A stretch of 64,000 nucleotides of DNA, from positions 4,096,001 through 4,160,000 of the forward strand of contig OZ243961.1 of the NCBI GenBank assembly GCA_965214605.1, given 5' to 3'. The position numbers and the translations under genes are program-made. The DNA is from an uncultured Candidatus Binatia bacterium. GTDB lineage: Bacteria; Desulfobacterota; Binatia; Bin18. This document shows positions 1 through 64,000 of this stretch, piece by piece. How positions within the stretch are numbered: the stretch's first letter is position 1; every line of letters begins with the position of its first letter. The notes beneath the pieces are model-generated. The model made no database searches and was not told where the DNA came from. It was given only the letters and a program-made list of their open reading frames with translations.

Positions 1-1041
1 ATTTCTGCTGTACTGGCCTCTCACTTTGTCCCCAGTCGCCGAGGCCGCCTGGTTGCGGACCGGAGATGAGTTGGATCGGTGTGCTCAAGGGGATGCGGCT
101 AAGGCATATCCCTGCCGGCATTGAGGTGGTCAACAATACTAATGAGACACAGAATTTCATATTTCCATGCTGGCACACGGACTTTCGGCTCGAGCCTGAA
201 GAAAAAAAGTTGTGGGTGTGTCGATCGTGCTGCATAGGTCGGGCTAGCGGAGCGGAACTCAACATGAGGCTGAAGCGTTTGGCCCGTCAGCTTCACCAGT
301 GTGACTAGCATGCCTACAATGCTGTCAGCTATGGCCCACAGGTGGCGGGAGGGCCGGGGCCCGATTACTTTGCCGGCAATAGTCTCGCCCCTGGTCTCGC
401 CGACCGTCGCAATCTCGGCTTCGGCCAGGGCTTCGCCAGCCTCGGGCTTCCCTGAGCGGCTTGGTAGATGTCGAAGTGAGAGGACCACCACGCTTCAAGC
501 GGCCCGGCCCGTCAATGGCAAGGGTCCGAACCCTTCTTCTCCCCGTCATTCCACTTGTGGAGTAATGATCACGATGGGGATATCTTTAACGCTCGTCATT
601 TCTAGATGGCGGGTAGCCTGATTCCACGGCCGGGAAAATTTGGGATCTGACACTTGCACTCCTATCAGAAACTCCTTCCCTGCGGTCATTGCATTTGGTC
701 GTTCCGTTGAAGGTGCTCTCCGCAAACAAGACCTCATCCTAGGCTTTGACGGAGTCCCATCCCCTGTCTCGTTAAAGGCGCTCACAGAGCTGTTGTTCTC
801 ATCATCACTACACATGCCTGTCTCTCTCTGGGAAAACCCATAGGAGGAGAAAAGAGGGACTCCAGCGTGGAAGCGGACTATAACGTCTCCCTGAGCCTCG
901 CACTTCCAGCCGTGGATTACCAAAAGATTCCCGACAGTTTGGCTCCGTTGCTCAGGACATCAAGGGCAGACTAGGGCGGAAACCAGAGCCAAGGCCAGGC
1001 CCAACAAGCAAGATACGGTGCAGAAAAGATATGAACGCCTC

Positions 1042-1878
1042 CTACCCGCCTCGACAAGCGGTATGACCAACCGCATAGAGAGCTTGAGGTCTGTACTGAG
1101 CTTGACTGAGAGAGCGAACGATGTGAGAAACTTGGTCTACAAACAGCGAGAAGGTCGAGATCGCAGCGGACGACGGGAGGGTAATCTTAATTCCGATGGT
1201 CTCGCCTTCTATGACAGGGGACCACAGCCGGGCGTCTTGCGCAAAAGACTCGTCCGTCGCAGACAGCTCGTCGGCCTGAGAAGTAAAATCGTGCTGCGTC
1301 AGGGGAGCAAAGCGTTGACTGTGGTCAGCCGGACTAAAGAAGCGCAGCTCTGCTCCGGGATCCAAGCTGGCGTAGACCGCAACCCGCAATGCCGAGGCTC
1401 TGGGCGAGGTCACACTGAGGGCGCTGACCAGCCTCCCATCACTCAGAGTGGTCCACTGCAAACGGGGTCCTAGATCACCCTGATAGGTGGAGGGAATTTT
1501 CCGGCCAAAGCCGATTTGTGGCGGCTGATTCTCCTGCTGCTCTGTCCATGCCGTCCGCTCGGAGTTGGTGACCTCTGGCAAAGTAATGCGGAGGGTAGTT
1601 GGGCTGGAGAGGAGCGGCTGAGTTTGATGAATGTGAGGTGTGTCGTCCACTGTATCGGGTGGACGGAAGGCGCGATCGGCACTAATTTCTTGTGCCTGAC
1701 CTGTTGCTAAAAGACAGAAGAGGAGAACGACAGCGATAAAGAGGGCGGCAGAGGTACAGTCCAGGATCCGCGGGATGCTTTGGAGAAGATGGCTCAGGGA
1801 TCCATTTTTCCTCTTTTGCCCGCTTGGATGCAGTAAAGACGCCAAGGCTGTTCGCTCCTTGTCGCTCAGAGAAGCCAT
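1042..1878 (-). pseudogene. Truncated lysyl-endopeptidase-like secreted protease (pro-region only)
   Basis: Hydrophobic signal-like segment (AALFIAVVLLFCLLATGQAQ) followed by pro-domain-like motifs QIGFGR, WTTLSDG..SALSVTSP.ASALRV and LWSPVIEGE. The ORF stops about where the mature protease would start; no catalytic domain follows, and the DNA at 1-1040 is broken by stops. Confidence 0.5.
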
Positions 1879-2142
1879 AGTCTATCCCTTCTTCCTGATC
1901 TAAGCGCGCAGGGTAGACAAAGCAGCTAATCGATTATGTGTCAAGGTTGATCTGGCAGCCCCCTGCCGACGGATAGGCACCCCCCTAGCTGCCTCCTTCA
2001 CCCGCGCTCAGTGCCAGCGGCTCAATCGAACCAGGAGGGCTCTCCTACCGGCTCATGGTGCGGAAAGTCAAGCCGCCCTTCGACCTTTTTTCCTTGCGCC
2101 CGCAGTCCAAACCACGTACACAAGAGGTTAGGAGGGCTGCCT

Positions 2143-2616
2143 ATGGAGGAATTGGATAGCTATCAGGCTCGTCGAGAAAATCTCAAACAGCGGTATTTGC
2201 CGCACGGGGAAGCCTCGGTCGGCACGGTCCCGACCGCTGGGGTCGATCATCTGGCCTTGATCTGTTCAGACCTAGAAGCCACGATTGAGTTTTACACCAC
2301 AGTGTTGGGCATGCGGCTGACCAAGATTATGGTAAACCGGGATGAGCCAAGCTCGACCCATATCTTCTTGGATATGGGTGGCGGTAATCAGCTAGCCTTT
2401 TTTGACTTTCCGAAGAAGGGGCCAGTCCGGACCACCCGGGGAGTGGGCAGCATGCATCATGTGGCGCTGAAGGCGAGTCCCGAACAGTACCGGAAGATTG
2501 TGGCCGCTTTAAAAGCCAAAGGGGCGGCCTATTCGCTGCATGGCTCCGAACAGTCGGGCTCTGTCTATGTCCGTGATCCCGATCAGATTCTGGTCGAGAT
2601 CACGACCGGATATTAA
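2143..2616 (+). CDS. VOC/glyoxalase family protein
   Basis: GVDHLAL...FYTTVLG, HHVAL and YVRDPDQILVEI motifs; GGAGG RBS before ATG 2143. Confidence 0.85.
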   Translation: MEELDSYQARRENLKQRYLPHGEASVGTVPTAGVDHLALICSDLEATIEFYTTVLGMRLTKIMVNRDEPSSTHIFLDMGGGNQLAFFDFPKKGPVRTTRGVGSMHHVALKASPEQYRKIVAALKAKGAAYSLHGSEQSGSVYVRDPDQILVEITTGY

Positions 2617-2627
2617 CCCATGCCCCA

Positions 2628-3302
2628 CTACGGCTGATTGGCGGCTAGGCTGTTAATAATGTCGACCGGCTCAAGCCGGTGGGTATAATCGGCATCAACG
2701 TAGGCCAATTGGATGACACCGTCCTGGCCTATGATATAGGTGGCTGGGATGGGCAACTCGTACGACGGATCGCCGTTGAAATCCGGCAGCTTGGCCCCGA
2801 TCTGATCGTACAGCGGACGTAGTTCGTCGACTAGGGCAAAAACTAGTCCGAAACTCCGGGCTGTCCGATTGCCGACATCGCTTAAAACCTCAAAGGGGAG
2901 GTCGTTCTTTTCGGCCATGGTCAAAGAGTTGTCCGGCGTCTGGGGAGAGACGGCGAGGACCGAGGCTCCGTAGGCTTGCATTGCGGCGAGGTGTTTCTTG
3001 TAAGCCTGCAACTGCAGGTTACAGTAAGGTCACCAATTGCCCCGGTAAAAAGCGAGGACGACTGGACCTTCACGCAGCAGACTGGATAGGCTGACCTGTT
3101 CGCCACGCACGTTTGGCAGACTGAAATCAGGTGCCGTGTCGCCAACCGTCAGGGCGCGGCTGGCAATGCCGGTTTTGACCAAATCTTCGGTAGTACGCTG
3201 GAGCGTACTCAGAATTTCGGCCGGGATTTTGGGCAGCATCTCTTTCTGAAACGCCTCGATGGCTTGCTTGAGCTCTTGGTTGATTCCAGTTGAGCTATCC
3301 AT
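2628..3302 (-). CDS. Peroxiredoxin-like AhpC/TSA family protein with probable selenocysteine (U91, UxxC)
   Basis: ORFs 3030..3302 and 2628..3011 are in the same frame and join as FYRGNW-TGA-PYCNLQL, matching the family motif FYRGxWCPYCN. A hairpin follows the TGA. Confidence 0.85.
3000..3022 (-). promoter_or_regulatory. Putative bacterial SECIS element
   Basis: mRNA GUAA-CCUGC-[AGUU]-GCAGG-C-UUAC forms a stem with a 4-nt G-containing apical loop 16 nt after the in-frame UGA (3030-3032). Confidence 0.6.
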
Positions 3303-3573
3303 GGTCTGGCCCTCCTCTGTCGTTTATGAATGAGATGGCGCGCTTATATATCCTGATGACCGCAAAAGCAAGCTGAGCGAGGACGGGCTGTAGGGGCGTT
3401 TCAGCCGCGCGCTGTGTCGAACCGGAAGACGGGCTGGGCCGGGGACTGAGGGAAGGTCTTTTGAAGGAGCGTCTCTTCTTTCCCAGATGCTCATCCTCGT
3501 TCACCTTGGTTGACCAAACGTACCAAGTAGGTATCAATACGGAGGCGGACAATACATACGGAGGAGAGAGGTT

Positions 3574-5298
3574 ATGCAGGACGTTTTGATGCGGTGGATT
3601 TGTCAAGCCAGTCTGGCGGTCGCGCTGCTGGTGGCGCTCAGTGTCGGTGCGGTGGCCGACCAACACGCCGAATCGGATGAGGGTCTGGCGTCGGTGACCA
3701 ATGAGCGACTGCTCAAAGGAACGCTGAATGGGAGCGACTGGCTGATGTACGGCGGCAATTATGAAAGCTGGCGGTTCAGCCCGCTGACCGATATTGACCG
3801 CCACAATGTCAAAAAGCTCCAGGCCGCCTGGGTTTTTCAGACAGGTATTCCGGCCCAGCTCCAAGCCTCTCCGGTAGTGGCGGACGGGGTGCTGTATCTG
3901 ACCGCGGCCTACAACAGTTTGTTTGCCATCGACGCAGTGAGCGGCGAGATGCTGTGGAGATATGATCATCCGCTCCCAAAGGACATGCGGATCTGCTGCG
4001 GTCCGGGCAACCGGGGTCCCGCCATTGCCGGTGATCTGCTCTACATGGGCACCCTAGATGCCCGGGTGCTGGCGCTCAATCGCAAGACTGGCAAAGTGGT
4101 ATGGAATATCGAGGTGGATAATTATCGCAATGGCTTTAGCGTGACCGCCGCTCCGCTGGTGGTCAAAGATAAGATCATTGTCGGCATCGCCGGTGGCGAG
4201 TATGGCGTTCGGGGCTATCTGGACGCCTATGATGCCAAGACAGGTGAGCTGGTATGGCGTCGTTACACCATTCCCAATATGGGCGAGGCGGGGAATGAGA
4301 CTTGGGAGGGCGATTCCTGGAAGCAGGGTGGTGGGCCGACCTGGGTGACCGGATCCTACGATCCAGAAGCCGATTTACTGTATTGGGCAACCGGTAACCC
4401 GGCACCGGACTGGAACGGAGACAACCGTGAGGGCGATAATCTGTACACCAACTGTGTGCTGGCTCTGGACCCGGATACCGGCCAGCTGAAGTGGTATTTC
4501 CAATTCACACCACACGACATCTGGGATTATGACGGCAATACCGGCATGTTTCTCCTTGATGTCCAACGCGGGACAGAAACCGTCAAGGCCCTAGCGCAGC
4601 CGAACCGGAATGGCTTTTTGTACGTTCTTGACCGCCACAGCGGGAAATTTTTGCACGGCGCACGCTACGTTGAGCAGCTGAACTGGGCCAAGGGGCTTAA
4701 TGAAAACGGCCGGCCACAGGTTGACCCCAAATACGTCCCAATGAAGGGTGGTAACCCTGAGCTGATCTGCCCCGGCAATGTTGGAGGCCAGAATGGCTCC
4801 TATGCTGCGGCCTACAGCCCCACAGCACACGCGATCTTTGTGCCGACGATTGAGAGCTGCGGTAAGATGGAAAAAGCTACCGCGATGTTTATCCAGGGCG
4901 TTCCGTTTTGGGGTGGCGGCCCTGGAGAGACGCAGGGCGATCTGGGCACCGCCTATGGCCATGTCTCGGCTATTGATCCGACGAGCGGCCAGGTCAAGTG
5001 GCGCTATAAAGACAAATATCCGATGGTTGGCGGCGCATTGGCGACGGCTGGCGGTCTAGTGTTTACTGGTAATCAACAGGGCTATGCTCTGGCCTTGGAC
5101 GACACGACCGGTGAGCTGCTGTGGAAGTTCCAAACTGGCTCGACGGTACGTGGTCAGCCAATCACGTATAAAATCGGCGGACGCCAATATGTGGCAATCC
5201 CAAGCGGGGCGGGCGGTCTGGTTGTCAGCATTGTTGGCGAGAATCCCAATATCAGCAAGGGGAGCGCGCTGTTGGTGTTTGCCCTGCCCGAGGGCTAG
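3574..5298 (+). CDS. PQQ-dependent alcohol dehydrogenase (methanol/ethanol family), lanthanide-type motif
   Basis: Signal peptide, vicinal disulfide RICCG, AGGEYGVRG, WATGNP, PHDIWDYDG and W-repeat beta-propeller motifs. Confidence 0.9.
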   Translation: MQDVLMRWICQASLAVALLVALSVGAVADQHAESDEGLASVTNERLLKGTLNGSDWLMYGGNYESWRFSPLTDIDRHNVKKLQAAWVFQTGIPAQLQASPVVADGVLYLTAAYNSLFAIDAVSGEMLWRYDHPLPKDMRICCGPGNRGPAIAGDLLYMGTLDARVLALNRKTGKVVWNIEVDNYRNGFSVTAAPLVVKDKIIVGIAGGEYGVRGYLDAYDAKTGELVWRRYTIPNMGEAGNETWEGDSWKQGGGPTWVTGSYDPEADLLYWATGNPAPDWNGDNREGDNLYTNCVLALDPDTGQLKWYFQFTPHDIWDYDGNTGMFLLDVQRGTETVKALAQPNRNGFLYVLDRHSGKFLHGARYVEQLNWAKGLNENGRPQVDPKYVPMKGGNPELICPGNVGGQNGSYAAAYSPTAHAIFVPTIESCGKMEKATAMFIQGVPFWGGGPGETQGDLGTAYGHVSAIDPTSGQVKWRYKDKYPMVGGALATAGGLVFTGNQQGYALALDDTTGELLWKFQTGSTVRGQPITYKIGGRQYVAIPSGAGGLVVSIVGENPNISKGSALLVFALPEG

Positions 5299-5356
5299 AA
5301 TCCAGGATATCCTCGAAGGATGGGGCGGGCCGCCTTCGGACGGCACCTGCTGCCGA

Positions 5357-6472
5357 TCAGCTCTGGGCGGCGCTCTGCCACGCCCGCCCCATTGCATCTG
5401 CCGCTAAAATCGCGTCTGCAACCATATCAGGGCTGACCTCAAACGGTTCGTTATGGATGGTCTCACCCTCGGCCGTGGCCCGGGCGGCAACCTGGGCGAG
5501 CTGCTCACGCGGCATGTCGGCCCCAAGACCGATCTCGTCCAGCGTGATGGGCAGACCGACCTGGCTGCAGAAGTGCAGAACGGGATCGATCACCGCGCGT
5601 GGCTTGCCTTCCATCACCAGCTGGGTCATCAGGCCGTAGGCCACCTTTTCTCCGTGATAGTACGGGTGGGTCTGAGCGGCTTCGGTCAGGCCGTTGTGTA
5701 CAGCGTGGGCGGCCGCCAGTCCAGACGATTCAAAGCCCAGACCGGACAACAGGGTGTTGGCCTCAACGAGACGTTCCAAGGCTGGATTGACGACATTATT
5801 TTCGACCGCCCGCAGAGCATCCGGTCCGTCTTCGACCAGGATGTTGTAACATAGTTCGGCCAGCTTCTCGGCGCTCCGGGTTGAGGCGCCACCGCGCATA
5901 TTTTGAATATGGCCTGCAACACAGGTCTTGGCTTCAAACCAGGTGGCCAGGGCATCCCCCATACCGGCGACTAGCAGGCGGGGTGGAGCCTGAGCCACCA
6001 CGTGCGTATCAACCAGCACCAGATCGGGATTCTTGCGGTAAAAACGGTATTCCTGAAAGACGCCCTGCTCGGTGTAGATAACCGACAGCGCACTACACGG
6101 TGCGTCGCTTGAGGCAATGGTCGGACAGTTGACCACCGGTAGGTTGAGGTCATCGGCCGCCGCCCGTGCGGCATCCAGCACTTTTCCACCGCCCGCGCCA
6201 ATCACCACCTGACTTTTGTTGTCCCGGGCGCTTTGCTTAATCCGTTCAATCTCGGGATATGAGCACTCGCCACCAAACTGATGTACAGCGTGACGAAGCC
6301 CGGCTTGGCTTAAATGCTGCTGCCAGACTTCGGACAGCAGCCGAATCGCGCTCCTTCCAGCAACAATCAGGGCCGGGCCCGCGAGCCCAATTCGTTGCAT
6401 TTCCGTGCCCAGTTGAGCGGTGGCGTTTTTTCCTTGGACGTAATGGCTTGGCGCCGAAAAGACCGAAAGCAT
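5357..6472 (-). CDS. gldA: Glycerol dehydrogenase (iron/zinc-containing ADH family)
   Basis: GGGKVLD, PTIASSDAPCS, GMGDALATWFEA, GLAAAHAVHNGLT and HGEKVAYG motifs; AAGGAGG RBS before ATG 6472. Confidence 0.9.
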   Translation of the reverse strand: MLSVFSAPSHYVQGKNATAQLGTEMQRIGLAGPALIVAGRSAIRLLSEVWQQHLSQAGLRHAVHQFGGECSYPEIERIKQSARDNKSQVVIGAGGGKVLDAARAAADDLNLPVVNCPTIASSDAPCSALSVIYTEQGVFQEYRFYRKNPDLVLVDTHVVAQAPPRLLVAGMGDALATWFEAKTCVAGHIQNMRGGASTRSAEKLAELCYNILVEDGPDALRAVENNVVNPALERLVEANTLLSGLGFESSGLAAAHAVHNGLTEAAQTHPYYHGEKVAYGLMTQLVMEGKPRAVIDPVLHFCSQVGLPITLDEIGLGADMPREQLAQVAARATAEGETIHNEPFEVSPDMVADAILAADAMGRAWQSAAQS

Positions 6473-6577
6473 AGCCGCCTCCTTGAGGTACGGGTCCTTA
6501 GTATACAGCCAGTCCCGGACAGTATAGACAAAGACTGGTCGGTGCGGCAAGCGAGGAAAAAAGGAAGACGGACTCGA

Positions 6578-7438
6578 ATGCATATGAGGCAACACCTCTT
6601 ACAACTACAACGCGGCTCGGGGCGGTGGCTGTGGTGTATTGTCTGGCTCGTTGCCACCACGTGCCAGCCCGACCCTCCTGAACTCGGCAGCTATGCCTAT
6701 GGACGGCATGTCGTTGACTGTACGCCGGGAACCCGTCCGGGGCTGGCCGGCGTCCAGGATGACGAACGGTCGGCCAAGGGTATCAGCTATAATGTCCGCA
6801 CCCCGGCCAATTACGACCCACGCGTTGCCCATCCCCTGCTGATGGTCTACGCCCCGGCCGGGGTCAATCGGTTTGGCAGCGAGTCCTTGACCGATCTGAC
6901 CAAAGCGGCCACCCAGGCCGGTTTCATTATCGCCTATGCGAATCGTCGCCGTCTGTCGATCAAGGTCATTGAAGAGCTGGGGACGATTCCTGATCTGATT
7001 GCCGAAAAGTGGTGTGTTGATCCAAGGCGAATTTTTCTGACAGGCCACTCCGACGGAGGAACGGTTGCTGTTGCGCTGGCCGTCTTAGAACAAACGCAGC
7101 ATATCCCGACCGCAATCGCGCCAAGCGCGGCCGGATTCACAGCCCAGGATCTTGCCGCCTTTGCCTGCCCGGCTCCGCTGTCAGTGATGGTGATGCACGG
7201 CGCTGAGGATCGACATTTCCCCGGCTATGGCCAACAGATTGCAGACTGGTGGGCGGTCTGTAACCGCTGTGGGAGACGAGCGAGCCCACGCCGGGCTGAT
7301 GGGTGTCGCAGCTATCCTAACTGCGCCGGTGGTGTGAGGACGGTGTACTGTGAGGGAACAGGCTCCCACCTGGAGTGGCCCGGCTTCAATCCACAGCTCC
7401 TAGCCTTCTTCACTGGACTCAGCCAATATCGCCCATAA
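6578..7438 (+). CDS. Exported alpha/beta-hydrolase, PHB-depolymerase/LpqC-like esterase
   Basis: N-terminal hydrophobic segment ending ATTC (lipobox-like), nucleophile elbow GHSDG, HGAED, and SHLEWPG His motif. Start is ATG 6578 or 6584. Confidence 0.75.
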   Translation: MHMRQHLLQLQRGSGRWLWCIVWLVATTCQPDPPELGSYAYGRHVVDCTPGTRPGLAGVQDDERSAKGISYNVRTPANYDPRVAHPLLMVYAPAGVNRFGSESLTDLTKAATQAGFIIAYANRRRLSIKVIEELGTIPDLIAEKWCVDPRRIFLTGHSDGGTVAVALAVLEQTQHIPTAIAPSAAGFTAQDLAAFACPAPLSVMVMHGAEDRHFPGYGQQIADWWAVCNRCGRRASPRRADGCRSYPNCAGGVRTVYCEGTGSHLEWPGFNPQLLAFFTGLSQYRP

Positions 7439-7444
7439 CCCGCT

Positions 7445-7511
7445 AAAATATAAGGATATTTTTTATCTCTGGGCAACGCTTGACATCCAGCCTGGTTTTA
7501 TTCCATATAAG
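7445..7511 (+). promoter_or_regulatory. Possible sigma70-type promoter of the CuMMO operon
   Basis: Perfect TTGACA at 7480-7485 preceded by an AT-rich tract; the -10 element (CATATAAG near 7504) is a weak match. Confidence 0.35.
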
Positions 7512-7583
7512 AGGAACTCCGCACGGGTGGGGCCCAACATGGGTGAACTGAGAGCCGACAGTCTCAGTGGCGGATGCAATTAG

Positions 7584-8168
7584 ATGAACTGTACGAGAAA
7601 GACTGGATGGGTCAGGATGGCGTTGGCAACGCTTGGCGCGGCCCTACTGCTGGTTGGAACGCCAGCTGAGGCGCATCGAGACCGTGGACCAAACGACGCG
7701 TGTCGGCGAGAGATTGGAGCTTCGCTTCTGCACATAACGCTGTATCAGACCCAGTTCGATCCGGTTGCCGAGTACTGCGAAGAAGTCCCACGGGCGGGCA
7801 AGGCACTCATGGTTGTCGATGTGACCCCGGGCCAATTACGGGCAGTCCCCCTTGGGCTCGAAATTATCGCCACCAACGAATCGGGTCAGTCGCAGGCCGT
7901 GGTGTCGGTAGCGCCTCGGATTTATGAGCGCGGCGTGATGAATACAGAGGTGGTCTTTGTCAAGGACAAGGAGTATGTTGCCCAGGTGATGGTCGAGCTG
8001 GAAGAGGGCAAAGCGCCACAACTCCTGGCCTTTCCCATTCAGGTCGCGTCGTGGTATAAGGCAATGATGGTGCCGGGGCTGATTGTGGGTGGGGTGCTCA
8101 TCTTTGTGCTCATTTCAGTCTTCCGCTATACAATTGTCTCCCGGCAGCACAGCGAGGCGTTGGCCTAA
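7584..8168 (+). CDS. pmoD: PmoD/AmoD-like copper protein (copy 1)
   Basis: Signal peptide AEA|H, motif C-x7-L-x-H-x14-C (PmoD motif is Cx7MxHx14C), C-terminal TM helix, directly upstream of xmoC. Confidence 0.75.
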   Translation: MNCTRKTGWVRMALATLGAALLLVGTPAEAHRDRGPNDACRREIGASLLHITLYQTQFDPVAEYCEEVPRAGKALMVVDVTPGQLRAVPLGLEIIATNESGQSQAVVSVAPRIYERGVMNTEVVFVKDKEYVAQVMVELEEGKAPQLLAFPIQVASWYKAMMVPGLIVGGVLIFVLISVFRYTIVSRQHSEALA

Positions 8169-8216
8169 AAGAGGCATACATTAGGAGAGTGCGTCAACAA
8201 GCACAGGAGGAATACG

Positions 8217-9056
8217 ATGGCTCAGGCACAAGCGATGTCGGTATCAAGGGGATCCGGTGATGGGGCGACGATGAATCCGACCGACTGGTCGGTCGGTTGG
8301 AAACCGCTGTTCTGGGGGTGTGGGTTGGTCATGGGGGCCAACATTTTTCTGTGGTTCTGGAACTACTGGTATATGTTTACGGCCGGGCTGAACTCTGCTA
8401 GCTGGGAGTTCACGCTGTACTACCGTACGCTGTTCTGGGCGGAGTTGATCATTATCGGCGCATTCGCCGGAATCTGGCTGGGTTGGTTGATCCGGACCGG
8501 TCGAGAAATAGAGGGCCAGCCGGTTGCGCGGTCCGAACAGGTCCGGCGGATTGCTATTTTGTGGAGCCTGGTCGGCGTGACCAGCCTGTCGGTTTATCTG
8601 GAGGCCAGCTTCTGGCCAAATTGGGACGGTTCATGGCATCAAACCATGGTACGCGACACCGCGCTCACCCCAACCCACATTCCGATGTTTTATTTCTTTT
8701 TTCCACTGACCGTTGTGTTGGCCGTGGGGACCTATCTGTATGGGCGCTACCGCATTCCGAGTCTGTATGGCCGAGACAAAGGGTTTCCATGGTCGTTTGC
8801 CCTGCTGATTGCGGCGGCAGCGCTGGAATGTATGGCGGTCGCGGCCAACGAATGGGGCCATAGTCTGTGGATCTCCGAGGAGATTTTCTCGGTGCCTTTT
8901 CACTGGCCGTTTGTGATCTACGGCTGGCTGGCCAGCGGGATGTTCGCCGTCTGGGGAGAAACCATCGTCCACCTCTTCGAGATTGAGAAAGCTGAAGAAG
9001 AGGATGAGACTGACTCCCCGTCCCAGCCGGTAGAGCAACCCGTGTCTGCCGACTAA
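8217..9056 (+). CDS. pmoC: Copper membrane monooxygenase subunit C (divergent PmoC/AmoC)
   Basis: DGSWHQTMVRDTALTPTH (CuC Asp/His/His) and NEWGHSLWISEEIFSVPFHW (CuD Asn/His/His); several TM helices; AGGAGG RBS. Confidence 0.93.
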   Translation: MAQAQAMSVSRGSGDGATMNPTDWSVGWKPLFWGCGLVMGANIFLWFWNYWYMFTAGLNSASWEFTLYYRTLFWAELIIIGAFAGIWLGWLIRTGREIEGQPVARSEQVRRIAILWSLVGVTSLSVYLEASFWPNWDGSWHQTMVRDTALTPTHIPMFYFFFPLTVVLAVGTYLYGRYRIPSLYGRDKGFPWSFALLIAAAALECMAVAANEWGHSLWISEEIFSVPFHWPFVIYGWLASGMFAVWGETIVHLFEIEKAEEEDETDSPSQPVEQPVSAD

Positions 9057-9076
9057 TCGCCCCGTTCACCGTAGTT

Positions 9077-9112
9077 CGGTGTGGGATCGGCTGAACTCCC
9101 ACACCGCTTTAT
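9077..9112 (+). terminator. Intercistronic stem-loop between xmoC and xmoA
   Basis: Perfect 10-bp stem CGGTGTGGGA/TCCCACACCG followed by CTTTAT. Confidence 0.55.
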
Positions 9113-9142
9113 CTCAAGACCTCGCACAGAGAGGCAGCAGGC

Positions 9143-9946
9143 ATGGCAGACGCACCAGCTACAGTGACAGACCTGACGGCCGAGGCCGAACGCCAAAAAC
9201 GGCTCGAGCTTAAGGCCCTGTTGGAAAAAAAGTATAAATGGATCGATTGGAAGTGGGACCTGATCTTCTGGGTCACGGCCATCTTTGTCGTTGCTGGAGC
9301 GGCAGATATTACCAAACAGCTGTTTGCCGGTGACTGGGACTTCTGGACCGACTGGAAAGATCCCCAGTGGTGGCCGGTGGTCACCGCTTTTGCCACGATC
9401 ATCATTCCGTCTGCCCTACAGTATATCCAGTGGGTGGCGTGGCGCTTCCCCACCGGGGCAACCTACACTGCGTGTTGCATGTTTTTGGCAGCCTGGGTGG
9501 GGCGTTACTTCCAGTGGAATGTGGCCGAAACCTATCCTATGAACTTTGTGTGGCCGATCTCTATCGTCGGGGCAGGTATCCTGATGGACTGGACTCTGAT
9601 GAAAACCAAGAGTTTCATCCTCACCTCCCTCATTGGTGCACATGTCTGGGCCATTGCGGTGTGGGCCTATAATTATATTCCCCTGTCACCCTTCCTCCAA
9701 CCCGCCCACTTCATGGATCATGTCGTGACGGTCTCCGATGTCCAGGGTATTGCCTATATTCGATCGCAGACGCCGGAATATTTGCGTCTAATTGAGCGTG
9801 GTGCGCTGCGCAGCTTCCTGGGCGAAACCCAGTACGTGTCTCTGGTATTTGGCGGCACGGTCGCCTTTGCTGGGTATTGGATCGGCCAGTTCATCGGTCG
9901 CTACCTAGCGGTCTGGCCGATTAGGCGCTACTTAAAAACGCTGTGA
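9143..9946 (+). CDS. pmoA: Copper membrane monooxygenase subunit A (divergent PmoA/AmoA)
   Basis: GDWDFWTDWKDPQWWP, PTGAT, YPMNFVWP and YIRSQTPEYLRLIERGALRSF motifs. Confidence 0.93.
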   Translation: MADAPATVTDLTAEAERQKRLELKALLEKKYKWIDWKWDLIFWVTAIFVVAGAADITKQLFAGDWDFWTDWKDPQWWPVVTAFATIIIPSALQYIQWVAWRFPTGATYTACCMFLAAWVGRYFQWNVAETYPMNFVWPISIVGAGILMDWTLMKTKSFILTSLIGAHVWAIAVWAYNYIPLSPFLQPAHFMDHVVTVSDVQGIAYIRSQTPEYLRLIERGALRSFLGETQYVSLVFGGTVAFAGYWIGQFIGRYLAVWPIRRYLKTL

Positions 9947-9953
9947 GGTCGCT

Positions 9954-10235
9954 ATGCTAAGCACAACGCAATGGAGCAAAGTCGCAGGTGCTAGCCTGGC
10001 CGCCCTGCTCGCAACGCCGTCACTCGGACACGCCCATGGCATAGGACTGGACGAAATGGCCCCTCCTGTAGTAACGGCAATCCTGCTTGGTCTGGCGTGT
10101 TACTGGCTGATGGTGCTGTGGCCCGCCGGGAGACACACTAAGCTCCCGTCGTTTGAGACGCCGGTCAGCGAAAAGATTCGGATCAAACAGAAGCCGCGCC
10201 TGCGGGTGGTGGAGAGGAGACTGGTCGATGACTAA
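9954..10235 (+). CDS. Small unknown membrane protein between xmoA and xmoB
   Basis: 93 aa; GAGG RBS; signal peptide GHA|HG, one TM helix and a basic tail. Starts 7 nt after xmoA and overlaps the xmoB start by 8 nt. Confidence 0.7.
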   Translation: MLSTTQWSKVAGASLAALLATPSLGHAHGIGLDEMAPPVVTAILLGLACYWLMVLWPAGRHTKLPSFETPVSEKIRIKQKPRLRVVERRLVDD

Positions 10236-11487
10236 GTGGGCGACCGGGCAGGTCCTGCTTGGCCTGATGCTTTTCGGCTGGACTGCCGTGATCGGTGTTC
10301 CTCAATGTTTTGCCCATGGCGAGGCCGCAGATGAGCCTTTCCTGAAAAACCTAACAACCGCGTTTTTCGACGTGTCGGTGTCTCCGACCGAAATTCAGGT
10401 CGGCGAGCCGGTCACTATCACCGGTAAGGTCCAGATCCTGGAGACCTGGCCGCACACGCTCTACCCCCCGGAAATCGCCTCTATCATGCCGGTGGTCCCC
10501 GGACCGGTGTTTCTGCTCAAGGAGCGAACAGTCAACGGGGAATCCTCAATCGGTTCGTTTTTTGTTGAAAAGGGTGGAATTTACGAGTTCCGCATGGTGC
10601 TCATCGGCAAAGAACCCGGCGAATGGCATGTACATCCTGGGATTGCCATCCATGGAACCGGAACGCTCATCGGCCCGGCTGAATGGGTCAACGTAGCGCC
10701 TAGCACAACCCCACTCGAATTTCCGGTGACCCTGCTGAGCGGTGAGACCATTGAACTGAGTAGTTACGGCGGAAGCTTCGTTGTCTGGTGGTCATTTCTC
10801 GGCTTTGGACTGGGTCTTGTCTGGATGTTGTATTGGACCCTGACCAAGAGAACCGTCACAAACCTAGCCGTGACCCTCCAGATTCCCCCTAACGATGACG
10901 CGCCTGATCTGGGTCTCATTACCCCACGTGACCATATGTGGATGAACGTGATCGCCGGGGCTGCGCTCATCATGCTGGTAGCCGGCTGGACCTATGCAAC
11001 GACGAGCTATCCGGTCAGATGGCCGCAACAGACCGACTGGTTCACGCCAGAATTGATCTCACCGGGACCGAAAATGGCCGAGGTGCGGGCTACCGGGGCG
11101 ACGTTTGATGAGGGGACCGAGACGCTAGAGATGGACGTCCGGGTCACGAACGTTGACGACAGCCCGATCACAGTGAAGAAATACACGATGGCAATGGCCA
11201 GCTTTGTCAACGGTGGCGAACAAGAACAGGCCGCCGCGGGACCGCGCGATTTTGTCGGGACCCTCAACGTCGCCCCCAACGTTCCGATCGAACCGGGCCA
11301 GACTCAAGAGCTGAGTCTCAGCATTTCGAGCGCCTTGTTCGGCACCGAACGCCTGATTCCGCTCAGCGCCCCGCAGCAATATATCGCCGGTGTCTTCCAG
11401 TTTGAGAACTCAGACGGCGAGCAGGAGTTGGTCACGGTCCGCTCAGGCCTCATCCCAACCCGCTTCACCCCCCAGTATCTGCCCTAG
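10228..11487 (+). CDS. pmoB: Copper membrane monooxygenase subunit B (divergent PmoB/AmoB)
   Basis: Signal peptide CFA|HGE (N-terminal His), EPFLK, PGPVF..KER, GEWHVHP (CuB His-x-His), two central TM helices and a second cupredoxin-like domain; GAGGAG RBS before ATG 10228. Confidence 0.92.
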   Translation: MTKWATGQVLLGLMLFGWTAVIGVPQCFAHGEAADEPFLKNLTTAFFDVSVSPTEIQVGEPVTITGKVQILETWPHTLYPPEIASIMPVVPGPVFLLKERTVNGESSIGSFFVEKGGIYEFRMVLIGKEPGEWHVHPGIAIHGTGTLIGPAEWVNVAPSTTPLEFPVTLLSGETIELSSYGGSFVVWWSFLGFGLGLVWMLYWTLTKRTVTNLAVTLQIPPNDDAPDLGLITPRDHMWMNVIAGAALIMLVAGWTYATTSYPVRWPQQTDWFTPELISPGPKMAEVRATGATFDEGTETLEMDVRVTNVDDSPITVKKYTMAMASFVNGGEQEQAAAGPRDFVGTLNVAPNVPIEPGQTQELSLSISSALFGTERLIPLSAPQQYIAGVFQFENSDGEQELVTVRSGLIPTRFTPQYLP

Positions 11488-11516
11488 GCCCACCGGTCGG
11501 GGAGGTCTGCATATCG

Positions 11517-12107
11517 GTGTGGATCGGCATCTTCCTGTCACTTATCTGGCCGACTGTGCTCCTCCTCGCACCGCTCCCACTGTGGGCGCACGGCGGGGTT
11601 GGGATTGAGCAAGACACGTGTGTCGAGCGAGCTGGTCCATCGTTGATTCATTTTGTTGCTTATCAACCCGAGCTGAGTCCAAGCCAAGAGTTCTGTACCC
11701 GCTTGCCCCAGGTCGGGAGCACGATCCTTGTTTTTGATTTGATTGACGAGGTCGTCCGCAAACGTCCGGCAAGTCTGCGGGTAGTAGAAACCGGTACTAC
11801 GGCTGAGCCCCGTACCCTGCTCCATATTCCGGCTCAAACATATCTGAATGGGGTGCTCAACGCCGAGCTCACATTTGACGAGCCGGGCCACTACGCGGCA
11901 GTGGTGACGCTGGAGAATCCGTATCAGCAGATCACATTTCCGTTTCGCGTTGGACGGTGGTCGGTTCAGCTCCTGGTGGTGCTCAGCGGCCTCGTTTGTG
12001 GCGCGCTTGGCGGCTATTTCTTCTTCCGGGGCAAAAAGAAGCCGCCGCAGCTTAGGCGGTTGAAAAGCTACCCCCCCTTTTCCTACTCGTCATCTCCCCA
12101 TACATAG
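11517..12107 (+). CDS. pmoD: PmoD/AmoD-like copper protein (copy 2)
   Basis: Signal peptide LWA|HGGVG, C-x7-L-x-H-x14-C motif, C-terminal TM helix, in the canonical position after pmoB. Confidence 0.8.
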   Translation: MWIGIFLSLIWPTVLLLAPLPLWAHGGVGIEQDTCVERAGPSLIHFVAYQPELSPSQEFCTRLPQVGSTILVFDLIDEVVRKRPASLRVVETGTTAEPRTLLHIPAQTYLNGVLNAELTFDEPGHYAAVVTLENPYQQITFPFRVGRWSVQLLVVLSGLVCGALGGYFFFRGKKKPPQLRRLKSYPPFSYSSSPHT

Positions 12108-12108
12108 A

Positions 12109-13821
12109 GTGCTTATGTCTCCGTCTCGTCTTCTGAAAGTGTCGATGCTGGTCCTGGTCCTGCTTGGCGCTGCGGTGTTTTTGCTGCCGCGTTCTTGGCT
12201 GCCGCAGACTGTCCAAGATTTGCTATATGCATCTTTCGGAGAATCCCCGTATCGACGTCCGCCGGACACTACAGACATAGAACTCGGCCTGGCTGAGCCG
12301 TTCTGCCCGGATCTTCACCCAGACTGGCGCCAACAGCAGGTCGTGGCCGGTATCACGATTGAGGAATCACTGGTGTGTGAGCCGGACAATCCGGCTGAGG
12401 TGGCCGCCTTTGTCAGAGGCACCAACAATGTACCGCTGGCAGTCCTCATGCAAACCCGGCTGACCCCAACGACGGTGGTCAAAGACGAGGACCGGGATGG
12501 AGACGGTGACCCTGACGTGATTCATATCCGTCTTGAAGTTGCCGAACTCAACGGTCGTTCGCCGGATATTCCGGATCCCTTTCCGCGCTATGCCATCGCT
12601 CCTGGAGTGCAGCCTGGGCTATGGGTCTTTGCTCCTAAAACACGCGGTATGGCGACCGAAAACTTTGACACCGACGTGGCCAACCCCAGCCTGCGTGCTC
12701 CGGCTCCAGTCATTCGTGTGGAACAGGGCGACCGCCTCCGGCTGACATTGGAAAACACCCATTATTTGCCCCATACAATCCATCTACACGGAGTCGATCA
12801 CCCCTTTGTCGACAGCAATGGCGAGGGCAATGATGGCGTCCCTATCGCCAGTGAACAACCCGTGCTTCCGGGCCAAAGTCGGACCTATGATCTGACTCCG
12901 CGCCAGACCGGCACTATGTTTTATCACTGCCATGTACAACCTAACGTCCATATTTTGATGGGCTTACAGGGGATGTTTGTGGTTGAGGAAAATCTGCCCA
13001 ACAATTGGGTACAGACGCTCAACCCAGGCGCCGGACGGGTGCGTTTTCCTTCGCAAGGTGTCCGCCGGACGTACGACCGCGAGTATGATCTGCACTACCA
13101 AGACCTGGATCACACTCTGCACGAGGTGATTCAAACGGCCAATGACCCCCGGCTGGTGGCCGAGGCCACCAGCCGCCGCTACGATATTACCGATCAGACG
13201 CCCGATTATTTTGTCCTTAACGGCCGTTCGTTTCCGTATACCATTCGGGAGTCCCTGGTGGTCGTCAAAACTAACCAGGACGTGAAACTGCGCGTGCTGA
13301 ACGGAGGGGCAGAGGGGATTGCTCTGCACACCCACGGCCACAAAATCAGGATTACCCATTACGACGGTGTGGAGCATAATCCGGCCGCCCAGATTACCCG
13401 CGATGTAGTCTGGCTAGGTCCCGCCCAACGGCTTGATTTACACCTGCGGACGGTCAACGATGGGCTCCACAACTACGGACCGGGCGTGTGGTTGTTGCAC
13501 GACCACAAAGAGAAAGGCGTGACCACAAACGGCATCAATCCGGGCGGTAATATCAGCGCGATTGTGTACGAATCTTTCTTGGCCGAAGCCGGCTGGCCGA
13601 AGACACAGGGCATGGACTGGACGCCATTTTTCAGCCAGGCCTACTATCAGAAGAAAGTCCCGGTCTGGAGCACCCTCGACGACTCGAGTCTGCTCGGTCA
13701 AGCCGCCAGCCGGACCCCGGGTTGGGGCCGTGCAGCGCTTCTTGGGCTGCTAAGCGGGCTCCTGCTCGGCGGGCTGGCGGCTCGGCTGCGCTCTGTGTTT
13801 CAACGTCCACCAAGGGGCTAG
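12109..13821 (+). CDS. Membrane-anchored two-domain multicopper oxidase
   Basis: Domain 1 has HTIHLHG and YHCHVQPNVHILMGL (T1 site complete). Domain 2 has LHTHGH and LHDH (no T1 Cys). Also a DxDxDG loop and N- and C-terminal hydrophobic segments. Start is GTG 12109 or ATG 12115. Confidence 0.85.
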   Translation: MLMSPSRLLKVSMLVLVLLGAAVFLLPRSWLPQTVQDLLYASFGESPYRRPPDTTDIELGLAEPFCPDLHPDWRQQQVVAGITIEESLVCEPDNPAEVAAFVRGTNNVPLAVLMQTRLTPTTVVKDEDRDGDGDPDVIHIRLEVAELNGRSPDIPDPFPRYAIAPGVQPGLWVFAPKTRGMATENFDTDVANPSLRAPAPVIRVEQGDRLRLTLENTHYLPHTIHLHGVDHPFVDSNGEGNDGVPIASEQPVLPGQSRTYDLTPRQTGTMFYHCHVQPNVHILMGLQGMFVVEENLPNNWVQTLNPGAGRVRFPSQGVRRTYDREYDLHYQDLDHTLHEVIQTANDPRLVAEATSRRYDITDQTPDYFVLNGRSFPYTIRESLVVVKTNQDVKLRVLNGGAEGIALHTHGHKIRITHYDGVEHNPAAQITRDVVWLGPAQRLDLHLRTVNDGLHNYGPGVWLLHDHKEKGVTTNGINPGGNISAIVYESFLAEAGWPKTQGMDWTPFFSQAYYQKKVPVWSTLDDSSLLGQAASRTPGWGRAALLGLLSGLLLGGLAARLRSVFQRPPRG

Positions 13822-13824
13822 CCT

Positions 13825-14688
13825 GTGGTGATCTTTTTCCTGGCTGTGTTTGCTGTCTGCGTATTTCCTGCGCTGGGTTTGAGCCAAGAAACCGCGCCAC
13901 GCGCGCCTCAGGTCCACACCGATCACCGAATGGATGCTGAGCCGCATGCCGATCACCGAATGGATGCTGAGCCGCATGCCGATCACCGAATGGATGCTGA
14001 GCCGCATGCCGATCACCGAATGGATGCTGAGCCGCATGCCGATCACCGAATGGATGCTGAGCCGCATGCCGATCACCAAGTCCATGAGCATCACGCTATG
14101 CGGCTGGACGCCTCAGGTATGGTTATGAATGAAAACACCGACGAACTGCCGCGAGGCTGTCCACGCATCGCTGGCGAACAACATATCACCGTCCGCGCCG
14201 GTAAGGAATTTGCGCGGGATTTTTCAGGCACGATGTTCACCTATGACCAGCGAGAGTGGGCGGTCGAACCGTGTACACAGCTCACCGTCAGCCTGATCAA
14301 TACCGATGAGGTTCGCCACCAATGGATGTTGCATGGTCTGCCCCGCTATCTGTATGACCAGGGTATGTTCACCCTGGAGGTCGCGGGAAAAGGTCAGAAA
14401 ACCGCCAGCTTTATCGTGCCGCCGGGAAGCAAGACGTATCTGGTCCATTGTGACGTGCCACACCATATGGAAAAAGGGATGAAAGCCCAGTTAAAGGTCG
14501 GTGGTGGGGATGGCGATTTGCCGAGTATCCCGGGGATTACCGGCCCCCGCCTGGAAGATCCCTATCTGTTTGAGTGGGGGTGGACAGGAATAGGGTTGAC
14601 CCTTGTTGGCGGGCTGCTTGGTCTAGTCCTAGCCAGCAGAGGACCGGGTCTGCTGCGACAGGTGCGGGTGAAACAAATACGCAAGTGA
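13825..14688 (+). CDS. Cupredoxin (type-1 copper) protein with His/Met-rich N-terminal repeat and C-terminal TM anchor
   Basis: Signal peptide, (DHRMDAEPHA)x5, HQWMLHG and HCDVPHHMEKGM (C-x4-H-x4-M). Confidence 0.8.
   Translation: MVIFFLAVFAVCVFPALGLSQETAPRAPQVHTDHRMDAEPHADHRMDAEPHADHRMDAEPHADHRMDAEPHADHRMDAEPHADHQVHEHHAMRLDASGMVMNENTDELPRGCPRIAGEQHITVRAGKEFARDFSGTMFTYDQREWAVEPCTQLTVSLINTDEVRHQWMLHGLPRYLYDQGMFTLEVAGKGQKTASFIVPPGSKTYLVHCDVPHHMEKGMKAQLKVGGGDGDLPSIPGITGPRLEDPYLFEWGWTGIGLTLVGGLLGLVLASRGPGLLRQVRVKQIRK
13921..14077 (+). repeat. Perfect 30-bp coding tandem repeat, 5 copies plus a partial copy
   Basis: GATCACCGAATGGATGCTGAGCCGCATGCC repeated exactly five times (13921-14070), then GATCACC. 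Confidence 0.97.
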
Positions 14689-14707
14689 AATTAAAAAGGA
14701 GGCCGTT

Positions 14708-15568
14708 ATGAAAGTAGGAATCTTTGAGTTCGCCATCGACCGGTCCGTCGATCCAGCCCTTGTGGCCAAGCGGACCGAGGAGCTGGGCTTCGCCTCGTAC
14801 TGGGTCCCGGAGCATCCGATTATTCCGATACAGACCACCTCACCCTATCCGGGCGCTGAGGACGGGATTATTCCGGACGAGTATGGGCGCATTCTCGACC
14901 CATTCGTGGCCCTGGCCAGGGCTTCGGCAGTCACTCGCACAATTGAGTTGGGGACCGGCATTTGCCTTATTCCTGAGCGGAATCCGCTGCTACTAGCCAA
15001 AGAAGTAGCGACCCTGGATAAGCTGTCGGGCGGCCGTTTTATTCTGGGGATTGGCGCCGGCTGGCTCAGAGAAGAAACCGAGATCATGGGCGGGGATTTT
15101 GCTCATCGCTGGAGCCAGACCAGGGACGGAGTCTTGGCTATGAAGGAGCTGTGGACCCAAGATGAAGCCGAGTATCACGGGAAGTTCTACGACTTTCCGG
15201 CCGTGCGATCTTTCCCCAAGCCGGTCCGGAAACCGCATCCACCGGTGTATATGGGTGGCTCGTCGAAGTATGTGTTCAAGCGTGTGGTGGAGTGGGGCGA
15301 CGGCTGGATGCCGGTCCTGTCGCCGCTCGAAGACATTAAGGCTGGTCGCCAACGCCTGAATGAGATGGCCGAACAGGTGGGCCGTGATCCCAAGTCTATC
15401 CAGGTGCTGGCCTTTGGTTTTCCCGGCAAATATCGGACCCGCCAGGAACTGGCCGAACTCCAGGACGCAGGCGTCGATCATGTCACCATCTGGCTGCAGG
15501 AGTGTGACAACGGTGAGGCCGCCGCGCTGGCCGAGTTGGACGGCCTGGCCAAAGAGGCCCTGGCGTAG
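14708..15568 (+). CDS. LLM-class (probable F420-dependent) oxidoreductase
   Basis: WVPEH, LDPFVALA, RNPLLLAKEVATLD.LSGGRFILGIGAGW and PKPVRKPHPP motifs. Confidence 0.88.
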   Translation: MKVGIFEFAIDRSVDPALVAKRTEELGFASYWVPEHPIIPIQTTSPYPGAEDGIIPDEYGRILDPFVALARASAVTRTIELGTGICLIPERNPLLLAKEVATLDKLSGGRFILGIGAGWLREETEIMGGDFAHRWSQTRDGVLAMKELWTQDEAEYHGKFYDFPAVRSFPKPVRKPHPPVYMGGSSKYVFKRVVEWGDGWMPVLSPLEDIKAGRQRLNEMAEQVGRDPKSIQVLAFGFPGKYRTRQELAELQDAGVDHVTIWLQECDNGEAAALAELDGLAKEALA

Positions 15569-17314
15569 CACACTTCTCAGTCCTTCTAGACCAGCCGCAC
15601 TGGGGAGAAACCGTTTGTCAGCGACTTGGCCGACCTCTTGGAGTCTTCTTGCCGCAAGGAGTCTCGGGACCGTCATCGCTTGTGTCCCTCTGCCAAGAGC
15701 GATGCCGGCCCGCACCTAAGGAAGAAGCGGCCCTCGCAAGGCTGGGTGAGAACGTTGTCTGAGCCTCTTACGCTCGCCGATAGGCATCCCCCATCCTAAG
15801 AGAACCTGCAGCAGCAAGGCCAGGGCGAGTAAAGCTTTTATCTGGCTTTAGGCCCGAGGTTTTTCAATTCCATGGCAGAGCTCGCTTTCCAATCTGTCGT
15901 ATCGGCTGTTTGATGCCCTCTAGTGCAGGCTTGCGCGCGGACACGGCCGTCACGTCGCAAAGGAGCCTATTGATGGTTGCTTCGGAGTCCCTTTATTGGG
16001 TCTTCAGTCTATCCGCCTGTTGTTGGGCTTAGTGCATCACCATGCGTTCGTGCAGTTTTTTCCGTAGGGGGACGATTTCGCGACCGCGCTGCGGATTGTT
16101 CTCGTGTCGACTGAGGAATTCATGAACGCTTGCAATATTGGCTCTTTGGTGTCGGTTGAGTCCTGCTAGATCTCCCGGTGTCTGTCTTGAGGTATTACTG
16201 AGCCTGCTAGATAGCCTCTTCGACCATCTGAGCTTGGGGCTTGCTAGGGTTCACACTGTTCAGCACCTCAAAGATGAGCTCGAAGTAGACAACGAATCCT
16301 ACCGGCCGTGATAATGATGTACCGGAAGGCTCTGCAGCGGCGAAAAAGTCGTTCCTCTTCATCGCGTTCCTTATACTTCTCGGGGCCAGCCGTCCCAGGG
16401 GGTGATTGCGCTTCGGCGGCACGATCGGAAACGTCCCGAACTCCCCCCCGCGATACCGAGTCACCGCGTCCGCAATAGGGGCGCGGTCCATCACCCCATA
16501 GTCGTCCACAGCGGAGTCCGGGCCAGCAGCTTACGACCCTCAGGCGCAGTGCCGGCCGGCCTGGGCGACACCGCAACACTGACGGCCAAATCAGCATCCA
16601 CAACAGGTCCCGCGGCACTTGTCGATGGTTTGCAGCCCATTTTTTACGTCCCCACCCCGGCCGCATGTCCTGGCTCTCCACACCACTTCCAGAGCCCTGC
16701 TCTAGCCCGTACAAAATCGCTGACAGTCCTGTCCGAGTGTCTACCTTGACGTTCCTCCGCTGAGGTGGGAGCAGCTCTATGTTCTCTCACATTGCTGCTG
16801 GGGAGGGGTCTCGGCGCTGAACCTAGCTCCTGTGGAGAATAGGATCCCCGGTCCTGGGCGCGAACGCAAACCGGATGGATCGCGACGCGGGCGGGATAAG
16901 ATATTGGGCCTATCCATGGCGCTTCTGGATTCCGCTCCATCCGGTCGCCTCAGCTTAGTCTACGGTCATAAGTTGGGGCCCTTGATCCCTTCGTGGCTCT
17001 TGCCAGGGTCGTACGCGACTTCTGCCGTCTAGCGGCTCAGCACCGCCCTTCCCTTTTTCAAAAATGAATTTCTGATGGTGTCAAATCAACGCCGAGACCA
17101 CTTGCTCCGCACTGCAAGCCCCGCTCCAACCATCGCCGAGGTGCATCATATCGTGGGCGGGGTGGCCTGCCAGAGGTTGCAGCCTATTCCCCCCAAAGCG
17201 TGACACAAGAGAGTGACCTCTCCCATTTTATGCCCTTGACATAGCCCGGCGGTGGGATAGATGAGAGGAGGACGAAGCGGGTTGTATCCGTTTCTCGCCA
17301 AAGGAGCCGTGACC

Positions 17315-17629
17315 ATGATCTATGAACTACGGACGTATCAGCTCGCGTTTGGCGGGCTGCCGGAATATCTGGAGGTGGCCAAAACAATGATTCTGCCCGG
17401 CGTTGCCGAGCATGGCCTTAAGCCGGTCGGATTTTGGTACACCGAGGTTGGTCAGCTCAACGAAGTCTGCCATCTGTGGGCCTATCAGGATTTGAACGAA
17501 CGCCAGGAGAAATGGGCTAAATGGGCGCGCGACCCTCGTCGCGCCGAGGTCGGCAAACGTCTGCGGGGAGTCATTCTCAGCCAGACCAATAAGATCTTAT
17601 CTCCGACTGAGTTTTCGGCCCTGCAATAA
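17315..17629 (+). CDS. NIPSNAP family protein
   Basis: MIYELRTY, GFWYTEVGQLNEVCHLWAY and ILSPTEFS motifs; AAGGAG RBS. Confidence 0.88.
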   Translation: MIYELRTYQLAFGGLPEYLEVAKTMILPGVAEHGLKPVGFWYTEVGQLNEVCHLWAYQDLNERQEKWAKWARDPRRAEVGKRLRGVILSQTNKILSPTEFSALQ

Positions 17630-17637
17630 GCCTACAG

Positions 17638-18021
17638 ATGGAAGCCCGCCTTGTGCTGAGAGATTGTCACTCTGCCTCGGGTCTGGGCGGTTTGCGGGTC
17701 TGGCGCCTGAGTCTGCCGCTCTCGTTGTTTGTCAGTCTGACCTGTCAGCCGCTGCCACCGCCCGATGTGTTTATCGGTTATGGGGAGGTGAAGCAGGTTG
17801 TTCACCACGATCAACGGGTGGTGATTGCGCATGAGGCGATCCCCGATTTTTTTCCGGCAAAAACGAGCAGTTTTGCCCTCCGCTCACCAGCCCTGGCCGA
17901 CGCCTGCGTACCTGGACAGCGCGTCCGCTTCACGCTGGAACGCACCCCGCAGACCCTCTATCTGATAGCGGTCCAAAACGTTCCCCTGGTCGCGCCGCCG
18001 GTAGAGCCTGACACCGATTGA
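17638..18021 (+). CDS. CusF-like periplasmic metal-binding protein (degenerate Met motif)
   Basis: G.GEVKQV..., VVIAHEAIPDFFPA.T..F and PGQRVRFTL match the CusF OB-fold pattern; possible lipoprotein (SLTC). Confidence 0.6.
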   Translation: MEARLVLRDCHSASGLGGLRVWRLSLPLSLFVSLTCQPLPPPDVFIGYGEVKQVVHHDQRVVIAHEAIPDFFPAKTSSFALRSPALADACVPGQRVRFTLERTPQTLYLIAVQNVPLVAPPVEPDTD

Positions 18022-18031
18022 ACAAAATACC

Positions 18032-19195
18032 GTGAAAATCGCCTACTTTGACGCTTTCTCCGGGATCAGTGGAGACATGACGGTTGGCGCCTTTCTGCAG
18101 CTCGGTGTATCGCTTGACGCCCTACGGCATGAGCTGAATACGCTTGACCTGACCGGCTATCGGCTCCGTCAGACCGTCCGCCAGCGTAGCGGTATTCAGG
18201 CCACGAAATTCGAGGTTGAGGTCCACCAGGTGCAGGGAGAACGCAGTGCTCGATCCATTACTGATATGCTCCGGACGGGTGGTCTCGTCCCCCAAGTCCG
18301 GGATACAGCGTTGCGTATTTTTGACGTCTTAGCCCGAGCCGAGAGCCACATCCACGGCGTTCCACCTGAAGAGGTGCATTTTCATGAAGTCGGGGCGGTC
18401 GACTCGATTGTCGACATTGTCGGAATCGCATTTGGTCTCCACACCCTCGGTATTGAACAGGTGTATGTCTCACCCCTCCCAATGGGTAGCGGGGTGGTGG
18501 CGTCACGGCATGGCCTCTTGCCCGTTCCTGGGCCAGCCACGCTTGAGCTCCTCAAGGGTTTCCCGGTGTGTTTAGCCGACGGCCAGAGTGAGCTGGTAAC
18601 GCCGACCGGGGCGGCAATCCTTGCTGCGGTCGCCCAGCCCGGAACCGTTCCTGCCGTACAGATTGAGGCGGTCGGGTATGGAGCTGGAGAGAGGGAACTG
18701 AGTGATCGTCCGAATCTACTCCGGGTGATCCTTGGCCACACCCACCAGCCGCCTCGGACCGATCAGCTGCTAGTCTTGGAAACAAATATCGACGATCTTA
18801 ATCCCGAGTTCTATGAGCATATCATGGAGCGCGTGCTGAGCGCGGGGGCGCGCGATGTCTTTTTATGTCCCATTCATATGAAGAAGAATCGCCCCGGGAT
18901 TCTGCTGTGGGTGTTGTGTGAGGCCGCAGACCGGGAACGCCTGAGCGGGCTGCTCTTTGCCGAGACCTCAACCTTGGGGATTCGCGTCTATCCGGTTGAG
19001 CGGTTGGCGCTGCGACGTGAACACACCAGCCTTGAGACCCCCTATGGGCGGATAGGCCTCAAGCTGGCACATCGACCGGATGGGCGCATCCACATCGCTC
19101 CCGAGTATGAAGACTGCAAACGTTGTGCGCGGGAGCACGACGTGCCGCTCAGCGTGGTGTATGAGGCAGCCCTGCACTTGGCACGGGAGGGATAG
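18032..19195 (+). CDS. larC: Nickel-pincer cofactor biosynthesis protein LarC
   Basis: YFDAFSGISGDM, VHFHEVGAVDSIVD, HG.LPVPGPAT, ELVTPTGAA, LETNIDD, MKKNRPG, ETSTLGIR and PEYEDC motifs. Confidence 0.93.
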   Translation: MKIAYFDAFSGISGDMTVGAFLQLGVSLDALRHELNTLDLTGYRLRQTVRQRSGIQATKFEVEVHQVQGERSARSITDMLRTGGLVPQVRDTALRIFDVLARAESHIHGVPPEEVHFHEVGAVDSIVDIVGIAFGLHTLGIEQVYVSPLPMGSGVVASRHGLLPVPGPATLELLKGFPVCLADGQSELVTPTGAAILAAVAQPGTVPAVQIEAVGYGAGERELSDRPNLLRVILGHTHQPPRTDQLLVLETNIDDLNPEFYEHIMERVLSAGARDVFLCPIHMKKNRPGILLWVLCEAADRERLSGLLFAETSTLGIRVYPVERLALRREHTSLETPYGRIGLKLAHRPDGRIHIAPEYEDCKRCAREHDVPLSVVYEAALHLAREG

Positions 19196-20003
19196 AAGTG
19201 GGAGGAGCCGCCCCTGCAATCGTGAACTTGACCGCTCTTGAAGTCTTCCGTTCAGGTGGCGGGTGTGGAATGCGCGTTAGGTGGAAGCCTGACAAAGATC
19301 ATGGCCACAATTCAGTTTAAAGGGGCGAGTTGGTAAGATCACGATGAGCTGGTGCTTATAGAGACGCGCTGTCTTCTTTCTCTGATGAGAGAGCCCTGCT
19401 TTTCGATCTCGACGCGGAGATGTCTCTTGCGCAAGCGGCCGTCTTCAATAGGGCTGCGTTTCAGAGCCAGGGTTTCAAGGGGGACTCATATACTGAACGC
19501 CCCTTAGTAGTTTGGGGCTTGATACCTTGGCGGCTCCCCAAATCTCCTTGTTAGGAGTTCTCTGTCCTTCATCCTCTAAGGGAAGGGCGCTGTCGGCTCG
19601 ACACACAGAGATTCGATTTCCCCCACCTGTCTCACCCATAGATTTGAGGCATAGACATAAACGCCTCGTTTCGTTCGTGTTGAGGAGGTTGTATCGAGCC
19701 TCTCGTTACTGTTGCGGACTAGATTTTCGCACGATCAAGACGCTTGATTCTGAATACCTTCGTGATGTCTACTTGACCAAATCTCGCCTCATACTTGTTG
19801 CACCGAAAGAATTTACGGTGTCGATCCGCGTTGCTGACCGAACTGACTCGTCATATATAGTGTGGTCTTTCAGAGCTGGTATGAGAAATCTATAGAAAAT
19901 CGAAAGATCATTAATGAAGAGGGGAGTCCAAACAATTAGAGGAGAAGGCAGGTATGTGTTCTGTCGTAGTTGCGTTAAGTCTATTTTCCCCCATAAAAAA
20001 GAC

Positions 20004-20453
20004 CTACCGTACGAGGTCGGCCAGCACTTCGGTCGGGTGTGAGCGGGCACTGACGCTGGCGTAAACACGCTCAATCTTTCCGTTCTCGTCAATCAGATAG
20101 CTGATCCGTTTGGCATAGCCGGCTTTGGCATCCTCGCACGCGCCGTAAGCCAGACCGAGGGAGCGTTGGGTATCGCATAACAGTGAGAACGGGAAGTCGA
20201 ACTTTTGGGCAAAGGCCGCGTTGTCGGCCACGTTATCAAAGCTCACCCCTAGGACCTCGACGTTCTGGTCTTGAAACGCGGCGTGTTGATCGCGGAACCC
20301 GCGACCCTCGGTGGTTCAACCGGGTGTGTCGGCTTTGGGATAGAACCATAACAACACCTTTTTGCCACGGAGACTTGCCAGGCTGAGTTCCTGACCGCGA
20401 TGGGTCAGGACGCTGAAGGCTGGGGCGCTATCGCCGGGCTGTAGCATCGACAT
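20004..20453 (-). CDS. bcp: BCP/PrxQ peroxiredoxin with probable selenocysteine (U46)
   Basis: From ATG 20453 (AAGGAGG RBS): MSMLQPGDSAPAF...LWFYPKADTPG-TGA-TTEGRGFRD, continuing in frame into ORF 20004..20246. The TGA sits exactly at the peroxidatic Cys of the PxxxTPGC motif. Confidence 0.88.
20288..20306 (-). promoter_or_regulatory. Putative bacterial SECIS element
   Basis: mRNA GGUCGCGG-[GUU]-CCGCGAUC forms an 8-bp stem with a G-first loop 17 nt after the UGA (20316-20318). Confidence 0.6.
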
Positions 20454-20505
20454 ACAAGACCTCCTTTGTCGGACGCGAAGACAACAGGCACTCCGAGTTT
20501 CCCCG

Positions 20506-22422
20506 TCAGGAAATACGGAGGAGGGCTGCTTGGTTTATCTCGATGGTCGCGTGTTTTTTCAAATGCTGCAGAAAGGCCTGGCTCATCTCGGCTCGTCTGC
20601 GCTCGGTGAATTCTTGCCGCAGACTGTCTTTTTCTCGCTCGAACTCTGCCATACTGGCCGGGATATATTCGATCCGCTCTACCACAAACATATTCCCGCC
20701 CCACGTATAAACGGCAGGGGCAATCGGGTCTTCGTCGGTCAGCCGAAAGACGGCTTTTTTCAGGTCTGCGAGGCTCCCGATCTTTGGAATATAACTCCCC
20801 TGGCGGGTAAATTCTCCGGTCTCTTCTATCTCCAAGCCTTCCTCTTCGGCCAGCGCGTCTAGAGAGTTGTTCTGCTTGACGCGCGCCAGCCAGTCTTCGG
20901 CTTTTTGCCTGGCTAACGCCTCGGCCTGTTCTGTCTGGTAGCGCCCTCTAACCTCCTCTTCCACCGTGCTAAAGTCCGGAATTTGCGACGGCCGTTTCTC
21001 GCGGGGGAGAACGAGGTAGGTTGTCTCACCCGCTTCGACGGGCGGGCTAGCCTGGTTGAGCTCGGTGTTAAAGGCGGCCACCAAGATCTGTGGCTGATGG
21101 CTGAGGTTGGGCAGCGTTTCGTTCCGGCCGACCCACGGACTCTCGACTAGCTGCAAGCCACGGGCCTCAGCGATGTCGGCTAGAGAGACGTTCGCCCCAA
21201 GCCGCCGTCGGTCTTCCTGGATGGCCCGCCGGACACGTTCTTGGCTCTCCTGGGCCATGAGTTCCCGCTGAATCTCGTCGCTCACCTCGTCGAGCAGACG
21301 TATCTGGGCAGGCTGTCTATCCTCTAGCTGAATAATGTGGAAGCCCAACTGGGTTTCGACCGGCTCGCTTACCTCACCAATATCGAGGCTAAACGCCGCG
21401 TCCTCGAATGGCTTGACCATCGTGCCACGACCGAAGTAGCCCAAATCACCACCCTTGGCACCGGTCGGCGTATCGTCAGAGTGCTCTTGGGCTAGCGTGG
21501 CGAAGTCTGCGCCGTCGCGGATCTGTTCGAGCAGCGCGCTCGCCACCGCCTGAACCACAGTCTTCTCTTCTTCGCTTGCGTTCGGATCGAGACTTAACAG
21601 GATGTGTCGTGCCCTGACCTGTTCCGGTGTGACGAAGCGAGTATCCTTTTCTCGTTGATAGACGGCTTCGATGTCTTGGGCCGAAACCGTGACGTCCGAA
21701 CTAAAGTGATCATGCGGGTAGGCGAGGTAGGCAAAGCGGATTCGTTCCGGCTGTCGAAAAGACTCTCTGTGAGTTTCGTAGAAGTTCTGCAGATCGTCGC
21801 TTTCGACCGACACCTCATCAAGCAGCGTCGCCGAGGCTATTTTGACGAACCGGAGATTGACCTTGTCCTGACGCGAGGCGAAGAGCTCTTGCAGCTCACC
21901 CTCCGAAATCTGGACCGTACTGAACATGAAGTCCTGGAACTTTTTGGTCAGCAGTTGGGTTCGCTGGTCGTCTTCAAACTCGCGGGGCGTCATCCGAAAG
22001 CTGCGCAACACCTGTCGATAGCGCTCAGGGCTAAACGAGCCGTAGGCCTGGAAGGCAGGCAGTTCGGCGATCGAGGCACGGACCTCATCGTCACTGACCG
22101 TCATCCCGATCCGCCGCGCCTCGGCCGCCATAAGCCGTACGTCGATCAACTGTTGGAGGGTCTGGTTTTTGAGGTTCAGGGTTTGGACTAATTCCGAACT
22201 CCAATTCTCCTTGTAAATGTTGCGATATGCCATCTGAACATTTTCGTAGGCGCGCCGAAAGTCCCGGACCGATATTGGACGGTCATCGACCGTGGCGACC
22301 GCATCGATAGCCTGGCCCTCATTCTGACCCCCGACTCCCCAGAAAATGAAGACTAGAGCGATGATGCCAAACAGGATTTTAATCCCAATTGAGCGAGTCC
22401 GTCGTCGCATGAAATCCAGCAT
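20506..22422 (-). CDS. ppiD: PpiD/SurA-like peptidyl-prolyl isomerase chaperone
   Basis: MLDFMRR plus an N-terminal TM helix, SurA_N region and parvulin domain (VRARHIL, FATLAQEHSDD, GGDLGYF, GFHII). Confidence 0.88.
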   Translation of the reverse strand: MLDFMRRRTRSIGIKILFGIIALVFIFWGVGGQNEGQAIDAVATVDDRPISVRDFRRAYENVQMAYRNIYKENWSSELVQTLNLKNQTLQQLIDVRLMAAEARRIGMTVSDDEVRASIAELPAFQAYGSFSPERYRQVLRSFRMTPREFEDDQRTQLLTKKFQDFMFSTVQISEGELQELFASRQDKVNLRFVKIASATLLDEVSVESDDLQNFYETHRESFRQPERIRFAYLAYPHDHFSSDVTVSAQDIEAVYQREKDTRFVTPEQVRARHILLSLDPNASEEEKTVVQAVASALLEQIRDGADFATLAQEHSDDTPTGAKGGDLGYFGRGTMVKPFEDAAFSLDIGEVSEPVETQLGFHIIQLEDRQPAQIRLLDEVSDEIQRELMAQESQERVRRAIQEDRRRLGANVSLADIAEARGLQLVESPWVGRNETLPNLSHQPQILVAAFNTELNQASPPVEAGETTYLVLPREKRPSQIPDFSTVEEEVRGRYQTEQAEALARQKAEDWLARVKQNNSLDALAEEEGLEIEETGEFTRQGSYIPKIGSLADLKKAVFRLTDEDPIAPAVYTWGGNMFVVERIEYIPASMAEFEREKDSLRQEFTERRRAEMSQAFLQHLKKHATIEINQAALLRIS

Positions 22423-22644
22423 AGGCAGCTGTCTCCTTTGTACTCTCTATGCTCTACATATAATACAGCGTTATGATTTGTCTATGCGTGTCGAAGCAAC
22501 TCGATCTGCCGAGCTAGACTCTGCAAAGACCGCTTACAGAAAAATACCTTATACGAGACAGACTTGCTCTGAGGAGCCGATTTTGCTAATAACTCCATCT
22601 TAGGCCTCTTGCTTTTTAATAAGGTTATCGTATTAAGGAATTAA

Positions 22645-23676
<1,032 letters not shown>

Positions 23677-23714
23677 CTCCCAGACACAGCTCCTAATTTA
23701 CTGAGCAATCTGTT

Positions 23715-24545
23715 ATGCACGCTTGGCTCCGTCAGCGCAAGGTTCTTTTGTCGTGCGTATTCTTTCTGACCATTTCTGTGGTGTTGGCCGTGCTCAATGT
23801 TCGCGCTCCGTCTCGGCCTGATCCGGCTGGCGCACTTTTACTTGAGGCCATGCTCCCGCTTCAGCTTGGTGTGACGGCGATCGGCCGCGGCATTGAGCAG
23901 GTCTGGGATCAATACTTCGATCTGCGCTCCGTTCGTCGGGAGAACGAGACGCTCCGCCAACGGGTGGTAGAACTAGAGCAGCGCGTTCAGCGATCGACCG
24001 AAATGGACTTGGCTAACCAACGCCTCCGCCGTCTCCTCGACCTCCGGGCCGAAACCGAGGTCCCGATGGTTGGGGCACGGGTGGTTGGCCGCAGCCCTGG
24101 GCCGTGGGTCGCCCGTCTTGTGCTTGATAAAGGCACGCAAAATGGTATGAGGAAAGACTTGGCCGTGCTGGTTCCCGCGGGGGCGGTGGGACGGATCGTC
24201 TTTACCACCGCCCATACCGCACGGGTCCTGCTCGCCTCTGATCCGAGCAGCAGCATTGACGCTGTTGTACAGCGGACGCGTGAGCGAGGCGTTGTTGTTG
24301 GGACCGGGAATGGATGGGCAAGACTCAAGTATATACCTCAGGGAGCCGACATGAGAGTCGGTGATGTGTTGGTGGCCTCTGGGCTAGAAGGCATATTTCC
24401 CAAAGGTTATCCTCTTGGCAGTATCTTCCGGATTGGAACGAAGGGCGGAGAGATGTTTGAAGATGTGGAGGTCCGGCTGAATGTTGAATTTGCCAAGCTG
24501 GAAGAGGTTCTGGTCACCACTAGCGGTCCCCAATACACTCAATAG
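23715..24545 (+). CDS. mreC: Rod shape-determining protein MreC
   Basis: TM plus coiled coil (RENETLR...NQRLRRLL), LDKG, SGLEGIFPKGYPLG; follows mreB. Confidence 0.93.
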   Translation: MHAWLRQRKVLLSCVFFLTISVVLAVLNVRAPSRPDPAGALLLEAMLPLQLGVTAIGRGIEQVWDQYFDLRSVRRENETLRQRVVELEQRVQRSTEMDLANQRLRRLLDLRAETEVPMVGARVVGRSPGPWVARLVLDKGTQNGMRKDLAVLVPAGAVGRIVFTTAHTARVLLASDPSSSIDAVVQRTRERGVVVGTGNGWARLKYIPQGADMRVGDVLVASGLEGIFPKGYPLGSIFRIGTKGGEMFEDVEVRLNVEFAKLEEVLVTTSGPQYTQ

Positions 24546-25044
24546 TGAAGCTTCGGCTCGGGTTCTCGCCCGTTCTCTCGGGGCCTTGGTACTGACCGGC
24601 CTAGGCGCCATTGTCTTACAGGTCAGTGTCTTCCTCCGCTTTTCGATTGGCCCCGATCTTCTCTTAATTCTGTCCGTCTATATCGGGATCTACTATCCTT
24701 CAGTCGGCGGAGCGGCAGCCGTTTTTTTCCTGGGTTATCTGTTTGACAGTAGCTCGGGCACGCCGGGTGGGGGACACGCGTGTGCCTTGAGCGTGGTGTT
24801 TGCGGCCGTTGTCCTTGTGTCTCACCGTCTGTGGCTGAATAATCCCGTGTCTGTCCTCAGTCTGGTCTTGCTGGCGGTCGGTTTGAAAACCCTCACCCTG
24901 TTCAGTCTCAGCCGGCTGGGATCGTTCGTCCTTGAGGCCCCTCGGCTGATGTTCAGTGCTGTGGTGTGGGATGCGGCGCTGACTATGCTGCTGACCCCGC
25001 TTGTATTTACTCTGCTGTACCGCCCCCAGGGGGCAGATCGGTAA
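24481..25044 (+). CDS. mreD: Rod shape-determining protein MreD (start uncertain)
   Basis: Hydrophobic protein with PDLLLIL and GYLFD, located between mreC and mrdA. Confidence 0.8.
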   Translation: MLNLPSWKRFWSPLAVPNTLNSEASARVLARSLGALVLTGLGAIVLQVSVFLRFSIGPDLLLILSVYIGIYYPSVGGAAAVFFLGYLFDSSSGTPGGGHACALSVVFAAVVLVSHRLWLNNPVSVLSLVLLAVGLKTLTLFSLSRLGSFVLEAPRLMFSAVVWDAALTMLLTPLVFTLLYRPQGADR

Positions 25045-25050
25045 AGAACA

Positions 25051-26868
25051 ATGGCTGGCCCTTCCGACCTGCTTGACACCCCCGACATAGCCGCATCTCG
25101 TCTAAGTACGTTGGGCATCGCCATGTGCAGCCTGCTGGTCATGCTGCTCGCTCGCCTATGGTTTCTTCAATTGGAAGAGGGTGTGAACTTCCGGGAGCGG
25201 TCTGAGCGCAATCGGCTGCGCTTCCAGCGCATCGCTGCGGTTCGGGGCAAGCTGTACGATCGTCTGGGGCGGTCGCTGGCCGATAACCAACCCTCTTTCG
25301 ATGTTGTGTTGAGACCCGAATATATTCCCGACGTGGACCAGGCTCTCGCCGTACTCGCCGGCTATCTGCCTGACAGCCATCTCTTGCCTGCCGAGCGCCG
25401 TTTGCTCCACGACCCGCATCGTCCTACCGGCGCGGGGATCGTCGTAGCGCAGGACGTTGACTGGCCGACCATGTTAGCGGTTGAGTCCCATCTCTACGAC
25501 ATGCCCGGGATCAGTATTGAAGCCCGTTCCAAGCGCGCCTACTCCAGAGGGAATTTGGCGGCCCACCTTTTGGGATATGTCGGTGAGGTCAGTCAGCGTG
25601 AATTAGACCAGTCGACCGATTATCGACGTGGCGATATCGTCGGAAAGTTTGGAGTCGAAAAGACCTGGGACAAGGCCCTGCGGGGGCGGAGCGGTGGGCG
25701 GCAGGTTGAGGTCAACGCTAGCGGGAGACACCTGAGGACGATTGAAGATGTGCCGACACAGCCTGGTCATAACCTCATTCTCACCATCAACGTTGACCTG
25801 CAACAAGAGGCTGAAGATGCGCTGGGTGGAAGGCCCGGTGCAGTTGTTGCCATAGACGTGTCTAACGGTGAGGTGCTGGCCTTAGCGAGCGCCCCGACTT
25901 TTGATCCTAACGTTTTTGCCCGCGGGGTCCGAGGCGAAGAGTGGAATGTGTTACGCGCTGACCCGCTCCATCCGATGACAAACAGAGCCGTTCAAGGTCA
26001 GTACCCACCGGCCTCCACCTTCAAGCTGATCAGTGCCATCGCCGCCCTTTCAGAGGGGGTGGTGACTCCCGACACGCAGGTCTATTGCCCAGGCTCCTTG
26101 CGGGTAGGAGGGCGCCGGTTCCGGTGCTGGCGGCAACGAGGACACGGCAGCGTGGATCTCCGCCGGGCACTGGCGGAGTCGTGCGATGTGTATTTCTATC
26201 AGGTTGGCCGTCAACTCGGCATTCAGCGTCTTGCCACTTACGCGCGTCGTTTTGGTTTGGATGAACCGCTCGGGATCGGACTTGCCTATGAAGCCCCTGG
26301 GATTATTCCAGACCCGACCTGGAAGCAAAGACAGATTGGTGAACCTTGGTATCTGGGAGAGACCATTTCAGTCGTAATCGGCCAGGGATACGTCACTACA
26401 ACGCCGCTGCAAATGGTCGCGGTGGCCGCTGCAGTGGCCAACGGCGGGACTGTCTACCGTCCGCATGTGGTCAAACAGGTCATTGCCACCGATGGACAGG
26501 TGGTCGAGAGCCAGACCCCACATATCGTCAGTCGGACTGGAATAGCCGCTGAGTATTTACAGGTGATCACCGAAGGGATGGTCGACGTCGTCCATCAATC
26601 CTACGGCACCGGCCGGCGGGCCCAGGTATCAGGCGTCCGTGTTGCCGGAAAGACGGGTACGGCCCAGGTCATCAGCGGCCGCGGCGGAGGCAGTCAGCAG
26701 ATTGCCCGCCGCTTTCGAGATCACGCCTGGTTTGTAGCCTTCGCACCTGCCGACGCACCCCAGATAGCGGTGGTCTGTCTGCTTGAACACGCTGCCTCTG
26801 GGGGAGGGAAGGTCGCCGCTCCTGTGGTCCAGAAAGTTCTCAGCGCGTATTTCTCCTTGGTTCAGTAA
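25051..26868 (+). CDS. mrdA: Penicillin-binding protein 2
   Basis: YPPASTFK (SxxK), SCD (SxN-type), GKTGTAQ and DHAWF motifs. Confidence 0.93.
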   Translation: MAGPSDLLDTPDIAASRLSTLGIAMCSLLVMLLARLWFLQLEEGVNFRERSERNRLRFQRIAAVRGKLYDRLGRSLADNQPSFDVVLRPEYIPDVDQALAVLAGYLPDSHLLPAERRLLHDPHRPTGAGIVVAQDVDWPTMLAVESHLYDMPGISIEARSKRAYSRGNLAAHLLGYVGEVSQRELDQSTDYRRGDIVGKFGVEKTWDKALRGRSGGRQVEVNASGRHLRTIEDVPTQPGHNLILTINVDLQQEAEDALGGRPGAVVAIDVSNGEVLALASAPTFDPNVFARGVRGEEWNVLRADPLHPMTNRAVQGQYPPASTFKLISAIAALSEGVVTPDTQVYCPGSLRVGGRRFRCWRQRGHGSVDLRRALAESCDVYFYQVGRQLGIQRLATYARRFGLDEPLGIGLAYEAPGIIPDPTWKQRQIGEPWYLGETISVVIGQGYVTTTPLQMVAVAAAVANGGTVYRPHVVKQVIATDGQVVESQTPHIVSRTGIAAEYLQVITEGMVDVVHQSYGTGRRAQVSGVRVAGKTGTAQVISGRGGGSQQIARRFRDHAWFVAFAPADAPQIAVVCLLEHAASGGGKVAAPVVQKVLSAYFSLVQ

Positions 26869-26887
26869 CGGAAGTAAGGAGGGGGAG

Positions 26888-27988
26888 GTGTTCGACCGGC
26901 GGCTTATCACCCATTTTGAATGGCTGCTGTTCTTGTTGACACTCCTGCTGCTTGGTATTGGCGCGCTAGCGGTGTACAGCGCCACCTATACTGGTGGATC
27001 GCAGCTGAGCCCCACATTTGTCCGTCAGATGATATGGCTCGGGGTCGGCTGTGTTGGCATGGCGGTCGGGATTGGCATTGATTATCACCGCTTTGAAACA
27101 TGGGCCTATCCGCTGTATGCGGGCGCTTTCGTACTCCTGGCGCTCGTATTGCTGGTCGGCTCTGTCGGGGGCGGGGCGCAGCGTTGGCTTGTTTTTGGTC
27201 CGGTGTCCCTTCAGCCGTCCGAGTTCACAAAAATCGCCCTCCTGCTGGTTATCGCCCGATTTTTTCAGCGCTATGCGCCGCAGGACGGCTATGGCCTGCT
27301 TGATCTGTGCTACCCCGCGTTCCTGGTCCTCATTCCAGCCACTCTAGTCCTCCTGCAACCCAACCTTGGCACGGTCATCTTGTACGCCTTCCTCTTTGTC
27401 AGCCTGACCTTTGCCGCGGGACTGCGTTGGGGTTCGCTGACACTATTGGGCGCGCTCCTAGGCGCGCTTCTAGGGCTGTTGTGGTGCTTCGCGATGCAAC
27501 CGTACCAAAAAGAGCGGGTTGTATCGTTTCTCGATCCGGGTCGTGATCCGTTAGGGACGGGCTACCACTTGGCGCAGTCCACGATCTCGGTCGGCTCAGG
27601 GATGTTCTGGGGCAAAGGCTTTTTGCAGAGCACCCAGAATCGGCTCGATTTTCTGCCGGAGACCCATACCGATTTTGTGTTTGCCGTGTTTGCCGAAGAA
27701 TGGGGCTTTGTCGGAGCGGTTGGGCTCATCGGGCTGTACGGGCTGATGCTGCTTCGGCTGCTGGTCATTGCCCGGCGAGCCCGGGACCGTTTTGGCTCGC
27801 TGATTGCGGTTGGGGCGGCAGCGCTCATATTTTGGCCGACCCTGTTTAATGTCGGGATGAATATCGGGGTCCTGCCGGTAGTCGGTATCCCCTTGCCTTT
27901 AGTCAGCTATGGCGGGTCGTCCCTGTTAACCATCATGATCGCAATTGGCCTGGCCCTCAATGTGAGTACCAGGCGAGCGATTTTCTGA
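26888..27988 (+). CDS. rodA: Rod shape-determining protein RodA (SEDS)
   Basis: GAQRW, QPSEF.K, QPNLGT, LPETHTDFVFAV..EEWG and PLPLVSYGGSS motifs; GTG start with upstream AGGAGG. Confidence 0.95.
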   Translation: MFDRRLITHFEWLLFLLTLLLLGIGALAVYSATYTGGSQLSPTFVRQMIWLGVGCVGMAVGIGIDYHRFETWAYPLYAGAFVLLALVLLVGSVGGGAQRWLVFGPVSLQPSEFTKIALLLVIARFFQRYAPQDGYGLLDLCYPAFLVLIPATLVLLQPNLGTVILYAFLFVSLTFAAGLRWGSLTLLGALLGALLGLLWCFAMQPYQKERVVSFLDPGRDPLGTGYHLAQSTISVGSGMFWGKGFLQSTQNRLDFLPETHTDFVFAVFAEEWGFVGAVGLIGLYGLMLLRLLVIARRARDRFGSLIAVGAAALIFWPTLFNVGMNIGVLPVVGIPLPLVSYGGSSLLTIMIAIGLALNVSTRRAIF

Positions 27989-28312
27989 TTAGACGAGATT
28001 TTTAATCGCCGCTTCGAGTCTGGCCTGTGGCACGGCTCCCACAATCTGCTCTTGGAGTTCTCCGCCCTTGAATAGGATCAGGTTCGGAATACCCCGGACA
28101 TTGTAGTTGGCAGGGGTTTTGGGGTTGTCGTCCACGTTCAGCTTGACGACTTTGAGTTTCCCGTCGTACTTCCCGGCCAGGGCTTCGACGGTCGGGGCTA
28201 TAGCTTTGCACGGCCCACACCAGGGTGCCCACAGGTCGAGGAGAACCGGCAGCTCGGATTGTAGAACTTCGGTATCGAAATTCTGGTCGGAAACGTTCGT
28301 CACATTAGCCAT
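27989..28312 (-). CDS. trxA: Thioredoxin
   Basis: WAPWCGPCK active site; AAGGAG RBS before ATG 28312. Confidence 0.95.
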   Translation of the reverse strand: MANVTNVSDQNFDTEVLQSELPVLLDLWAPWCGPCKAIAPTVEALAGKYDGKLKVVKLNVDDNPKTPANYNVRGIPNLILFKGGELQEQIVGAVPQARLEAAIKNLV

Positions 28313-28345
28313 AGGCTTCCTCCTTAGGGTTACAGCGTCGTTTTT

Positions 28346-28439
28346 AGATACCAAAAATATATGCAGTTTTTGCCCAAGGGCAAGCGTCTTGGGCAATGCC
28401 ATTGCGTCGTCGCCTCTAGAGATACCAAAAAATATATGC
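28346..28439. repeat. Direct repeat pair flanking a 9-9-9 inverted repeat upstream of trxA
   Basis: AGATACCAAAAA(A)TATATGC at 28346 and 28420; TTGCCCAAG-N9-CTTGGGCAA at 28370-28396. Confidence 0.75.
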
Positions 28440-29120
28440 TGAACCTAGTCCTATGCTGAGAAATTTGAGGTTGGATACAAAGAGAGGAAAAAGGTCGACC
28501 TGACCACCCGGACTCAGAGAGAAGTCCAACTATGCCGTCCTAATAGCTCGCTTTCCATTTCACGAGACGTCTCTCGCGGGTTTGTGGCGCTGGCCTGTAT
28601 GTGTATCACCTCCCGCACGGTCGGGATACCGATCAGACCCACCACTGTCTGGGTGTTCAGCGAAGGATGGGGAGACGTGTAGTATCAAACACGCCCTGTT
28701 GGCCCAAGAGTAAGAGCTCTCGGTTGCCTTAGCACTCGGCATCTACTACATGACTAGGGGCAAGACTCACGGTGTTGAGCCGGCGCTAGACTGCTATAGT
28801 CTGGGCGGCATTCCTGAGGCCCATTGTCATCTGCGCTACACCGACCACCCGAACCCGTATCAGGGTGACACCAGAGCGGGGTCCATTGAGGGTCACAGAA
28901 GAGAGTATCGCTTCCGAACAGATTGGCAGCTTCAGAGTTTTATGACATCAGCAGTTTTAATACGCTTGGATAACGACCGACGCCCCAGGCCGGCCCTGAA
29001 GCTTCTGAGGACAGATGGAGAAGTCGTGATCAGTGTCTTGCCGCGCCCGTCCAGAGACTCGGTCACACCGTCCCGTTGGCCTCTTGACTCCCTGCCCAGA
29101 GCCCTCTAGGGGAGGATGCT

Positions 29121-30125
29121 ATGCGTGTGTTGGTGACCGGAGCGTCCGGTTTTGTGGGCGGAATTGTCGCCCGTGCCTTGGTCCAGGCCGGACACGAAGT
29201 GCGGGCTCTGACCCGGCCTCAGGCTGACTGTCGTCTGCTGGCCGATTTGCCTGTAACAACCGTCGCAGGTGATGTCCGTAACCTTGATGCAGTCCGTCGG
29301 GCAACGGCCGGCTGTTCCCAGGTGTACCATGTCGCGGCGCTCTACAAGCTGTGGGTACGCCGTCAGCGAGATATGTATGAGAGCAACGTGACCGGAACCG
29401 AGAACGTTCTTCGGGCGGCAGAGGACCTTGGCGTGGAGAGGATCGTGTATACCAGCTCTGTGGCGACTCTGGGCTGTGCCGGGGATGGAAGCTTAGGCCG
29501 AGAGGACACGCCGGTGTCTCTGGCTGATATGCTCGGCCACTATAAGCGTAGTAAGTTTCTGGCCGAACAAGTCGCACTGAAATACGCCCGACGGGGAGTC
29601 CCGGTTGTCATTGTTAATCCGAGTACACCAGTTGGTATCGGCGACCTCAAACCGACACCAACCGGACGGATGATCGTCGATTTTTTGAACGGTCGGATAC
29701 CGGGCTATGTTGATACCGGTCTCAATTTGGTCGATGTCGAAGATGTTGCACAAGGTCATCTGTTGGCGGCCGAGAAAGGTCGTATTGGTGAGAAATATAT
29801 TCTAGGTCACGAGAATCTGACGCTCCGGCAGATCTTCGGACTGCTATCCGAGCTGACCGGTCAACCTGTTCCTAGGTTTAAGGTTCCGTATCCGCTGGCG
29901 CTTGGGGCAGCCTACGGAGATGCGGCGCTGGCGCGTCTCATTCCTGGCCGTGAGCCCTCAATTCCTCCGGTTGGAGTCAAATTGAGCAAAAAAAAGATGT
30001 TTTTTGATGCTACCAAGGCAATCCAGGAGCTGGGGTTGCCACAAACTCCGGTCCGTGAGGCGCTGCGCAAAGCGGTATCCTGGTTTCGACAGTTTGGCTA
30101 CATCAAAAAAGAGGTTGAGGCATAG
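29121..30125 (+). CDS. hpnA: Hopanoid-associated sugar epimerase (extended SDR)
   Basis: VTGASGFVG, YHVAALY, YTSSVATLG, HYKRSK, VNPSTPVG.GD.KPTPTG motifs; adjacent to hpnB and hpnG. Confidence 0.88.
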   Translation: MRVLVTGASGFVGGIVARALVQAGHEVRALTRPQADCRLLADLPVTTVAGDVRNLDAVRRATAGCSQVYHVAALYKLWVRRQRDMYESNVTGTENVLRAAEDLGVERIVYTSSVATLGCAGDGSLGREDTPVSLADMLGHYKRSKFLAEQVALKYARRGVPVVIVNPSTPVGIGDLKPTPTGRMIVDFLNGRIPGYVDTGLNLVDVEDVAQGHLLAAEKGRIGEKYILGHENLTLRQIFGLLSELTGQPVPRFKVPYPLALGAAYGDAALARLIPGREPSIPPVGVKLSKKKMFFDATKAIQELGLPQTPVREALRKAVSWFRQFGYIKKEVEA

Positions 30126-30134
30126 AGCGGGGCG

Positions 30135-31371
30135 TTGGATATTTTCCTCTTGTTGGGCGCTGTCTCGGTTCTTGTGTGGCTTGGCATCCTCCTCCATCCC
30201 GCTCGTCCATGGGATTTTCAGCTGGTCGGTGAGGATAAGTCGGCTGATTGTGAGGACGCGCAATCAGATCGCTGGCCGTCCGTCTGTGTTCTGGTGCCGG
30301 CTCGCAACGAAGCCGAGGTCCTACCTCCACACCCTGCCTGCTCTGCTGCAACAGGACTATCCCGGTCACCTGACGATTCTTGTTGTTGATGAGCGTTCGG
30401 ACGATGCGAGCAGTGAGGTCGCCTGTCAGATGGGCCATCGGCTCGACACCTCACACCAACTGGTCGTCGTGTCTGGCGCTCCGCTCCCGCCCGGTTGGGT
30501 CGGAAAAGTCTGGGGACTTGAGCAGGGCGCGGCCGCCTGCGGTCTGGGCAGTCCTGGGACCGCAAGCTTATACTCTCAGCGGCGAAATTTTCTGCCGCGT
30601 CCCGACTATGTCTTGTTGACAGATGCCGATATTTACCACGCTCCACGTTCTGTCTGGCGACTAGTTGCAGAGAGCGAGCGGGGAGGGCTGGCCCTCAACA
30701 GTCGAATGGCTCGTCTGCGGTGCGTGTCCAGGACCGAACGCCTGCTGATTCCCCCCTTTGTCTTTTTCTTTGGTCTGTTGTATCCGATGCGGTGGGTGAA
30801 CAGCCCACGCCACCGGGTTGCCGCTGCGGCTGGCGGGTGTGTGCTGCTGACGGCCACTGGTTTGGAAAAAATCGGTGGTTTTGCCAGTATCAAAGGCGAG
30901 ATTATTGACGACCTGAATTTGGCCCTCCGTATCAAACGCGTCCCCTTGGCAGTACGCTTGAGCCTGAGTCGAACCGAGGTCACCAGTTTACGGGTGTATA
31001 ATGAACTCCGCACAATCTGGACCATGGTACGCCGGACCGCCTTTACCGAGCTGCGCTACTCGGCTCTGCGTCTTCTTGGCACCTTCGTTGGTTTAGGGCT
31101 GCTGTTTGTACTGCCCCCGGTGTGGTGCGTGGGCGGGCTAGGCCTAGCGCTGTGGACTGGAGCGGACACGCGAGCCCTCTTGCTCAGCCTCGAGGGCAGC
31201 GTCGCCCTAGTGCTCAGCGTTATTGTCTACTGGCCAGCTATTCGTTTCTTTGAGTTACCCCGTTACTGGGTATGGACGCTGCCACTGGCAGGGAGCTTAT
31301 ACGGAGCGATGACGGTCGATTCAGCCTTGCACTATTGGACTGGCAGGCGGATCGGCTGGCGGGATAACTAG
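30135..31371 (+). pseudogene. hpnB: Hopanoid glycosyltransferase HpnB-like, frameshifted
   Basis: N-part (WPSVCVLVPARNEAEVLP) and C-part (HTLPALLQQDYPG..LPPGWVGK..LTDADI..AAAGGC..IIDD) are in different frames. Removing one C at 30327-30328 restores EVLPHTLP. Confidence 0.75.
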
Positions 31372-31439
31372 TGTTATGATGGGGTGTCAAGGTTGAGGCC
31401 TGCTTGGCGTGAACCACACTCTAGCCTTAGACTCTCCCT

Positions 31440-32201
31440 ATGCAAAATACTCTTCCCCTGGCCGTTTTTACCGCCCTCTCCTGGGAGAGCGCCGCTGTGC
31501 GAGCCGCCCTACGTCAGCTCAGACGTGAAGACAAGCGGGTGTGGCGGGGAATGGCGGGCCAACGAGAGGTGGTAGTCATGGCCGGAGGGATCGGTCCGCG
31601 CCGGACACAGCGCGCGCTTGAGCGATTCCGCCATACGCCCCTGTCAGCCGTGTTGTCGGTCGGCTGTGCCGGTGCCCTGCGAGCAGACCTCGTTTCGGGC
31701 CAACTCGTGCTGGCGCCCGATGTTCGGATGTATGCGGCCACCGGCTCACAGTCGCAACTCGACCGCTTTCCCACCCATCCCGGTTTTTTGAGTCAAGCAC
31801 GGGCCGGAGCCGCGCGCGCCAGAATTTCTGTAGTGGACGGACCTCTCTTGAGCAGCCCGCGGGTACTGCTCAGCAGCCAGGAGAAAGCTCACTACGGCAG
31901 ACACACCCGGGCGGTTGCGGTAGAGATGGAAAGCGGCGTACATGCCACGTTTGCTCAGGCCCGGGATCTCCCTTTTTTGCCTTTACGGGTGATCCTCGAC
32001 CCGCTCGGGATGTCCTTACCCGCTGTCGAAGGGCTGACTACACCCGAGGGCGATATCCGTCCCCTCAAGGCTGCCTCCAGGGTACTCACCCACCCCCGTG
32101 CTCTGCCCGTCCTGCTCGCCCTAGGGCGTGTCCGATCCAGGGTTGCTCAGACAATTACCCGGCTGTGCCGGATTCTGCTACCGGTTCTGCGCGTGTCCTA
32201 A
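31440..32201 (+). CDS. Nucleoside phosphorylase family, HpnG-like
   Basis: ALSWE, GGIG, SVGCAGAL, AVEMES and LRVILD motifs; in the hpn cluster. Confidence 0.75.
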   Translation: MQNTLPLAVFTALSWESAAVRAALRQLRREDKRVWRGMAGQREVVVMAGGIGPRRTQRALERFRHTPLSAVLSVGCAGALRADLVSGQLVLAPDVRMYAATGSQSQLDRFPTHPGFLSQARAGAARARISVVDGPLLSSPRVLLSSQEKAHYGRHTRAVAVEMESGVHATFAQARDLPFLPLRVILDPLGMSLPAVEGLTTPEGDIRPLKAASRVLTHPRALPVLLALGRVRSRVAQTITRLCRILLPVLRVS

Positions 32202-32236
32202 AGAAGACTCTTGGCCGTCCACTGCATCACCATCCG

Positions 32237-33037
32237 CTATTGGTCGGCTATTTCGGCCTTCAACTTTTTTTGTAGGTCAAACGCGGGCCGGGCCAGATCG
32301 CGGCGTCCAAGCTTCAAATATCCTCTCCACGATTTCTCTAGGCTGGTGATAGCCTCATCGCGTTGGCCTAACTCGCTATACACCACACCTAGGCCGTGAT
32401 GGACCTCCGGGTCGTCTGGGTTGAGCCGGATGACCTCTTCATACTCTTGCCGGGCCTCTTGATACAAGCCTTTCTCGGTATACACTTTGGCCAATCGATT
32501 ATGGGCGGCACTCATGTCTGGCTCAAGTCGAATGGCCTCTTTATAGGCCTCAATAGCCTCATCCTGTTGGCCGATTTTGAGCAACTCCTGACCTAGCTCA
32601 AAATGAACTGAGGCCGAGTCCGGCTCGTATTGCAACGCCCGTTGAAACGCATCGACGGCCTCAGCCGATTTATTGTTGCGTCGCAGCTCAGCCCCTCGCT
32701 TCACATAATAGCCGGCCAGGGCGGTGCGTGCTCCAACGTGCTCGGGCGTGCGGTTTAAGACCTCCCGGTACCAGTTCAGGGAAGTATCAATTGCCCCCAG
32801 CTTTTCATATACCACGCCCAGACGGTAGCGCGCTTCGACGTGCTCGGGCTGTTCCTTGAGCAGCTCTGTGTACTCAGAGACCGCCTCACTCCAGCGCATG
32901 GTCTCTTCGTAGCCCATACCCCGACTCATCCGATCCTGAGCCTCGGCCTGAGATACCATCAGAAGTCCCAGACCGAGCCATATTCCGCTGAGCAGCCAAT
33001 AGTATTTTCGCACGGTTTCCTCCAATCTCGCTTGCAT
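32237..33037 (-). CDS. Exported tetratricopeptide-repeat protein
   Basis: Signal peptide (AEA|Q) and about six TPR motifs. Confidence 0.88.
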   Translation of the reverse strand: MQARLEETVRKYYWLLSGIWLGLGLLMVSQAEAQDRMSRGMGYEETMRWSEAVSEYTELLKEQPEHVEARYRLGVVYEKLGAIDTSLNWYREVLNRTPEHVGARTALAGYYVKRGAELRRNNKSAEAVDAFQRALQYEPDSASVHFELGQELLKIGQQDEAIEAYKEAIRLEPDMSAAHNRLAKVYTEKGLYQEARQEYEEVIRLNPDDPEVHHGLGVVYSELGQRDEAITSLEKSWRGYLKLGRRDLARPAFDLQKKLKAEIADQ

Positions 33038-33163
33038 GCGTCTCTACTATGCATATCCAGCTTCGCCGCCGTCTGCAATCTCGGTGGCGCCTGTGGCAGG
33101 ATCTAGGCGAGAATACAATTGTCAGCTAGAATGCTTGCGCGCAACACAGATAAGGAGGACGTC

Positions 33164-33382
33164 ATGGCTTCGTGCGAGCATCTTTGGCATGCAGAAGAGC
33201 AGATGCGTAACCTCCTGCATATGGTCAACGAACATCTCAAACAGCATGATCCAGACGAAGATGCCTACGGTGCACTGCTGGCCGTTGCGCATCATATCAA
33301 TGAGGCCTTTCGCGAACTGAGCTATTTACTCGATCAGGCTGAGGAAACAGAGGAGCCCTTTGAGAAAGAGGTGGGGCATTAA
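33164..33382 (+). CDS. Small His-rich helical hypothetical protein
   Basis: Strong TAAGGAGG RBS; 72 aa with 8 His and an N-terminal CxH. Confidence 0.65.
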   Translation: MASCEHLWHAEEQMRNLLHMVNEHLKQHDPDEDAYGALLAVAHHINEAFRELSYLLDQAEETEEPFEKEVGH

Positions 33383-33386
33383 AGAT

Positions 33387-33575
33387 ATGGAAGACAAACC
33401 GCCCCAGGTGACAAAGCCGTTCCGACTGCTCACCGCCCGTAACGGTTTTATTTTGCATATTACGCCGCACGTGAGGCCCAAACAGATCAAGATGCAGAAA
33501 TCCTCTGGTCCGCATATGATCTATGCCATCTCGTATATGTATCCGGAGCAGATGGCCCTGACCCGAAGCAACTAA
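33387..33575 (+). CDS. Small hypothetical protein
   Basis: Starts 4 nt after the previous stop; no recognisable motif. Confidence 0.4.
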   Translation: MEDKPPQVTKPFRLLTARNGFILHITPHVRPKQIKMQKSSGPHMIYAISYMYPEQMALTRSN

Positions 33576-33600
33576 AACCAGATATGGTTTGGGCCGACAC

Positions 33601-35094
33601 TTACAGCCCCAGTTTGCCGGGGTTCATAATCCCGGCCGGGTCGAGGCTGGCTTTGAGGCCGCGCAGGACCTCCATGCCGCCGCCCAGCTGACGCTGGACC
33701 AAATGGCCGAGACGCACCCCTACACCGTGGACATACTCGATTGAGCCCCCGATGTTTTGAGCCATCCGTAAAATGGTGTCGGTTGCCCGTCGCATGGTCT
33801 CGGCCGCGGCCGGGTCACGGACTGGTGAACAGTACAAGACCAGCGAATAGCACTCGGGCCAGATCCAGACCGCTTCTTGGCACAGCTGGACCGGGCTGTT
33901 TTGCAACTGGTCGGCGACCCAGAGGCGAAAGCTGAGGAGTTCGGCGGCCGGGATGCTCAGGTGTAGATAGTCCAGCTGGGCCTTACCGGCCGGGGTGTTG
34001 AGCCACGCGCCGTCGCGCTGATTGGGATCCTCGGCCCAGCGGTCGGCGGCGGCATGGCGTGTAGACCAATAGGTGTCGAGATCCGCGGCCTCGTCTTCCG
34101 GGATTGCGCCGTGGCTGGTGACAATAGTGTGGGCGAGGTCTTGCTGGGCGGCGACCTCTGAGGCTTGGCCGTCAAAAACAAGCACCAGATAGGACGGGGA
34201 GGAATCCGTTGATACCGGATCGGTGTCAGATTCCAGGCCAGGTGCCGCACGGCGTCCCCGTAGTTCGGACGGCCAGCTATCGACCGATAGCTCCATTGAG
34301 GTTGGCACTAGGCCGCGACCCTGCATCTCGAGCAGGGCACGAAAACCGCTTGGAAAGTCGGCAAAGGTGAAGCCGAGCAGGACCTGGGTTGGGAGCTGGG
34401 GAAAAATTCGCAGCGTTGCCTCGGTCACAATCCCCAGCGTTCCTTCCGCACCAATAAAAAGCTGGGTCAGGTCCGGACCGGTCGAGCGTTTGCGCGTGCC
34501 AGGGGTGTGGATAACGGTTCCGGTGCCAAGCACGGCCTCAAGTCCGAGCACCTGATCCGCCATCGAACCATAGCGTCCGCCGAGATAGCCCAGTCCATTG
34601 GTGCTAATCGCTCCGCCAACAGTCGCCATACCAATGGACCATGGATCATGGCCGAGCAGCAGGCCGTGCTGGCGGAGGCGTTCGCCTAGCGGACGCAGAC
34701 GCACGCCGCTCTGGACCTGAACGGTCAGTGCTTGCTGATCAATTGCTAAGATCCGGTCCATACGGCGCATATCAACGATGATACCCGGCCTGACAGACAG
34801 GGCTCCACCCATCAGGCCGCTGCCGCCTCCGTGTGGAACCAACGGGATGGCATAGCGGCGGGCGATATCAACCAGGTTCACCACCTGTTGGGCCGAGCCG
34901 GGTTGTACGACTGCCACAGGCGGTTGCTCCAAGCCGATCATGGCTCCAAAACCTCGGTGCGGTCGCAGTGCGTCGCGGCTCAGAGCGGTGCGGATTGCAG
35001 GATCGGTCAGCACGTAGTCTGGGCCTAGGGCGGCGCGCAGGGAGGGGATAGCTGGATGCATAAGGATGTACTTTCCTTGCACATAGGATAGCAT
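33601..35094 (-). CDS. FAD-binding oxidoreductase (GlcD/D-lactate dehydrogenase/alkyl-DHAP synthase family)
   Basis: PHGGGSGL, ATVGGAISTNG, GAEGTLGIVT, HGVG and DPAGIMNPGK motifs; start may be ATG 35061. Confidence 0.88.
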   Translation of the reverse strand: MLSYVQGKYILMHPAIPSLRAALGPDYVLTDPAIRTALSRDALRPHRGFGAMIGLEQPPVAVVQPGSAQQVVNLVDIARRYAIPLVPHGGGSGLMGGALSVRPGIIVDMRRMDRILAIDQQALTVQVQSGVRLRPLGERLRQHGLLLGHDPWSIGMATVGGAISTNGLGYLGGRYGSMADQVLGLEAVLGTGTVIHTPGTRKRSTGPDLTQLFIGAEGTLGIVTEATLRIFPQLPTQVLLGFTFADFPSGFRALLEMQGRGLVPTSMELSVDSWPSELRGRRAAPGLESDTDPVSTDSSPSYLVLVFDGQASEVAAQQDLAHTIVTSHGAIPEDEAADLDTYWSTRHAAADRWAEDPNQRDGAWLNTPAGKAQLDYLHLSIPAAELLSFRLWVADQLQNSPVQLCQEAVWIWPECYSLVLYCSPVRDPAAAETMRRATDTILRMAQNIGGSIEYVHGVGVRLGHLVQRQLGGGMEVLRGLKASLDPAGIMNPGKLGL

Positions 35095-35145
35095 GTGGCG
35101 GTCGACGAATATATTCCTGAACCCCCGCAGACGAAGAGAAAACCT

Positions 35146-35715
35146 ATGGCTGAGACTCGGATGATTCTGCCTACCTCTCTCTCTTTGGCCTACACTTCGG
35201 ACCAGATAGCCGGCCGGGTGCGGGATATAGCTCGCCAGCTATCCCAGACCTTTGCCGACCGTGAGCCGCTGGTGATTGGGATCCTTAAAGGCGCATTTAT
35301 TTTTGTGGCTGATCTCGTCCGTGCGATGGATATCCCGGTCCGAATCGATTTCATCCAGGCCGCCAGCTATGGCCGGACAACCAGCTCCTCAGGCAGCGTG
35401 CGGCTGCTACACGACCCCGACCAGTGTCTCCGCGGCCAGGATGTCATCTTAGTCGATACCGTTCTGGATACCGGCTTGACGCTTGCTACCGTGATACCCC
35501 GCCTGAGGCAGGCCCACCCGCGTTCGCTGACAGTGTGCGTGCTGATCAAAAAAGAAGACCGGGTCCAGCGAGAGGTAGCCGTCGATTATGTCGGGTTTGT
35601 GCGCTCCCAGGGCTTTCTCGTCGGTTATGGGACGGATTGGAGTGAGCGCTACCGTCAGCTAGACGGCGTCTACGTGCTTGAAGAGGAGGAGAAAGGGCCG
35701 GCCGCGTTTTTCTAG
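35146..35715 (+). CDS. hpt: Hypoxanthine phosphoribosyltransferase
   Basis: GILKGAFIFVADL, SYG..T.SSG.V, VILVDTVLDTGLT and FLVGYG.D..E.YR motifs. Confidence 0.92.
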   Translation: MAETRMILPTSLSLAYTSDQIAGRVRDIARQLSQTFADREPLVIGILKGAFIFVADLVRAMDIPVRIDFIQAASYGRTTSSSGSVRLLHDPDQCLRGQDVILVDTVLDTGLTLATVIPRLRQAHPRSLTVCVLIKKEDRVQREVAVDYVGFVRSQGFLVGYGTDWSERYRQLDGVYVLEEEEKGPAAFF

Positions 35716-36030
35716 CTGTTGCGATGCGGCTTGGGCACCACCGCCAGCATCTCCCGCCCGGTCTTCGCCTGATATTTGTCCTAAGACGGAGAAATCCCGC
35801 GCATTATATCCCGCCAGTGGTGGGTGCGGGCGCCAGCCCGAAAACACCCGTCGAGAGCCTGCACCTCGGGGCGATGAGGTGCAGATGCCAGCTGGGATGC
35901 TGTGGCCGCCGCCCCCTAAGACGACGACAGGGTTGCCCTTCGCCTCACCATAGATCAGGGGCAGGACGATGGGCTTGCCAAGCCCCGACCCTTCGTTGCC
36001 AACAGTGAGGAACTCCGGGTACCGCCGACT
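35712..36030 (-). pseudogene. Deazaflavin-dependent nitroreductase (DDN) family remnant
   Basis: Fragments in different frames: LTVG..SG..KPIVLPLIYGE..GNPVVV..GG, HPSWHLHL and P.*DKYQAKTGREMLAVV, with stops and frameshifts. Confidence 0.6.
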
Positions 36031-36072
36031 GGCGGTAGAGTCCAACGGCCCCGATCCGTCGTAAGCGTCTCT

Positions 36073-36795
36073 TTAGCGGGGCGTGTGTTGAGCCAAAAAG
36101 TCTTCCACCGCCTGTTTGGCCGCTGGCTGGTCTTGGGGCTCTTTCCAGTTTTCAATAAGTGTGGCGTTTTGGGCCAGACGCGCGATCTCGCGCGAGGTTT
36201 CGGATGGGTGGTACAGATCGTTACCGAGCAAGAGCAGGAGCGGCGTGGAGCACCGGGCGACGAACTCTTTTGACACGTTAAAAAGAAAATCCCCACCATA
36301 CATCGACCTCTTGAACGTCTCCCAGGCTTCGGAACTCGCTTCCGGCCGGTCGGGCTTGAGGCCGTCAGCCCACCCGTCGAACATGTCATAAAATGCCTGA
36401 CGGTTGTCTGAGAGGCCGATTGTCTGAAATAAAATGGCCGAGATAACCCGTTGCGGAGCGGCCTGGATGAGGCCCATACAGTACGGACCGCCGATACACA
36501 TGCCGGCGACATGAAAGCGATCAACACCGAGGTGATCGAGCAGGGCTAGCTGATCCTCGGTATAGACGTGCCAGCTATCGGTTGCCCTGATCGGGGCACT
36601 GGATTGACCGGCGTTGCGCTGGTCCATAGCAATGACGCGATAGTGGGCGGCGAGCTGCGGAATGGGATTCCAGGCGGCCTGATCCCAGAAGGATACCGAG
36701 GAGCGCATACCCCCTGGGGCGATGAGTAAAATCGGAAAACCCGAGCCGTGCTCTTCATAGTACAGCTTGATATCACCACGTTCGAATATTGGCAT
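36073..36795 (-). CDS. Alpha/beta hydrolase (GMCIG elbow)
   Basis: YYEEHGSG.P, AMDQRNAGQS and GMCIGG motifs; AAGGGAG RBS before ATG 36795. Confidence 0.85.
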   Translation of the reverse strand: MPIFERGDIKLYYEEHGSGFPILLIAPGGMRSSVSFWDQAAWNPIPQLAAHYRVIAMDQRNAGQSSAPIRATDSWHVYTEDQLALLDHLGVDRFHVAGMCIGGPYCMGLIQAAPQRVISAILFQTIGLSDNRQAFYDMFDGWADGLKPDRPEASSEAWETFKRSMYGGDFLFNVSKEFVARCSTPLLLLLGNDLYHPSETSREIARLAQNATLIENWKEPQDQPAAKQAVEDFLAQHTPR

Positions 36796-37021
36796 ACACA
36801 GTTCTCCCTTCGGACTCTCGCTCTTGTCCATGGGCCAGAGTCGTATTTCAGACTGTTGTAGCACAACTCTCAGAGTCTGGCAGGCTTATGTTCGGAAGAA
36901 GCAGAGGTTACGGCCGGCAGCGGCCGATTCGAACAGCCTGAGGCACGGCTCGGAAACTTCGCCGTTCTCCTGTCCCCGACGCTTCTCCCTCACAGGGACG
37001 CCTGAACTCGAACCGAACGGG

Positions 37022-39820
37022 TTAGGAGCAACCGCTCGTCGCTCCACAGTTCAGACACTTGTAGCACGACCCGTTCCGGATCATGATTGATCCACAGTCA
37101 GCACAGCTCGGTGCGTCGGCCTGTGATTGCCAGGTGGTGACCTGTGGGAAGTTGCTCCTGGTCTCCTTCGCTGGGGCTGGGACAGGAGCCAGGGGCTTGA
37201 CAGAGGCGGTGTCCGCGGCCTGCTCGACGTCCATCCCTTCGACTAGGCCGATTTCCTCTTTCAACTCGGTTGACAAGAAACGGGTACCCAGAAAGCGGAA
37301 GATATAATCGATCAACGATTTTGCGTAGGGGATATCAGGGTTCTTGGTAAACCCGGACGGCTCAAAGCGGACATGCCCAAACTTATTCACCAACGTTTCC
37401 AGCGGGACCCCGTACTGGAGGGCGACAGAAGTCAGGGTCGCGATTGAGTCCATGAGGCCCGATATGGTGCTGCCTTCCTTGGCCATGCGGATAAAGATTT
37501 CTCCGGGCGATCCGTCTTCATAAAAACCGACGTGGATATAGCCCTCGTGTCCTGCCACCTCAAATTTATGACAGAGGGCCGTGCGATCCATGGGTAGACG
37601 CCGCCGCTTGTCTGGGCTCTCGGCTTTGTCTGCAATGGAGGGCTTCTTTTGCGTCCCCAGCGGTTGGACCCGCTTACACCCGTCACGATAGAGCGCGACC
37701 GCCTTGAGCCCCAGGCGCCAGGCTTCCATATACGCGTCGACAATATCCTCAACCGTGGCGTCGTTGGACAGATTGACCGTTTTGGAGATGGCGCCTGACA
37801 GAAACGGCTGGACCGCTCCCATCATCCGCAAATGGCCCATATGGTGGATCGCTCGATGACCCTGGGCTGGTTTGAACGCGCAGTCAAACACCTCCAGATG
37901 TTCATCGCGCAATCCCGGGGCACCTTCAATTGTCTCCTGCTCGTCAATGTATTCAACAATAGTCTGGATCTCCCGACTGGTGTAGCCAAGCCGCTTGAGG
38001 GCGCGGGGGACCGTGGTATTGACTAGTTTCAGCAGCCCACCGCCAACCAGGCGTTTGTATTTGATCAGGGCAATGTCCGGCTCAACCCCGGTCGTATCGC
38101 AGTCCATCATAAAGGCGATGGTTCCTGTTGGGGCCAGCACGGTAGCTTGCGAGTTGCGGTAGCCAACGCGCTGACCGAGTGCTAGGGCCTCGTCCCAGGC
38201 TTTGCGCGCCTCAGACAGCAGCTCAAGCGGCACCAGAGACGGGGGGAGGTGATGAGCGGCTGAGCGATGTTTGTCGATCACCGCCAGCATCGGCTCACGG
38301 TTCCGTTCATAGCCGGCAAACGAGCCGAGCTGTTGGGCGATGCGGGCTGACTGGAGGTAGGCCTGGCCGGTCATCAGGGCCGTAATCGCGCCCGCATATT
38401 GCCGGCCGGCCTCAGAATCATAGGGCAGGCCCAAGGACATCAGGAGCGCGCCCAGGTTGGCGTAGCCGAGGCCGAGTTCACGAAAGGCTCTGGCGTTGTC
38501 GGTGATGTCGGGTGTGGGATAGCTGGAGTTGTCAACGAGGATGTCTTGGGCGGTAATGCTGATAGCGACAGCGTGCGTAAAGGACGCGGTATCAAATTCG
38601 CCGTCGTCCTTAAGGAATTTTATGAGGTTGAGTGAGGCCAGATTACACGCGCTATCGTCCAGGTGCATGTATTCCGAGCACGGATTGCTGGCATTAATCC
38701 GTCCGCTGTTGGGGCAGGTGTGCCAGGCATTGATCGTCGTATCGAACTGCATGCCTGGGTCGCCGCACTGCCAGGTCGCCTCGGCGATCTTCCGTAATAG
38801 CTCCTCAGCCGCAAAGGTCTCGTGCTCGTGTCCGGTAGTGACGAGCCGAGTCGACCACGGCTGGTGATCGACTACCGCATGCATAAAGGCATCGCTGACC
38901 CGTACCGAGTTGTTGGCGTTCTGAAAGAAGATCGAGCTGTAGGCCGCGCCGTCAATCGATGCATCGTAGCCGGCCTCAATCAGAGTCCAGGCTTTCCGCT
39001 CTTCTTCGGCCTTGCACTGAATAAATTCGATGATGTCCGGGTGGTCCACATTCAGGACGATCATTTTGGCCGCGCGGCGCGTTTTCCCGCCCGATTTAAT
39101 GACCCCTGCTGACGCGTCGGCCGCTCGCATAAACGATACCGGCCCAGAGGCGACCCCCCCGCTCGACAGACGCTCTTTAGATGAGCGGATGCGAGACAGA
39201 TTGACCCCTGAGCCTGAGCCACCTTTAAAAATAACGCCCTCTTTACGGTACCAGTCAAGGATTGACTCCATCTGATCGTTGACCGACAGAATAAAACACG
39301 CGCTGCACTGTGGGTGTGGTTCAACCCCGACGTTGAACCACACCGGACTGTTAAAGGCCAGCTTCTGCTCGACCAACAGATGGGTCAGTTCATCGCTAAA
39401 AATCCGGGCCCTGGCGTCGTCGGTGAAATAGCCATCCTTTTTGCCCCAGGTTGTGATGGTGTCGACGACCCGGCCGATAAGCTGGCGCACGCTGTGTTCC
39501 CGCTGGGGGGTTCCGAGCGGGCCCCGAAAGTATTTTGAGACAACAACGTTGGTCGCCAGCTGAGACCAGGCTTTGGGGATTTCGACCCCGTGCTGCTCAA
39601 ATACAGCCTCCCCGTTTTCTCCTGAGATGACCGCGTTGCGCTGCTCCCATTCGACCAGAGACAACGGATGCTCGTCGGCTCGGGTAAAGTGCCGGGTGAG
39701 GCGGACGCCGCCTCTTTTGGGTGTGGAACGGTTTGGAGGCTCGGCGACTACCGGGGCTGTTTCCGGATCGTCCCCAGACGCGCAGGGTTCCAGTCTCTGC
39801 GAATCATCACCGCCTCTCAC
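37022..39820 (-). CDS. nrdJ: Vitamin B12-dependent (class II) ribonucleotide reductase
   Basis: AFNSPVWFN, QCSACFI, GGKTRRAA, ASNPCSEY, LGLGYANLG, APTGT, GAISKTVN, TSCPD-like domain and C-terminal CxxC...CxxC..SGCS. Confidence 0.96.
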   Translation of the reverse strand: MRGGDDSQRLEPCASGDDPETAPVVAEPPNRSTPKRGGVRLTRHFTRADEHPLSLVEWEQRNAVISGENGEAVFEQHGVEIPKAWSQLATNVVVSKYFRGPLGTPQREHSVRQLIGRVVDTITTWGKKDGYFTDDARARIFSDELTHLLVEQKLAFNSPVWFNVGVEPHPQCSACFILSVNDQMESILDWYRKEGVIFKGGSGSGVNLSRIRSSKERLSSGGVASGPVSFMRAADASAGVIKSGGKTRRAAKMIVLNVDHPDIIEFIQCKAEEERKAWTLIEAGYDASIDGAAYSSIFFQNANNSVRVSDAFMHAVVDHQPWSTRLVTTGHEHETFAAEELLRKIAEATWQCGDPGMQFDTTINAWHTCPNSGRINASNPCSEYMHLDDSACNLASLNLIKFLKDDGEFDTASFTHAVAISITAQDILVDNSSYPTPDITDNARAFRELGLGYANLGALLMSLGLPYDSEAGRQYAGAITALMTGQAYLQSARIAQQLGSFAGYERNREPMLAVIDKHRSAAHHLPPSLVPLELLSEARKAWDEALALGQRVGYRNSQATVLAPTGTIAFMMDCDTTGVEPDIALIKYKRLVGGGLLKLVNTTVPRALKRLGYTSREIQTIVEYIDEQETIEGAPGLRDEHLEVFDCAFKPAQGHRAIHHMGHLRMMGAVQPFLSGAISKTVNLSNDATVEDIVDAYMEAWRLGLKAVALYRDGCKRVQPLGTQKKPSIADKAESPDKRRRLPMDRTALCHKFEVAGHEGYIHVGFYEDGSPGEIFIRMAKEGSTISGLMDSIATLTSVALQYGVPLETLVNKFGHVRFEPSGFTKNPDIPYAKSLIDYIFRFLGTRFLSTELKEEIGLVEGMDVEQAADTASVKPLAPVPAPAKETRSNFPQVTTWQSQADAPSCADCGSIMIRNGSCYKCLNCGATSGCS

Positions 39821-39995
39821 GTCCCCCTACCGCCTCTCACGTCCCCCTCCTAGATTACTTTGAGGGGCCTGCTCGCTCCCGGCGGACCCGCCGCGCCGCC
39901 AGCTCCCCCACCCCTCACGTACGCGGATCCACGTAGAAAAGCCCGTTGAAGGTGAGTCGGACGAGCCCCCACCCCCACGTACGCGGATCCACGTC
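39810..39995. repeat. Two pairs of direct repeats in the nrdJ leader/start region
   Basis: CCGCCTCTCACGTCCCC at 39810 and 39830; CCCCACCCC(TC)ACGTACGCGGATCCACGT near 39906 and 39968. Confidence 0.75.
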
Positions 39996-40087
39996 CACGG
40001 ATCAGCAAGTAACCCGAAATAAAACAGTAAAACGAAGATCCTTCCTGTATCATAGGAAAATGGCACCCTACATCATAGGAAAGTAGC

Positions 40088-40143
40088 ATACAACATATAG
40101 TAGTGTCAAGGATCATAGGAAAGCAGCACACAACATATAGTAG
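40088..40143 (-). promoter_or_regulatory. Tandem NrdR boxes upstream of nrdJ
   Basis: Minus-strand CTACTATATGTTGTGT (40128-40143) and CTACTATATGTTGTAT (40088-40103) match acaCwAtATaTwGtgt at all invariant positions; both lie in a duplicated 40-bp unit. Confidence 0.75.
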
Positions 40144-40216
40144 TGTCAAAGATAAATAGTATATCATTGAAATCTCTTTCTCTATTTTGTATTTCCGGCA
40201 CATACTAAAACCGTGT

Positions 40217-40690
40217 ATGGAAAATACCCAACAATCCAAGGGCTGGAATTCGGTCGCCGAAGTGTTGAAGAGTCTTTTATCGGCTCTGCCTATTGCAGGT
40301 CGGGTGAAGGATTACCATGTGTGGGAGATCTGGGAAGAGACGGTTGGTCGGGACATCGCGGCGACAGCATGGCCGAGCAAGATTCAGCACCAAAAGCTGT
40401 TTGTGACTGTCTCTCATCCGGCCGTTATCCAGGAGCTGCAGTTCATCAAAGGACGTATTGTGAGTAGTCTAAACCAGGCCCTGGTCGAGCATGGAGCGCA
40501 ACCGGTCAGGGCTCTTTTTTTCGTGCTGGGTCGTCCCCAAGATATGGCCAGGCCTCCTAAAGAGCCGGCCGGTCTGCCGCTACCACCGTTTTCCGAACTC
40601 TGCGTTCCTAACCTGGGCAAACCTGAACTTGAAGCCGCGTTCGCCACCATCTTGGCCAAGCGTCGTCAGCGTCTGGCCAAAAAATGCTGA
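40217..40690 (+). CDS. DUF721/DciA-like protein
   Basis: W..WEETVG.DIA....P......KLFVTV..PAVIQELQF pattern. Confidence 0.8.
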   Translation: MENTQQSKGWNSVAEVLKSLLSALPIAGRVKDYHVWEIWEETVGRDIAATAWPSKIQHQKLFVTVSHPAVIQELQFIKGRIVSSLNQALVEHGAQPVRALFFVLGRPQDMARPPKEPAGLPLPPFSELCVPNLGKPELEAAFATILAKRRQRLAKKC

Positions 40691-40925
40691 ACGCCGATGG
40701 CTGCTTCCAGCTGTGTCGCAGCAGGGCCTGGGTTGCCACCCGGACACCGCTGTGGGTCGGCAAGACATCTAAGCTCAGGGTTGTGCCATGCCGCACGCCA
40801 TCGGTCGGAGTTTGAGGTGTGGCCTCAACTGCCTCTAAGCCTAGGCTTTGGTTCTGTTCGCCTAAGTATAATCACGTTGGTAAAGATCCCACCACTATCG
40901 ACAACAAGGTGCATATCTCCCGCCT

Positions 40926-42512
40926 TCAGCCGAGTTGGCCCACTGCTTTGACTTTGAGACGCACGGCATTCCCCGGCAAATAGGCCAACGGAATCTCCTC
41001 TTGGTCGATAATCTCAATACTCTCAGGCTTTGCCCCGGCCGCAATTGCTCGCTTGGATGCGTGTTGGGTGGCTTGGTCAAGAGCCTCGGCCCGGCTCAGC
41101 GTATCAAGCGAAAAGATCTGATCGACCGTGCCGCTGACCTGGGCAATTGCCACACCAATGGCGTTGGCGACTTCGGCGTGTGGCGGACGAATAATCTGGG
41201 TGGCCCCCCGCAACTGATTGGGTAGCAGCAGATTGCCTCCACCGACCGCCACAACCGGGACCGGAGCGGCCGACAGCTTCACCCGATCAAGCGCGTCTTC
41301 TAGATGCTGAGCGATATGGGCCAGCCCTGCGTCCACGACCGATCTGGGCACGGAATCGACCTGGCTAGGATCGCCTAGCCGAGCCCGACCGGCCGCAATC
41401 GCAAGATCGGTGGCGGTCAGCTGTTGACCACCAAAAGCTCGAGCGTCTTGGGTCAGCCGATAACCGACGCTGTCAGGACCAACCCGGCAGCCATCGTTGC
41501 TATGTACCCGGCTGCCCCCACCGAGCCCGATCGACACCAGATCCGGCATCCGAAAATTGGTCTCCACGCCACCAATCTCAACCGCTAGAGCGGACTCACG
41601 CGGAAAGCCCTTGTGGAGCATCCCGATATCGGTCGTGGTGCCGCCAATATCGATGACCAGTGCCTCCCCAAGCTGACTCAAATAGGCCGCTCCCCGGATA
41701 CTGTTCGCTGGTCCAGACGCAATGGTGAAGATGGGATACTGCAGGGCATAGTCGATAGACATCAGACTACCGTCGTTCTGGCCCAGAAATAGGCGAGCCG
41801 GAATGTTGAAACGTTGAACGGCACCCGCAAAGCCGTCTATGGCGGTCCGGGCCACACTGATCAGCGCGGCGTTGAGTACCGTGGCGTTCTCGCGCTCCAG
41901 CAGGCTGACGCTGCCGATCTCGCTCGACAGGCTGACCGCTACATCGTCGCCCAAGACCTCGTGGACTAGCTCGCGCGCGGCGTGTTCGTGTTCTGGATTG
42001 ACCGACGAGAACACGCCGCTAATTGCCACGGCTGCGACCGTGCCGCGCATGTCTTGGAGAGTAGTCCGAATCTCCCGAGCGTCTAGCGCCGCCAACGGCT
42101 CGCCGTTGTACTCGTGGCCGCCATGGACGATAGACCGTGCCGCGCACACCGTCTCGCGAAGGTCGGGTGGCCAGGTAAGCAAGGGCTCAATCGCCCGGGT
42201 GGCCGGAGCCCCGAGGCGAATGACGCCAACCCGATTGAGGCCCTGTCGTGTGACAATCGCGTTAGTGCAGTGGGTAGTGCCCAGCATGGCATAGCCAATA
42301 GCGTTCGGCGCCAGCCCGGAGTCAGACAGCACAGTGTGTATAACATGCTCAACGCCGGCCGTAACATCGACCGTGGTAGGAGACTTGGCACTGGCCAACA
42401 CCTGACCTGTCGGACTAACAATGACCGCATCTGTGTTAGTCCCGCCGACGTCTACGCCGAGACGTAGCTCAGCCGCCGGAGAGTCATGAGGTCGAGGCGT
42501 GGAGAGGGACAT
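40926..42512 (-). CDS. Hydantoinase/oxoprolinase family protein
   Basis: LGVDVGGTNTDAV, GTTHCTNA, LLERENAT.LNA, SGPANSIRGA, DIGGTTTD and VANAIG motifs. Confidence 0.92.
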   Translation of the reverse strand: MSLSTPRPHDSPAAELRLGVDVGGTNTDAVIVSPTGQVLASAKSPTTVDVTAGVEHVIHTVLSDSGLAPNAIGYAMLGTTHCTNAIVTRQGLNRVGVIRLGAPATRAIEPLLTWPPDLRETVCAARSIVHGGHEYNGEPLAALDAREIRTTLQDMRGTVAAVAISGVFSSVNPEHEHAARELVHEVLGDDVAVSLSSEIGSVSLLERENATVLNAALISVARTAIDGFAGAVQRFNIPARLFLGQNDGSLMSIDYALQYPIFTIASGPANSIRGAAYLSQLGEALVIDIGGTTTDIGMLHKGFPRESALAVEIGGVETNFRMPDLVSIGLGGGSRVHSNDGCRVGPDSVGYRLTQDARAFGGQQLTATDLAIAAGRARLGDPSQVDSVPRSVVDAGLAHIAQHLEDALDRVKLSAAPVPVVAVGGGNLLLPNQLRGATQIIRPPHAEVANAIGVAIAQVSGTVDQIFSLDTLSRAEALDQATQHASKRAIAAGAKPESIEIIDQEEIPLAYLPGNAVRLKVKAVGQLG

Positions 42513-43557
42513 AATCAATCTCGTAGCCAAATGCACGCGGGCCGACCAGGTCCAGGCCGGCCGGGGTGCGCCACTGGTCATGGCTCGGAAAACCCAAGAC
42601 CGCAACTCGCAGGCCGTATTTTAAGCCTTCGGTCGTGATTGGACGGCCGCTCTGTTCGTCGACGATCGTAATCAGATCGGGGACTGTGGCCTGGGGCTGA
42701 CCCTCGCGCCAGAAGAGTAGATTTTCATTCTGAAAGGCCAACCGAAACGTGACCCCAGCGTCCGGCCCAGTTCCTCGGATATCCAGTTCACCTCGGGCAA
42801 ACCCCTGTAGAGTCTGGCGCCGTACGTCGGTGATCTTGCCCTGGCCTAACTGTCGTCCGTTGAGCAGCCCGATCAGCGCCTCGACCGGATCGTCGGTGGT
42901 GTGAACGTACAAACTCCGGCCAATCTGCCGGGCGAGGGACAGCGTGCCACGAAGCAGGGCCTTTTTTGCTATCCGAGCCTGCATGGGGTAGAGTGCGACA
43001 GCGGTCGAACAACCCATGGCGACCGTTGCCGTTCGGGCCAAGTGCTCGGTCCAAAAATTATCCTTCGTCTCCAGCAACACCTGATTGCCCTTTTCGTCGC
43101 CAATCGCCATTGGCGTGGCCGACACTCCGTGTAGAGTTGGGGTAACCATCTGAATTTCCGGAAACGCCCTGCCCATGCCATCGGCGTCAATGATCGGCAC
43201 GCCTAGGCTGGCCGCGACCAGCATCGGAATCATGGAATTAACCCCACCGGCCTCAATCGACAGCGTGGCAAAAGCTCGACACTGCAGTCGGCGTTCGACC
43301 ATCCGAAAGGCGTGTAAGACTTCGGTGCCGCTGGGAATCTTTTCGACTAAGACGGTTGGGGCCCCCATCATTGCGGTGGGGATGATCCACGCCTCGTCCG
43401 GGACCTCGTCGAGCGAAAGCAGCCGAATTGGACCGTGACGGAGAACCGCCTGTTGGGCCATCAGCTTCCCCAGGGTTGGGTCGCCACCGCCCCCAGTACC
43501 CAGGATAGTAGCTCCCAACGCAATATGTTCCAGGTCTTCAAGCTCAAGCAGGGTCAT
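42484..43557 (-). CDS. DUF917 domain protein
   Basis: GATILGTGGGGD, MGAPTV..EK, IEAGGVN, DADGMGRAFPE, FQNENL and TVPDLI motifs. Confidence 0.9.
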   Translation of the reverse strand: MTLLELEDLEHIALGATILGTGGGGDPTLGKLMAQQAVLRHGPIRLLSLDEVPDEAWIIPTAMMGAPTVLVEKIPSGTEVLHAFRMVERRLQCRAFATLSIEAGGVNSMIPMLVAASLGVPIIDADGMGRAFPEIQMVTPTLHGVSATPMAIGDEKGNQVLLETKDNFWTEHLARTATVAMGCSTAVALYPMQARIAKKALLRGTLSLARQIGRSLYVHTTDDPVEALIGLLNGRQLGQGKITDVRRQTLQGFARGELDIRGTGPDAGVTFRLAFQNENLLFWREGQPQATVPDLITIVDEQSGRPITTEGLKYGLRVAVLGFPSHDQWRTPAGLDLVGPRAFGYEIDYVPLHASTS

Positions 43558-44693
43558 CTCTTCTCGTCCGAGAAAAACCGCTGACACCCCAAAAATCCGG
43601 CCGCTGAGCGGGTCTGACCGTCGAGGGCCAGCTGGCTGAGGATCTCGCCCAGCACGTTGGCAAACTTAAAGCCGTGGCCCGAGAGTCCGGCAACAAAAGC
43701 CACCTGTGGATGCTCGGGGTGTTGATCAACAATAAAGTGTTCGTCCGGACTCATGGTGTACATACACACCACATGGTGTTGGCGCCGCCGGCTGACCCCC
43801 GGCAGATAGCTGGCCAGAAAACGCTCGACCTGGTCTTGATCGTGTGTATCGACATCCCGATCAACCGTGAGCGGGTTGCTGATGAGCTGTCCGCCTGAGT
43901 GCTCGGCCACTTTGAGGCCAAACCCGTCGGTCGGCGGAAAACCGTAAAAATGGCCCTCCGGGGTCTCGTAGAAATAGCATGGACAGCTAGACTCTCGATA
44001 AACGGGATCGTCGATTTCGTACCAAAACAGTGACTTACGCCGAATAGTAAAGGGGATGCCCAGCCCGCCTAGCAGTTGGCCGGCCCATGCCCCGGCGGTG
44101 ATGATGAGCCGCTCGGCCGCATACTCCGCCCGCTCAGTGGTGACAACCACCCCTTGGCCGTCGGTCCGCCAGGCGCGGACGACTTCATTGCTGTGTACCT
44201 GTGCACCGGCCCGTTGGGCGTGATCAATATGGGCTAGGACGCACGCCTCGACGCGCAGATAGCCGGCCTGTTGCTCGAACATGGCGGTCATGGTCGGGGG
44301 TACACGAAAGCCAGGGAAGCGCTGCTCGGTCTCCGCCGCACTCAGCTCATCGACCCTAAGACCGTGGGCGCGGGCGCTGGCCCGCACGCCGGGAACCATG
44401 GAACCCTCGGCCGGACCTACCTCAAGCAGGCCGGTCTCGGTGTACAGCTGCTGACCGCAGCGTTTGGACAACTCGCTCCACAAGCTATACGCCCGCTGCA
44501 GCAAAGGCACATAGTCCGGGTGTTCCATATAGGCTAGGCGAATGAGGCGCGTGTGGCCGTGTGAGCTGCCCCGATCGTGGCCGGGAGCAAAACGGTCGAT
44601 GCCCAGGGCTCGCACGCCGCGCTCGGCCAGATGAAACAGCGCCGCGCTGCCTACCCCGCCGGTGCCGATAACAATGCAATCGTAGTGATCCAT
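43554..44693 (-). CDS. solA: Monomeric sarcosine oxidase / N-methyltryptophan oxidase family
   Basis: GTGGVG FAD motif, HDRGSSHGHTRLIR, CMYTMSPDEHF (flavinylated Cys) and GLSGHGFKF. Confidence 0.9.
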   Translation of the reverse strand: MDHYDCIVIGTGGVGSAALFHLAERGVRALGIDRFAPGHDRGSSHGHTRLIRLAYMEHPDYVPLLQRAYSLWSELSKRCGQQLYTETGLLEVGPAEGSMVPGVRASARAHGLRVDELSAAETEQRFPGFRVPPTMTAMFEQQAGYLRVEACVLAHIDHAQRAGAQVHSNEVVRAWRTDGQGVVVTTERAEYAAERLIITAGAWAGQLLGGLGIPFTIRRKSLFWYEIDDPVYRESSCPCYFYETPEGHFYGFPPTDGFGLKVAEHSGGQLISNPLTVDRDVDTHDQDQVERFLASYLPGVSRRRQHHVVCMYTMSPDEHFIVDQHPEHPQVAFVAGLSGHGFKFANVLGEILSQLALDGQTRSAAGFLGCQRFFSDEKR

Positions 44694-45027
44694 AGCCGTC
44701 TCTTTCGTCTGTCTGGCAAGCAAAGAGGGGATATGGCCAGCATAGCGAAAGCCGTTTAAGAACACAAAGTGCTTATTACCTGCGTGACGAAAAAGAGGAG
44801 GATACGCGACAGTTCCTCGTTCTTTGTCGATGTCGAACGGCGAGTCTCGCCTGCCACGACCTAGAAACCAAAGAGCTAGCCCTGTTTGAGACGTCTCAAT
44901 AAAGAATTTTGTTGCGGGCCAAGAAATAGGGACTTCTCAACGGTCGGAAAATCACGTATACAGAGGGTCCGGATACCCGATACATAAAAACGACTAGTGG
45001 GTATCTTGCAAAAGATAGGAGGAGTCT

Positions 45028-45261
45028 ATGCGTAACGTGCCGACCGTCACCGCCCTTGCCCTCGCCCTTGGACTATGGGGAGCATCGCCGGCTGTCCATG
45101 CCGATCATCACGAAGGTTCAGGAATGGAACCCGCCGGGCAGGAAGCCAAAGAGGCACCGAAGGAGGCGACAATGGAGGCTTCTGGCGAGGCGTCATCCGA
45201 GGCCGCCGCACCTGAGAGTGGTAAGGAAGGAGCGGCTGAGGAGCCGGGTGGAGAAATGTAG
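45028..45261 (+). CDS. Small secreted acidic low-complexity protein
   Basis: AGGAGGAG RBS, signal peptide VHA|DHHE, Glu/Ala-rich body. Confidence 0.65.
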   Translation: MRNVPTVTALALALGLWGASPAVHADHHEGSGMEPAGQEAKEAPKEATMEASGEASSEAAAPESGKEGAAEEPGGEM

Positions 45262-45571
45262 GAAGGTCCCCGCTGGGCCGCATATACCAGCTTTTTTTTC
45301 AGACGTGAGTGCGGCCGACATCTCACGAGAAAAAAACCGCGCTCGCGAGCTGCGCCGCTCTGAGTGGTGGAATCGTAAGCGGGCGCCCGGCATCTGCTAC
45401 TACTGCCGGGGCCGCTTTCCATCCTTCGAGTTGACCATGGATCATCTGGTTCCCCTGGCGCGGGGTGGAAAATCGACCAAAGGCAATATTGTTCCGGCTT
45501 GTAAAGCGTGTAACAGCAAGAAAAAATACGCCTTACCCTGGGAGTGGGAAACGCACCAGAGTGGCGGATAA
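45248..45571 (+). CDS. Stand-alone HNH endonuclease (start uncertain)
   Basis: REK..ARELRRS.WW, CYYC, TMDHLVPLARGGKS..GNIVPACKACN motifs. Confidence 0.85.
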   Translation: MEKCRKVPAGPHIPAFFSDVSAADISREKNRARELRRSEWWNRKRAPGICYYCRGRFPSFELTMDHLVPLARGGKSTKGNIVPACKACNSKKKYALPWEWETHQSGG

Positions 45572-45595
45572 CGGGAGAATGTCAAAAAGGCGTGG

Positions 45596-46045
45596 TTACG
45601 ACTCAATCCAGTCGATAATGTAGTCGTTCAAACAGTCAAGGGAGACTAGCTTTTCCGACACAGTGCCGCCTCGGACCGAAATCCCAGCCTGATGGACCGT
45701 CTCCAGGCTGCCGGACACGAGCGGATGCCACCAGGCCAGCCCTTTTTCCTCGTGCAGCCGTCTGTAGGCACACGTCTGCGGCAGCCAGCGGACTTGGCCG
45801 ATGGTTTGCGGGCTGAGAATCCGACAGTCCGGTACCCAGCGTTGACGTTGGGCGTAGTTGGAGCATCGGCAGGTCTGGGGGTCGAGGAGATGGCAAGCCA
45901 CGTTAGTGTAAAATGTTTGATCGGAGTCCTCGTCTACAATTTTATGCAGACAGCAGCGGCCGCACCTGTCGCACAGTGATTCCCACTCGGCTTTGCTCAT
46001 CTCGCCCAGGGATTTTGTTTCCCAAAACGGTTTTGTTGCTGGCAT
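45596..46045 (-). CDS. YcgN/UPF0260 cysteine-cluster protein
   Basis: [30 protein letters not shown] and WHPLVSG motifs. Confidence 0.9.
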
Positions 46046-46084
46046 TCCTGTCTCGTCTCCTCGGTCTACCCTGGCGGGTGATGT

Positions 46085-46459
46085 TCAGCTGACCGTAATC
46101 GCAACCCGTCCCTCAGAGACCGTCACCGGATAGGTTCGAATTGGTCTGCGGGCCGGACCACGTAGGGCCCGGCCTGTTTCCAAACTAAAACGTGCCCGAT
46201 GCGTTCGGCAGGTGACAACCGTACCAGACACCGGTCCGTCGGCTAGGGGGGAGCGGTTGTGCGAGCAAATATTATCAATCGCAAATATCCGCTCGCTCAG
46301 ATGAAAGACGGCCAGCCGTCTCCCTCCGACGATCAGCGGTGTGCCCTGTCCGTCGGGGAAGTCCGAGAGGGGAAACGTGTAGGTGCGGGTTGGGCGGGGT
46401 GCAGACGTGACCGACCGCCTATTCAGCCAGACCCCCAATTTTTGCCACATCCCTCTCAT
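46085..46459 (-). CDS. Rieske-type [2Fe-2S] ferredoxin
   Basis: AIDNICSH...VTCRTH.ARF...TG...GPA motif. Confidence 0.85.
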   Translation of the reverse strand: MRGMWQKLGVWLNRRSVTSAPRPTRTYTFPLSDFPDGQGTPLIVGGRRLAVFHLSERIFAIDNICSHNRSPLADGPVSGTVVTCRTHRARFSLETGRALRGPARRPIRTYPVTVSEGRVAITVS

Positions 46460-46471
46460 AGGCTGACATGC

Positions 46472-47596
46472 CTACTCCATCGGAAAACCGTACAGCCTGG
46501 CTGTATTGTCATGGACAATCTTTCGGGTGTCTTCCTCTGGAATTGAGGCAAAGTTCTGGGCCACCTGTTTACGTGAGAACGGCCACACCCCTTCGGTATG
46601 CGGATAGTCTGACCCCCACATGATGTTCTCCACTCCCATGAGCTCACGTGTCAACACGCCAGCCCGGTCGTCTTCGAATGTGGCGTAGAACTGACGATGA
46701 AAATAGGTGCTAGGCGGTTCGGGTAGCCGAGGTTCCATCCAACCCTTGTGGTCTTGCCACCAGTGATCCATGAAACCCAAGGCGGCCCCGATCCAGCCAA
46801 TGCCGCTTTCGACTAGGGCCCATTTGAGTTTGGGAAAACGGACCGGTGCCCCCCCCCAGATCAGGTGTTGCAAGGTATCGTTCATCTCAAACTTGACGAT
46901 ACCGATAATAATCCCGCCTGCACCCGGCCCGTGGGCGCGGCCAAACGGATCACGGCCGCCGATGTGGATGCTGGCAATCAGACCCATATCTTGCATGGCC
47001 GCCCACAACGGCTCCCAGTCGGGCATATTATACGGGCGGTCATCGACCCAGGCGGGCAACATCACGCTGACCAAACCGAGTTTGGCGCACCGTTCGGTTT
47101 CTTTGACCGCCCACTCAACCGGTCCCCGACACGGAATCATGCCCACGCCTTTCAAACGACCGGGATACGGCTGACAGAACTCGGCTAGCCAGTCGTTGTA
47201 GGCGCGGCAGCAGGCGTACAAATATTCGGCGTCGGGTGCTCGAACCAGGGTCAGGCCGATCCCCGGGTAGATGACCTCTCCGGACACGCCGTCCAGGTCT
47301 TGGTCCTTCAGACGCTCGTCCGGATCCCAGCAGCCCGGCCGGTTTTCTGAGTACTTAAACCCCTTTGGTTTAGGGATATCCAGCCCTTGTGCCTTGAGGT
47401 CGGCCATTGGGCCCTCAAAGGCCAGCGGCCGCGGGCGCAGCCCGTCGATGACGATATAGTCGCCGGTTTCATCCAGTGCCTCAATACGGGGGGCTTTGTC
47501 CCGCCACTTTTTGTCCATACGGGTGAGCCACAGATCGGCGGGCTCGACAATGTGGGAATCGGAAGACAGTAAGCGTTGGGTATATGCTGCGGTCAT
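46472..47596 (-). CDS. Amidohydrolase_2 family protein
   Basis: SSDSHIVEP, RLKDQDLDGV, AYNDWL, VESGIGW and MWGSDYPH motifs. Confidence 0.9.
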   Translation of the reverse strand: MTAAYTQRLLSSDSHIVEPADLWLTRMDKKWRDKAPRIEALDETGDYIVIDGLRPRPLAFEGPMADLKAQGLDIPKPKGFKYSENRPGCWDPDERLKDQDLDGVSGEVIYPGIGLTLVRAPDAEYLYACCRAYNDWLAEFCQPYPGRLKGVGMIPCRGPVEWAVKETERCAKLGLVSVMLPAWVDDRPYNMPDWEPLWAAMQDMGLIASIHIGGRDPFGRAHGPGAGGIIIGIVKFEMNDTLQHLIWGGAPVRFPKLKWALVESGIGWIGAALGFMDHWWQDHKGWMEPRLPEPPSTYFHRQFYATFEDDRAGVLTRELMGVENIMWGSDYPHTEGVWPFSRKQVAQNFASIPEEDTRKIVHDNTARLYGFPME

Positions 47597-47637
47597 TGGG
47601 CCTCCTTGGAAAATGAGGACGCACGGGGATCGTTTTG

Positions 47638-48087
47638 CTACTGACTGAGCGCGATTTTATTACACGTACAGGAGCCGATCTGATGAAGTTCAATCACATT
47701 GCCACACGGGTCTCGAACAAACACCTGATCAGAATTTTGGCCGACTAAACCCTGGATACTCCAGTACCAGATGCCGCGTTCGTCTAGCTCCTTGCGGGCC
47801 TCTTGAATGTCTTCGACGGCCAGGGCAACGTGCGGCAGAGTTGGATCTTCTTTTTCGCTTTTGGCCATGGGTGATTTTCCGTTGGCACCCATCAGATGGA
47901 TCTGGGTTGTCCGTTCCCCCTGGCCCACGTACATCCAGAAACCGGGGATAGTAGGAATATTGGGCCGGGCCGGGTCGGTGTCGAGACCTAAGACGTCGGA
48001 GTAGAAGCTGCGGGCCCGTTCGACTTCCTCCGGTTCTGTACCAATCCGAATCCCGTGATGGTGTAGTTCAACAACCTTAATCGGCAT
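47638..48087 (-). CDS. VOC/glyoxalase family protein
   Basis: LHHHGI, FYSDVLGL, QIHL, HVAL and FVRDPCGNVIEL motifs. Confidence 0.88.
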   Translation of the reverse strand: MPIKVVELHHHGIRIGTEPEEVERARSFYSDVLGLDTDPARPNIPTIPGFWMYVGQGERTTQIHLMGANGKSPMAKSEKEDPTLPHVALAVEDIQEARKELDERGIWYWSIQGLVGQNSDQVFVRDPCGNVIELHQIGSCTCNKIALSQ

Positions 48088-48226
48088 AGCCTCTCCTCCT
48101 TAAATCCAAGCGCTGACCGCCGCCTGGGCGGTCTAGTGCGTGCTATAGCATAAGAGGGGCACTTCGGAGAAGGGTGCCGAGCACTTGGACTGGAGCACCA
48201 GACGCAAAAGGGGAGAGGGAGGTCCA

Positions 48227-49252
48227 TCAATCGTTCTTGAAGCCGGGCATAATTTCTTTGGCAAAAATCCGCACCCCATCCCTATCGTACAGACCCGGAC
48301 GACGCAGGTTGACAATAAAATGGGTCACACCGACATCAATATAGGCCTGGATCTGACGGCGGATTTCCCCCAGGGTACCGACCAGTATCATCTTCCGGGC
48401 CTGTTCAACAGGAATGTTTCTCAGCCCGGCAATGCGTTCCAACAGGGGTCGGACCTCAGCCGGATTGGTTCGGATATAGACCGGAGTGAGGATTGAGCGC
48501 TCAATATCGTCACAATCCCGTTGTATCTCCTGGCACAGACGCTCTAAGACCTGGTTTTTTGCCCGAATTTGGTCTGGGGTGAGCATTGGAATATTCCACA
48601 TGGTGGCGTATTTGGCCACTAGAGGCAGGGTACGTGTCTCGCCAATGCCCCCGATCAAAATCGGAGGGTGGGGCTGCTGGACCGGTTTAGGCTCGAACGG
48701 GGCATCAACCAGGGTGTAATACGTGCCACTGAAAGACGCGGTCGGATCGGCTCTCCACAGCGCGGTGATCAGGTGCAGGGCTTCGGCTAGCCGTTCGCTG
48801 CGTTCTTTCATCTTCGGGAAGGGCACGCCAAAAGCCTGGTGCTCACGCTCAAACCAGCCAAAGCCGACCCCCAGGATGAGCCGTCCCTGGCTCAGATGAT
48901 CAACGGTGGTCGCCATCTTGGCCAAAACCGAGGGATGGCGAAACGTATTGCTGGATACCATGGTGCCGATCTGAACCCGAGATGTGACGGTTGCCATTGC
49001 CGCCAGCAGGGTCCAGGCCTCGAGGTTGACCTTGTCCGGGGGGCCCACGCTGGGTAAGAGGTGATCGTTGGTCCACAGGGTATCAAAGCCGAGCGCCTCG
49101 GCCTCCTGCCAGACGTCTTTGAGTTCTTGGACGGTGGTCTGCTGTTGAGCGACCTGCAGTCCAAACCGAATCGGCTTGGTGGTTGGTTGATCGGCAACGC
49201 AGACTGACGCAGACAGGAGAAAGATCAGCAGAGCTGAGAGGAAGCACTTCAT
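48227..49252 (-). CDS. LLM-class (probable F420-dependent) oxidoreductase with N-terminal signal-like peptide
   Basis: GFDTLWTNDH, LEAWTLLAA, FRHPSVLAKMATTVDHLS.GRLILG and PKPVQQPHPPILIGG motifs. Confidence 0.88.
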   Translation of the reverse strand: MKCFLSALLIFLLSASVCVADQPTTKPIRFGLQVAQQQTTVQELKDVWQEAEALGFDTLWTNDHLLPSVGPPDKVNLEAWTLLAAMATVTSRVQIGTMVSSNTFRHPSVLAKMATTVDHLSQGRLILGVGFGWFEREHQAFGVPFPKMKERSERLAEALHLITALWRADPTASFSGTYYTLVDAPFEPKPVQQPHPPILIGGIGETRTLPLVAKYATMWNIPMLTPDQIRAKNQVLERLCQEIQRDCDDIERSILTPVYIRTNPAEVRPLLERIAGLRNIPVEQARKMILVGTLGEIRRQIQAYIDVGVTHFIVNLRRPGLYDRDGVRIFAKEIMPGFKND

Positions 49253-49309
49253 CGTAATCCTTTCTGTGGATGCTGTCCCATTGAGGCGTTTTTACGTCTC
49301 AGCAGCAAC

Positions 49310-50293
49310 CTACGCCGCGGGCTCTTCCACCTCAAAGCCGGCCCGTTCAATGAGTCTGCGGGCCGCCTCGGCCTGCTGGCCCGGCGTTGTCAAATAGCCC
49401 TCAACAAAGAGTGAATTGGCCGGATACAGCGCCAGCCCAGCCCATTCGCCGAGATACAGCTCGCGACCGGCGGCCATGCGAATTTCGCTATGGGGATTCA
49501 GAAAGCGCATCAGACACAGGGTTTTCAGGCCCTTAATCGGGTCGATATTACGCCGTTCACCGAACGGGGTGCCAGCAATCGGATACAGGAAATTGACCGG
49601 AATCGAGTCAATGTCCAGCTCACGGGCGGCATACGCTAGATCGACAATATCCTCATCATTTTCGCCCATGCCGATGATGCCCCCAGAGCAAGTGGACAGA
49701 CCCATCCGTTTTACGTTTTTGAGCGTCTCAACCCGGTCGTCGTAGGTATGGGTGGTGCAGATCTGGGGGTAGAAGCGCCGGCTGGTATTCAGGTTATGAT
49801 TCACCCAACCGACCCCCGCATCTTTCAGCTCAGCAGCTTGGGCGGAATCCATCAGGCCCAGCGAGACGCAGAGCTCCAGCTGGGGAAACTCGGCTTTAAT
49901 CGCGCGCGCAGCCTGGCTCAGGTGCGTGATCTCCCGCCTCTGGGGTCCACGTCCGCTGGTGACCATACAGTACCGCCGGGCGCCGGCGGCTACCGCTTTG
50001 CGTGCCCCGGCCAACAGTTGGTCGTGAGGCAGGAGGCGGTATTTTTGAATGGCAGCGGTCGAAATTTTAGACTGAGAACAGTAATGGCAGTCTTCCGGAC
50101 ACAGGCCGCTCTGGGCATTTTGTAAGACACATACTTTGACCTTACGACCAAACGTCCGTTGGCGGACGCTGAAAGCCGTGGTGAGCAGTTGCCGCAGGGC
50201 GGTGTCAGCGGTTTTGAGCACGGCAAAGGCATCGGCGCGGGACAGCGCTTCACCCTCTAGTGAGGTTCGGGCCAAGGCGGAAAAATCGGGCAT
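49310..50293 (-). CDS. bioB: Biotin synthase
   Basis: CPEDCHYCSQ radical-SAM motif, CVSLG, NHNLNTS, CSGGIIGMGE, SIPVNFL and YLTTPG; GAAGGAG RBS. Confidence 0.95.
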   Translation of the reverse strand: MPDFSALARTSLEGEALSRADAFAVLKTADTALRQLLTTAFSVRQRTFGRKVKVCVLQNAQSGLCPEDCHYCSQSKISTAAIQKYRLLPHDQLLAGARKAVAAGARRYCMVTSGRGPQRREITHLSQAARAIKAEFPQLELCVSLGLMDSAQAAELKDAGVGWVNHNLNTSRRFYPQICTTHTYDDRVETLKNVKRMGLSTCSGGIIGMGENDEDIVDLAYAARELDIDSIPVNFLYPIAGTPFGERRNIDPIKGLKTLCLMRFLNPHSEIRMAAGRELYLGEWAGLALYPANSLFVEGYLTTPGQQAEAARRLIERAGFEVEEPAA

Positions 50294-50324
50294 CTCTATA
50301 CTCCTTCCACGGAACGGCATTGCT

Positions 50325-50625
50325 CTATCCTAACAGCCGCTGCACATCAATCGCGGTGTCGAACTGTCTTGTGCTGAGCGCCGCGCTGTCTGCCGCCACA
50401 TCGCCACTCAGCGACACAAATGGCAGGCAGCCCAGACACGGCACGTCGGTCAGCCCGGCCGGGCGTTGGTCTGAATGGCTAGGTCGGAGTCTGGACTTGG
50501 ATGGTTGAAGATGTAACCCAACAGGGACAGCGGAGCGTGCCTGGGCACACTCGAACGTCAGCAGGGCATGGTTCAGAGCTCCCAGCTTTGAGCCAACCAC
50601 CACCAGGATCGGAAGCCGTAGCCCG
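50325..50625 (-). pseudogene. bioD: Dethiobiotin synthetase C-terminal remnant
   Basis: LPILVVVGSKLGALNHALLT is the BioD C-terminal motif; it is fused in frame to a bioA fragment and the P-loop half is missing. Confidence 0.75.
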
Positions 50626-51256
50626 ACCGCGGCGATCTCGGGGTGATGGGCAGCCAGTACCCGCCCGGCCTCGGACAGACCGCGACAAAAACGGAACACA
50701 TGGGGTGGTGAGAGGCGCAAGGTGTCGGGTAGGAGCGACCGGTAGTACTGGTGAAACAGCGCTGAGTAGCCGACTCCGATCGCTCCCAGCGTATCGCCGT
50801 GATAAGCCTCGACGAGTGAGGCAAATTTCACACTTTTGGTCTTTGATGCTTCAACTGCCAGTACTGGCAGGTAAGCTTGAGAGCGATTTCCACCGCCGTG
50901 GCCCCGGCGTCCGAGTAAAATCCCCGGCTCAGATTTACTGGCGTGATCTCGACCAGCCTTTTGGCCAACAGGGTCGCCGGAATATTCGACAGGTCAAGTA
51001 TGGGTGAGTGGGCGATCTGATCGAGTGGTTCGGCAATCGCGGCATTCAGCTCAGGCCGGGTATGGCCAGGCGTATTGCACCACAGCGAGGAGACGGCGTC
51101 CAAATACCGGTTGCCTTGGACATCAATCAGATAGTTGCCCTCACCTCGCGCGATGACAACCGGGTCTTCGTCCAGCCAGTCTTGCATCTGGGTGAACGGA
51201 TGCCACACATAGGTATGCTCCCACGCCCTCAGGGCGGCGTACGGGGGCGGCTTCAT
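50626..51256 (-). pseudogene. bioA: DAPA aminotransferase N-terminal remnant
   Basis: VWHPFTQM, YLDAVSSLWCN, FYSDAGATAVEIALK, then a frameshift near 50830, AYHGDTLGA, and truncation at EIAAV before the PLP-lysine half. Confidence 0.85.
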
Positions 51257-51727
51257 GACAAGCCCCCCCACTTCCTTTCCGGTGGCGGCAAACGCCTCGC
51301 CAGCGTGTTGTAGATCGTCTCTCGTATGGGTCGCTATCGGGGTGACCCGAATCCGCGAGGTGCTGGCTGGGACGGTTGGAAGCCGGATGCCCTGGGCAAA
51401 CATTCCGCGTTCAAGCAGGGCCGTTGCCAGGGCCAGAGTCCGGCTGACGTCCTCGATAATCGGGGGGAGAATATGCGAACGGCTATTGCCTGGCCTAGAG
51501 CCTAGGCCGGTGAGTTGGTCGGCCAGAAAGGCGGTATTGTCCCACAGGTGGCGCCGCCGCTGGGGTTCCTAGGTGATAATATCCAGGGCGACAATGGCCA
51601 TGACCGACGGTGGAAGCGCGGTGGTATAGACAAAACTCCACGCCCGGTTCGCCAGCCAGTCAATCAGTTGACGGCTCCCGGCCACATACCCCCCAAAGCC
51701 GCCTAGCGCCTTGCCCAGCGTGCTCAG
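51253..51727 (-). pseudogene. bioF: 8-amino-7-oxononanoate synthase C-terminal remnant
   Basis: [22 protein letters not shown], an internal TAG at 51569-51571, then GIRLPTVP..TSRIRVT; the N-terminal part is absent. Confidence 0.85.
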
Positions 51728-51788
51728 AGGTAGAGCCCGCACTGCTCAAGCTCGGCCAAACGGCGGCTTGCCAGAATGTCTTTGAGCA

Positions 51789-54143
51789 TTAGTGTTTCTC
51801 TTCGGCCGCTTTAATGACTCTCTGCGTCAACAGGCGATCTATTTTCTCCCGACTATAGCCCGCCAACTCCTCCAACACCTCCACGGTGTGTTGACCGAGT
51901 AGAGGTGCAACATATGGCAGGGTCGCCGGCGTGCGTGAGAGCTTGGTGAGGATTCCGGTTTGCCGCACGGTGCCCCACTGGGGATGGGTGTGGGCCGCAA
52001 TCAGTTCGTTGGCCGCAACGTGCTCGTCTTCAAACAGGTCCGGGAGGGACAGGATCGGAGCGCAGGGCACCCCGGCCCGGTCCAGAATTGCTATCCAGTC
52101 CTGGGTCGAGCGTTGGGCAAAGCGTTCCGTCAGAACCTGGCTCAGCGGGCTGTCTACCCCGGCCTGGTTTACTTCGCGAAACGGATGCTGCCTCAGTTCT
52201 GGACGTCCCACGGTCTCACCTAGCGCCCGCCACTGGTCCTCGTCTGTCACGGCTAAAAAGAGAGAAGTATCGGCGGTCGGATAAATACGGTACAGGGCAC
52301 CAGTGCCCCAGAGATCGGGCCCACCGTTTTCCATATCTGGACGGCCTTCATAAAAAATAAAACTGTCAGCCTGGACGGCCATCGAGGCGCTGGTCAGGGA
52401 GGTTTCAATGTGTTGGCCGATACCGGTTTTTTGGCGGGCGTACAGCGCGACGCTCACCCCATAGGCAGTGAGCAACGCGGCTGCATAGTCGCACACTCCA
52501 CAGGTCAGATAAAATGGGGGTTGGTCGTGGCCGCCCTGGGCCTGCATGAGGCCCGAACGGGCTTGTAACAGCGGATCAAAGCCCGGGTAATCGTACTCTG
52601 GTCCGCTTGAACCAAAAGCTGTGACCGTGGCATAAATCAACCGCGGATTGAGAGCCGACAGAGTATCATAGTCGATACTATAGCGCTGGGTTGCGCCGGG
52701 TCGCAAATTTTCAACCACCACATCGGCCCGCCGCGCCAAATCGTATACCACCTGTTTGCCTTCAGGACTGTTCAGGTTGACCGACAGACCACGCTTGCCC
52801 TGGTTCCAGCCCAAAAAACCAAAGCCAAAGGCGCGAAACGCGTCTCCGGTCAGCGACTCGACCTTGATGACCGTCGCTCCTAGCTGGGCCAACATCATCG
52901 GACCAAGCGTGCCCGCGATATAGCTGGCAAAGTCGAGCACCACTACCCCCTGAAGCGGAGCGCCGTCGGCCATCGGGCGGCCTGGGGAAGGGGAGGGAGT
53001 CCGCCGTTCATCATCCATCTTTCTACATTTTGCGTTTTTTTTCACCTCTTCCGTATGTTGGCCCAGCAGTGGAGCCGGGCCCTGGATTGTCCCCGGAGTT
53101 CGGGACATCTGGACCGGTATGCCCATCTGGACGGTTTTGCCCAGCTGCGGGTCGTCGACCTCCACCCGCAGGCGCTGATGAATCACCTGCGAGAACTCCA
53201 TAAACTCCTGACGGCTGGTGACCGGCGCGCAGGGGATATCGTTGGCGCGCAGGATGTTCAGCCACTCGGCCCGGGGTTTGGTCCGGATAATCGCGCCAAT
53301 TCGGTCTGCTAACTCCTGTCTATCTTCGGCTGCGATCCCCCACGGTGCTCTCTCATAGCGCGGGTCTGACAACCACTCGGTTTGTTCCAGCGCCAGACAG
53401 AATTTGTTCCAAAAGGTCGAGTTACCACACGCTACAAACAGCCAGTCGTCCCGGGCCTGGAACAGGCGGTAGACCGGAATTGGGCCCAGAGGGTCGAGCC
53501 GGCCACTAAACAGGCGGAGGATATCGGAATGGTACAGGATCGTTCCGGTGTTCATGGCAAACGCACCGGCCAACCAGGACACTTCGAGTTCCTGGCCCAG
53601 ACCGCTACGCTCGCGCTCGAACAATGCTGCAGCAATAGAACCGCTGGCCACAAACGCCGCCCCATAACTGGCAATCGGAATGATCAGGTACACGCCACCG
53701 GCCCGATGTGACCACTGACTGCCTAAGAGGCCGCTCAGCGCGGCAACCAGCGTGTCGTCTGGAAAACGGTTGGCGTGGGGGCCGGTCGTGCCAAAGGCGG
53801 GGAGATGACAGCCAATCAAACCGGGATGGTTGTTGGCCAGGCTGGCGTAGCCGAGTTGCTCCTCAAGAGCGCTCCCGGGCTGAAAATCGGTTAGGACAAT
53901 ATCTGCCCCGGCAACGAGCTGCCGAATAAGGGCGAGCCCCTCGGGCGTGGCCGGATCGGTCACAACGCTCTGCTTGCTGCGATTCCAAACATGGAAACCG
54001 GGCGTACCCCGCGCCGCATCACCCTGTGGCGGTTCGACCTTAACGACCTGTGCGCCTTGCTCGGCAAGCAACATCCCGGTATACGGACCAGCAATACCTT
54101 GTGTCAGATCAATAATCCGGATACCGTCTAGTGCACCGGCCAT
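51789..54143 (-). CDS. Tandem two-domain class III CoA-transferase (CaiB/BaiF)
   Basis: Two copies of L.G..V.D...IAG...GA.V.KVE...GD and WN..K, each ending in APLLGQHT. Confidence 0.92.
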   Translation of the reverse strand: MAGALDGIRIIDLTQGIAGPYTGMLLAEQGAQVVKVEPPQGDAARGTPGFHVWNRSKQSVVTDPATPEGLALIRQLVAGADIVLTDFQPGSALEEQLGYASLANNHPGLIGCHLPAFGTTGPHANRFPDDTLVAALSGLLGSQWSHRAGGVYLIIPIASYGAAFVASGSIAAALFERERSGLGQELEVSWLAGAFAMNTGTILYHSDILRLFSGRLDPLGPIPVYRLFQARDDWLFVACGNSTFWNKFCLALEQTEWLSDPRYERAPWGIAAEDRQELADRIGAIIRTKPRAEWLNILRANDIPCAPVTSRQEFMEFSQVIHQRLRVEVDDPQLGKTVQMGIPVQMSRTPGTIQGPAPLLGQHTEEVKKNAKCRKMDDERRTPSPSPGRPMADGAPLQGVVVLDFASYIAGTLGPMMLAQLGATVIKVESLTGDAFRAFGFGFLGWNQGKRGLSVNLNSPEGKQVVYDLARRADVVVENLRPGATQRYSIDYDTLSALNPRLIYATVTAFGSSGPEYDYPGFDPLLQARSGLMQAQGGHDQPPFYLTCGVCDYAAALLTAYGVSVALYARQKTGIGQHIETSLTSASMAVQADSFIFYEGRPDMENGGPDLWGTGALYRIYPTADTSLFLAVTDEDQWRALGETVGRPELRQHPFREVNQAGVDSPLSQVLTERFAQRSTQDWIAILDRAGVPCAPILSLPDLFEDEHVAANELIAAHTHPQWGTVRQTGILTKLSRTPATLPYVAPLLGQHTVEVLEELAGYSREKIDRLLTQRVIKAAEEKH

Positions 54144-54188
54144 CGTCTCCTCCAGGTCACAACCCCCAACGTTCTCTGAGGGCTTACT

Positions 54189-54617
54189 ATGCTGTCTCCC
54201 GTTGAAAAACTCAACCAAGCACTGCGCGAAAATCGGCCTGACGAATACCTCTCGACTTTACATCGGGAACTCGGTCTGCGGGCCCTGGCCTTCCGGCCCG
54301 GCGAATCGTTCTGGGAGTGGGAGGCGAGCCAAGAGCGCGTGCTTAACCCGTTTGGCTATGTCTCGGGCGGCTATTTGGCCGTGTTTGCCGACGAACTGCT
54401 GGCTAGTGCGCTCGGCTCGCTGCTGGACACAGGAGAATTGGCCACCACTGCCGAACTCAAGATCAGTTTCTTAAAGCCGGTTGCCAAAGGGCTCCTGCGG
54501 GGCGAGGGCAAAGTGTTGCGCAAAGGCAGGCGTGTAGCGTTTGTGGAAGCCCGGATCACCAACGCCAAAGACGAGCTAGTTGGGGTGGTGACCAGCACTT
54601 GGACGGTGGTGAGCTGA
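54189..54617 (+). CDS. PaaI-family thioesterase
   Basis: NPFGYVSGG....FADE, TAELKISFLKP and GRRVAFVEA motifs. Confidence 0.88.
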   Translation: MLSPVEKLNQALRENRPDEYLSTLHRELGLRALAFRPGESFWEWEASQERVLNPFGYVSGGYLAVFADELLASALGSLLDTGELATTAELKISFLKPVAKGLLRGEGKVLRKGRRVAFVEARITNAKDELVGVVTSTWTVVS

Positions 54618-54760
54618 GTCTCTGAAAAGAAAAAACCACGCCAAAAGAGAGGTCTGTAGAGGGATAGCGGTCTATGACTTCACCAGCACGCCTCCTTTGG
54701 GCGGACGACACGAGAGCTGAACAGGGGGAAACGCTCAGGGAAAATCAGACTAATAGGCGC

Positions 54761-55238
54761 ATGGCACGAGGTCAGAAGAACGAGTCACAAGCCGATCGCG
54801 CGCTATACGAAGCCGGACGGTCCAGGGTGCCACAGCCGGCTATGAGACCAAGCTGCGGCGCATGACCGACACCCACATGGAGACCGCCGAGTACAGGCAC
54901 GTCGTCCTTGGCCTGATCTTTTTGGAATACCCCTCTGACACTGAGGAGATGCACGCGCCTTATTGGCGGAACACGGCCCGCCCCAGAGGATCTCGGACGA
55001 TACGCTAGCCTCTTATACCCCCCTTGAGGCCGACGACAACGCGCTTCAGGCATTTGGGGTCGGCCCGTGCGTACCATCGCTCGTACGCTGGTGGAGACCG
55101 TGCGAAACAACGTCAGACTCGACTGGACGCTCGGCGAGAACAGCCGGTCGAATCTGCGGCGGCTGGCCAAACGCATCCTGCACAAACGTGGTTACCCGCC
55201 GGACAAGCAGGAGTAAGGCAACGCGGTCGGTATTGTAA
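54761..55238 (+). pseudogene. Collapsed type I restriction-modification locus (hsdM N-terminus joined to hsdR C-terminus)
   Basis: [29 protein letters not shown] resembles the HsdM N-terminus. About 150 nt later, [41 protein letters not shown] resembles the HsdR C-terminal (DUF3387-like) region. Confidence 0.75.
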
Positions 55239-55282
55239 AGGAGGATGAGGCTTTGCCCGCTGTGTGAGCGACCTGAGCCGGT

Positions 55283-55325
55283 GAAGAGGGGGACAAGAGA
55301 CATTCCCCTCTCTTGTCCCCCCTTC
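55283..55325. terminator. Strong hairpin downstream of the LLM gene
   Basis: GGGGGACAAGAGA / TCTCTTGTCCCCC perfect 13-bp stem with an 8-nt loop; no clear U-tract. Confidence 0.4.
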
Positions 55326-55441
55326 GATGATGAGGAAGACTTTCTTTCGCCGGAAGTCGGCCAGTACGAGGTTGATGCGGGGACGGTCTTGAGTCGTGTG
55401 GCAGACTGCCCCAGGGTCACCAGGGGAGACGAAACGTTATC

Positions 55442-56578
55442 TTAGTCTGCAAACCTGGGCATGACTTTCTCAGCGAATAGTTCGAGCGAGCTCATGATCT
55501 GGTCGCGGTTATGAATGCCCTGCGGGAGCAGGAAGAAACATTCTTTGATCGGAATCTTCGCGCTGGCCTCTTCTAGGCGGCGGCACAGGGCGTCTGGGTC
55601 GCCGACCAACAGCTCGGGGTAGTGCTGGCCAAAGGGAAGAAACCATTTATCCCACATCCACAACGGGTCTTTGAGCCAGTCCTGAGCGACCGTCCTGTCT
55701 TTATGGCAGATCAACAGACCGCCCCAGGCTGCCTCATCGCCCGGCTCAATATCACGTCCGTGTTTGAGCGCTTCATCATGATAGCCCGACCACAGGCGTT
55801 TGCAGAAGTCGAGGTCTGAGGCCAGTACGATCGGCTTGCCGCCATACTTGGCCCAGAACAGCGCGGTCCGCATACTGTGGGTGAAACCACCGTACAGCGG
55901 TGGGTGGGGTTGTTGATAGGGTTTGGGGGCAATACCGATTTCACGAATTCGCATGTCGGCATCGACTCCTTGACCGTATTCGGTATACGACGATTGGGGA
56001 TGTGGGTTGATAAAGTCGTCCGGTGGAATGGTCCAATATTTGCCCTTGTGGCTGAAAGTATCGTGCCGCCAGGCTTTGAGTACTATCTCGACAAACTCGG
56101 TGAAATACTCGCGGTTCATGGCGTCGTCCGGGCTGTTGCGGTTCCAGTCGCCGATCGCGTTAAGATCCGGCCGAATCCGGTAGTTGTGAACCCAGCGGGC
56201 CTGGTAGCCCCGGACTAGCCCAACGCCTAAACGTCCCTTGAGCATATGGTCTAGAGTAGCAATGTACTCCGCAGTCCGGACCGGATTATGGGTCGGTGCC
56301 ACCCAACCGACCATGTTGACCTGGAGGCGCCTGCTGTGTTGGCCTATCCACATCGATAACAGGCCAGGTTCATTGCTGGCCTCAAAGCCCTCAATCTGGA
56401 GGTGGTGTTCGGGATGGCTAAAGCCCGCATAGCCGGCCTCGTCGGCAAAGCTGACGTACTCGGCCACTTCGTCTAGCATGCGTTGGTACAGTTCCGGTCG
56501 CTTGCCGGCTAGTCCGGCTTCGAGCTCGTGCCGCCTACCAAGTGTTGCATAGATGAATAGATGGAATTTCATAGCCAT
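55442..56578 (-). CDS. LLM-class flavin-dependent oxidoreductase
   Basis: PEHHLQIEG, HNPVRTAE.IATLDHM.KGR..VG..RGYQ, PKPYQQPHPP and LFAEKVMP motifs. Confidence 0.88.
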   Translation of the reverse strand: MAMKFHLFIYATLGRRHELEAGLAGKRPELYQRMLDEVAEYVSFADEAGYAGFSHPEHHLQIEGFEASNEPGLLSMWIGQHSRRLQVNMVGWVAPTHNPVRTAEYIATLDHMLKGRLGVGLVRGYQARWVHNYRIRPDLNAIGDWNRNSPDDAMNREYFTEFVEIVLKAWRHDTFSHKGKYWTIPPDDFINPHPQSSYTEYGQGVDADMRIREIGIAPKPYQQPHPPLYGGFTHSMRTALFWAKYGGKPIVLASDLDFCKRLWSGYHDEALKHGRDIEPGDEAAWGGLLICHKDRTVAQDWLKDPLWMWDKWFLPFGQHYPELLVGDPDALCRRLEEASAKIPIKECFFLLPQGIHNRDQIMSSLELFAEKVMPRFAD

Positions 56579-56629
56579 CTCCCTCCTTCAGGGGGGGGGT
56601 AGCAAGAGGTCGTGTCGGTGGAGTCGCGG

Positions 56630-58360
56630 TTAGGAAATCGGCACGCTCACCCGAACTTCCGTGCCTTGACCACGGGCACTTGAGACCTGCAAGGTACCCC
56701 CACAGGCTTCTACTCGCTCACGCATATATAAGAGGCTGTACCGGCCGTACGGGTGCTGCTCCAGATGAGAGCCTTGACCGTCGTCTTTGATCAGCAGGGA
56801 AACCCCTTTGTGTTCCTGGACAACAGCGATTTCAACGTTCTGGGCAAGAGCGTGCTTGTCGATGTTATTGAGCGCTTCTTGGGTAATCCGGAACAGGGTT
56901 AGGGTGGCGGCCGACGGCAAGGGTAAGACCGAGTCGTCGGCCTGCACGGTGACCCGAAACAGGATTCTTTTGCGTAGCTTGTCCACATACTCTTGCAGCG
57001 CGGCCACAAAGCCAAAATCATCCAGGGTGGCGGGCCGCAGCTCGTCTATCAGACCACGCACAACGGAGGCCATCTCGTCCATTTCGGTTGCCAGACGCTG
57101 GATCTGTTCCTCTGCCTCGGGCACGCGTTGGAGAAAAAGGTCTTTGCTGCGCCGAAAATCTTGAAGAACGCCAAACAGCTTCTTGCCGAGATGGGTGTGC
57201 CACTGCTCAACCAGATGTTTGCGTTCCTCTTCCTGGGTGCTGATGACTGTATGCAGCAGACCCCGCAGTTGCCGGGTCTCGTTTTCAAGCCCCTCATACA
57301 GCTGAGCATTTTCAATGGCTAGCGCGGTGTGCTGGGCAACGGTGGTCAGCAGGTCGATCGTTTCTGCAGAGAACCCCTCGGCTGGGTTCTGATCGGCTAC
57401 TAGGAGGCAACCTAAAGGCTGCGGATACTCTGGCTGCATGACTGGGGTGATGAGTAAACTCTGCTCAGCGATGTCGTGTAGGGCGTCGGGCTGGAGGTGG
57501 GTTTGCAGGGCTTCTGGAGTGTCCAACACCAGCGTGCCCCGGTCGCACGCCCGACGCAGCAGACCACCCTCGGCCAAACTGGTGGCCAGAGCCGTAGAGG
57601 CGGGTACTGGAAAGTCGCCGCCGACCGCAATCCGGTCGGCCTGTTCACTGCGGCGGTCGAGCAGGAGAAGCCCAACGCCTTCGCACGGCAACAAGCGGTC
57701 AAGGGCGTCAACCAACCGCTGCATGATGGTGTCGATATCCAGATTGCTCAACGCGCGGTTGACCTCCCACAGCTGCTCTATGGCTTGGGGCGACAGCGGA
57801 TGATGGACCGACTGAGCGGTGTACAGCGGCGGAGACGAAGACAGTGCAGCACTGATCCCGCCCGCCAAAAAGAGACAGACGATCTGGAGGCCGACACCGC
57901 TTTCGGGGACGGAGAAAAAGGACACTAATTCTAGGCAGAATAGCGTCTGGACAGCGGCCATGAGCAGCCCGGCAATCCAGCCAAAGCGGACGCCGACAGC
58001 CAGAATCACGACGTAGAAATAGGCAAAAGCCGGGCTCTCGATCCCGCCACTCACCCCACACAGTAAGGTCACGAGGGCTGTGTCGAGGAGCGGAATTGGG
58101 ACTGAAAGTGGCCGACCCTGGTGGAGACGGTAGGCCACATAGTGGCTGAAGCCACAGTAGGCCAGACCAAGACCAAAGACGAGAGTTGCCGCTGGTTGCA
58201 GTACGGCAGGGTCTGACGCCGAGAGAAGGTACCACCAGCCCAAAACCCCAAGCCACCGCAGGCGTGCCCAGATCTTTTCTTGCTGGGCGAGTTGTGCTTG
58301 GCTATCAGAACGATACGCACCCCAGAAGGCTAACCGCAATTGTGAAAGCAATGTCTCCAT
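56630..58360 (-). CDS. Membrane sensor histidine kinase (GAF + HisKA_3 + HATPase_c), partly degenerate
   Basis: Several TM helices, GAF ending ALAIENAQLY, QEEERK...H, ELRPATLDDFG, FRITQEALNNI.KHA, DDGQG and MRER..ACGG. Confidence 0.85.
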   Translation of the reverse strand: METLLSQLRLAFWGAYRSDSQAQLAQQEKIWARLRWLGVLGWWYLLSASDPAVLQPAATLVFGLGLAYCGFSHYVAYRLHQGRPLSVPIPLLDTALVTLLCGVSGGIESPAFAYFYVVILAVGVRFGWIAGLLMAAVQTLFCLELVSFFSVPESGVGLQIVCLFLAGGISAALSSSPPLYTAQSVHHPLSPQAIEQLWEVNRALSNLDIDTIMQRLVDALDRLLPCEGVGLLLLDRRSEQADRIAVGGDFPVPASTALATSLAEGGLLRRACDRGTLVLDTPEALQTHLQPDALHDIAEQSLLITPVMQPEYPQPLGCLLVADQNPAEGFSAETIDLLTTVAQHTALAIENAQLYEGLENETRQLRGLLHTVISTQEEERKHLVEQWHTHLGKKLFGVLQDFRRSKDLFLQRVPEAEEQIQRLATEMDEMASVVRGLIDELRPATLDDFGFVAALQEYVDKLRKRILFRVTVQADDSVLPLPSAATLTLFRITQEALNNIDKHALAQNVEIAVVQEHKGVSLLIKDDGQGSHLEQHPYGRYSLLYMRERVEACGGTLQVSSARGQGTEVRVSVPIS

Positions 58361-58389
58361 ATTGTCGACGAAGCGCTCCCCCTATTTAC

Positions 58390-58760
58390 TCTGCTGTCTC
58401 TGCCTTGTCCAGGTCGTCTTAGCTTTTGTCGTGCTGAACCTCCACTCCGGCTAGGCGTTCCAAGACTTTTACCAGAACCTAGGGAGCCATCGTCACCAGC
58501 TCCAGTATCTCCAGAGCGCGAAACAGGTTCTGGACTAGGCTCTGGTAGCGGGCAAGGGCTAGCTGCAGGTGAGCGGGGCCTCTTGGAGGACGAACCGCAA
58601 ATCCTTTTGCTGAAACTTCACCGTAAAACTCGGCGTAAAATCGTGCTCAAGCACACGCGGGGCTGGGTTCGATAACTGCCCAGGAGCCAACCGCCCCGCC
58701 ACTGACCGCCTGTTGCATTTTTTCCGGATTCAGGCCGACTTTGGCACTAAATATCGCTCC
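58390..58760 (-). pseudogene. Possible decayed NarL/LuxR-type response regulator
   Basis: Fragments PEKMQQAVSGGAVG (REC-like) and LEILELV (HTH-like) in broken frames directly upstream of the kinase. Confidence 0.3.
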
Positions 58761-59199
58761 GAGCCAAGTTTGTCACCGCCACCACAATTTTCTTGCATAG
58801 CTTGGTCAGCTGCCCAGCCCTGCTCGGCCCCATAGTTTAGGTGAGGTTTTTGCCCGTCGTCTCTAAAGAGCAGCAGGGAGCGCTCTAAAGACCTCTGGTT
58901 TATTTCCAGCCGAAACCGATAAGGTCTCGGCACTCTCTCCACCCTCTCTGCGTGAATAGCCCGCTTTGAGCAGGGTACACGACCATGGGCTTATCCATGA
59001 AGCCCGGCCCAACAAAGCCGAGACGTGTTTGCTCCCTCTCTTGCTGGCGCGTGAGGGCACTATTTTTCTGCTGTTTGAGACAGGAGAGCAAGGCCCGCGG
59101 GAAGGAGGCGAGCGGCCGGGGGATGGGTCCGAAAAGGAAGGGGAGAAACAGAGAGGGGCAAGCCGCTACACCGGAGCTTCACTCCTCTCTACATCTGGG

Positions 59200-59754
59200 C
59201 TAGGCAGGGGTTTCCCAGCTGATTTCCTGGAAGCCGTCTTGTTCTTCAACAACAGGTTCTTCTTTCTCATCCCAAGACCAAGACTTATCGCGTTCGGCTG
59301 GCGCTGGAGCGGACGAGTCTGCCACGGACGCGGTAGGTTTGTCCCGTTGTGGAGCCGGAGTTGCGGGCTTGGGCCGACCGCGGATAGGCAGGCGGTTGCG
59401 GACCTCGCGCCAATGAAAGCTGCTGGGTGGGCTTTGGAGCCGCTCAAAGCTGGCGAGGAGTAATTCTTTGCTGTCAGCACGACCAAAGCAGTGGTCGCCA
59501 ATCCACATTTCCCAGCCGGGCCGGACGCTGCCGTCTGGCGCGGTCAAATCTCGACGCACAAAATTAGGCGTCACTGGCGGAAGAACGTTACTCTCCTGAA
59601 CCTCGTCGTCGGCCGGACTGTCAGCCTTGGCTGACTGGGCAGAGCTGGCGGGAGCTGGCGACTGGGAGGTTGGCCCCCTTGATTTGGCTGCCCGCTTGGC
59701 GCTGCGCTTTTTGGCAGCTGGCTTTGTTTCCTGCCGTGCAGGACGCAGACTCAT
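59200..59754 (-). CDS. Hypothetical protein with disordered basic/Pro-rich termini
   Basis: AGGAGAGGA RBS, 184-aa ORF, central globular-looking segment (RPGWEMWIGDHCFGRADS). Confidence 0.65.
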   Translation of the reverse strand: MSLRPARQETKPAAKKRSAKRAAKSRGPTSQSPAPASSAQSAKADSPADDEVQESNVLPPVTPNFVRRDLTAPDGSVRPGWEMWIGDHCFGRADSKELLLASFERLQSPPSSFHWREVRNRLPIRGRPKPATPAPQRDKPTASVADSSAPAPAERDKSWSWDEKEEPVVEEQDGFQEISWETPA

Positions 59755-60064
59755 ATCCTCTCCTTCTAGGCGCTTCTTCTGGACGAGTCCGGAAGAAGGT
59801 TAGGTGAGCCGTGGCTGAGAGTACGGCCTGGAGAAGCGCTTGCCGACCCACGTTCAGGCACGATTCACTACAACTGGCCGGATGGGTGAAAATGAAACGG
59901 ATATGCCAAGATGTTCAAGATATTGCAGACATCGACTCTCTTGGATATCACTTGCTCCGTAAGAGCCTGCCACGTTTTTGCTTTTATTTCAATCCCCCAT
60001 ACCGTCCCCATCGCCCGTGTTTAGGCTTACTATATGCGGCGATAATACGGCGGTCAGTCGGGGT

Positions 60065-60562
60065 CTATCCCGAGCCACCGATCAATTTTGGGCGGATGTA
60101 GGTGCCACTCTTGCCCCCAATTTTTCGCTGAAGACACACGTCTGAGATGCGCATGCCTTTTTCAACCGCTTTACACATGTCGTAGACCGTTAAGGCCGCG
60201 ACCGATACCGCGGTCAGGGCTTCCATTTCGACGCCGGTTTTGCCCTGCACCGCGACCCGCGCTTCAACATCTAGCCGGCCGGTCTGTGGGTGGGGCGCGA
60301 ACTCGACCGTGATCGACGTCAGCGACAGGGGATGACACAACGGGATCAGCTCGGCAGTTTTTTTGGCCGCCATAATGCCAGCAACCCGGGCAACGGCTAG
60401 TACGTCGCCTTTGGGTAGCTGGCCGGTGGTGAGCAGGCGCAGGGTTTCGGGCCGCATATGGACCGTGCCGCTGGCGAGCGCCTCGCGGGTGGTAACAGCC
60501 TTGTCGCCAACATCAACCATGCGGGCGCGGCCTTGAGCATCGGTGTGGCTGAGTTTATCCAT
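60065..60562 (-). CDS. moaC: Cyclic pyranopterin monophosphate synthase
   Basis: [43 protein letters not shown] and YDMCKAV motifs. Confidence 0.97.
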
Positions 60563-60750
60563 AGTAGGCCCCCAAGTGTTAGCGCTGTTAGGCAGCGTGT
60601 GAGTTCAGTCTGCCATAGGTAAAAGGAAACTGGCAAGCGGCGGCTCACCGACGGAGCACAGCGCGGGCGACGCACAAGACAGGTCGGCCGGGCTTGACGG
60701 CACGATATAGGCTCGCTAGCCAAAAGAAAACGACACAGAGAGGATAGGCA

Positions 60751-61167
60751 ATGCTGCAAACACTCCTCCTCACCGCAACCGGTATATGGCTTGGAGCCAT
60801 GGTGTTTTTTGCCTCGGTCGTTGCGCCGACGGTGTTTGGTACGCTGGCACCGCTCGACGCCGGACAGATGATCCGCCGGGTGTTTCCCAGATATTATCTG
60901 TTCGGCCTGGTGTGTTTAACGATTGCCCTGCTGGCCAGCCTTGTTGGTCCGGGTTGGTGGACGGCGGCTTTCGTCCTGCTTCTGGCGATCACCGTCTACG
61001 CCCGACAAATTTTGATGCCCAAGATCAATACCGCGCGCGATGCCATGCTCGAAAAGAACGAAGAACATTCTCCTGCCTTCACTCGTTTGCATAGGCTGTC
61101 GGTTCGACTCAACGTGTTCGAAATGCTCGTGTGTGTGGTCCTGATGTATGCGATGGCGGCTGGCTGA
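60751..61167 (+). CDS. DUF4149 membrane protein
   Basis: WLG..VFF..VVAP.VF..L....AG......FP.YY and F.RLH.LSV.LN patterns. Confidence 0.85.
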   Translation: MLQTLLLTATGIWLGAMVFFASVVAPTVFGTLAPLDAGQMIRRVFPRYYLFGLVCLTIALLASLVGPGWWTAAFVLLLAITVYARQILMPKINTARDAMLEKNEEHSPAFTRLHRLSVRLNVFEMLVCVVLMYAMAAG

Positions 61168-61181
61168 GGAGTGCCTCCCTC

Positions 61182-61661
61182 TCAGTTGTTCTGGTCAAAC
61201 ACAAAACGGAGTTTGCCCGGTGCGCTCGCCAAGGTTTTCCACGAGGGTATATTGAGCTCAATGCCAACCAAAGCCCCGGTTGGCAGGGACAGGTCTTGGT
61301 CACTCAGCCGACTGACGAGGTCTTCGAGGTCGGGGTTATGGCCGACTAGCAACACCGATTGACAGGCATCATCCAGCCCGGTCAAGACGTCGAGATGCTG
61401 AGCGAGCCCGGACAGATACAGGCTGTCCAGTGTTGTAATCATGCCCTCGTAGTCGGCCGTCCGCGCCGCTCGCTTGGCAGTCTGGCGGGCACGTCGGGCG
61501 GACGACGAAACGATGAGGTCGAGCCGAATTCTCTGACGACCGACCTCTTCCCCAGCCTGCTTGGCTTGCTGGACGCCCCGTTTTTTAAGGCTGCGCTCAA
61601 AGTCGCGCTCGGGATTGCCCTGTTGGGCTTTGCCGTGGCGTAGGATGAGCAGGGTTTTCAC
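61182..61661 (-). CDS. sixA: SixA-like histidine phosphatase
   Basis: LLILRHGKA, SSSARRARQTA and LLVGHNP motifs; GTG start 61661. Confidence 0.85.
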   Translation of the reverse strand: MKTLLILRHGKAQQGNPERDFERSLKKRGVQQAKQAGEEVGRQRIRLDLIVSSSARRARQTAKRAARTADYEGMITTLDSLYLSGLAQHLDVLTGLDDACQSVLLVGHNPDLEDLVSRLSDQDLSLPTGALVGIELNIPSWKTLASAPGKLRFVFDQNN

Positions 61662-61671
61662 GCTATCTTCG

Positions 61672-63012
61672 CTAGACAAACCTGAGCAAACGATCCGCCC
61701 GCAGCAGCTTGGTCTTGATCGGCAGCTGGGACGGGCAAGCTTGTTCACACGGCGCTCTGCAGTCCACACACTGTGCCGCGGTGCGTGCCTCGGACAGTTT
61801 GGCATACTCTTCCATGCCGACCCGCTGCTGGTTGTAGTTTTCGTAATACATGGCGTAGCGCAGGATATCATCAACCGGCACCTCGGCCGGGCAGGAGGAC
61901 AGACACTCTCCACACCCGGGCGGGCAGTAGTCGTTGGCAATCAACCGGTCGTATTTTTCGAGCAGCGCAACATCGGCCTGTTGCACTGGCTGAGCCGAGG
62001 CGTGCAAATACTCGTCGATTTGGGACCGTGAGTTCATGGTCACCACTAGACAGCTGACATCCTGATTTGACAGCACCCATTTGAAGGCTGCTTGGGAGAA
62101 GGATTCTCGCTCGGTTGAGCTAAAGTCCGACAGGACCGTGTGCCGGGCACCCTTGAGCGTCTTCATGGCCACGACCCCGACCCCCTTTTGCTTGGCATCG
62201 TGAAAGATCGTGCTCAGCTCGGGCCAATTCCGAAAATTATAGGCAACCATGATAACGTCAAAGCGGTCCGAGTCAACGGCGTGGCGCATGACCTGTTCCA
62301 GCCGGGGGGTATGGGACGAGACGCCTAAAAAGCGCAGCTTGCCCTGCTCTTTGAGCCGATCGAACGCCTCGTGGATATTCGGGTTCATCAGCCGCTCAAT
62401 GGAGTTACAGGCGTGGATATGGGCGAGGTCGAGGTAGTCGGTGCCAATCCGTTGCAGGCTGGCTTCTACCACCGCGATCACCTCTTTGACCGGCGTGGAG
62501 TTGCTGAGATGACCCTCTGGAGTACAAAACTTCGACACAATAAACAGCTCGTCGCGCGGATAGCCTCTGATCCCTTCACCTAGCGTGCGCTCTGAGCCAG
62601 CCCGAGAATAGTCGGGCGAGGTGTCAAAATAATTAACGCCTCGTTCGATCGCATACTTGACGAGCGAGGTGTCGTGGAGACCCGAGCAGCCAAAAGAGAT
62701 GTCCGATACCTTTATTCCGGTCCGACCTAGGGTGCGGTATTGGCGGATGCCGGCCTCCTGCCAGGCAGCACTTTTTTGGGCAGCCTCTTCCTCGACCGGC
62801 TGGAGTAAAAAGAGCTGCGTCTTATATTCACAGCCGGCGGTCAGAGCCGCGCTGCCACCGGCAAGCCCGATAGCAGCCTGCCGCAGAAAATTGCGCCGAC
62901 TCTGTTTGTTGACCGGGGTCGAACGGGACGTTTGCTTGGTCTGCACGGGCGGCCTCCTCAGCAGAGTGGATTGATCATGGATGAGGCTAGCACGGGTACG
63001 AGCCATAGACAA
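61672..63012 (-). CDS. Aldo/keto reductase with Tat signal and C-terminal Fe-S (2x CxxC-type) domain
   Basis: SRRNFL Tat motif, YRTLGRTG.KVS, GVNYFDTS..Y, SLQRIGTDYLD and AMKTL; CGEC..SCP and CVDC..PCEQACP. Start uncertain. Confidence 0.88.
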   Translation of the reverse strand: MSMARTRASLIHDQSTLLRRPPVQTKQTSRSTPVNKQSRRNFLRQAAIGLAGGSAALTAGCEYKTQLFLLQPVEEEAAQKSAAWQEAGIRQYRTLGRTGIKVSDISFGCSGLHDTSLVKYAIERGVNYFDTSPDYSRAGSERTLGEGIRGYPRDELFIVSKFCTPEGHLSNSTPVKEVIAVVEASLQRIGTDYLDLAHIHACNSIERLMNPNIHEAFDRLKEQGKLRFLGVSSHTPRLEQVMRHAVDSDRFDVIMVAYNFRNWPELSTIFHDAKQKGVGVVAMKTLKGARHTVLSDFSSTERESFSQAAFKWVLSNQDVSCLVVTMNSRSQIDEYLHASAQPVQQADVALLEKYDRLIANDYCPPGCGECLSSCPAEVPVDDILRYAMYYENYNQQRVGMEEYAKLSEARTAAQCVDCRAPCEQACPSQLPIKTKLLRADRLLRFV

Positions 63013-63591
63013 TCAAGACAGACAAAAACGGTGGATAGTGGCCCGTTTGGTCTCGGTATCAAAAATCGCATAGGCTCCGCGTCTATCCCGGTCACGGGGC
63101 TGGGAGGGAGAGCCGGGATTGACAACGAGGACAGAGCCGGTCCGCTGCACAAACGGTACATGGGTATGGCCAAAACACACGAGGTCGTAGGACAGGCTGG
63201 CAAACTGTTTGAGCCGCGCGCTGCCGGGGTAGATATACTCGTCGTAGGGCTCCCACGGGTTGGCGTGGACCATCAGAATCTTTGCTCCACCACACTCAAT
63301 CTCGCGGGTTAACGGAGCCTGGGCCAAGAAGGCGAGTGATTCTGGGGAAAAGGTCTCCCGACATTTTTGCAGATAGGCGGGGTTGCGTCCGCCAAACAAG
63401 ACCAGTTCGTGGTTGCCCTGAATACACACCACCCCGGCCCGTCTGAGCAACTCTACTGTGTCCGCGCAAAAGCGGTACTCGCTGATGGCGTCACCAGGAC
63501 ACAGAAGCATATCGGTCGAGGGCATGTCCTCAAGGGCATGCCGTAGGGCTGTGGCGTCAGCGTGAATATCAGAAATAATACCAATCTTCAT
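63013..63591 (-). CDS. YfcE-like metallophosphoesterase
   Basis: ISDIH, GD, GNHE, GHTH and NPGS motifs. Confidence 0.92.
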   Translation of the reverse strand: MKIGIISDIHADATALRHALEDMPSTDMLLCPGDAISEYRFCADTVELLRRAGVVCIQGNHELVLFGGRNPAYLQKCRETFSPESLAFLAQAPLTREIECGGAKILMVHANPWEPYDEYIYPGSARLKQFASLSYDLVCFGHTHVPFVQRTGSVLVVNPGSPSQPRDRDRRGAYAIFDTETKRATIHRFCLS

Positions 63592-63739
63592 ACAAACTCT
63601 GTGTTCTAAAGACTTCTGGGTGGAGACGCAAGTGGCCGGAACTCAATGCGGGCGGGCAAGACACTATTCACATTCTTGCAAGCCACGCCCAGAGATGCCA
63701 TAGCATCTGGCAGCGTTAGGCAGAGTCAGGGAGATTGAT

Positions 63740-64000
63740 ATGGCACAGACCGATACCCTATGCGGTTGGGGAGAGCAGGAGCGGGTTGATTATTTTGTGA
63801 CACGCAGCGCACTTTTGATCCCCAAGCGCTATGAACAGCTGAGCAGCCTCGTCGACTTCTTCCCCTGGCCGACCGATCAGCCCATTCGGGTATTGGATCT
63901 AGGTGCCGGCTATGGGGCGGTGACAGAGACTATTCTCAACCGCTATCCGCAGGCCAGCGTTGTGTGGCTGGACGGCTCTGCGGCCATGCAGGAGCACGCT
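63740..64000 (+). CDS. Class I SAM-dependent methyltransferase (runs off the window)
   Basis: RVLDLGAGYG motif I and WLDGSAAM motif II; GGGAG RBS. Confidence 0.85.
   Translation, partial: MAQTDTLCGWGEQERVDYFVTRSALLIPKRYEQLSSLVDFFPWPTDQPIRVLDLGAGYGAVTETILNRYPQASVVWLDGSAAMQEHA

Follow-up and report, generated by a model that had tools for sequence, protein, structure and literature searches.

The locus is best explained as a hydrocarbon-monooxygenase-type copper membrane monooxygenase (CuMMO) operon (xmoC, xmoA, orfX and xmoB) set in a periplasmic copper-handling system. The three genes after this core encode a PmoD-like protein of the Cx9H class, a type-C two-domain multicopper oxidase (MCO) and a cupredoxin (Cup). 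This trio is a conserved, portable unit, and we found no description of it as a unit in the literature. We give a probability of about one half to the reading in which the trio is a copper-handling module for membrane cuproenzymes. The host genome is that of an uncultured soil Candidatus Binatia bacterium, and the window is the whole stretch of it that was analysed, 64,000 nucleotides long (Table 1).

Table 1. Genes and other features at the CuMMO locus, by position in the window
Feature	Position	Strand	Characteristics
PQQ-dependent alcohol dehydrogenase (methanol/ethanol family)	3574..5298	+	TIGR03075 594 bits; conserved neighbourhood
Glycerol-dehydrogenase-family Fe-ADH	5357..6595	-	NF006941 493 bits; upstream in most close loci
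Secreted alpha/beta-hydrolase (PHA-depolymerase-like esterase)	6314..7438	+	Weak NF050058 match, 2.4e-12
D1, PmoD-family copper protein, Cx9HxnC class	7584..8168	+	Signal peptide, C-terminal TM helix
XmoC, CuMMO subunit C	8217..9056	+	Pfam AmoC 1e-42
XmoA, CuMMO subunit A	9143..9946	+	Pfam AMO 1.2e-53
OrfX, 93 aa	9954..10235	+	Signal peptide, one TM helix, basic tail; A|H-G at predicted mature N-terminus
XmoB, CuMMO subunit B	10228..11487	+	Pfam Monooxygenase_B 1.7e-77
D2, PmoD-family protein, Cx9HxnC class	11517..12107	+	6CPD PmoD E 8.1e-14; opens the trio
Type-C two-domain MCO, membrane-tethered, 570 aa	12109..13821	+	N-terminal extension ~145 aa, C-terminal TM helix
Cup, membrane-tethered type-1 cupredoxin	13825..14688	+	Pfam Cu-oxidase_2 3.7e-4; disordered His/Met-rich N-terminal tail
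Perfect tandem repeat, 30 nt x 5.3	13919..14077	+	Tandem Repeats Finder: 100% matches, score 318
LLM-class (F420-type) oxidoreductase	14708..15568	+	TIGR03619 261 bits, cut-off 166.9; possible ninth gene

The eight-gene copper monooxygenase cassette proposed in the earlier note is present as described, in its ORFs, coordinates and order. All genes are co-oriented on the plus strand as D1, XmoC, XmoA, OrfX, XmoB, D2, MCO and Cup, and no intergenic gap exceeds 86 nt (48, 86 and 7 nt, an 8-nt overlap, then 29, 1 and 3 nt). The overlap is counted from ATG 10228, the likely xmoB start, picked from a 52-sequence alignment; the ORF is open from TTG 10153. Pfam and PDB 6CPD matches agree with the identities proposed for subunits C, A and B, for both PmoD-like genes and for the MCO, and the last gene matched Cu-oxidase_2. 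The unit probably extends past 14688, as the LLM-class oxidoreductase gene starts only 19 nt later. That gene adjoins the cluster in three related loci (L010, L011, L038), and in a sister genus it comes after the PQQ-dependent alcohol dehydrogenase (PQQ-ADH). In L012 and its relatives, 30 nt separate Cup from the PQQ-ADH downstream of it. The esterase gene is conserved beside the cluster and is found also downstream of Cup in genome G026. The arrangement is beyond chance, because all 79 related loci have OrfX between A and B, and 42 of the 50 MCO-bearing Binatia genomes keep the MCO-Cup pair in synteny, which bears out the synteny of the downstream copper genes elsewhere.

In XmoC aligned to PmoC of 3CHX the ligand patterns D-x3-H-x12-H (CuC) and N-x3-H-x13-H (CuD) are visible, and an alignment of XmoB with PmoB of 3RGB shows conservation of the CuB ligands, namely the His of the N-terminal 'A|HGE' and the 'WHVH' pair. 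The CuB, CuC and CuD ligands are all retained across the three core subunits. XmoA, a single-copy protein in this genome, has 87-96% identity to other Binatia and only 42-45% to actinobacterial HmoA (Mycolicibacterium NBB4, Rhodococcus). The hmoCAB operons of Mycolicibacterium chubuense NBB4 (plasmid pMYCCH.01) and Rhodococcus sp. WAY2 encode CuMMOs acting on hydrocarbons and are accompanied by a small ORF for a single-TM protein with an 'AHGG..DE' motif. That ORF follows B, whereas OrfX lies between A and B, and the hhalign match between them is weak (E 0.0048, probability 7%). No PmoD, MCO or cupredoxin was found at the NBB4 and WAY2 hmoCAB loci.

In the tree, XmoA falls in a separate 116-row clade apart from actinobacterial HmoA, and the subunits score below the NCBIfam equivalog cut-offs by a wide margin. 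Together with the HmoA identity, these results place the enzyme outside the characterised pMMO and AMO clades, as the earlier note had claimed, but the clade was already published: Binatota CuMMOs with CAxB order, pmoD and hydrocarbon-monooxygenase (HMO) affinity were reported in 2021 (Murphy et al. 2021, mBio, PMC8262859). That paper gives CAB, CAxB and CAxxB clusters with pmoD, in an 'Actinobacteria/SAR324' cluster. The window shares with them the phylum, the CAxB order, in which a hypothetical gene separates A from B, the presence of pmoD, and an affinity to HMO rather than pMMO with which our tree agrees. The enzyme core thus adds a new member to a clade that is known but uncharacterised. 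Its substrate is most likely a short-chain alkane or related small molecule, and the products would be passed on to the neighbouring PQQ-ADH.

No Pfam family matched OrfX, and we found no paper that reports its constant place in the operon or its invariant His. Residues A27, H28, P38, Y50, W56 and P57 are invariant in an alignment of 59 sequences; signal-peptide cleavage sites were assigned by eye from sequence. OrfX may be a supernumerary single-helix subunit or an assembly factor, and its mature N-terminal His may bind copper. Small single-helix extra subunits are reported beside AmoC or PmoC in AMO and pMMO structures (PMC12804982, PMC13058606). Like the 'enigmatic helix' of pMMO/AMO and the archaeal AmoX/Y/Z in these reports, OrfX is a small single-TM protein encoded with the enzyme, but the topology reported for the N. 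halophila helix is opposite to that predicted for OrfX (N-terminus outside, basic tail inside). The CAXB order has been reported also in Ca. Angelarchaeales (PMC9038741).

How far does the trio extend beyond this enzyme? Among 301 Binatia genomes, which are related and hence not independent samples, CuMMO was detected in 68 and MCO in 50, and 49 of these 50 also have CuMMO; MCO is present in one (G300) of the 233 genomes with no CuMMO match. In 42 of 50, MCO and xmoA share a contig and are no more than 5 kb apart (39 with the CuMMO type of the window, 3 with the canonical pmoA type). Three Binatia genomes, G026 among them, carry the trio beside canonical pmoCAB, and the two CuMMO clades with an attached trio share only ~36% XmoA identity. 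Fifteen Binataceae genomes possess the same CuMMO type but no MCO (f9, 0/49), so the trio is dispensable for the enzyme.

In metagenomes, MCO is followed by Cup in 62 of 63 loci, and a PmoD-like gene is immediately 5' of MCO in 44 of the 63 with enough flank. COX1/COX2 genes occur at 15 of 80 trio loci, while neither CuMMO nor COX is nearby in 55 of 80, many of them short; where both flanks reach at least 5 kb, the trio is alone in 6 of 18. Pfam examination of eleven loci revealed a full caa3 operon beside the trio in five and unrelated neighbours in six. The copper set is therefore not the operon's 'own', as had been supposed, since the same trio stands beside canonical pmoCAB and, in metagenomes, beside caa3 operons or alone. 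The lack of copCD holds genome-wide, with 0 Pfam matches to CopC or CopD in the whole 99.99%-complete genome.

Like members of the PmoD/AmoD family (6CPD; PMC6189053), D1 and D2 each have a signal peptide, a C-terminal TM helix and, in the periplasm, a cupredoxin-like domain that contains the two conserved Cys. D1 matched 6CPD in a phmmer search against PDB (E 2.2e-7); both conserved Cys align, the His is retained and Leu stands in place of Met49. Both proteins carry Cx9H and are without the CuA-forming Cx7MxH set of Fisher et al. 2018 (PMC6189053), where the Cx9H class is reported to bind copper without forming CuA. The same source places the Cx9H class 'often near copC' and the Cx8M class near MCOs, whereas here Cx9H is fixed beside a two-domain MCO. 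D1 orthologues precede xmoC in 51 of 80 loci, and in Binataceae all 15 long forms have a C-terminal SCO1/SenC domain, which points to copper transfer rather than electron transfer. We found no description of this fusion in the literature, and no mention of an SCO1 fusion of PmoD in the text of Fisher et al. 2018 (PMC6189053). D2 is missing in 6 of 26 related genome loci that retain MCO and Cup (L010, L019, L027, L031, L040, L042). Not all PmoD homologues of the trio have the N-terminal His; several show A|GGG instead.

The MCO includes three Cu-oxidase families by Pfam, and both of its domains aligned in phmmer with 2ZWN (6.5e-34) and 3G5W (2.4e-32). Like mgLAC (2ZWN) and the Nitrosomonas europaea blue copper oxidase (3G5W), it has a type-1 site in domain 1 and four HxH/HCH pairs for the trinuclear cluster; H222/H225/H227, H273-C274-H275, H281, M284, H407/H409 and H464/H466 are invariant. 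It differs from them in its long N-terminal extension (invariant C66/C90 and a DxDGDGDPD loop at 128-136), its C-terminal anchor and its obligatory cupredoxin partner gene. No Met-rich cuprous-oxidase insert was recognised in it.

The invariant residues of Cup are GMVMNEN, H165-x4-H170 and H208-C209-x4-H214-x4-M219, and its core is predicted with pLDDT ~85-94 (AF2). The His/Met-rich stretch noted earlier in this gene is real and contains the perfect repeat, which encodes HADHRMDAEP units of the tail. The repeat is shorter and imperfect in close relatives (L010, L011), and more distant ones have just a short His-rich run. Such a run lies ahead of GMVMNEN in 19 of 19 aligned Cup homologues, and seven of the eight stand-alone or COX-context homologues printed have a His- or Met-rich tail (L127 is the exception). 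NCBIfam includes a model of the copper-tolerance protein CopI, and no NCBIfam family, CopI included, matched Cup at E <= 0.01. CopI of Rubrivivax gelatinosus is described as a periplasmic copper buffer composed of a cupredoxin and a disordered N-terminal His-rich copper-binding region (PMC13308877). Cup shares this architecture, but is membrane-anchored and always lies downstream of a two-domain MCO; at best it is CopI-like in action, not a member of the CopI family.

In the copper-handling reading, the disordered tail of Cup would capture periplasmic copper, and MCO, perhaps relayed by the Cup type-1 site, would hold the copper pool as Cu(II) or otherwise condition its redox state. The membrane-anchored PmoD-like proteins, as metallochaperones, would pass copper to those sites of XmoB and XmoC that face the periplasm, standing in for the CopC/CopD route. 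We favour this reading because MCO is tied to CuMMO inside Binatia (49/50 genomes, 42/50 within 5 kb), D1 orthologues are fused to SCO1/SenC, D1 and D2 belong to a copper-binding non-CuA class, Cup homologues bear the kind of tail with which CopI buffers copper, the genome has no CopC/CopD match, caa3 oxidase beside the trio is another membrane cuproenzyme, and OrfX is found in 79/79 loci with a His that is invariant where cleavage is predicted. Against it are the electron-carrier look of Cup, the lack of a recognised Met-rich insert in MCO, the Binataceae CuMMOs without a trio, the loss of D2 at six loci, the 55 metagenome trios with neither CuMMO nor COX nearby, and the variable N-terminal His of the PmoD homologues.

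This look of Cup leads to the main rival, electron supply, which we consider possible but rather doubtful. Here Cup would be a membrane-anchored blue-copper carrier bringing electrons from alternative complex III or PQQ-ADH to CuMMO (in other hosts, to caa3 oxidase), with MCO as an O2-reducing overflow or partner oxidase and the PmoD-like proteins as further redox partners. The full H/C/H/M type-1 set and cupredoxin core fit this role, and the best Foldseek matches of Cup are auracyanins (1QHQ, 2AAN, 6KOL) and two-domain laccases. In the sister genus PQQ-ADH is placed between Cup and the LLM oxidoreductase, 30 nt after Cup, and no cytochrome c gene was found next to PQQ-ADH. Murphy et al. 2021 (PMC8262859) report that Binatota use alternative complex III and leave open what reduces their CuMMO. 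The trio also adjoins respiratory caa3 operons, but the COX2 in these already carries fused cytochrome c domains. Moreover, an MCO delivers its electrons to O2 and is no source of them for a monooxygenase, the CuA set is absent from D1 and D2, long His/Met-rich disordered tails are not usual in electron carriers, and the SCO1/SenC fusion indicates copper transfer.

The distribution data bear on a further alternative, that MCO and Cup are a general periplasmic copper-resistance pair (CueO/CopI-like detoxification) with no specific CuMMO relation, their adjacency in Binatia being inherited linkage. The solitary trios and those with unrelated neighbours, the 15 Binataceae genomes and the CopI-like architecture of Cup agree with this, yet we regard it as improbable: within Binatia, MCO is nearly confined to CuMMO-bearing genomes, adjoins xmoA in most of its carriers and is attached to two distant CuMMO clades, every part is membrane-tethered rather than soluble, and we noted neither an efflux pump nor a copper sensor, whether among the examined genes of the window or among the L090 ORFs, which were read by eye. 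It is very improbable that MCO, with Cup as redox partner, oxidises hydroxylamine or another reactive product of ammonia co-oxidation by CuMMO, for although 3G5W is its second-best solved relative, the archaeal MCO Nmar_1354 is reported to consume NH2OH with O2 (PMC13058606) and trios are found with CuMMOs of the methane type as well as of the hydrocarbon type, the trio also occurs beside caa3 operons and alone with no CuMMO gene within 8 kb, and the PmoD partner, SCO1 fusion and His-rich tail are left unexplained.

In the main text of Murphy et al. 2021 (PMC8262859) the words multicopper, cupredoxin, laccase, SCO1, chaperone and copC are all absent, nor does it describe the trio, the fusion to SCO1 or the features of OrfX. 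A so far undescribed part of this locus is a portable trio of membrane-tethered copper proteins, joined to a CuMMO core of known type; its probable role is to supply the enzyme with copper or to condition that copper.

The operon consists of eight ORFs, in the order that the earlier note had read from the sequence: a PmoD-like gene (D1), xmoC, xmoA, a small gene (OrfX), xmoB, a second PmoD-like gene (D2), a two-domain multicopper oxidase (MCO) and a His/Met-rich cupredoxin (Cup). The genes are closely packed, with successive gaps of 48, 86 and 7 nt, an 8-nt overlap, and gaps of 29, 1 and 3 nt; the start chosen for xmoB is backed by 52 aligned homologues. Pfam recognised AmoC (E 1e-42), AMO (1.2e-53) and Monooxygenase_B (1.7e-77) domains in the monooxygenase subunits, a multicopper oxidase in MCO, and a weak Cu-oxidase_2 domain in Cup. 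A gene for an F420-type LLM oxidoreductase (TIGR03619, 261 bits) begins 19 nt past Cup, so a nine-gene unit is possible; the product could be an operon member working on the alcohol or ketone products. The scan of positions 3000-17500 for promoters and terminators is no help in delimiting the transcript. It gave 5 promoter-like sites (5.6 expected), of which a single one, downstream of the LLM gene, is on the plus strand, and 27 weak terminator-like hairpins (12.5 expected), nearly all of them within coding sequence. The sequencing records listed for expression (five from two studies, stored as contigs) include none registered as RNA. An origin of the locus as a horizontal-transfer island was rejected: its GC content (0.56-0.585) falls within the range of the window (0.54-0.61), without a compositional signal.

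Conserved neighbours of the cluster include an Fe-ADH of the glycerol-dehydrogenase family and a secreted PHA-depolymerase-like esterase, which in one Binatia genome (G026) is also found downstream of Cup. There is also a PQQ-dependent alcohol dehydrogenase (PQQ-ADH; TIGR03075, 594 bits) containing a 'DIWDYDG' stretch; a D-x-D pattern is typical of lanthanide-dependent XoxF/ExaF-type enzymes. Together these three genes resemble a small alkane/alcohol oxidation island. Two adjacent ORFs resemble the halves of a peroxiredoxin/redoxin-type protein, whose gene is possibly frameshifted, and other neighbours are housekeeping genes.

Coordinates of the features in the window and, where a locus is named, in compared loci
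Feature	Position	Strand
CuMMO operon, eight ORFs	7584-14688	+
xmoB start codon (ATG)	10228	+
Start of MCO with S-R or P-R	12109-12200	+
Tandem repeat coding for the Cup tail	13919-14077	+
LLM oxidoreductase	14708-15568	+
Promoter-like site	16286-16315	+
Peroxiredoxin/redoxin-like ORFs	2628-3011; 3030-3302	-
PQQ-ADH	3574-5298	+
Fe-ADH	5357-6595	-
PHA-depolymerase-like esterase	6314-7438	+
Esterase downstream of Cup in G026	L090:6780-7661	
LarC-type nickel-insertion protein; mreB-mreC-mreD-PBP2-rodA cluster	18032-19195; 22648-27988	
Insert between xmoB and MCO-Cup (genome G015, contig C97)	L093:6847-15394	
Second CuMMO paralogue (G001, G002, G004, G005, G014, G020, G024)	L003-L009	
Frameshifted OrfX, Binataceae	L084:8738-9200; L088:8738-9200	
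Small ORF after actinobacterial hmoB	L094:8101-8316; L095:8078-8359; L097:6077-6373	

The three core subunits exceed the gathering cut-offs of the CuMMO superfamily models PF02461, PF04744 and PF04896 (182.9, 261.7 and 146.6 bits against 27.5, 22.7 and 26.7). They fall well below the cut-offs of the NCBIfam equivalogs for pMMO and bacterial AMO: XmoA scored 192.6 against 290 and 162 against 318, XmoB 268 against 336 and 203 against 395, and XmoC 158.5 against 319 and 138.7 against 281. In the phmmer alignment to 3RGB PmoB, XmoB has the CuB ligands, namely the N-terminal His of 'A/HGE' (the slash marks the predicted cleavage site) and an HxH pair; the alignment to 3CHX PmoC places the CuC (D, H, H) and CuD (N, H, H) ligands in XmoC. 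All three ligand sets are invariant across the Binatia alignments of XmoB and XmoC (A4, A5).

XmoA shares 87-96% identity with other Binatia sequences, 64-72% with sequences labelled Caldinitratiruptor, Dormibacteraeota, Carbonactinospora and Lentzea, and 42-45% with HmoA of Mycolicibacterium chubuense NBB4 and Rhodococcus. From 128 XmoA rows we built a quick maximum-likelihood tree, with SH-aLRT as its only support measure and with reference rows of NBB4-type HMO, pXMO and canonical pMMO, but none of AmoA, Verrucomicrobia, SAR324 or Nocardioides (CF8). Here, the window sequence lies within a 21-row clade (SH-aLRT 98) nested in a larger one of 116 rows from several phyla (98, stem 1.21). It falls outside the actinobacterial HMO clade, where NBB4, WAY2 and M. 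dioxanotrophicus form a clade of their own (SH-aLRT 99), and neither the second Binatia paralogue (a clade with SH-aLRT 100) nor the outgroup rows of pXMO and canonical pMMO belong to the 116-row clade. With all subunits below the equivalog cut-offs and XmoA apart from these reference rows, the suggestion of the earlier note that the operon represents a distinct CuMMO clade is supported within this set of references.

Murphy et al. 2021 (PMC8262859) report CuMMO genes in the Binatota orders Bin18 and Binatales, organised as CAB, CAxB or CAxxB, with pmoD in 5 of 11 genomes and with the pmoA sequences divided between an 'Actinobacteria/SAR324' cluster and a TUSC cluster. In two later papers (PMC11264602; bioRxiv 10.64898/2026.02.02.703227), pmoA-like genes of Binatia fall close to hydrocarbon or butane monooxygenases, and methanotrophy is doubted. 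Metagenomics has therefore already revealed the core enzyme and the interruption in its gene order, and the enzyme has never been characterised.

The host genome, from a Candidatus Binatia (formerly Binatota) bacterium and 99.99% complete, has only one CuMMO. A second, very divergent CuMMO paralogue is present in most genomes of the sister genus and in 5 of the 7 genomes of the window's own genus, and is absent from the window genome. It has the CAB order without OrfX, 35-41% XmoA identity and its own long-branch clade. Among 301 Binatia genomes there was no case of MCO standing beside this second paralogue.

How closely do the copper genes follow CuMMO across Binatia? CuMMO was found in 68 of the 301 genomes (46/48 in family f1, 1/1 in f2, 5/8 in f3, 15/49 in Binataceae, none in the other 16 families) and MCO in 50 (44/48, 1/1 and 4/8 in the same three families, none elsewhere); one unpublished genome counted here (G220) has CuMMO and no MCO. 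Binataceae have no MCO in any of the 49 genomes, the 15 CuMMO-positive ones included. CuMMO is also present in 49 of the 50 MCO genomes, the exception being 84% complete (G300). In 42 of the 50, the MCO gene lies on the same contig as xmoA and at most 5 kb from it. In seven others it lies on a different contig; five of these assemblies have at least 480 contigs, and the remaining two, G058 and G021, about 20 and about 220.

Three genomes (G026, G042 and G084) have MCO beside a canonical-type pmoA (370-379 bits, Pfam AMO). The order in G026 is pmoC-A-B without OrfX, followed by PmoD, MCO, Cup and the esterase, and its PmoA matches that of Methylococcus at E 1.5e-110. The presence of MCO beside both types of pmoA indicates that one module has been attached to two CuMMO clades sharing about 36% XmoA identity. 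At locus L093, an insert of about 8.5 kb parts xmoB from MCO-Cup; it codes for a TPR/Trans_reg_C regulator, an HNH endonuclease and adenylate-cyclase-domain proteins. The module can be separated from CuMMO and still be retained.

Scanning metagenomes with the MCO alignment gave 80 loci at 53-77% identity. Cup follows MCO in 62 of the 63 with enough downstream sequence, and in 44 of 63 a PmoD-like gene (Cx9H) lies immediately upstream of MCO. Of all 80 loci, 10 have CuMMO genes and 15 have caa3-type COX1/COX2; where at least 5 kb was available on both sides (18 loci), five had CuMMO, seven COX and six neither. In 11 loci checked by Pfam, COX2-cytochrome c, COX1 and one or two COX3 genes adjoin the trio of D2-type PmoD, MCO and Cup in five (with COX4 too in L160), and the other six have unrelated neighbours. 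The variety of settings shows the trio to be a portable unit, not private to this CuMMO clade. The earlier note had regarded the copper set as the operon's own: the synteny expected elsewhere was found, as the 42 MCO genes near xmoA demonstrate, but exclusive ownership was not, because the set also stands beside canonical pmoA, beside COX, or beside neither.

By its domains and ligands, MCO is a type-C two-domain oxidase; its two cupredoxin domains align with the type-C enzymes 2ZWN and 3G5W, and the type-1 ligands (Cys/His/His/Met, domain 1) and the eight trinuclear His ligands are invariant in 18 homologues. At its N-terminus it is extended by a stretch that contains two invariant Cys and a DxDGDGDPD loop, and at its C-terminus by a TM helix. 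Most MCO homologues (alignment A7) have a twin-arginine-like 'RR[LF]L' start, which is replaced by S-R or P-R in the window and its nearest relatives, so the export route of MCO may differ within the genus.

Cup begins with a signal peptide and a disordered tail rich in His and Met; the invariant motif GMVMNEN precedes a cupredoxin core (AF2 pLDDT about 85-94), and a TM helix lies at the C-terminus. Cup has about 3,150 relatives in the protein collection. Invariant H165, C209, H214 and M219 identify it as a type-1 cupredoxin, and H170 and H208 are also invariant. The auracyanins 1QHQ, 2AAN and 6KOL were found by Foldseek at probability 1.00 (target-normalised TM 0.55-0.60), with two-domain laccases also among the best matches. 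The H-x4-H and H-C spacing recalls NirK; the protein was rejected as a nitrite reductase, having Met where the catalytic Asp would be and a single domain. In the window the coding sequence of the tail contains a perfect tandem repeat (30 nt x 5.3), shorter and imperfect in close relatives (L010, L011), suggesting that it expanded recently and may be polymorphic in length. Against NCBIfam, which contains a CopI model, Cup matched no family at E <= 0.01, CopI included. Its tail is CopI-like, after the description of CopI in PMC13308877.

The D1 and D2 proteins (194 and 196 aa) have no Pfam family; the solved structure of PmoD, 6CPD, is matched by D1 at E 2.2e-7 and by D2 at 8.1e-14, with both conserved Cys aligned. 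Each has a signal peptide, a periplasmic domain and a C-terminal TM helix, the latter read from sequence. Their motif is C-x9-H-xn-C with Leu in the Met49 position, which places both outside the CuA-forming PmoD subclass (Cx7MxHxnC). According to Fisher et al. (PMC6189053), the Cx9H class binds copper without forming CuA, for which Cx7MxH is needed. Upstream of xmoC in Binataceae, the D1 orthologue measures 380-406 aa and in all 15 cases has a C-terminal SCO1/SenC domain. SCO1/SenC is the fold of a copper chaperone that takes part in assembling cytochrome oxidase, and the fusion is a concrete tie of PmoD-type proteins to known copper chaperones. Two SCO1 genes occur in the window genome, both outside the operon. 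As for copCD, a copper import pair typical of extended pmo operons, which the earlier note had reported missing, PF04234 and PF05425 gave no matches anywhere in the 99.99%-complete genome and did give matches in control genomes.

OrfX lies between A and B in all 79 related loci with sequence there (75 by BLAST, 2 read by eye and 2 frameshifted copies); the frameshifts split it in two Binataceae loci, through assembly error or decay. In a 59-sequence alignment the signal peptide of this 93-aa protein runs up to an invariant Ala-His, giving a predicted mature N-terminus of His-Gly; next come a single TM helix, in which Y50, W56 and P57 are invariant, and a basic tail. By eye, His directly follows the predicted cleavage site also in D1 (AEA/HRDRGP), D2 (LWA/HGGVG) and XmoB (CFA/HGE); it is not universal among trio PmoD homologues elsewhere. 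The OrfX family numbers 462 at E <= 1e-3; Pfam assigns it no domain, and its only name is 'hypothetical protein'. The best ESM Atlas score, 0.79, is below the useful range and belongs to a hypothetical-protein cluster in which Binatota is the commonest phylum.

PMC12804982 and PMC13058606 describe an additional single helix adjoining subunit C in AMO and pMMO structures, and by analogy a role of OrfX as a supernumerary CuMMO subunit is plausible. Complex prediction for XmoC, XmoA and XmoB with OrfX as partner (alignments A5, A3, A4 and A1), run without controls, gave a score of 0.01, a value that weighs neither for nor against binding. In actinobacterial hmoCAB a small ORF after hmoB has 'LAHGGQ[LM]T.DE[IM]' and then one TM helix. 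The OrfX motif 'AHGGMAGPDELGPP' with its TM helix resembles this; we do not claim homology on the shared 'AHGG..DE..TM' motif, with hhalign giving E 0.0048 and a probability of 7%.

A literature search including the texts of Murphy 2021 and Fisher 2018, with supplements and subscription papers outside its scope, found no description of the trio, the PmoD-SCO1 fusion or OrfX. What, then, could the trio do? It would serve in copper capture, redox conditioning and delivery, a role to which we give a probability of about one half. The SCO1 fusion, the non-CuA class of PmoD, the CopI-like tail, the lack of a CopCD match and the membrane tethering of all parts argue for it. CuMMO and caa3 oxidase have in common that they are membrane enzymes with periplasm-facing copper sites. 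A wider proposal, which we make only tentatively, is that the trio may be a dedicated metallation and redox-conditioning machine for the periplasm-facing sites of membrane oxidases (CuMMO, caa3), an alternative to CopCD/SCO1/PCuAC, with OrfX, by its invariant N-terminal His, as a fourth, copper-binding subunit specific to this hydrocarbon-type CuMMO clade.

The main rival to copper delivery is electron supply via the auracyanin-like Cup. It agrees with the intact type-1 site of Cup, with the respiratory setting of the trio, and with the PQQ alcohol dehydrogenase, which in the sister genus lies 30 nt downstream of Cup without a cytochrome partner; no cytochrome c or xoxJ gene adjoins the PQQ-ADH of the window. 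We consider this explanation rather unlikely. That the trio provides plain copper resistance is improbable, and a hydroxylamine-type detoxification very improbable.

The source of copper and electrons for particulate methane, ammonia and alkane monooxygenases is a long-standing question, which limits their heterologous expression. The locus offers a compact candidate helper set: besides a pair of PmoD-type proteins there are an oxidase, a cupredoxin that would catch copper and a conserved protein with a single helix. The set accompanies CuMMOs of two very different clades and another membrane cuproenzyme. Binatia abound in soils, and whether they consume methane or alkanes is under discussion; gene-based claims on them should treat the enzyme as an uncharacterised hydrocarbon-type CuMMO.

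Follow-up and report, generated by a model that had tools for sequence, protein, structure and literature searches.

A 93-residue protein, here called X, is encoded between xmoA and xmoB in the CuMMO operon of an uncultured Binatia bacterium, and we interpret it as a genuine fourth protein product of this hydrocarbon-monooxygenase-type operon of the Binatia. X most likely serves the enzyme as a supernumerary subunit with a single helix (probability about 0.5). CuMMOs, which include pMMO, AMO, and hydrocarbon monooxygenases, control the oxidation of methane, ammonia, and short alkanes, and purifying them or expressing them as active enzymes is difficult. Structures solved recently in native membranes showed them to include small helices that had been overlooked and whose genes are scattered; the gene for X, by contrast, has been locked in place between those of the A and B subunits throughout an entire order of soil bacteria. 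Single supernumerary helices have by now been seen in structures of pMMO and AMO, and by analogy with them X is probably a subunit of this kind encoded within the operon.

The CuMMO operon and the position of X

The window is the whole stretch of DNA analyzed, 64,000 nucleotides from a Binatia MAG (GenBank assembly GCA_965214605.1, contig OZ243961.1, positions 4,096,001 to 4,160,000). Within it, the operon is laid out as follows.

7584 to 8168, + strand: U, a 194-aa PmoD-like protein with a signal peptide, A|HRDRG, a beta-sandwich, and a C-terminal TM segment
8217 to 9056, + strand: xmoC, 279 aa (PF04896 AmoC, E = 1e-42)
9143 to 9946, + strand: xmoA, 267 aa (PF02461 AMO, E = 1.2e-53)
9945 to 9948, + strand: GAGG, ribosome-binding site of X, 5 nt 5' of the ATG and overlapping the xmoA stop codon
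9954 to 10235, + strand: X ORF, ATG start, 93 aa, as read from the sequence
10228 to 11487, + strand: xmoB, 419 aa (PF04744 Monooxygenase_B, E = 1.4e-77), with H30, H134, and H136 invariant (CuB-type ligands)
11517 to 12107, + strand: D, a 196-aa PmoD-like protein with a signal peptide, WA|HGGVG, a beta-sandwich, and a C-terminal TM segment
12109 to 13821, + strand: multicopper oxidase, 570 aa (Pfam Cu-oxidase_3/_2/Cu-oxidase), after D and in the same direction
13825 to 14688, + strand: 287-aa protein, HADHRMDAEP repeated five times, hydrophobic segment at the C terminus

The window CuMMO is divergent, as the XmoC, XmoA, and XmoB scores fall far under the NCBIfam AmoA/B/C and pmo equivalog cut-offs. 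Its nearest named relative is the actinobacterial enzyme, with xmoA 41 to 45% identical to HmoA. XmoC has conserved ligand-type positions at D137/H141/H154 and N211/H215/H229, which, by pMMO numbering, we take to be of the CuC and CuD type, respectively.

The genes that flank xmoCAB, until now of unknown function, can be reannotated as PmoD-like. The AF2 model of D (pLDDT 78) has as its top Foldseek match the soluble domain of PmoD (6cpd; E = 7e-12, 34% identity, TM score 0.76 on the target), and U is a paralogue of D at 27% identity. U opens the conserved block, lying upstream of xmoC in 20/20 fetched operons, while D is missing from 7 of the 20, all of which retain X. The multicopper oxidase and the 287-aa repeat protein, the latter with a weak cupredoxin-type match (Pfam Cu-oxidase_2, E = 3.7e-4), are each present in 18/20.

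The X start codon lies 7 nt beyond the xmoA stop codon (TGA, 9944 to 9946), and the X stop codon (TAA, 10233 to 10235) lies within xmoB, giving an 8-nt overlap of the two ORFs. The sequence GGAGAGGAG at 10211 to 10219 precedes the xmoB ATG at 10228. Although the ORF listing begins xmoB at an upstream TTG (10153), the alignment of orthologues backs the ATG, from which XmoB has a normal signal peptide ending in CFA|HGE. X is translationally linked to its neighbors in this genome by the 7-nt gap and 8-nt overlap, and the ORF, ribosome-binding site, and spacing described in the sequence-only reading were all recovered when the sequence was read again.

The arrangement itself has a precedent: the order CAxB in Binatota was printed by Murphy et al. 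2021, with x given as "hypothetical" (PMC8262859). A literature search found this order stated only in that paper and its preprint, and in the literature found, operon tables in supplements aside, the x gene is neither named nor analyzed. The sequence-only reading contained neither this precedent nor the PmoD-like nature of the 194- and 196-aa flanking genes.

Conservation, distribution, and selection

In this G+C-rich window, dozens of chance ORFs are comparable to X, so a 93-codon open frame is uninformative when taken alone. What lifts X above chance is its conservation, fixed position, and purifying selection. Matches to X lie between xmoA and xmoB at all 31 distinct genome loci examined (L022 to L055, of which three are duplicates and one is the window itself). 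Among related genomes, X was found in 35/61, comprising 33/36 in one family (f1), 1/1 in a second (f2), and 0/23 in 12 other families of the class, and its distribution tracks that of the window-type xmoA. Sampling across the phylum gave X in 2 of 301 genomes, both from family f1. A metagenome scan with a narrow alignment (A9) gave about 110 relatives of X. Eighty metagenome loci were retrieved via the X peptide pattern alone; xmoA lay upstream in 71/71 of those with a flank longer than 300 nt, and xmoB lay downstream in 61/62 of those with a flank longer than 700 nt. X is a coding gene that has been conserved at a fixed place between xmoA and xmoB.

A second CuMMO operon of Binatia, 36 to 40% identical, had no X match at any of five loci; its xmoA and xmoB are adjacent or at most ~70 nt apart at four of these and ~260 nt apart at the fifth (L086). 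The lack of X in this operon indicates that X is clade specific and not a general spacer. A hidden X in the A-B gaps of the second-type or actinobacterial operons was rejected, as no HMM hit was obtained at any locus and the actinobacterial gaps measure 4 to 26 nt (four loci).

Pooled over genome pairs of the window genus, which are related and non-independent, pN/pS was 0.20 for residues 28 to 58 and 0.21 for residues 73 to 93 of X, with the signal peptide and linker less constrained at 0.58 and 0.67, respectively. Purifying selection on X is concentrated in the stub plus TM helix and in the basic C-terminal motif. The sequence-only reading had staked its proposal on conservation and purifying selection in relatives, and both are found. 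For the whole gene, pN/pS was about 0.25, versus 0.05 to 0.10 for XmoCAB, and over the metagenome loci the median identity to the window was 43% for X, versus 79% for A and 64% for B. This faster evolution of X relative to XmoCAB counts against its being a subunit.

We also considered that the ORF might be a translated spacer that couples xmoB to xmoA translation, its peptide being functionless. The short gap and overlap in the window genus would suit such a role, and X overlaps xmoB in 10 of the 34 loci listed, L039 being the only one of these 10 outside the window genus. However, the spacing between X and xmoB ranges from 2 to more than 400 nt in other genera, where the protein is still kept. 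The amino acids are also conserved despite saturating synonymous change (pS of about 0.4, similar to that of xmoCAB, with pN/pS near 0.2 in two segments), and the invariant residues persist among sequences of just 30 to 60% identity, which leaves a functionless peptide extremely improbable.

The "hypothetical protein" x of Binatota CAxB operons can be reannotated as belonging to a defined family, for which 1.84 billion representatives yielded at least 95 clusters at 50% identity, all of small proteins. Searches for named relatives returned little. Pfam and NCBIfam gave no family, the sole hit being PsaK at 17 bits (cut-off, 67.95) on the signal peptide, and the best ESM Atlas score (0.79) was under a meaningful level. 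Scoring of 8000 candidates gave no fused or longer forms of X (257 to 2000 aa), though this is weak evidence of their absence. The stretch was found in Logan contigs from five sequencing runs of unrecorded kind in two studies, none listed as RNA.

Predicted architecture of X

The segments of the protein are as follows.

9954 to 10034, + strand: residues 1 to 27, predicted Sec-type signal peptide (K9 in the n-region, weak h-region, c-region P-S-L-G-H-A)
10035 to 10067, + strand: residues 28 to 38, short predicted periplasmic stub HGIGLDEMAPP, with H28, E34, and P38 invariant
10068 to 10124, + strand: residues 39 to 57, TM helix VVTAILLGLACYWLMVLWP, with Y50, W51, W56, and P57 invariant and T41, L45, and L55 near-invariant
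10125 to 10235, + strand: residues 58 to 93 plus stop, predicted cytoplasmic tail; linker 59 to 72 variable, last 8 nt overlapping xmoB
10176 to 10220, + strand: residues 75 to 89, conserved basic motif IRIKQKPRLRVVERR from the alignment of homologues

The N-terminal segment is weakly hydrophobic (Kyte-Doolittle maximum, 1.6 over 15 residues) and ends in L-G-H-A|H-G. It has the elements of a Sec signal, with K9 in the n-region, an h-region from V10 to A20, G25 at -3, and A27 at -1. Across 35 aligned homologues, position -1 is always Ala, position -3 is Val, Ala, or Gly, and position +1 is always His, and cleavage at A27|H28 is predicted by the -3/-1 rule only. The length and sequence of the signal peptide differ among genera; Lys or Arg is found in the n-region of 112 of the 116 family members having a signal region. 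As an RR pair is present in just 52 of the 116 n-regions, the signal is not consistently of the Tat type; a Tat signal was rejected for X, whose window copy has no RR. A lipoprotein reading was likewise rejected, since the +1 residue is not Cys.

Eight residues are invariant in the 35-sequence alignment (A2), namely, A27, H28, E34, P38, Y50, W51, W56, and P57, and the His and second Pro of the stub are also invariant among 63 further, more divergent sequences. Residues ~38 to 57 are strongly hydrophobic (hydropathy maximum, 2.19), and the tail (59 to 93) has 10 Lys plus Arg and 5 Asp plus Glu, for a net charge of +5. The AF2 monomer has two helices, 3-27 and 32-59, interrupted at HGIG, and a tail modeled as disordered. 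After predicted cleavage, hydropathy and AF2 thus both describe a small 66-residue protein with one TM helix. The signal peptide GHA|HG, single TM helix, and basic tail proposed earlier are borne out by this analysis, with cleavage placed by rule; the sequence would also accommodate X as an uncleaved two-helix hairpin.

Comparison with known small CuMMO subunits

Small additional proteins have been described for several CuMMOs. These include a 23-residue protein beside PmoC in pMMO of Methylocystis sp. Rockwell and the product of an unannotated 46-residue ORF beside AmoC in AMO of N. europaea (PMC11725843), as well as the single-TM AmoD plus AmoE in AMO of N. halophila (PMC12804982). Such supernumerary helices are proposed there to stabilize the complex or to mediate arrays or contacts with partners (PMC11725843, PMC12804982). 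For archaeal AMO, a third report describes AmoX/Y/Z, with amoX beside amoA, and proposes AmoX as an extra AMO subunit on the basis of co-regulation, proteomics, and modeling (PMC13058606). These reports back the earlier statement that archaeal AMO has small extra subunits and that extra helices occur in pMMO/AMO structures (PMC13058606, PMC11725843, PMC12804982).

The bacterial supernumerary helices are, as is predicted for X, small single-pass membrane proteins tied to a CuMMO. In contrast to X, which is intra-operonic, their genes lie away from the amo/pmo operon, and two of them were unannotated. Three further features set X apart from them: a signal peptide predicted to be cleaved, a His/Glu stub that is conserved, and a basic tail of 35 residues. 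The AMO helix is oriented N-in/C-out, whereas X is predicted to be N-out/C-in. A profile of 18 X sequences searched against all PDB chains of at least 20 residues gave only a chance hit (cytochrome oxidase subunit 2, E = 1.3) and thus no homology to a structurally identified supernumerary subunit. Because the known helices are encoded off-operon and X lacks similarity to PDB chains, the likeness is one of analogy by kind and not of homology. Archaeal AmoX, too, is a small membrane protein with a gene next to amoA and clade-wide conservation, and a conserved genetic linkage like that of amoX is found for X at the genome and metagenome loci counted above. However, AmoX belongs to another domain of life and another CuMMO clade, and the archaeal subunits compensate for helices missing in archaeal AmoABC, whereas the Binatia XmoA, XmoB, and XmoC are full length. 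Our comparison with AmoX is one of descriptions set side by side, apart from any AmoX chains in the PDB set.

If X is a subunit, its N-terminal 27 residues would act as a Sec signal and be cut after A27, leaving a 66-residue N-out/C-in protein whose periplasmic stub of 10 to 11 residues would start with His28 and carry the invariant Glu34. The TM helix would present a small face (T41/L45/G46/C49) and, at its cytoplasmic end, the aromatic cluster Y50-W51-W56-P57. It may pack on the membrane periphery of the XmoC/XmoA protomer, in the way that native structures of pMMO and AMO show supernumerary helices packed on PmoC/AmoC. The basic tail would rest on the cytoplasmic face, against either anionic head groups of lipids or the acidic C terminus of XmoC. 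A copper ion could be held or passed on by the His/Glu stub, which would lie at the periplasmic surface of the membrane; this is the least supported step of the model. Complex prediction with XmoC (20-262), XmoA, XmoB (30-419), and X (28-93) from alignments scored 0.00 in two runs without controls, which gives no verdict either way. The N-terminal His, the Glu, the aromatic cluster, and the basic motif provide clear targets for mutation.

Relationship to PmoD

X resembles PmoD/AmoD (6cpd) in being encoded with CuMMO genes and in having a signal peptide, a His after the predicted cleavage site, and a C-terminal membrane anchor, and the N-terminal profiles are weakly similar. In contrast, X has no cupredoxin-like beta-sandwich, as residues 28 to 38 (10 to 11 residues) are all that separates the TM helix from the predicted cleavage site, and the operon already has U and D besides X. 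Could X be a cut-down PmoD, derived from a PmoD-like gene of the operon, that kept the signal peptide, the A|HGG-x-G-x3-D/E N terminus, and the membrane anchor, lost the beta-sandwich, and has U and D, not XmoCAB itself, as the proteins that it works with or modulates? When the profiles of X (A2) and of the U/D family (A7) were compared by hhalign, P was 4.6e-4, with the signal-peptide end, AH-G-G, and an acidic residue aligned, and none of 432 segment-preserving column shuffles attained the score of 29.7 (null mean, 15.8; maximum, 21.7). Both U and D have a PmoD-like fold, and in most genera they are found on either side of this operon. However, the hhalign probability is low (33%), the match covers 34 N-terminal columns that in part represent a signal-peptidase site common to unrelated exported proteins, and the TM motifs are unlike, as CYW..LWP in X has no counterpart in U or D. 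The absence of D from operons that keep X also speaks against this reading, which we consider quite improbable.

Small ORFs beside actinobacterial hmoB

All four plasmid-borne actinobacterial hmoCAB loci have an unnamed small ORF directly after hmoB (e.g., Mycch_5908 on plasmid pMYCCH.01 of Mycolicibacterium chubuense NBB4). These ORFs encode 71 to 98 aa with one TM helix followed by basic residues, the same topology by charge as X, and their exoplasmic motif A-H-G-G-x4-D-E-[IM]-A is in register with A-H-G-(G)-x3-4-[DE]-E-x-[GA] of X, as is the tested form A-H-G-G-Q-x-T-x-D-E. They differ in lying after B instead of between A and B, in lacking a signal peptide and having 6 to 7 residues before the His, which is consequently not N-terminal, and in lacking the X motifs Y-W..W-P and basic IRIK.KPRL. 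HMMER searches with X against these ORFs gave nothing significant (E of about 1), and hhalign gave a probability of 19% (P = 0.0012), with 6 of 524 segment-preserving shuffles reaching the score. Together, the motif and profile similarities are at most suggestive of homology.

A broader idea is that X and the actinobacterial ORFs belong to a single ancient family, which arose from PmoD by loss of the beta-sandwich. Its members would be a fourth subunit, in touch with copper, throughout the hydrocarbon-oxidizing CuMMO branch (Binatia plus Actinobacteria), and their exoplasmic H-G-G-x4-(D/E)-E stub would reach a copper site of XmoB/XmoC. We regard this as improbable, but it would fit the unassigned density that, in native pMMO of M. 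capsulatus, connects the membrane with CuB. If it were true, the activity loss of purified or heterologous CuMMOs could partly reflect lost small subunits, and the idea could be tested at once in culturable mycobacteria. A real link between X and these ORFs would likewise make a subunit role testable in the culturable and tractable Mycolicibacterium and Rhodococcus.

Possible role in copper insertion

Instead of a stoichiometric subunit, X might be a transient assembly or copper-insertion factor, in which a membrane-tethered His28 (amine plus imidazole) and Glu34 would capture periplasmic copper and deliver it to CuB/CuC/CuD during insertion of XmoA, XmoB, and XmoC. The invariance of H28 and E34 within so short a stub agrees with this, and predicted cleavage would place His first in X, as in XmoB of the same operon. 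Genes for copper handling abound in the operon (two PmoD-like genes, the multicopper oxidase, and the His/Met/Asp-repeat cupredoxin-like protein), and the faster evolution of X than of the core subunits fits an accessory role. However, a histidine brace normally requires a second His from the same folded domain, and mature window X has no second His outside the membrane: H61 is on the cytoplasmic side, and H26 goes with the signal peptide, being Tyr in 17/35 homologues. Besides H and E, the strongest conservation is in the TM helix and cytoplasmic tail, pointing to stable packing and away from a chaperone site of the soluble type, and the internal His of the possible actinobacterial relatives also argues against the insertion role, which we view as rather unlikely.

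The sequence-only reading had likened the N terminus of X to the copper-binding N terminus of PmoB. Every aligned homologue has a His at +1 of the predicted cleavage site, mature window X has a single periplasmic His, and the comparison is weakened by the non-N-terminal His of the actinobacterial look-alikes, if these are true relatives. The two roles offered in that reading, a structural subunit or a membrane-tethered copper shuttle, are both candidate functions here.

Stand-alone paralogues

Paralogues of X without the basic tail occur in one genus (g8), distant from any CuMMO genes. Their assignment as the X of the second CuMMO was rejected under the threshold used; all seven genomes with the paralogue have a second CuMMO, but eight other second-CuMMO genomes lack it. 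The existence of these stand-alone paralogues counts against the subunit reading, as it implies that the X fold can work outside the operon.

A divergent CuMMO operon with an additional gene

The genome carrying the operon is near complete (4.37 Mb in 9 contigs). The CuMMO block is a co-directional run of genes on the + strand that extends from U, one of two flanking PmoD-like proteins, to a repeat-bearing cupredoxin-like protein.

Features of the CuMMO region (window positions)
3574-5298, +, PQQ-dependent alcohol dehydrogenase, just upstream of the CuMMO block
5357-6595, -, iron-containing alcohol dehydrogenase, just upstream of the CuMMO block
7584-8168, +, U, PmoD-like protein of 194 aa
8217-9056, +, xmoC (Pfam AmoC, E = 1e-42)
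9143-9946, +, xmoA (Pfam AMO, E = 1.2e-53)
9954-10235, +, X, the ORF under study
10228-11487, +, xmoB (ATG start backed by orthologues; Pfam Monooxygenase_B, E = 1.4e-77)
11517-12107, +, D, PmoD-like protein of 196 aa
12109-13821, +, multicopper oxidase of 570 aa
13825-14688, +, repeat-bearing cupredoxin-like protein of 287 aa

XmoC, XmoA, and XmoB score well under the NCBIfam AmoABC/PmoABC equivalog cutoffs, and the window enzyme is therefore a divergent CuMMO. Among named proteins, XmoA is closest to the A subunits of actinobacterial hydrocarbon monooxygenases (41 to 45% identity), and the XmoC C terminus is likewise similar to its counterparts in those enzymes. Both upstream alcohol dehydrogenases are consistent with an alkane-to-alcohol-to-aldehyde route. 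The 287-aa protein, encoded directly after the multicopper oxidase, contains HADHRMDAEP five times in tandem, a repeat with abundant His, Met, and Asp. It also gives a weak match of cupredoxin type and has a hydrophobic segment at the C terminus, and a copper-binding role for it seems likely.

The U-C-A-X-B order was intact in all 20 fetched operons, which span several genera, with D retained in 13 of them and the multicopper oxidase and repeat protein in 18. This gene order is already in print: Murphy et al. gave CAxB for Binatota, with nothing further on x (PMC8262859), and in the literature searched, we found the statement only in that paper and its preprint. A 2026 preprint has a "putative pmoA Binatales" clade among the hydrocarbon monooxygenases, and the portion of its text available to us does not mention the X gene. 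New here, and of relevance to CuMMO specialists, are the definition of the X family, its constraint pattern and strict linkage, the PmoD-like nature of U and D, and a possible actinobacterial counterpart of X.

X is a conserved gene in a fixed position

An open frame of 93 codons is by itself no evidence for a gene, as the window holds many chance ORFs of that size. A word-indexed search returned 17 relatives at 51 to 90% identity, none with a name other than "hypothetical protein," and an X profile, searched exhaustively against 1.84 billion cluster representatives, matched 95 clusters at E ≤ 1e-3 (77 at E ≤ 1e-10), every one of which is a small protein. X has no family in Pfam or NCBIfam, and no related sequence turned up among the PDB chains. 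Its profile matched in 35 of 61 related genomes, including 33/36 in one family of the class (f1) and 1/1 in another (f2), and in 0/23 genomes from twelve other families; in a phylum-wide sample, X was present in 2/301 genomes, both from f1. This distribution agrees with that of window-type xmoA, aside from three mismatches: in genomes G038 and G029, xmoA is off the contig end or a fragment, and in G026 (84% complete) X is present and xmoA was not found.

X sits between xmoA and xmoB matches in all 31 distinct loci inspected. Among 80 metagenome loci picked by the X peptide pattern alone, those with enough flank had xmoA upstream in 71/71 cases and xmoB downstream in 61/62. The sole exception (L153) has a gene for an ABC-transporter substrate-binding protein in place of xmoB after xmoA-X; on another metagenome contig (L114), the X tail is lost and a transposase-like ORF comes next.

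Median dN/dS in the window's genus, from 28 nonindependent pairs, was 0.25 for X versus 0.08, 0.05, and 0.10 for the C, A, and B genes, at similar dS. Pooled pN/pS was 0.58 in the signal peptide, 0.20 at residues 28 to 58, 0.67 in the linker (59 to 72), and 0.21 at residues 73 to 93, and a second genus had the same pattern (signal peptide, 0.51; mature part, 0.24). Eight residues (A27, H28, E34, P38, Y50, W51, W56, and P57) are invariant in 35 X sequences that are 33 to 78% identical to the window copy, and H28, P38, W56, and P57 are also invariant across 63 further, more distant sequences. The sequence-only reading of X as a candidate extra subunit had been made to depend on conservation and purifying selection in relatives, and both are borne out. 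X is a real gene with a fixed position and a defined constraint pattern.

Anatomy and predicted topology

The sequence elements originally proposed for X are all present. Its own ribosome-binding site (GAGG at 9945-9948) and start (ATG at 9954) lie at the xmoA stop (TGA at 9944-9946), and its own stop (TAA at 10233-10235) overlaps the xmoB start (ATG at 10228) by 8 nt, with GGAGAGGAG at 10211-10219 preceding that ATG. X would be produced in coordination with XmoA and XmoB; that it is a mere coupling spacer is hardly credible. The weakly hydrophobic N-terminal segment ends in L-G-H-A/H-G (slash, predicted cleavage site), as the GHA/HG signal-region end had been described, and is followed by the one transmembrane (TM) helix, strongly hydrophobic, at residues ~38 to 57 and by the basic tail (10 basic versus 5 acidic residues). 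The AlphaFold2 (AF2) monomer model (mean pLDDT, 68.7) has a helix at 3 to 27, a break at H-G-I-G, a helix at 32 to 59, and a disordered tail.

Ala just before the invariant His and Val, Ala, or Gly at -3, each in 35/35 homologues, are compatible with signal peptidase I. The n-region carries Lys or Arg in 112 of 116 family members; a Tat signal was rejected, as the RR pair is inconsistent (52/116 n-regions). We infer a cut after A27, which would put His28 first, ahead of an acidic, Gly/Pro-rich stub of 10 to 11 residues. XmoB of the same operon has a predicted mature start of H-G-E after CFA. Alternatively, X may be an uncleaved hairpin. Because the stub is acidic (net charge, -2) and the tail basic (+5), the positive-inside rule predicts an N-out/C-in orientation.

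Stand-alone copies and the second CuMMO

A second, stand-alone X copy occurs, at the threshold used, in 7 of 10 genomes of one Binatia genus. Six fetched copies (L076 to L081; e.g., L076:4061-4261 and L077:4015-4266) encode products of 66 to 120 aa that begin A/H-R-G-F-G-P-A-E-L-G; they share the A/H..E..G..P stub pattern and the C-Y-W..W-P helix of X and are without the conserved basic IRIK.KPRL motif. At the two loci scanned (L076 and L077), the copy is flanked by M18 aminopeptidase and fadB-like genes, distant from CuMMO genes. Many relatives also have a second CuMMO operon, absent from the window's genome, whose A subunit is 36 to 40% identical to the window's and which is possibly the TUSC-type clade known from the literature. 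This operon has a plain C-A-B order. None of the five loci checked (L082 to L086, from G031, G033, G002, G005, and G054) had an X match; xmoA and xmoB are adjacent or ~70 nt apart in four of them, and the gap in L086 is ~260 nt.

Flanking PmoD-like proteins

U and D are paralogues of each other without a match in Pfam or NCBIfam. Both carry a signal peptide, with a His directly past the point of predicted cleavage, and both have two invariant Cys, a beta-sandwich, and a TM segment at the C terminus. In a Foldseek comparison, the AF2 model of D (pLDDT, 78) hit 6cpd, the soluble domain of PmoD, at E = 7e-12 and 34% identity. U and D are the PmoD-like proteins of the operon. X itself is not a PmoD, because a beta-sandwich would not fit. 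The end of its signal peptide plus H-G-G-x-G-x3-D/E resembles the U/D N termini (hhalign P = 4.6e-4, probability 33%; score reached by 0/432 shuffles), which would favor a PmoD-derived partner of U and D, but the match is partly a common signal-peptidase site, and we consider such a derivation improbable.

Proposed role of X

That CuMMOs can include small additional membrane subunits is established by several reports. Tucci et al. described "supernumerary" helices adjoining PmoC/AmoC in native membranes, namely, one from a protein of 23 residues in Methylocystis sp. Rockwell and, in N. europaea, one encoded by a 46-residue ORF that had not been annotated; in M. capsulatus, they saw an unidentified density that extends from the membrane to the CuB site (PMC11725843). 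A later AMO structure includes "AmoD," which has a single TM helix, and the soluble protein "AmoE" (PMC12804982), and a 2026 review summarizes the extra subunits, plus archaeal AmoX/Y/Z (PMC13058606). Within the accessible bacterial CuMMO literature, we found no description of an operon-encoded, signal-peptide-bearing extra subunit.

We suggest, with a probability of about 0.5, that X is a supernumerary single-helix subunit of the window's CuMMO; the earlier proposal of a structural subunit or membrane-tethered copper shuttle seems reasonable. Such a subunit, inserted N-out/C-in, would pack on XmoC/XmoA by way of its aromatic cluster and the conserved face of its helix, at a presumed docking site. 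Its basic motif would be positioned at the cytoplasmic surface, with the acidic XmoC C-terminal tail as a conceivable partner, and its His/Glu stub at the periplasmic membrane surface, where His28 may have a role in copper binding. A transient factor for copper insertion or assembly is a less likely identity for X.

A possible actinobacterial counterpart

In all four plasmid-borne actinobacterial hmoCAB clusters found, hmoA and hmoB are adjacent (4 to 26 nt apart), and a small ORF annotated as "hypothetical" lies 73 to 94 nt past hmoB (L087:6101-6316, L088:6078-6359, L089:5577-5873, and L090:5576-5833). The products (71 to 98 aa) begin with M-x5-L-A-H-G-G-Q-x-T-x-D-E-[IM]-A, which is followed by a TM helix and a basic stretch, with L-A-H-G-G-Q-x-T-x-D-E invariant in all four. 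The motif is in register with X (A-H-G-(G)-x3-4-[DE]-E-x-[GA]-P-P, TM helix, basic residues); however, the actinobacterial ORF follows hmoB and is without a signal peptide, whereas X lies between xmoA and xmoB and has a predicted one. The hhalign probability was 19% (P = 0.0012), and the score of 21.2 (shuffled, 12.7 ± 2.75) was reached by 6/524 shuffles with columns permuted within the stub, TM, and tail segments; HMMER found no match between X and these ORFs. Homology is thus no more than possible. If it is real, the actinobacterial His would not be N-terminal, as there is no signal peptide; this would speak against a strict histidine brace at the N terminus and in favor of a purely targeting role for the N-terminal helix of X.

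Possibly decayed or fused copies

One X homologue (L054, G019:C26) has two in-frame stops beside an xmoA split into two overlapping frames, and this operon appears to be decayed or else mis-sequenced or misassembled. Two database proteins join X to a neighbor: in P0040 (235 aa, ending at a contig end), the reading frame continues past X into the signal peptide of XmoB, and in P0096 it runs from XmoA into X. These are either true fusions or gene-calling artifacts; if X and XmoB were fused in frame, the resulting topology would be coherent.
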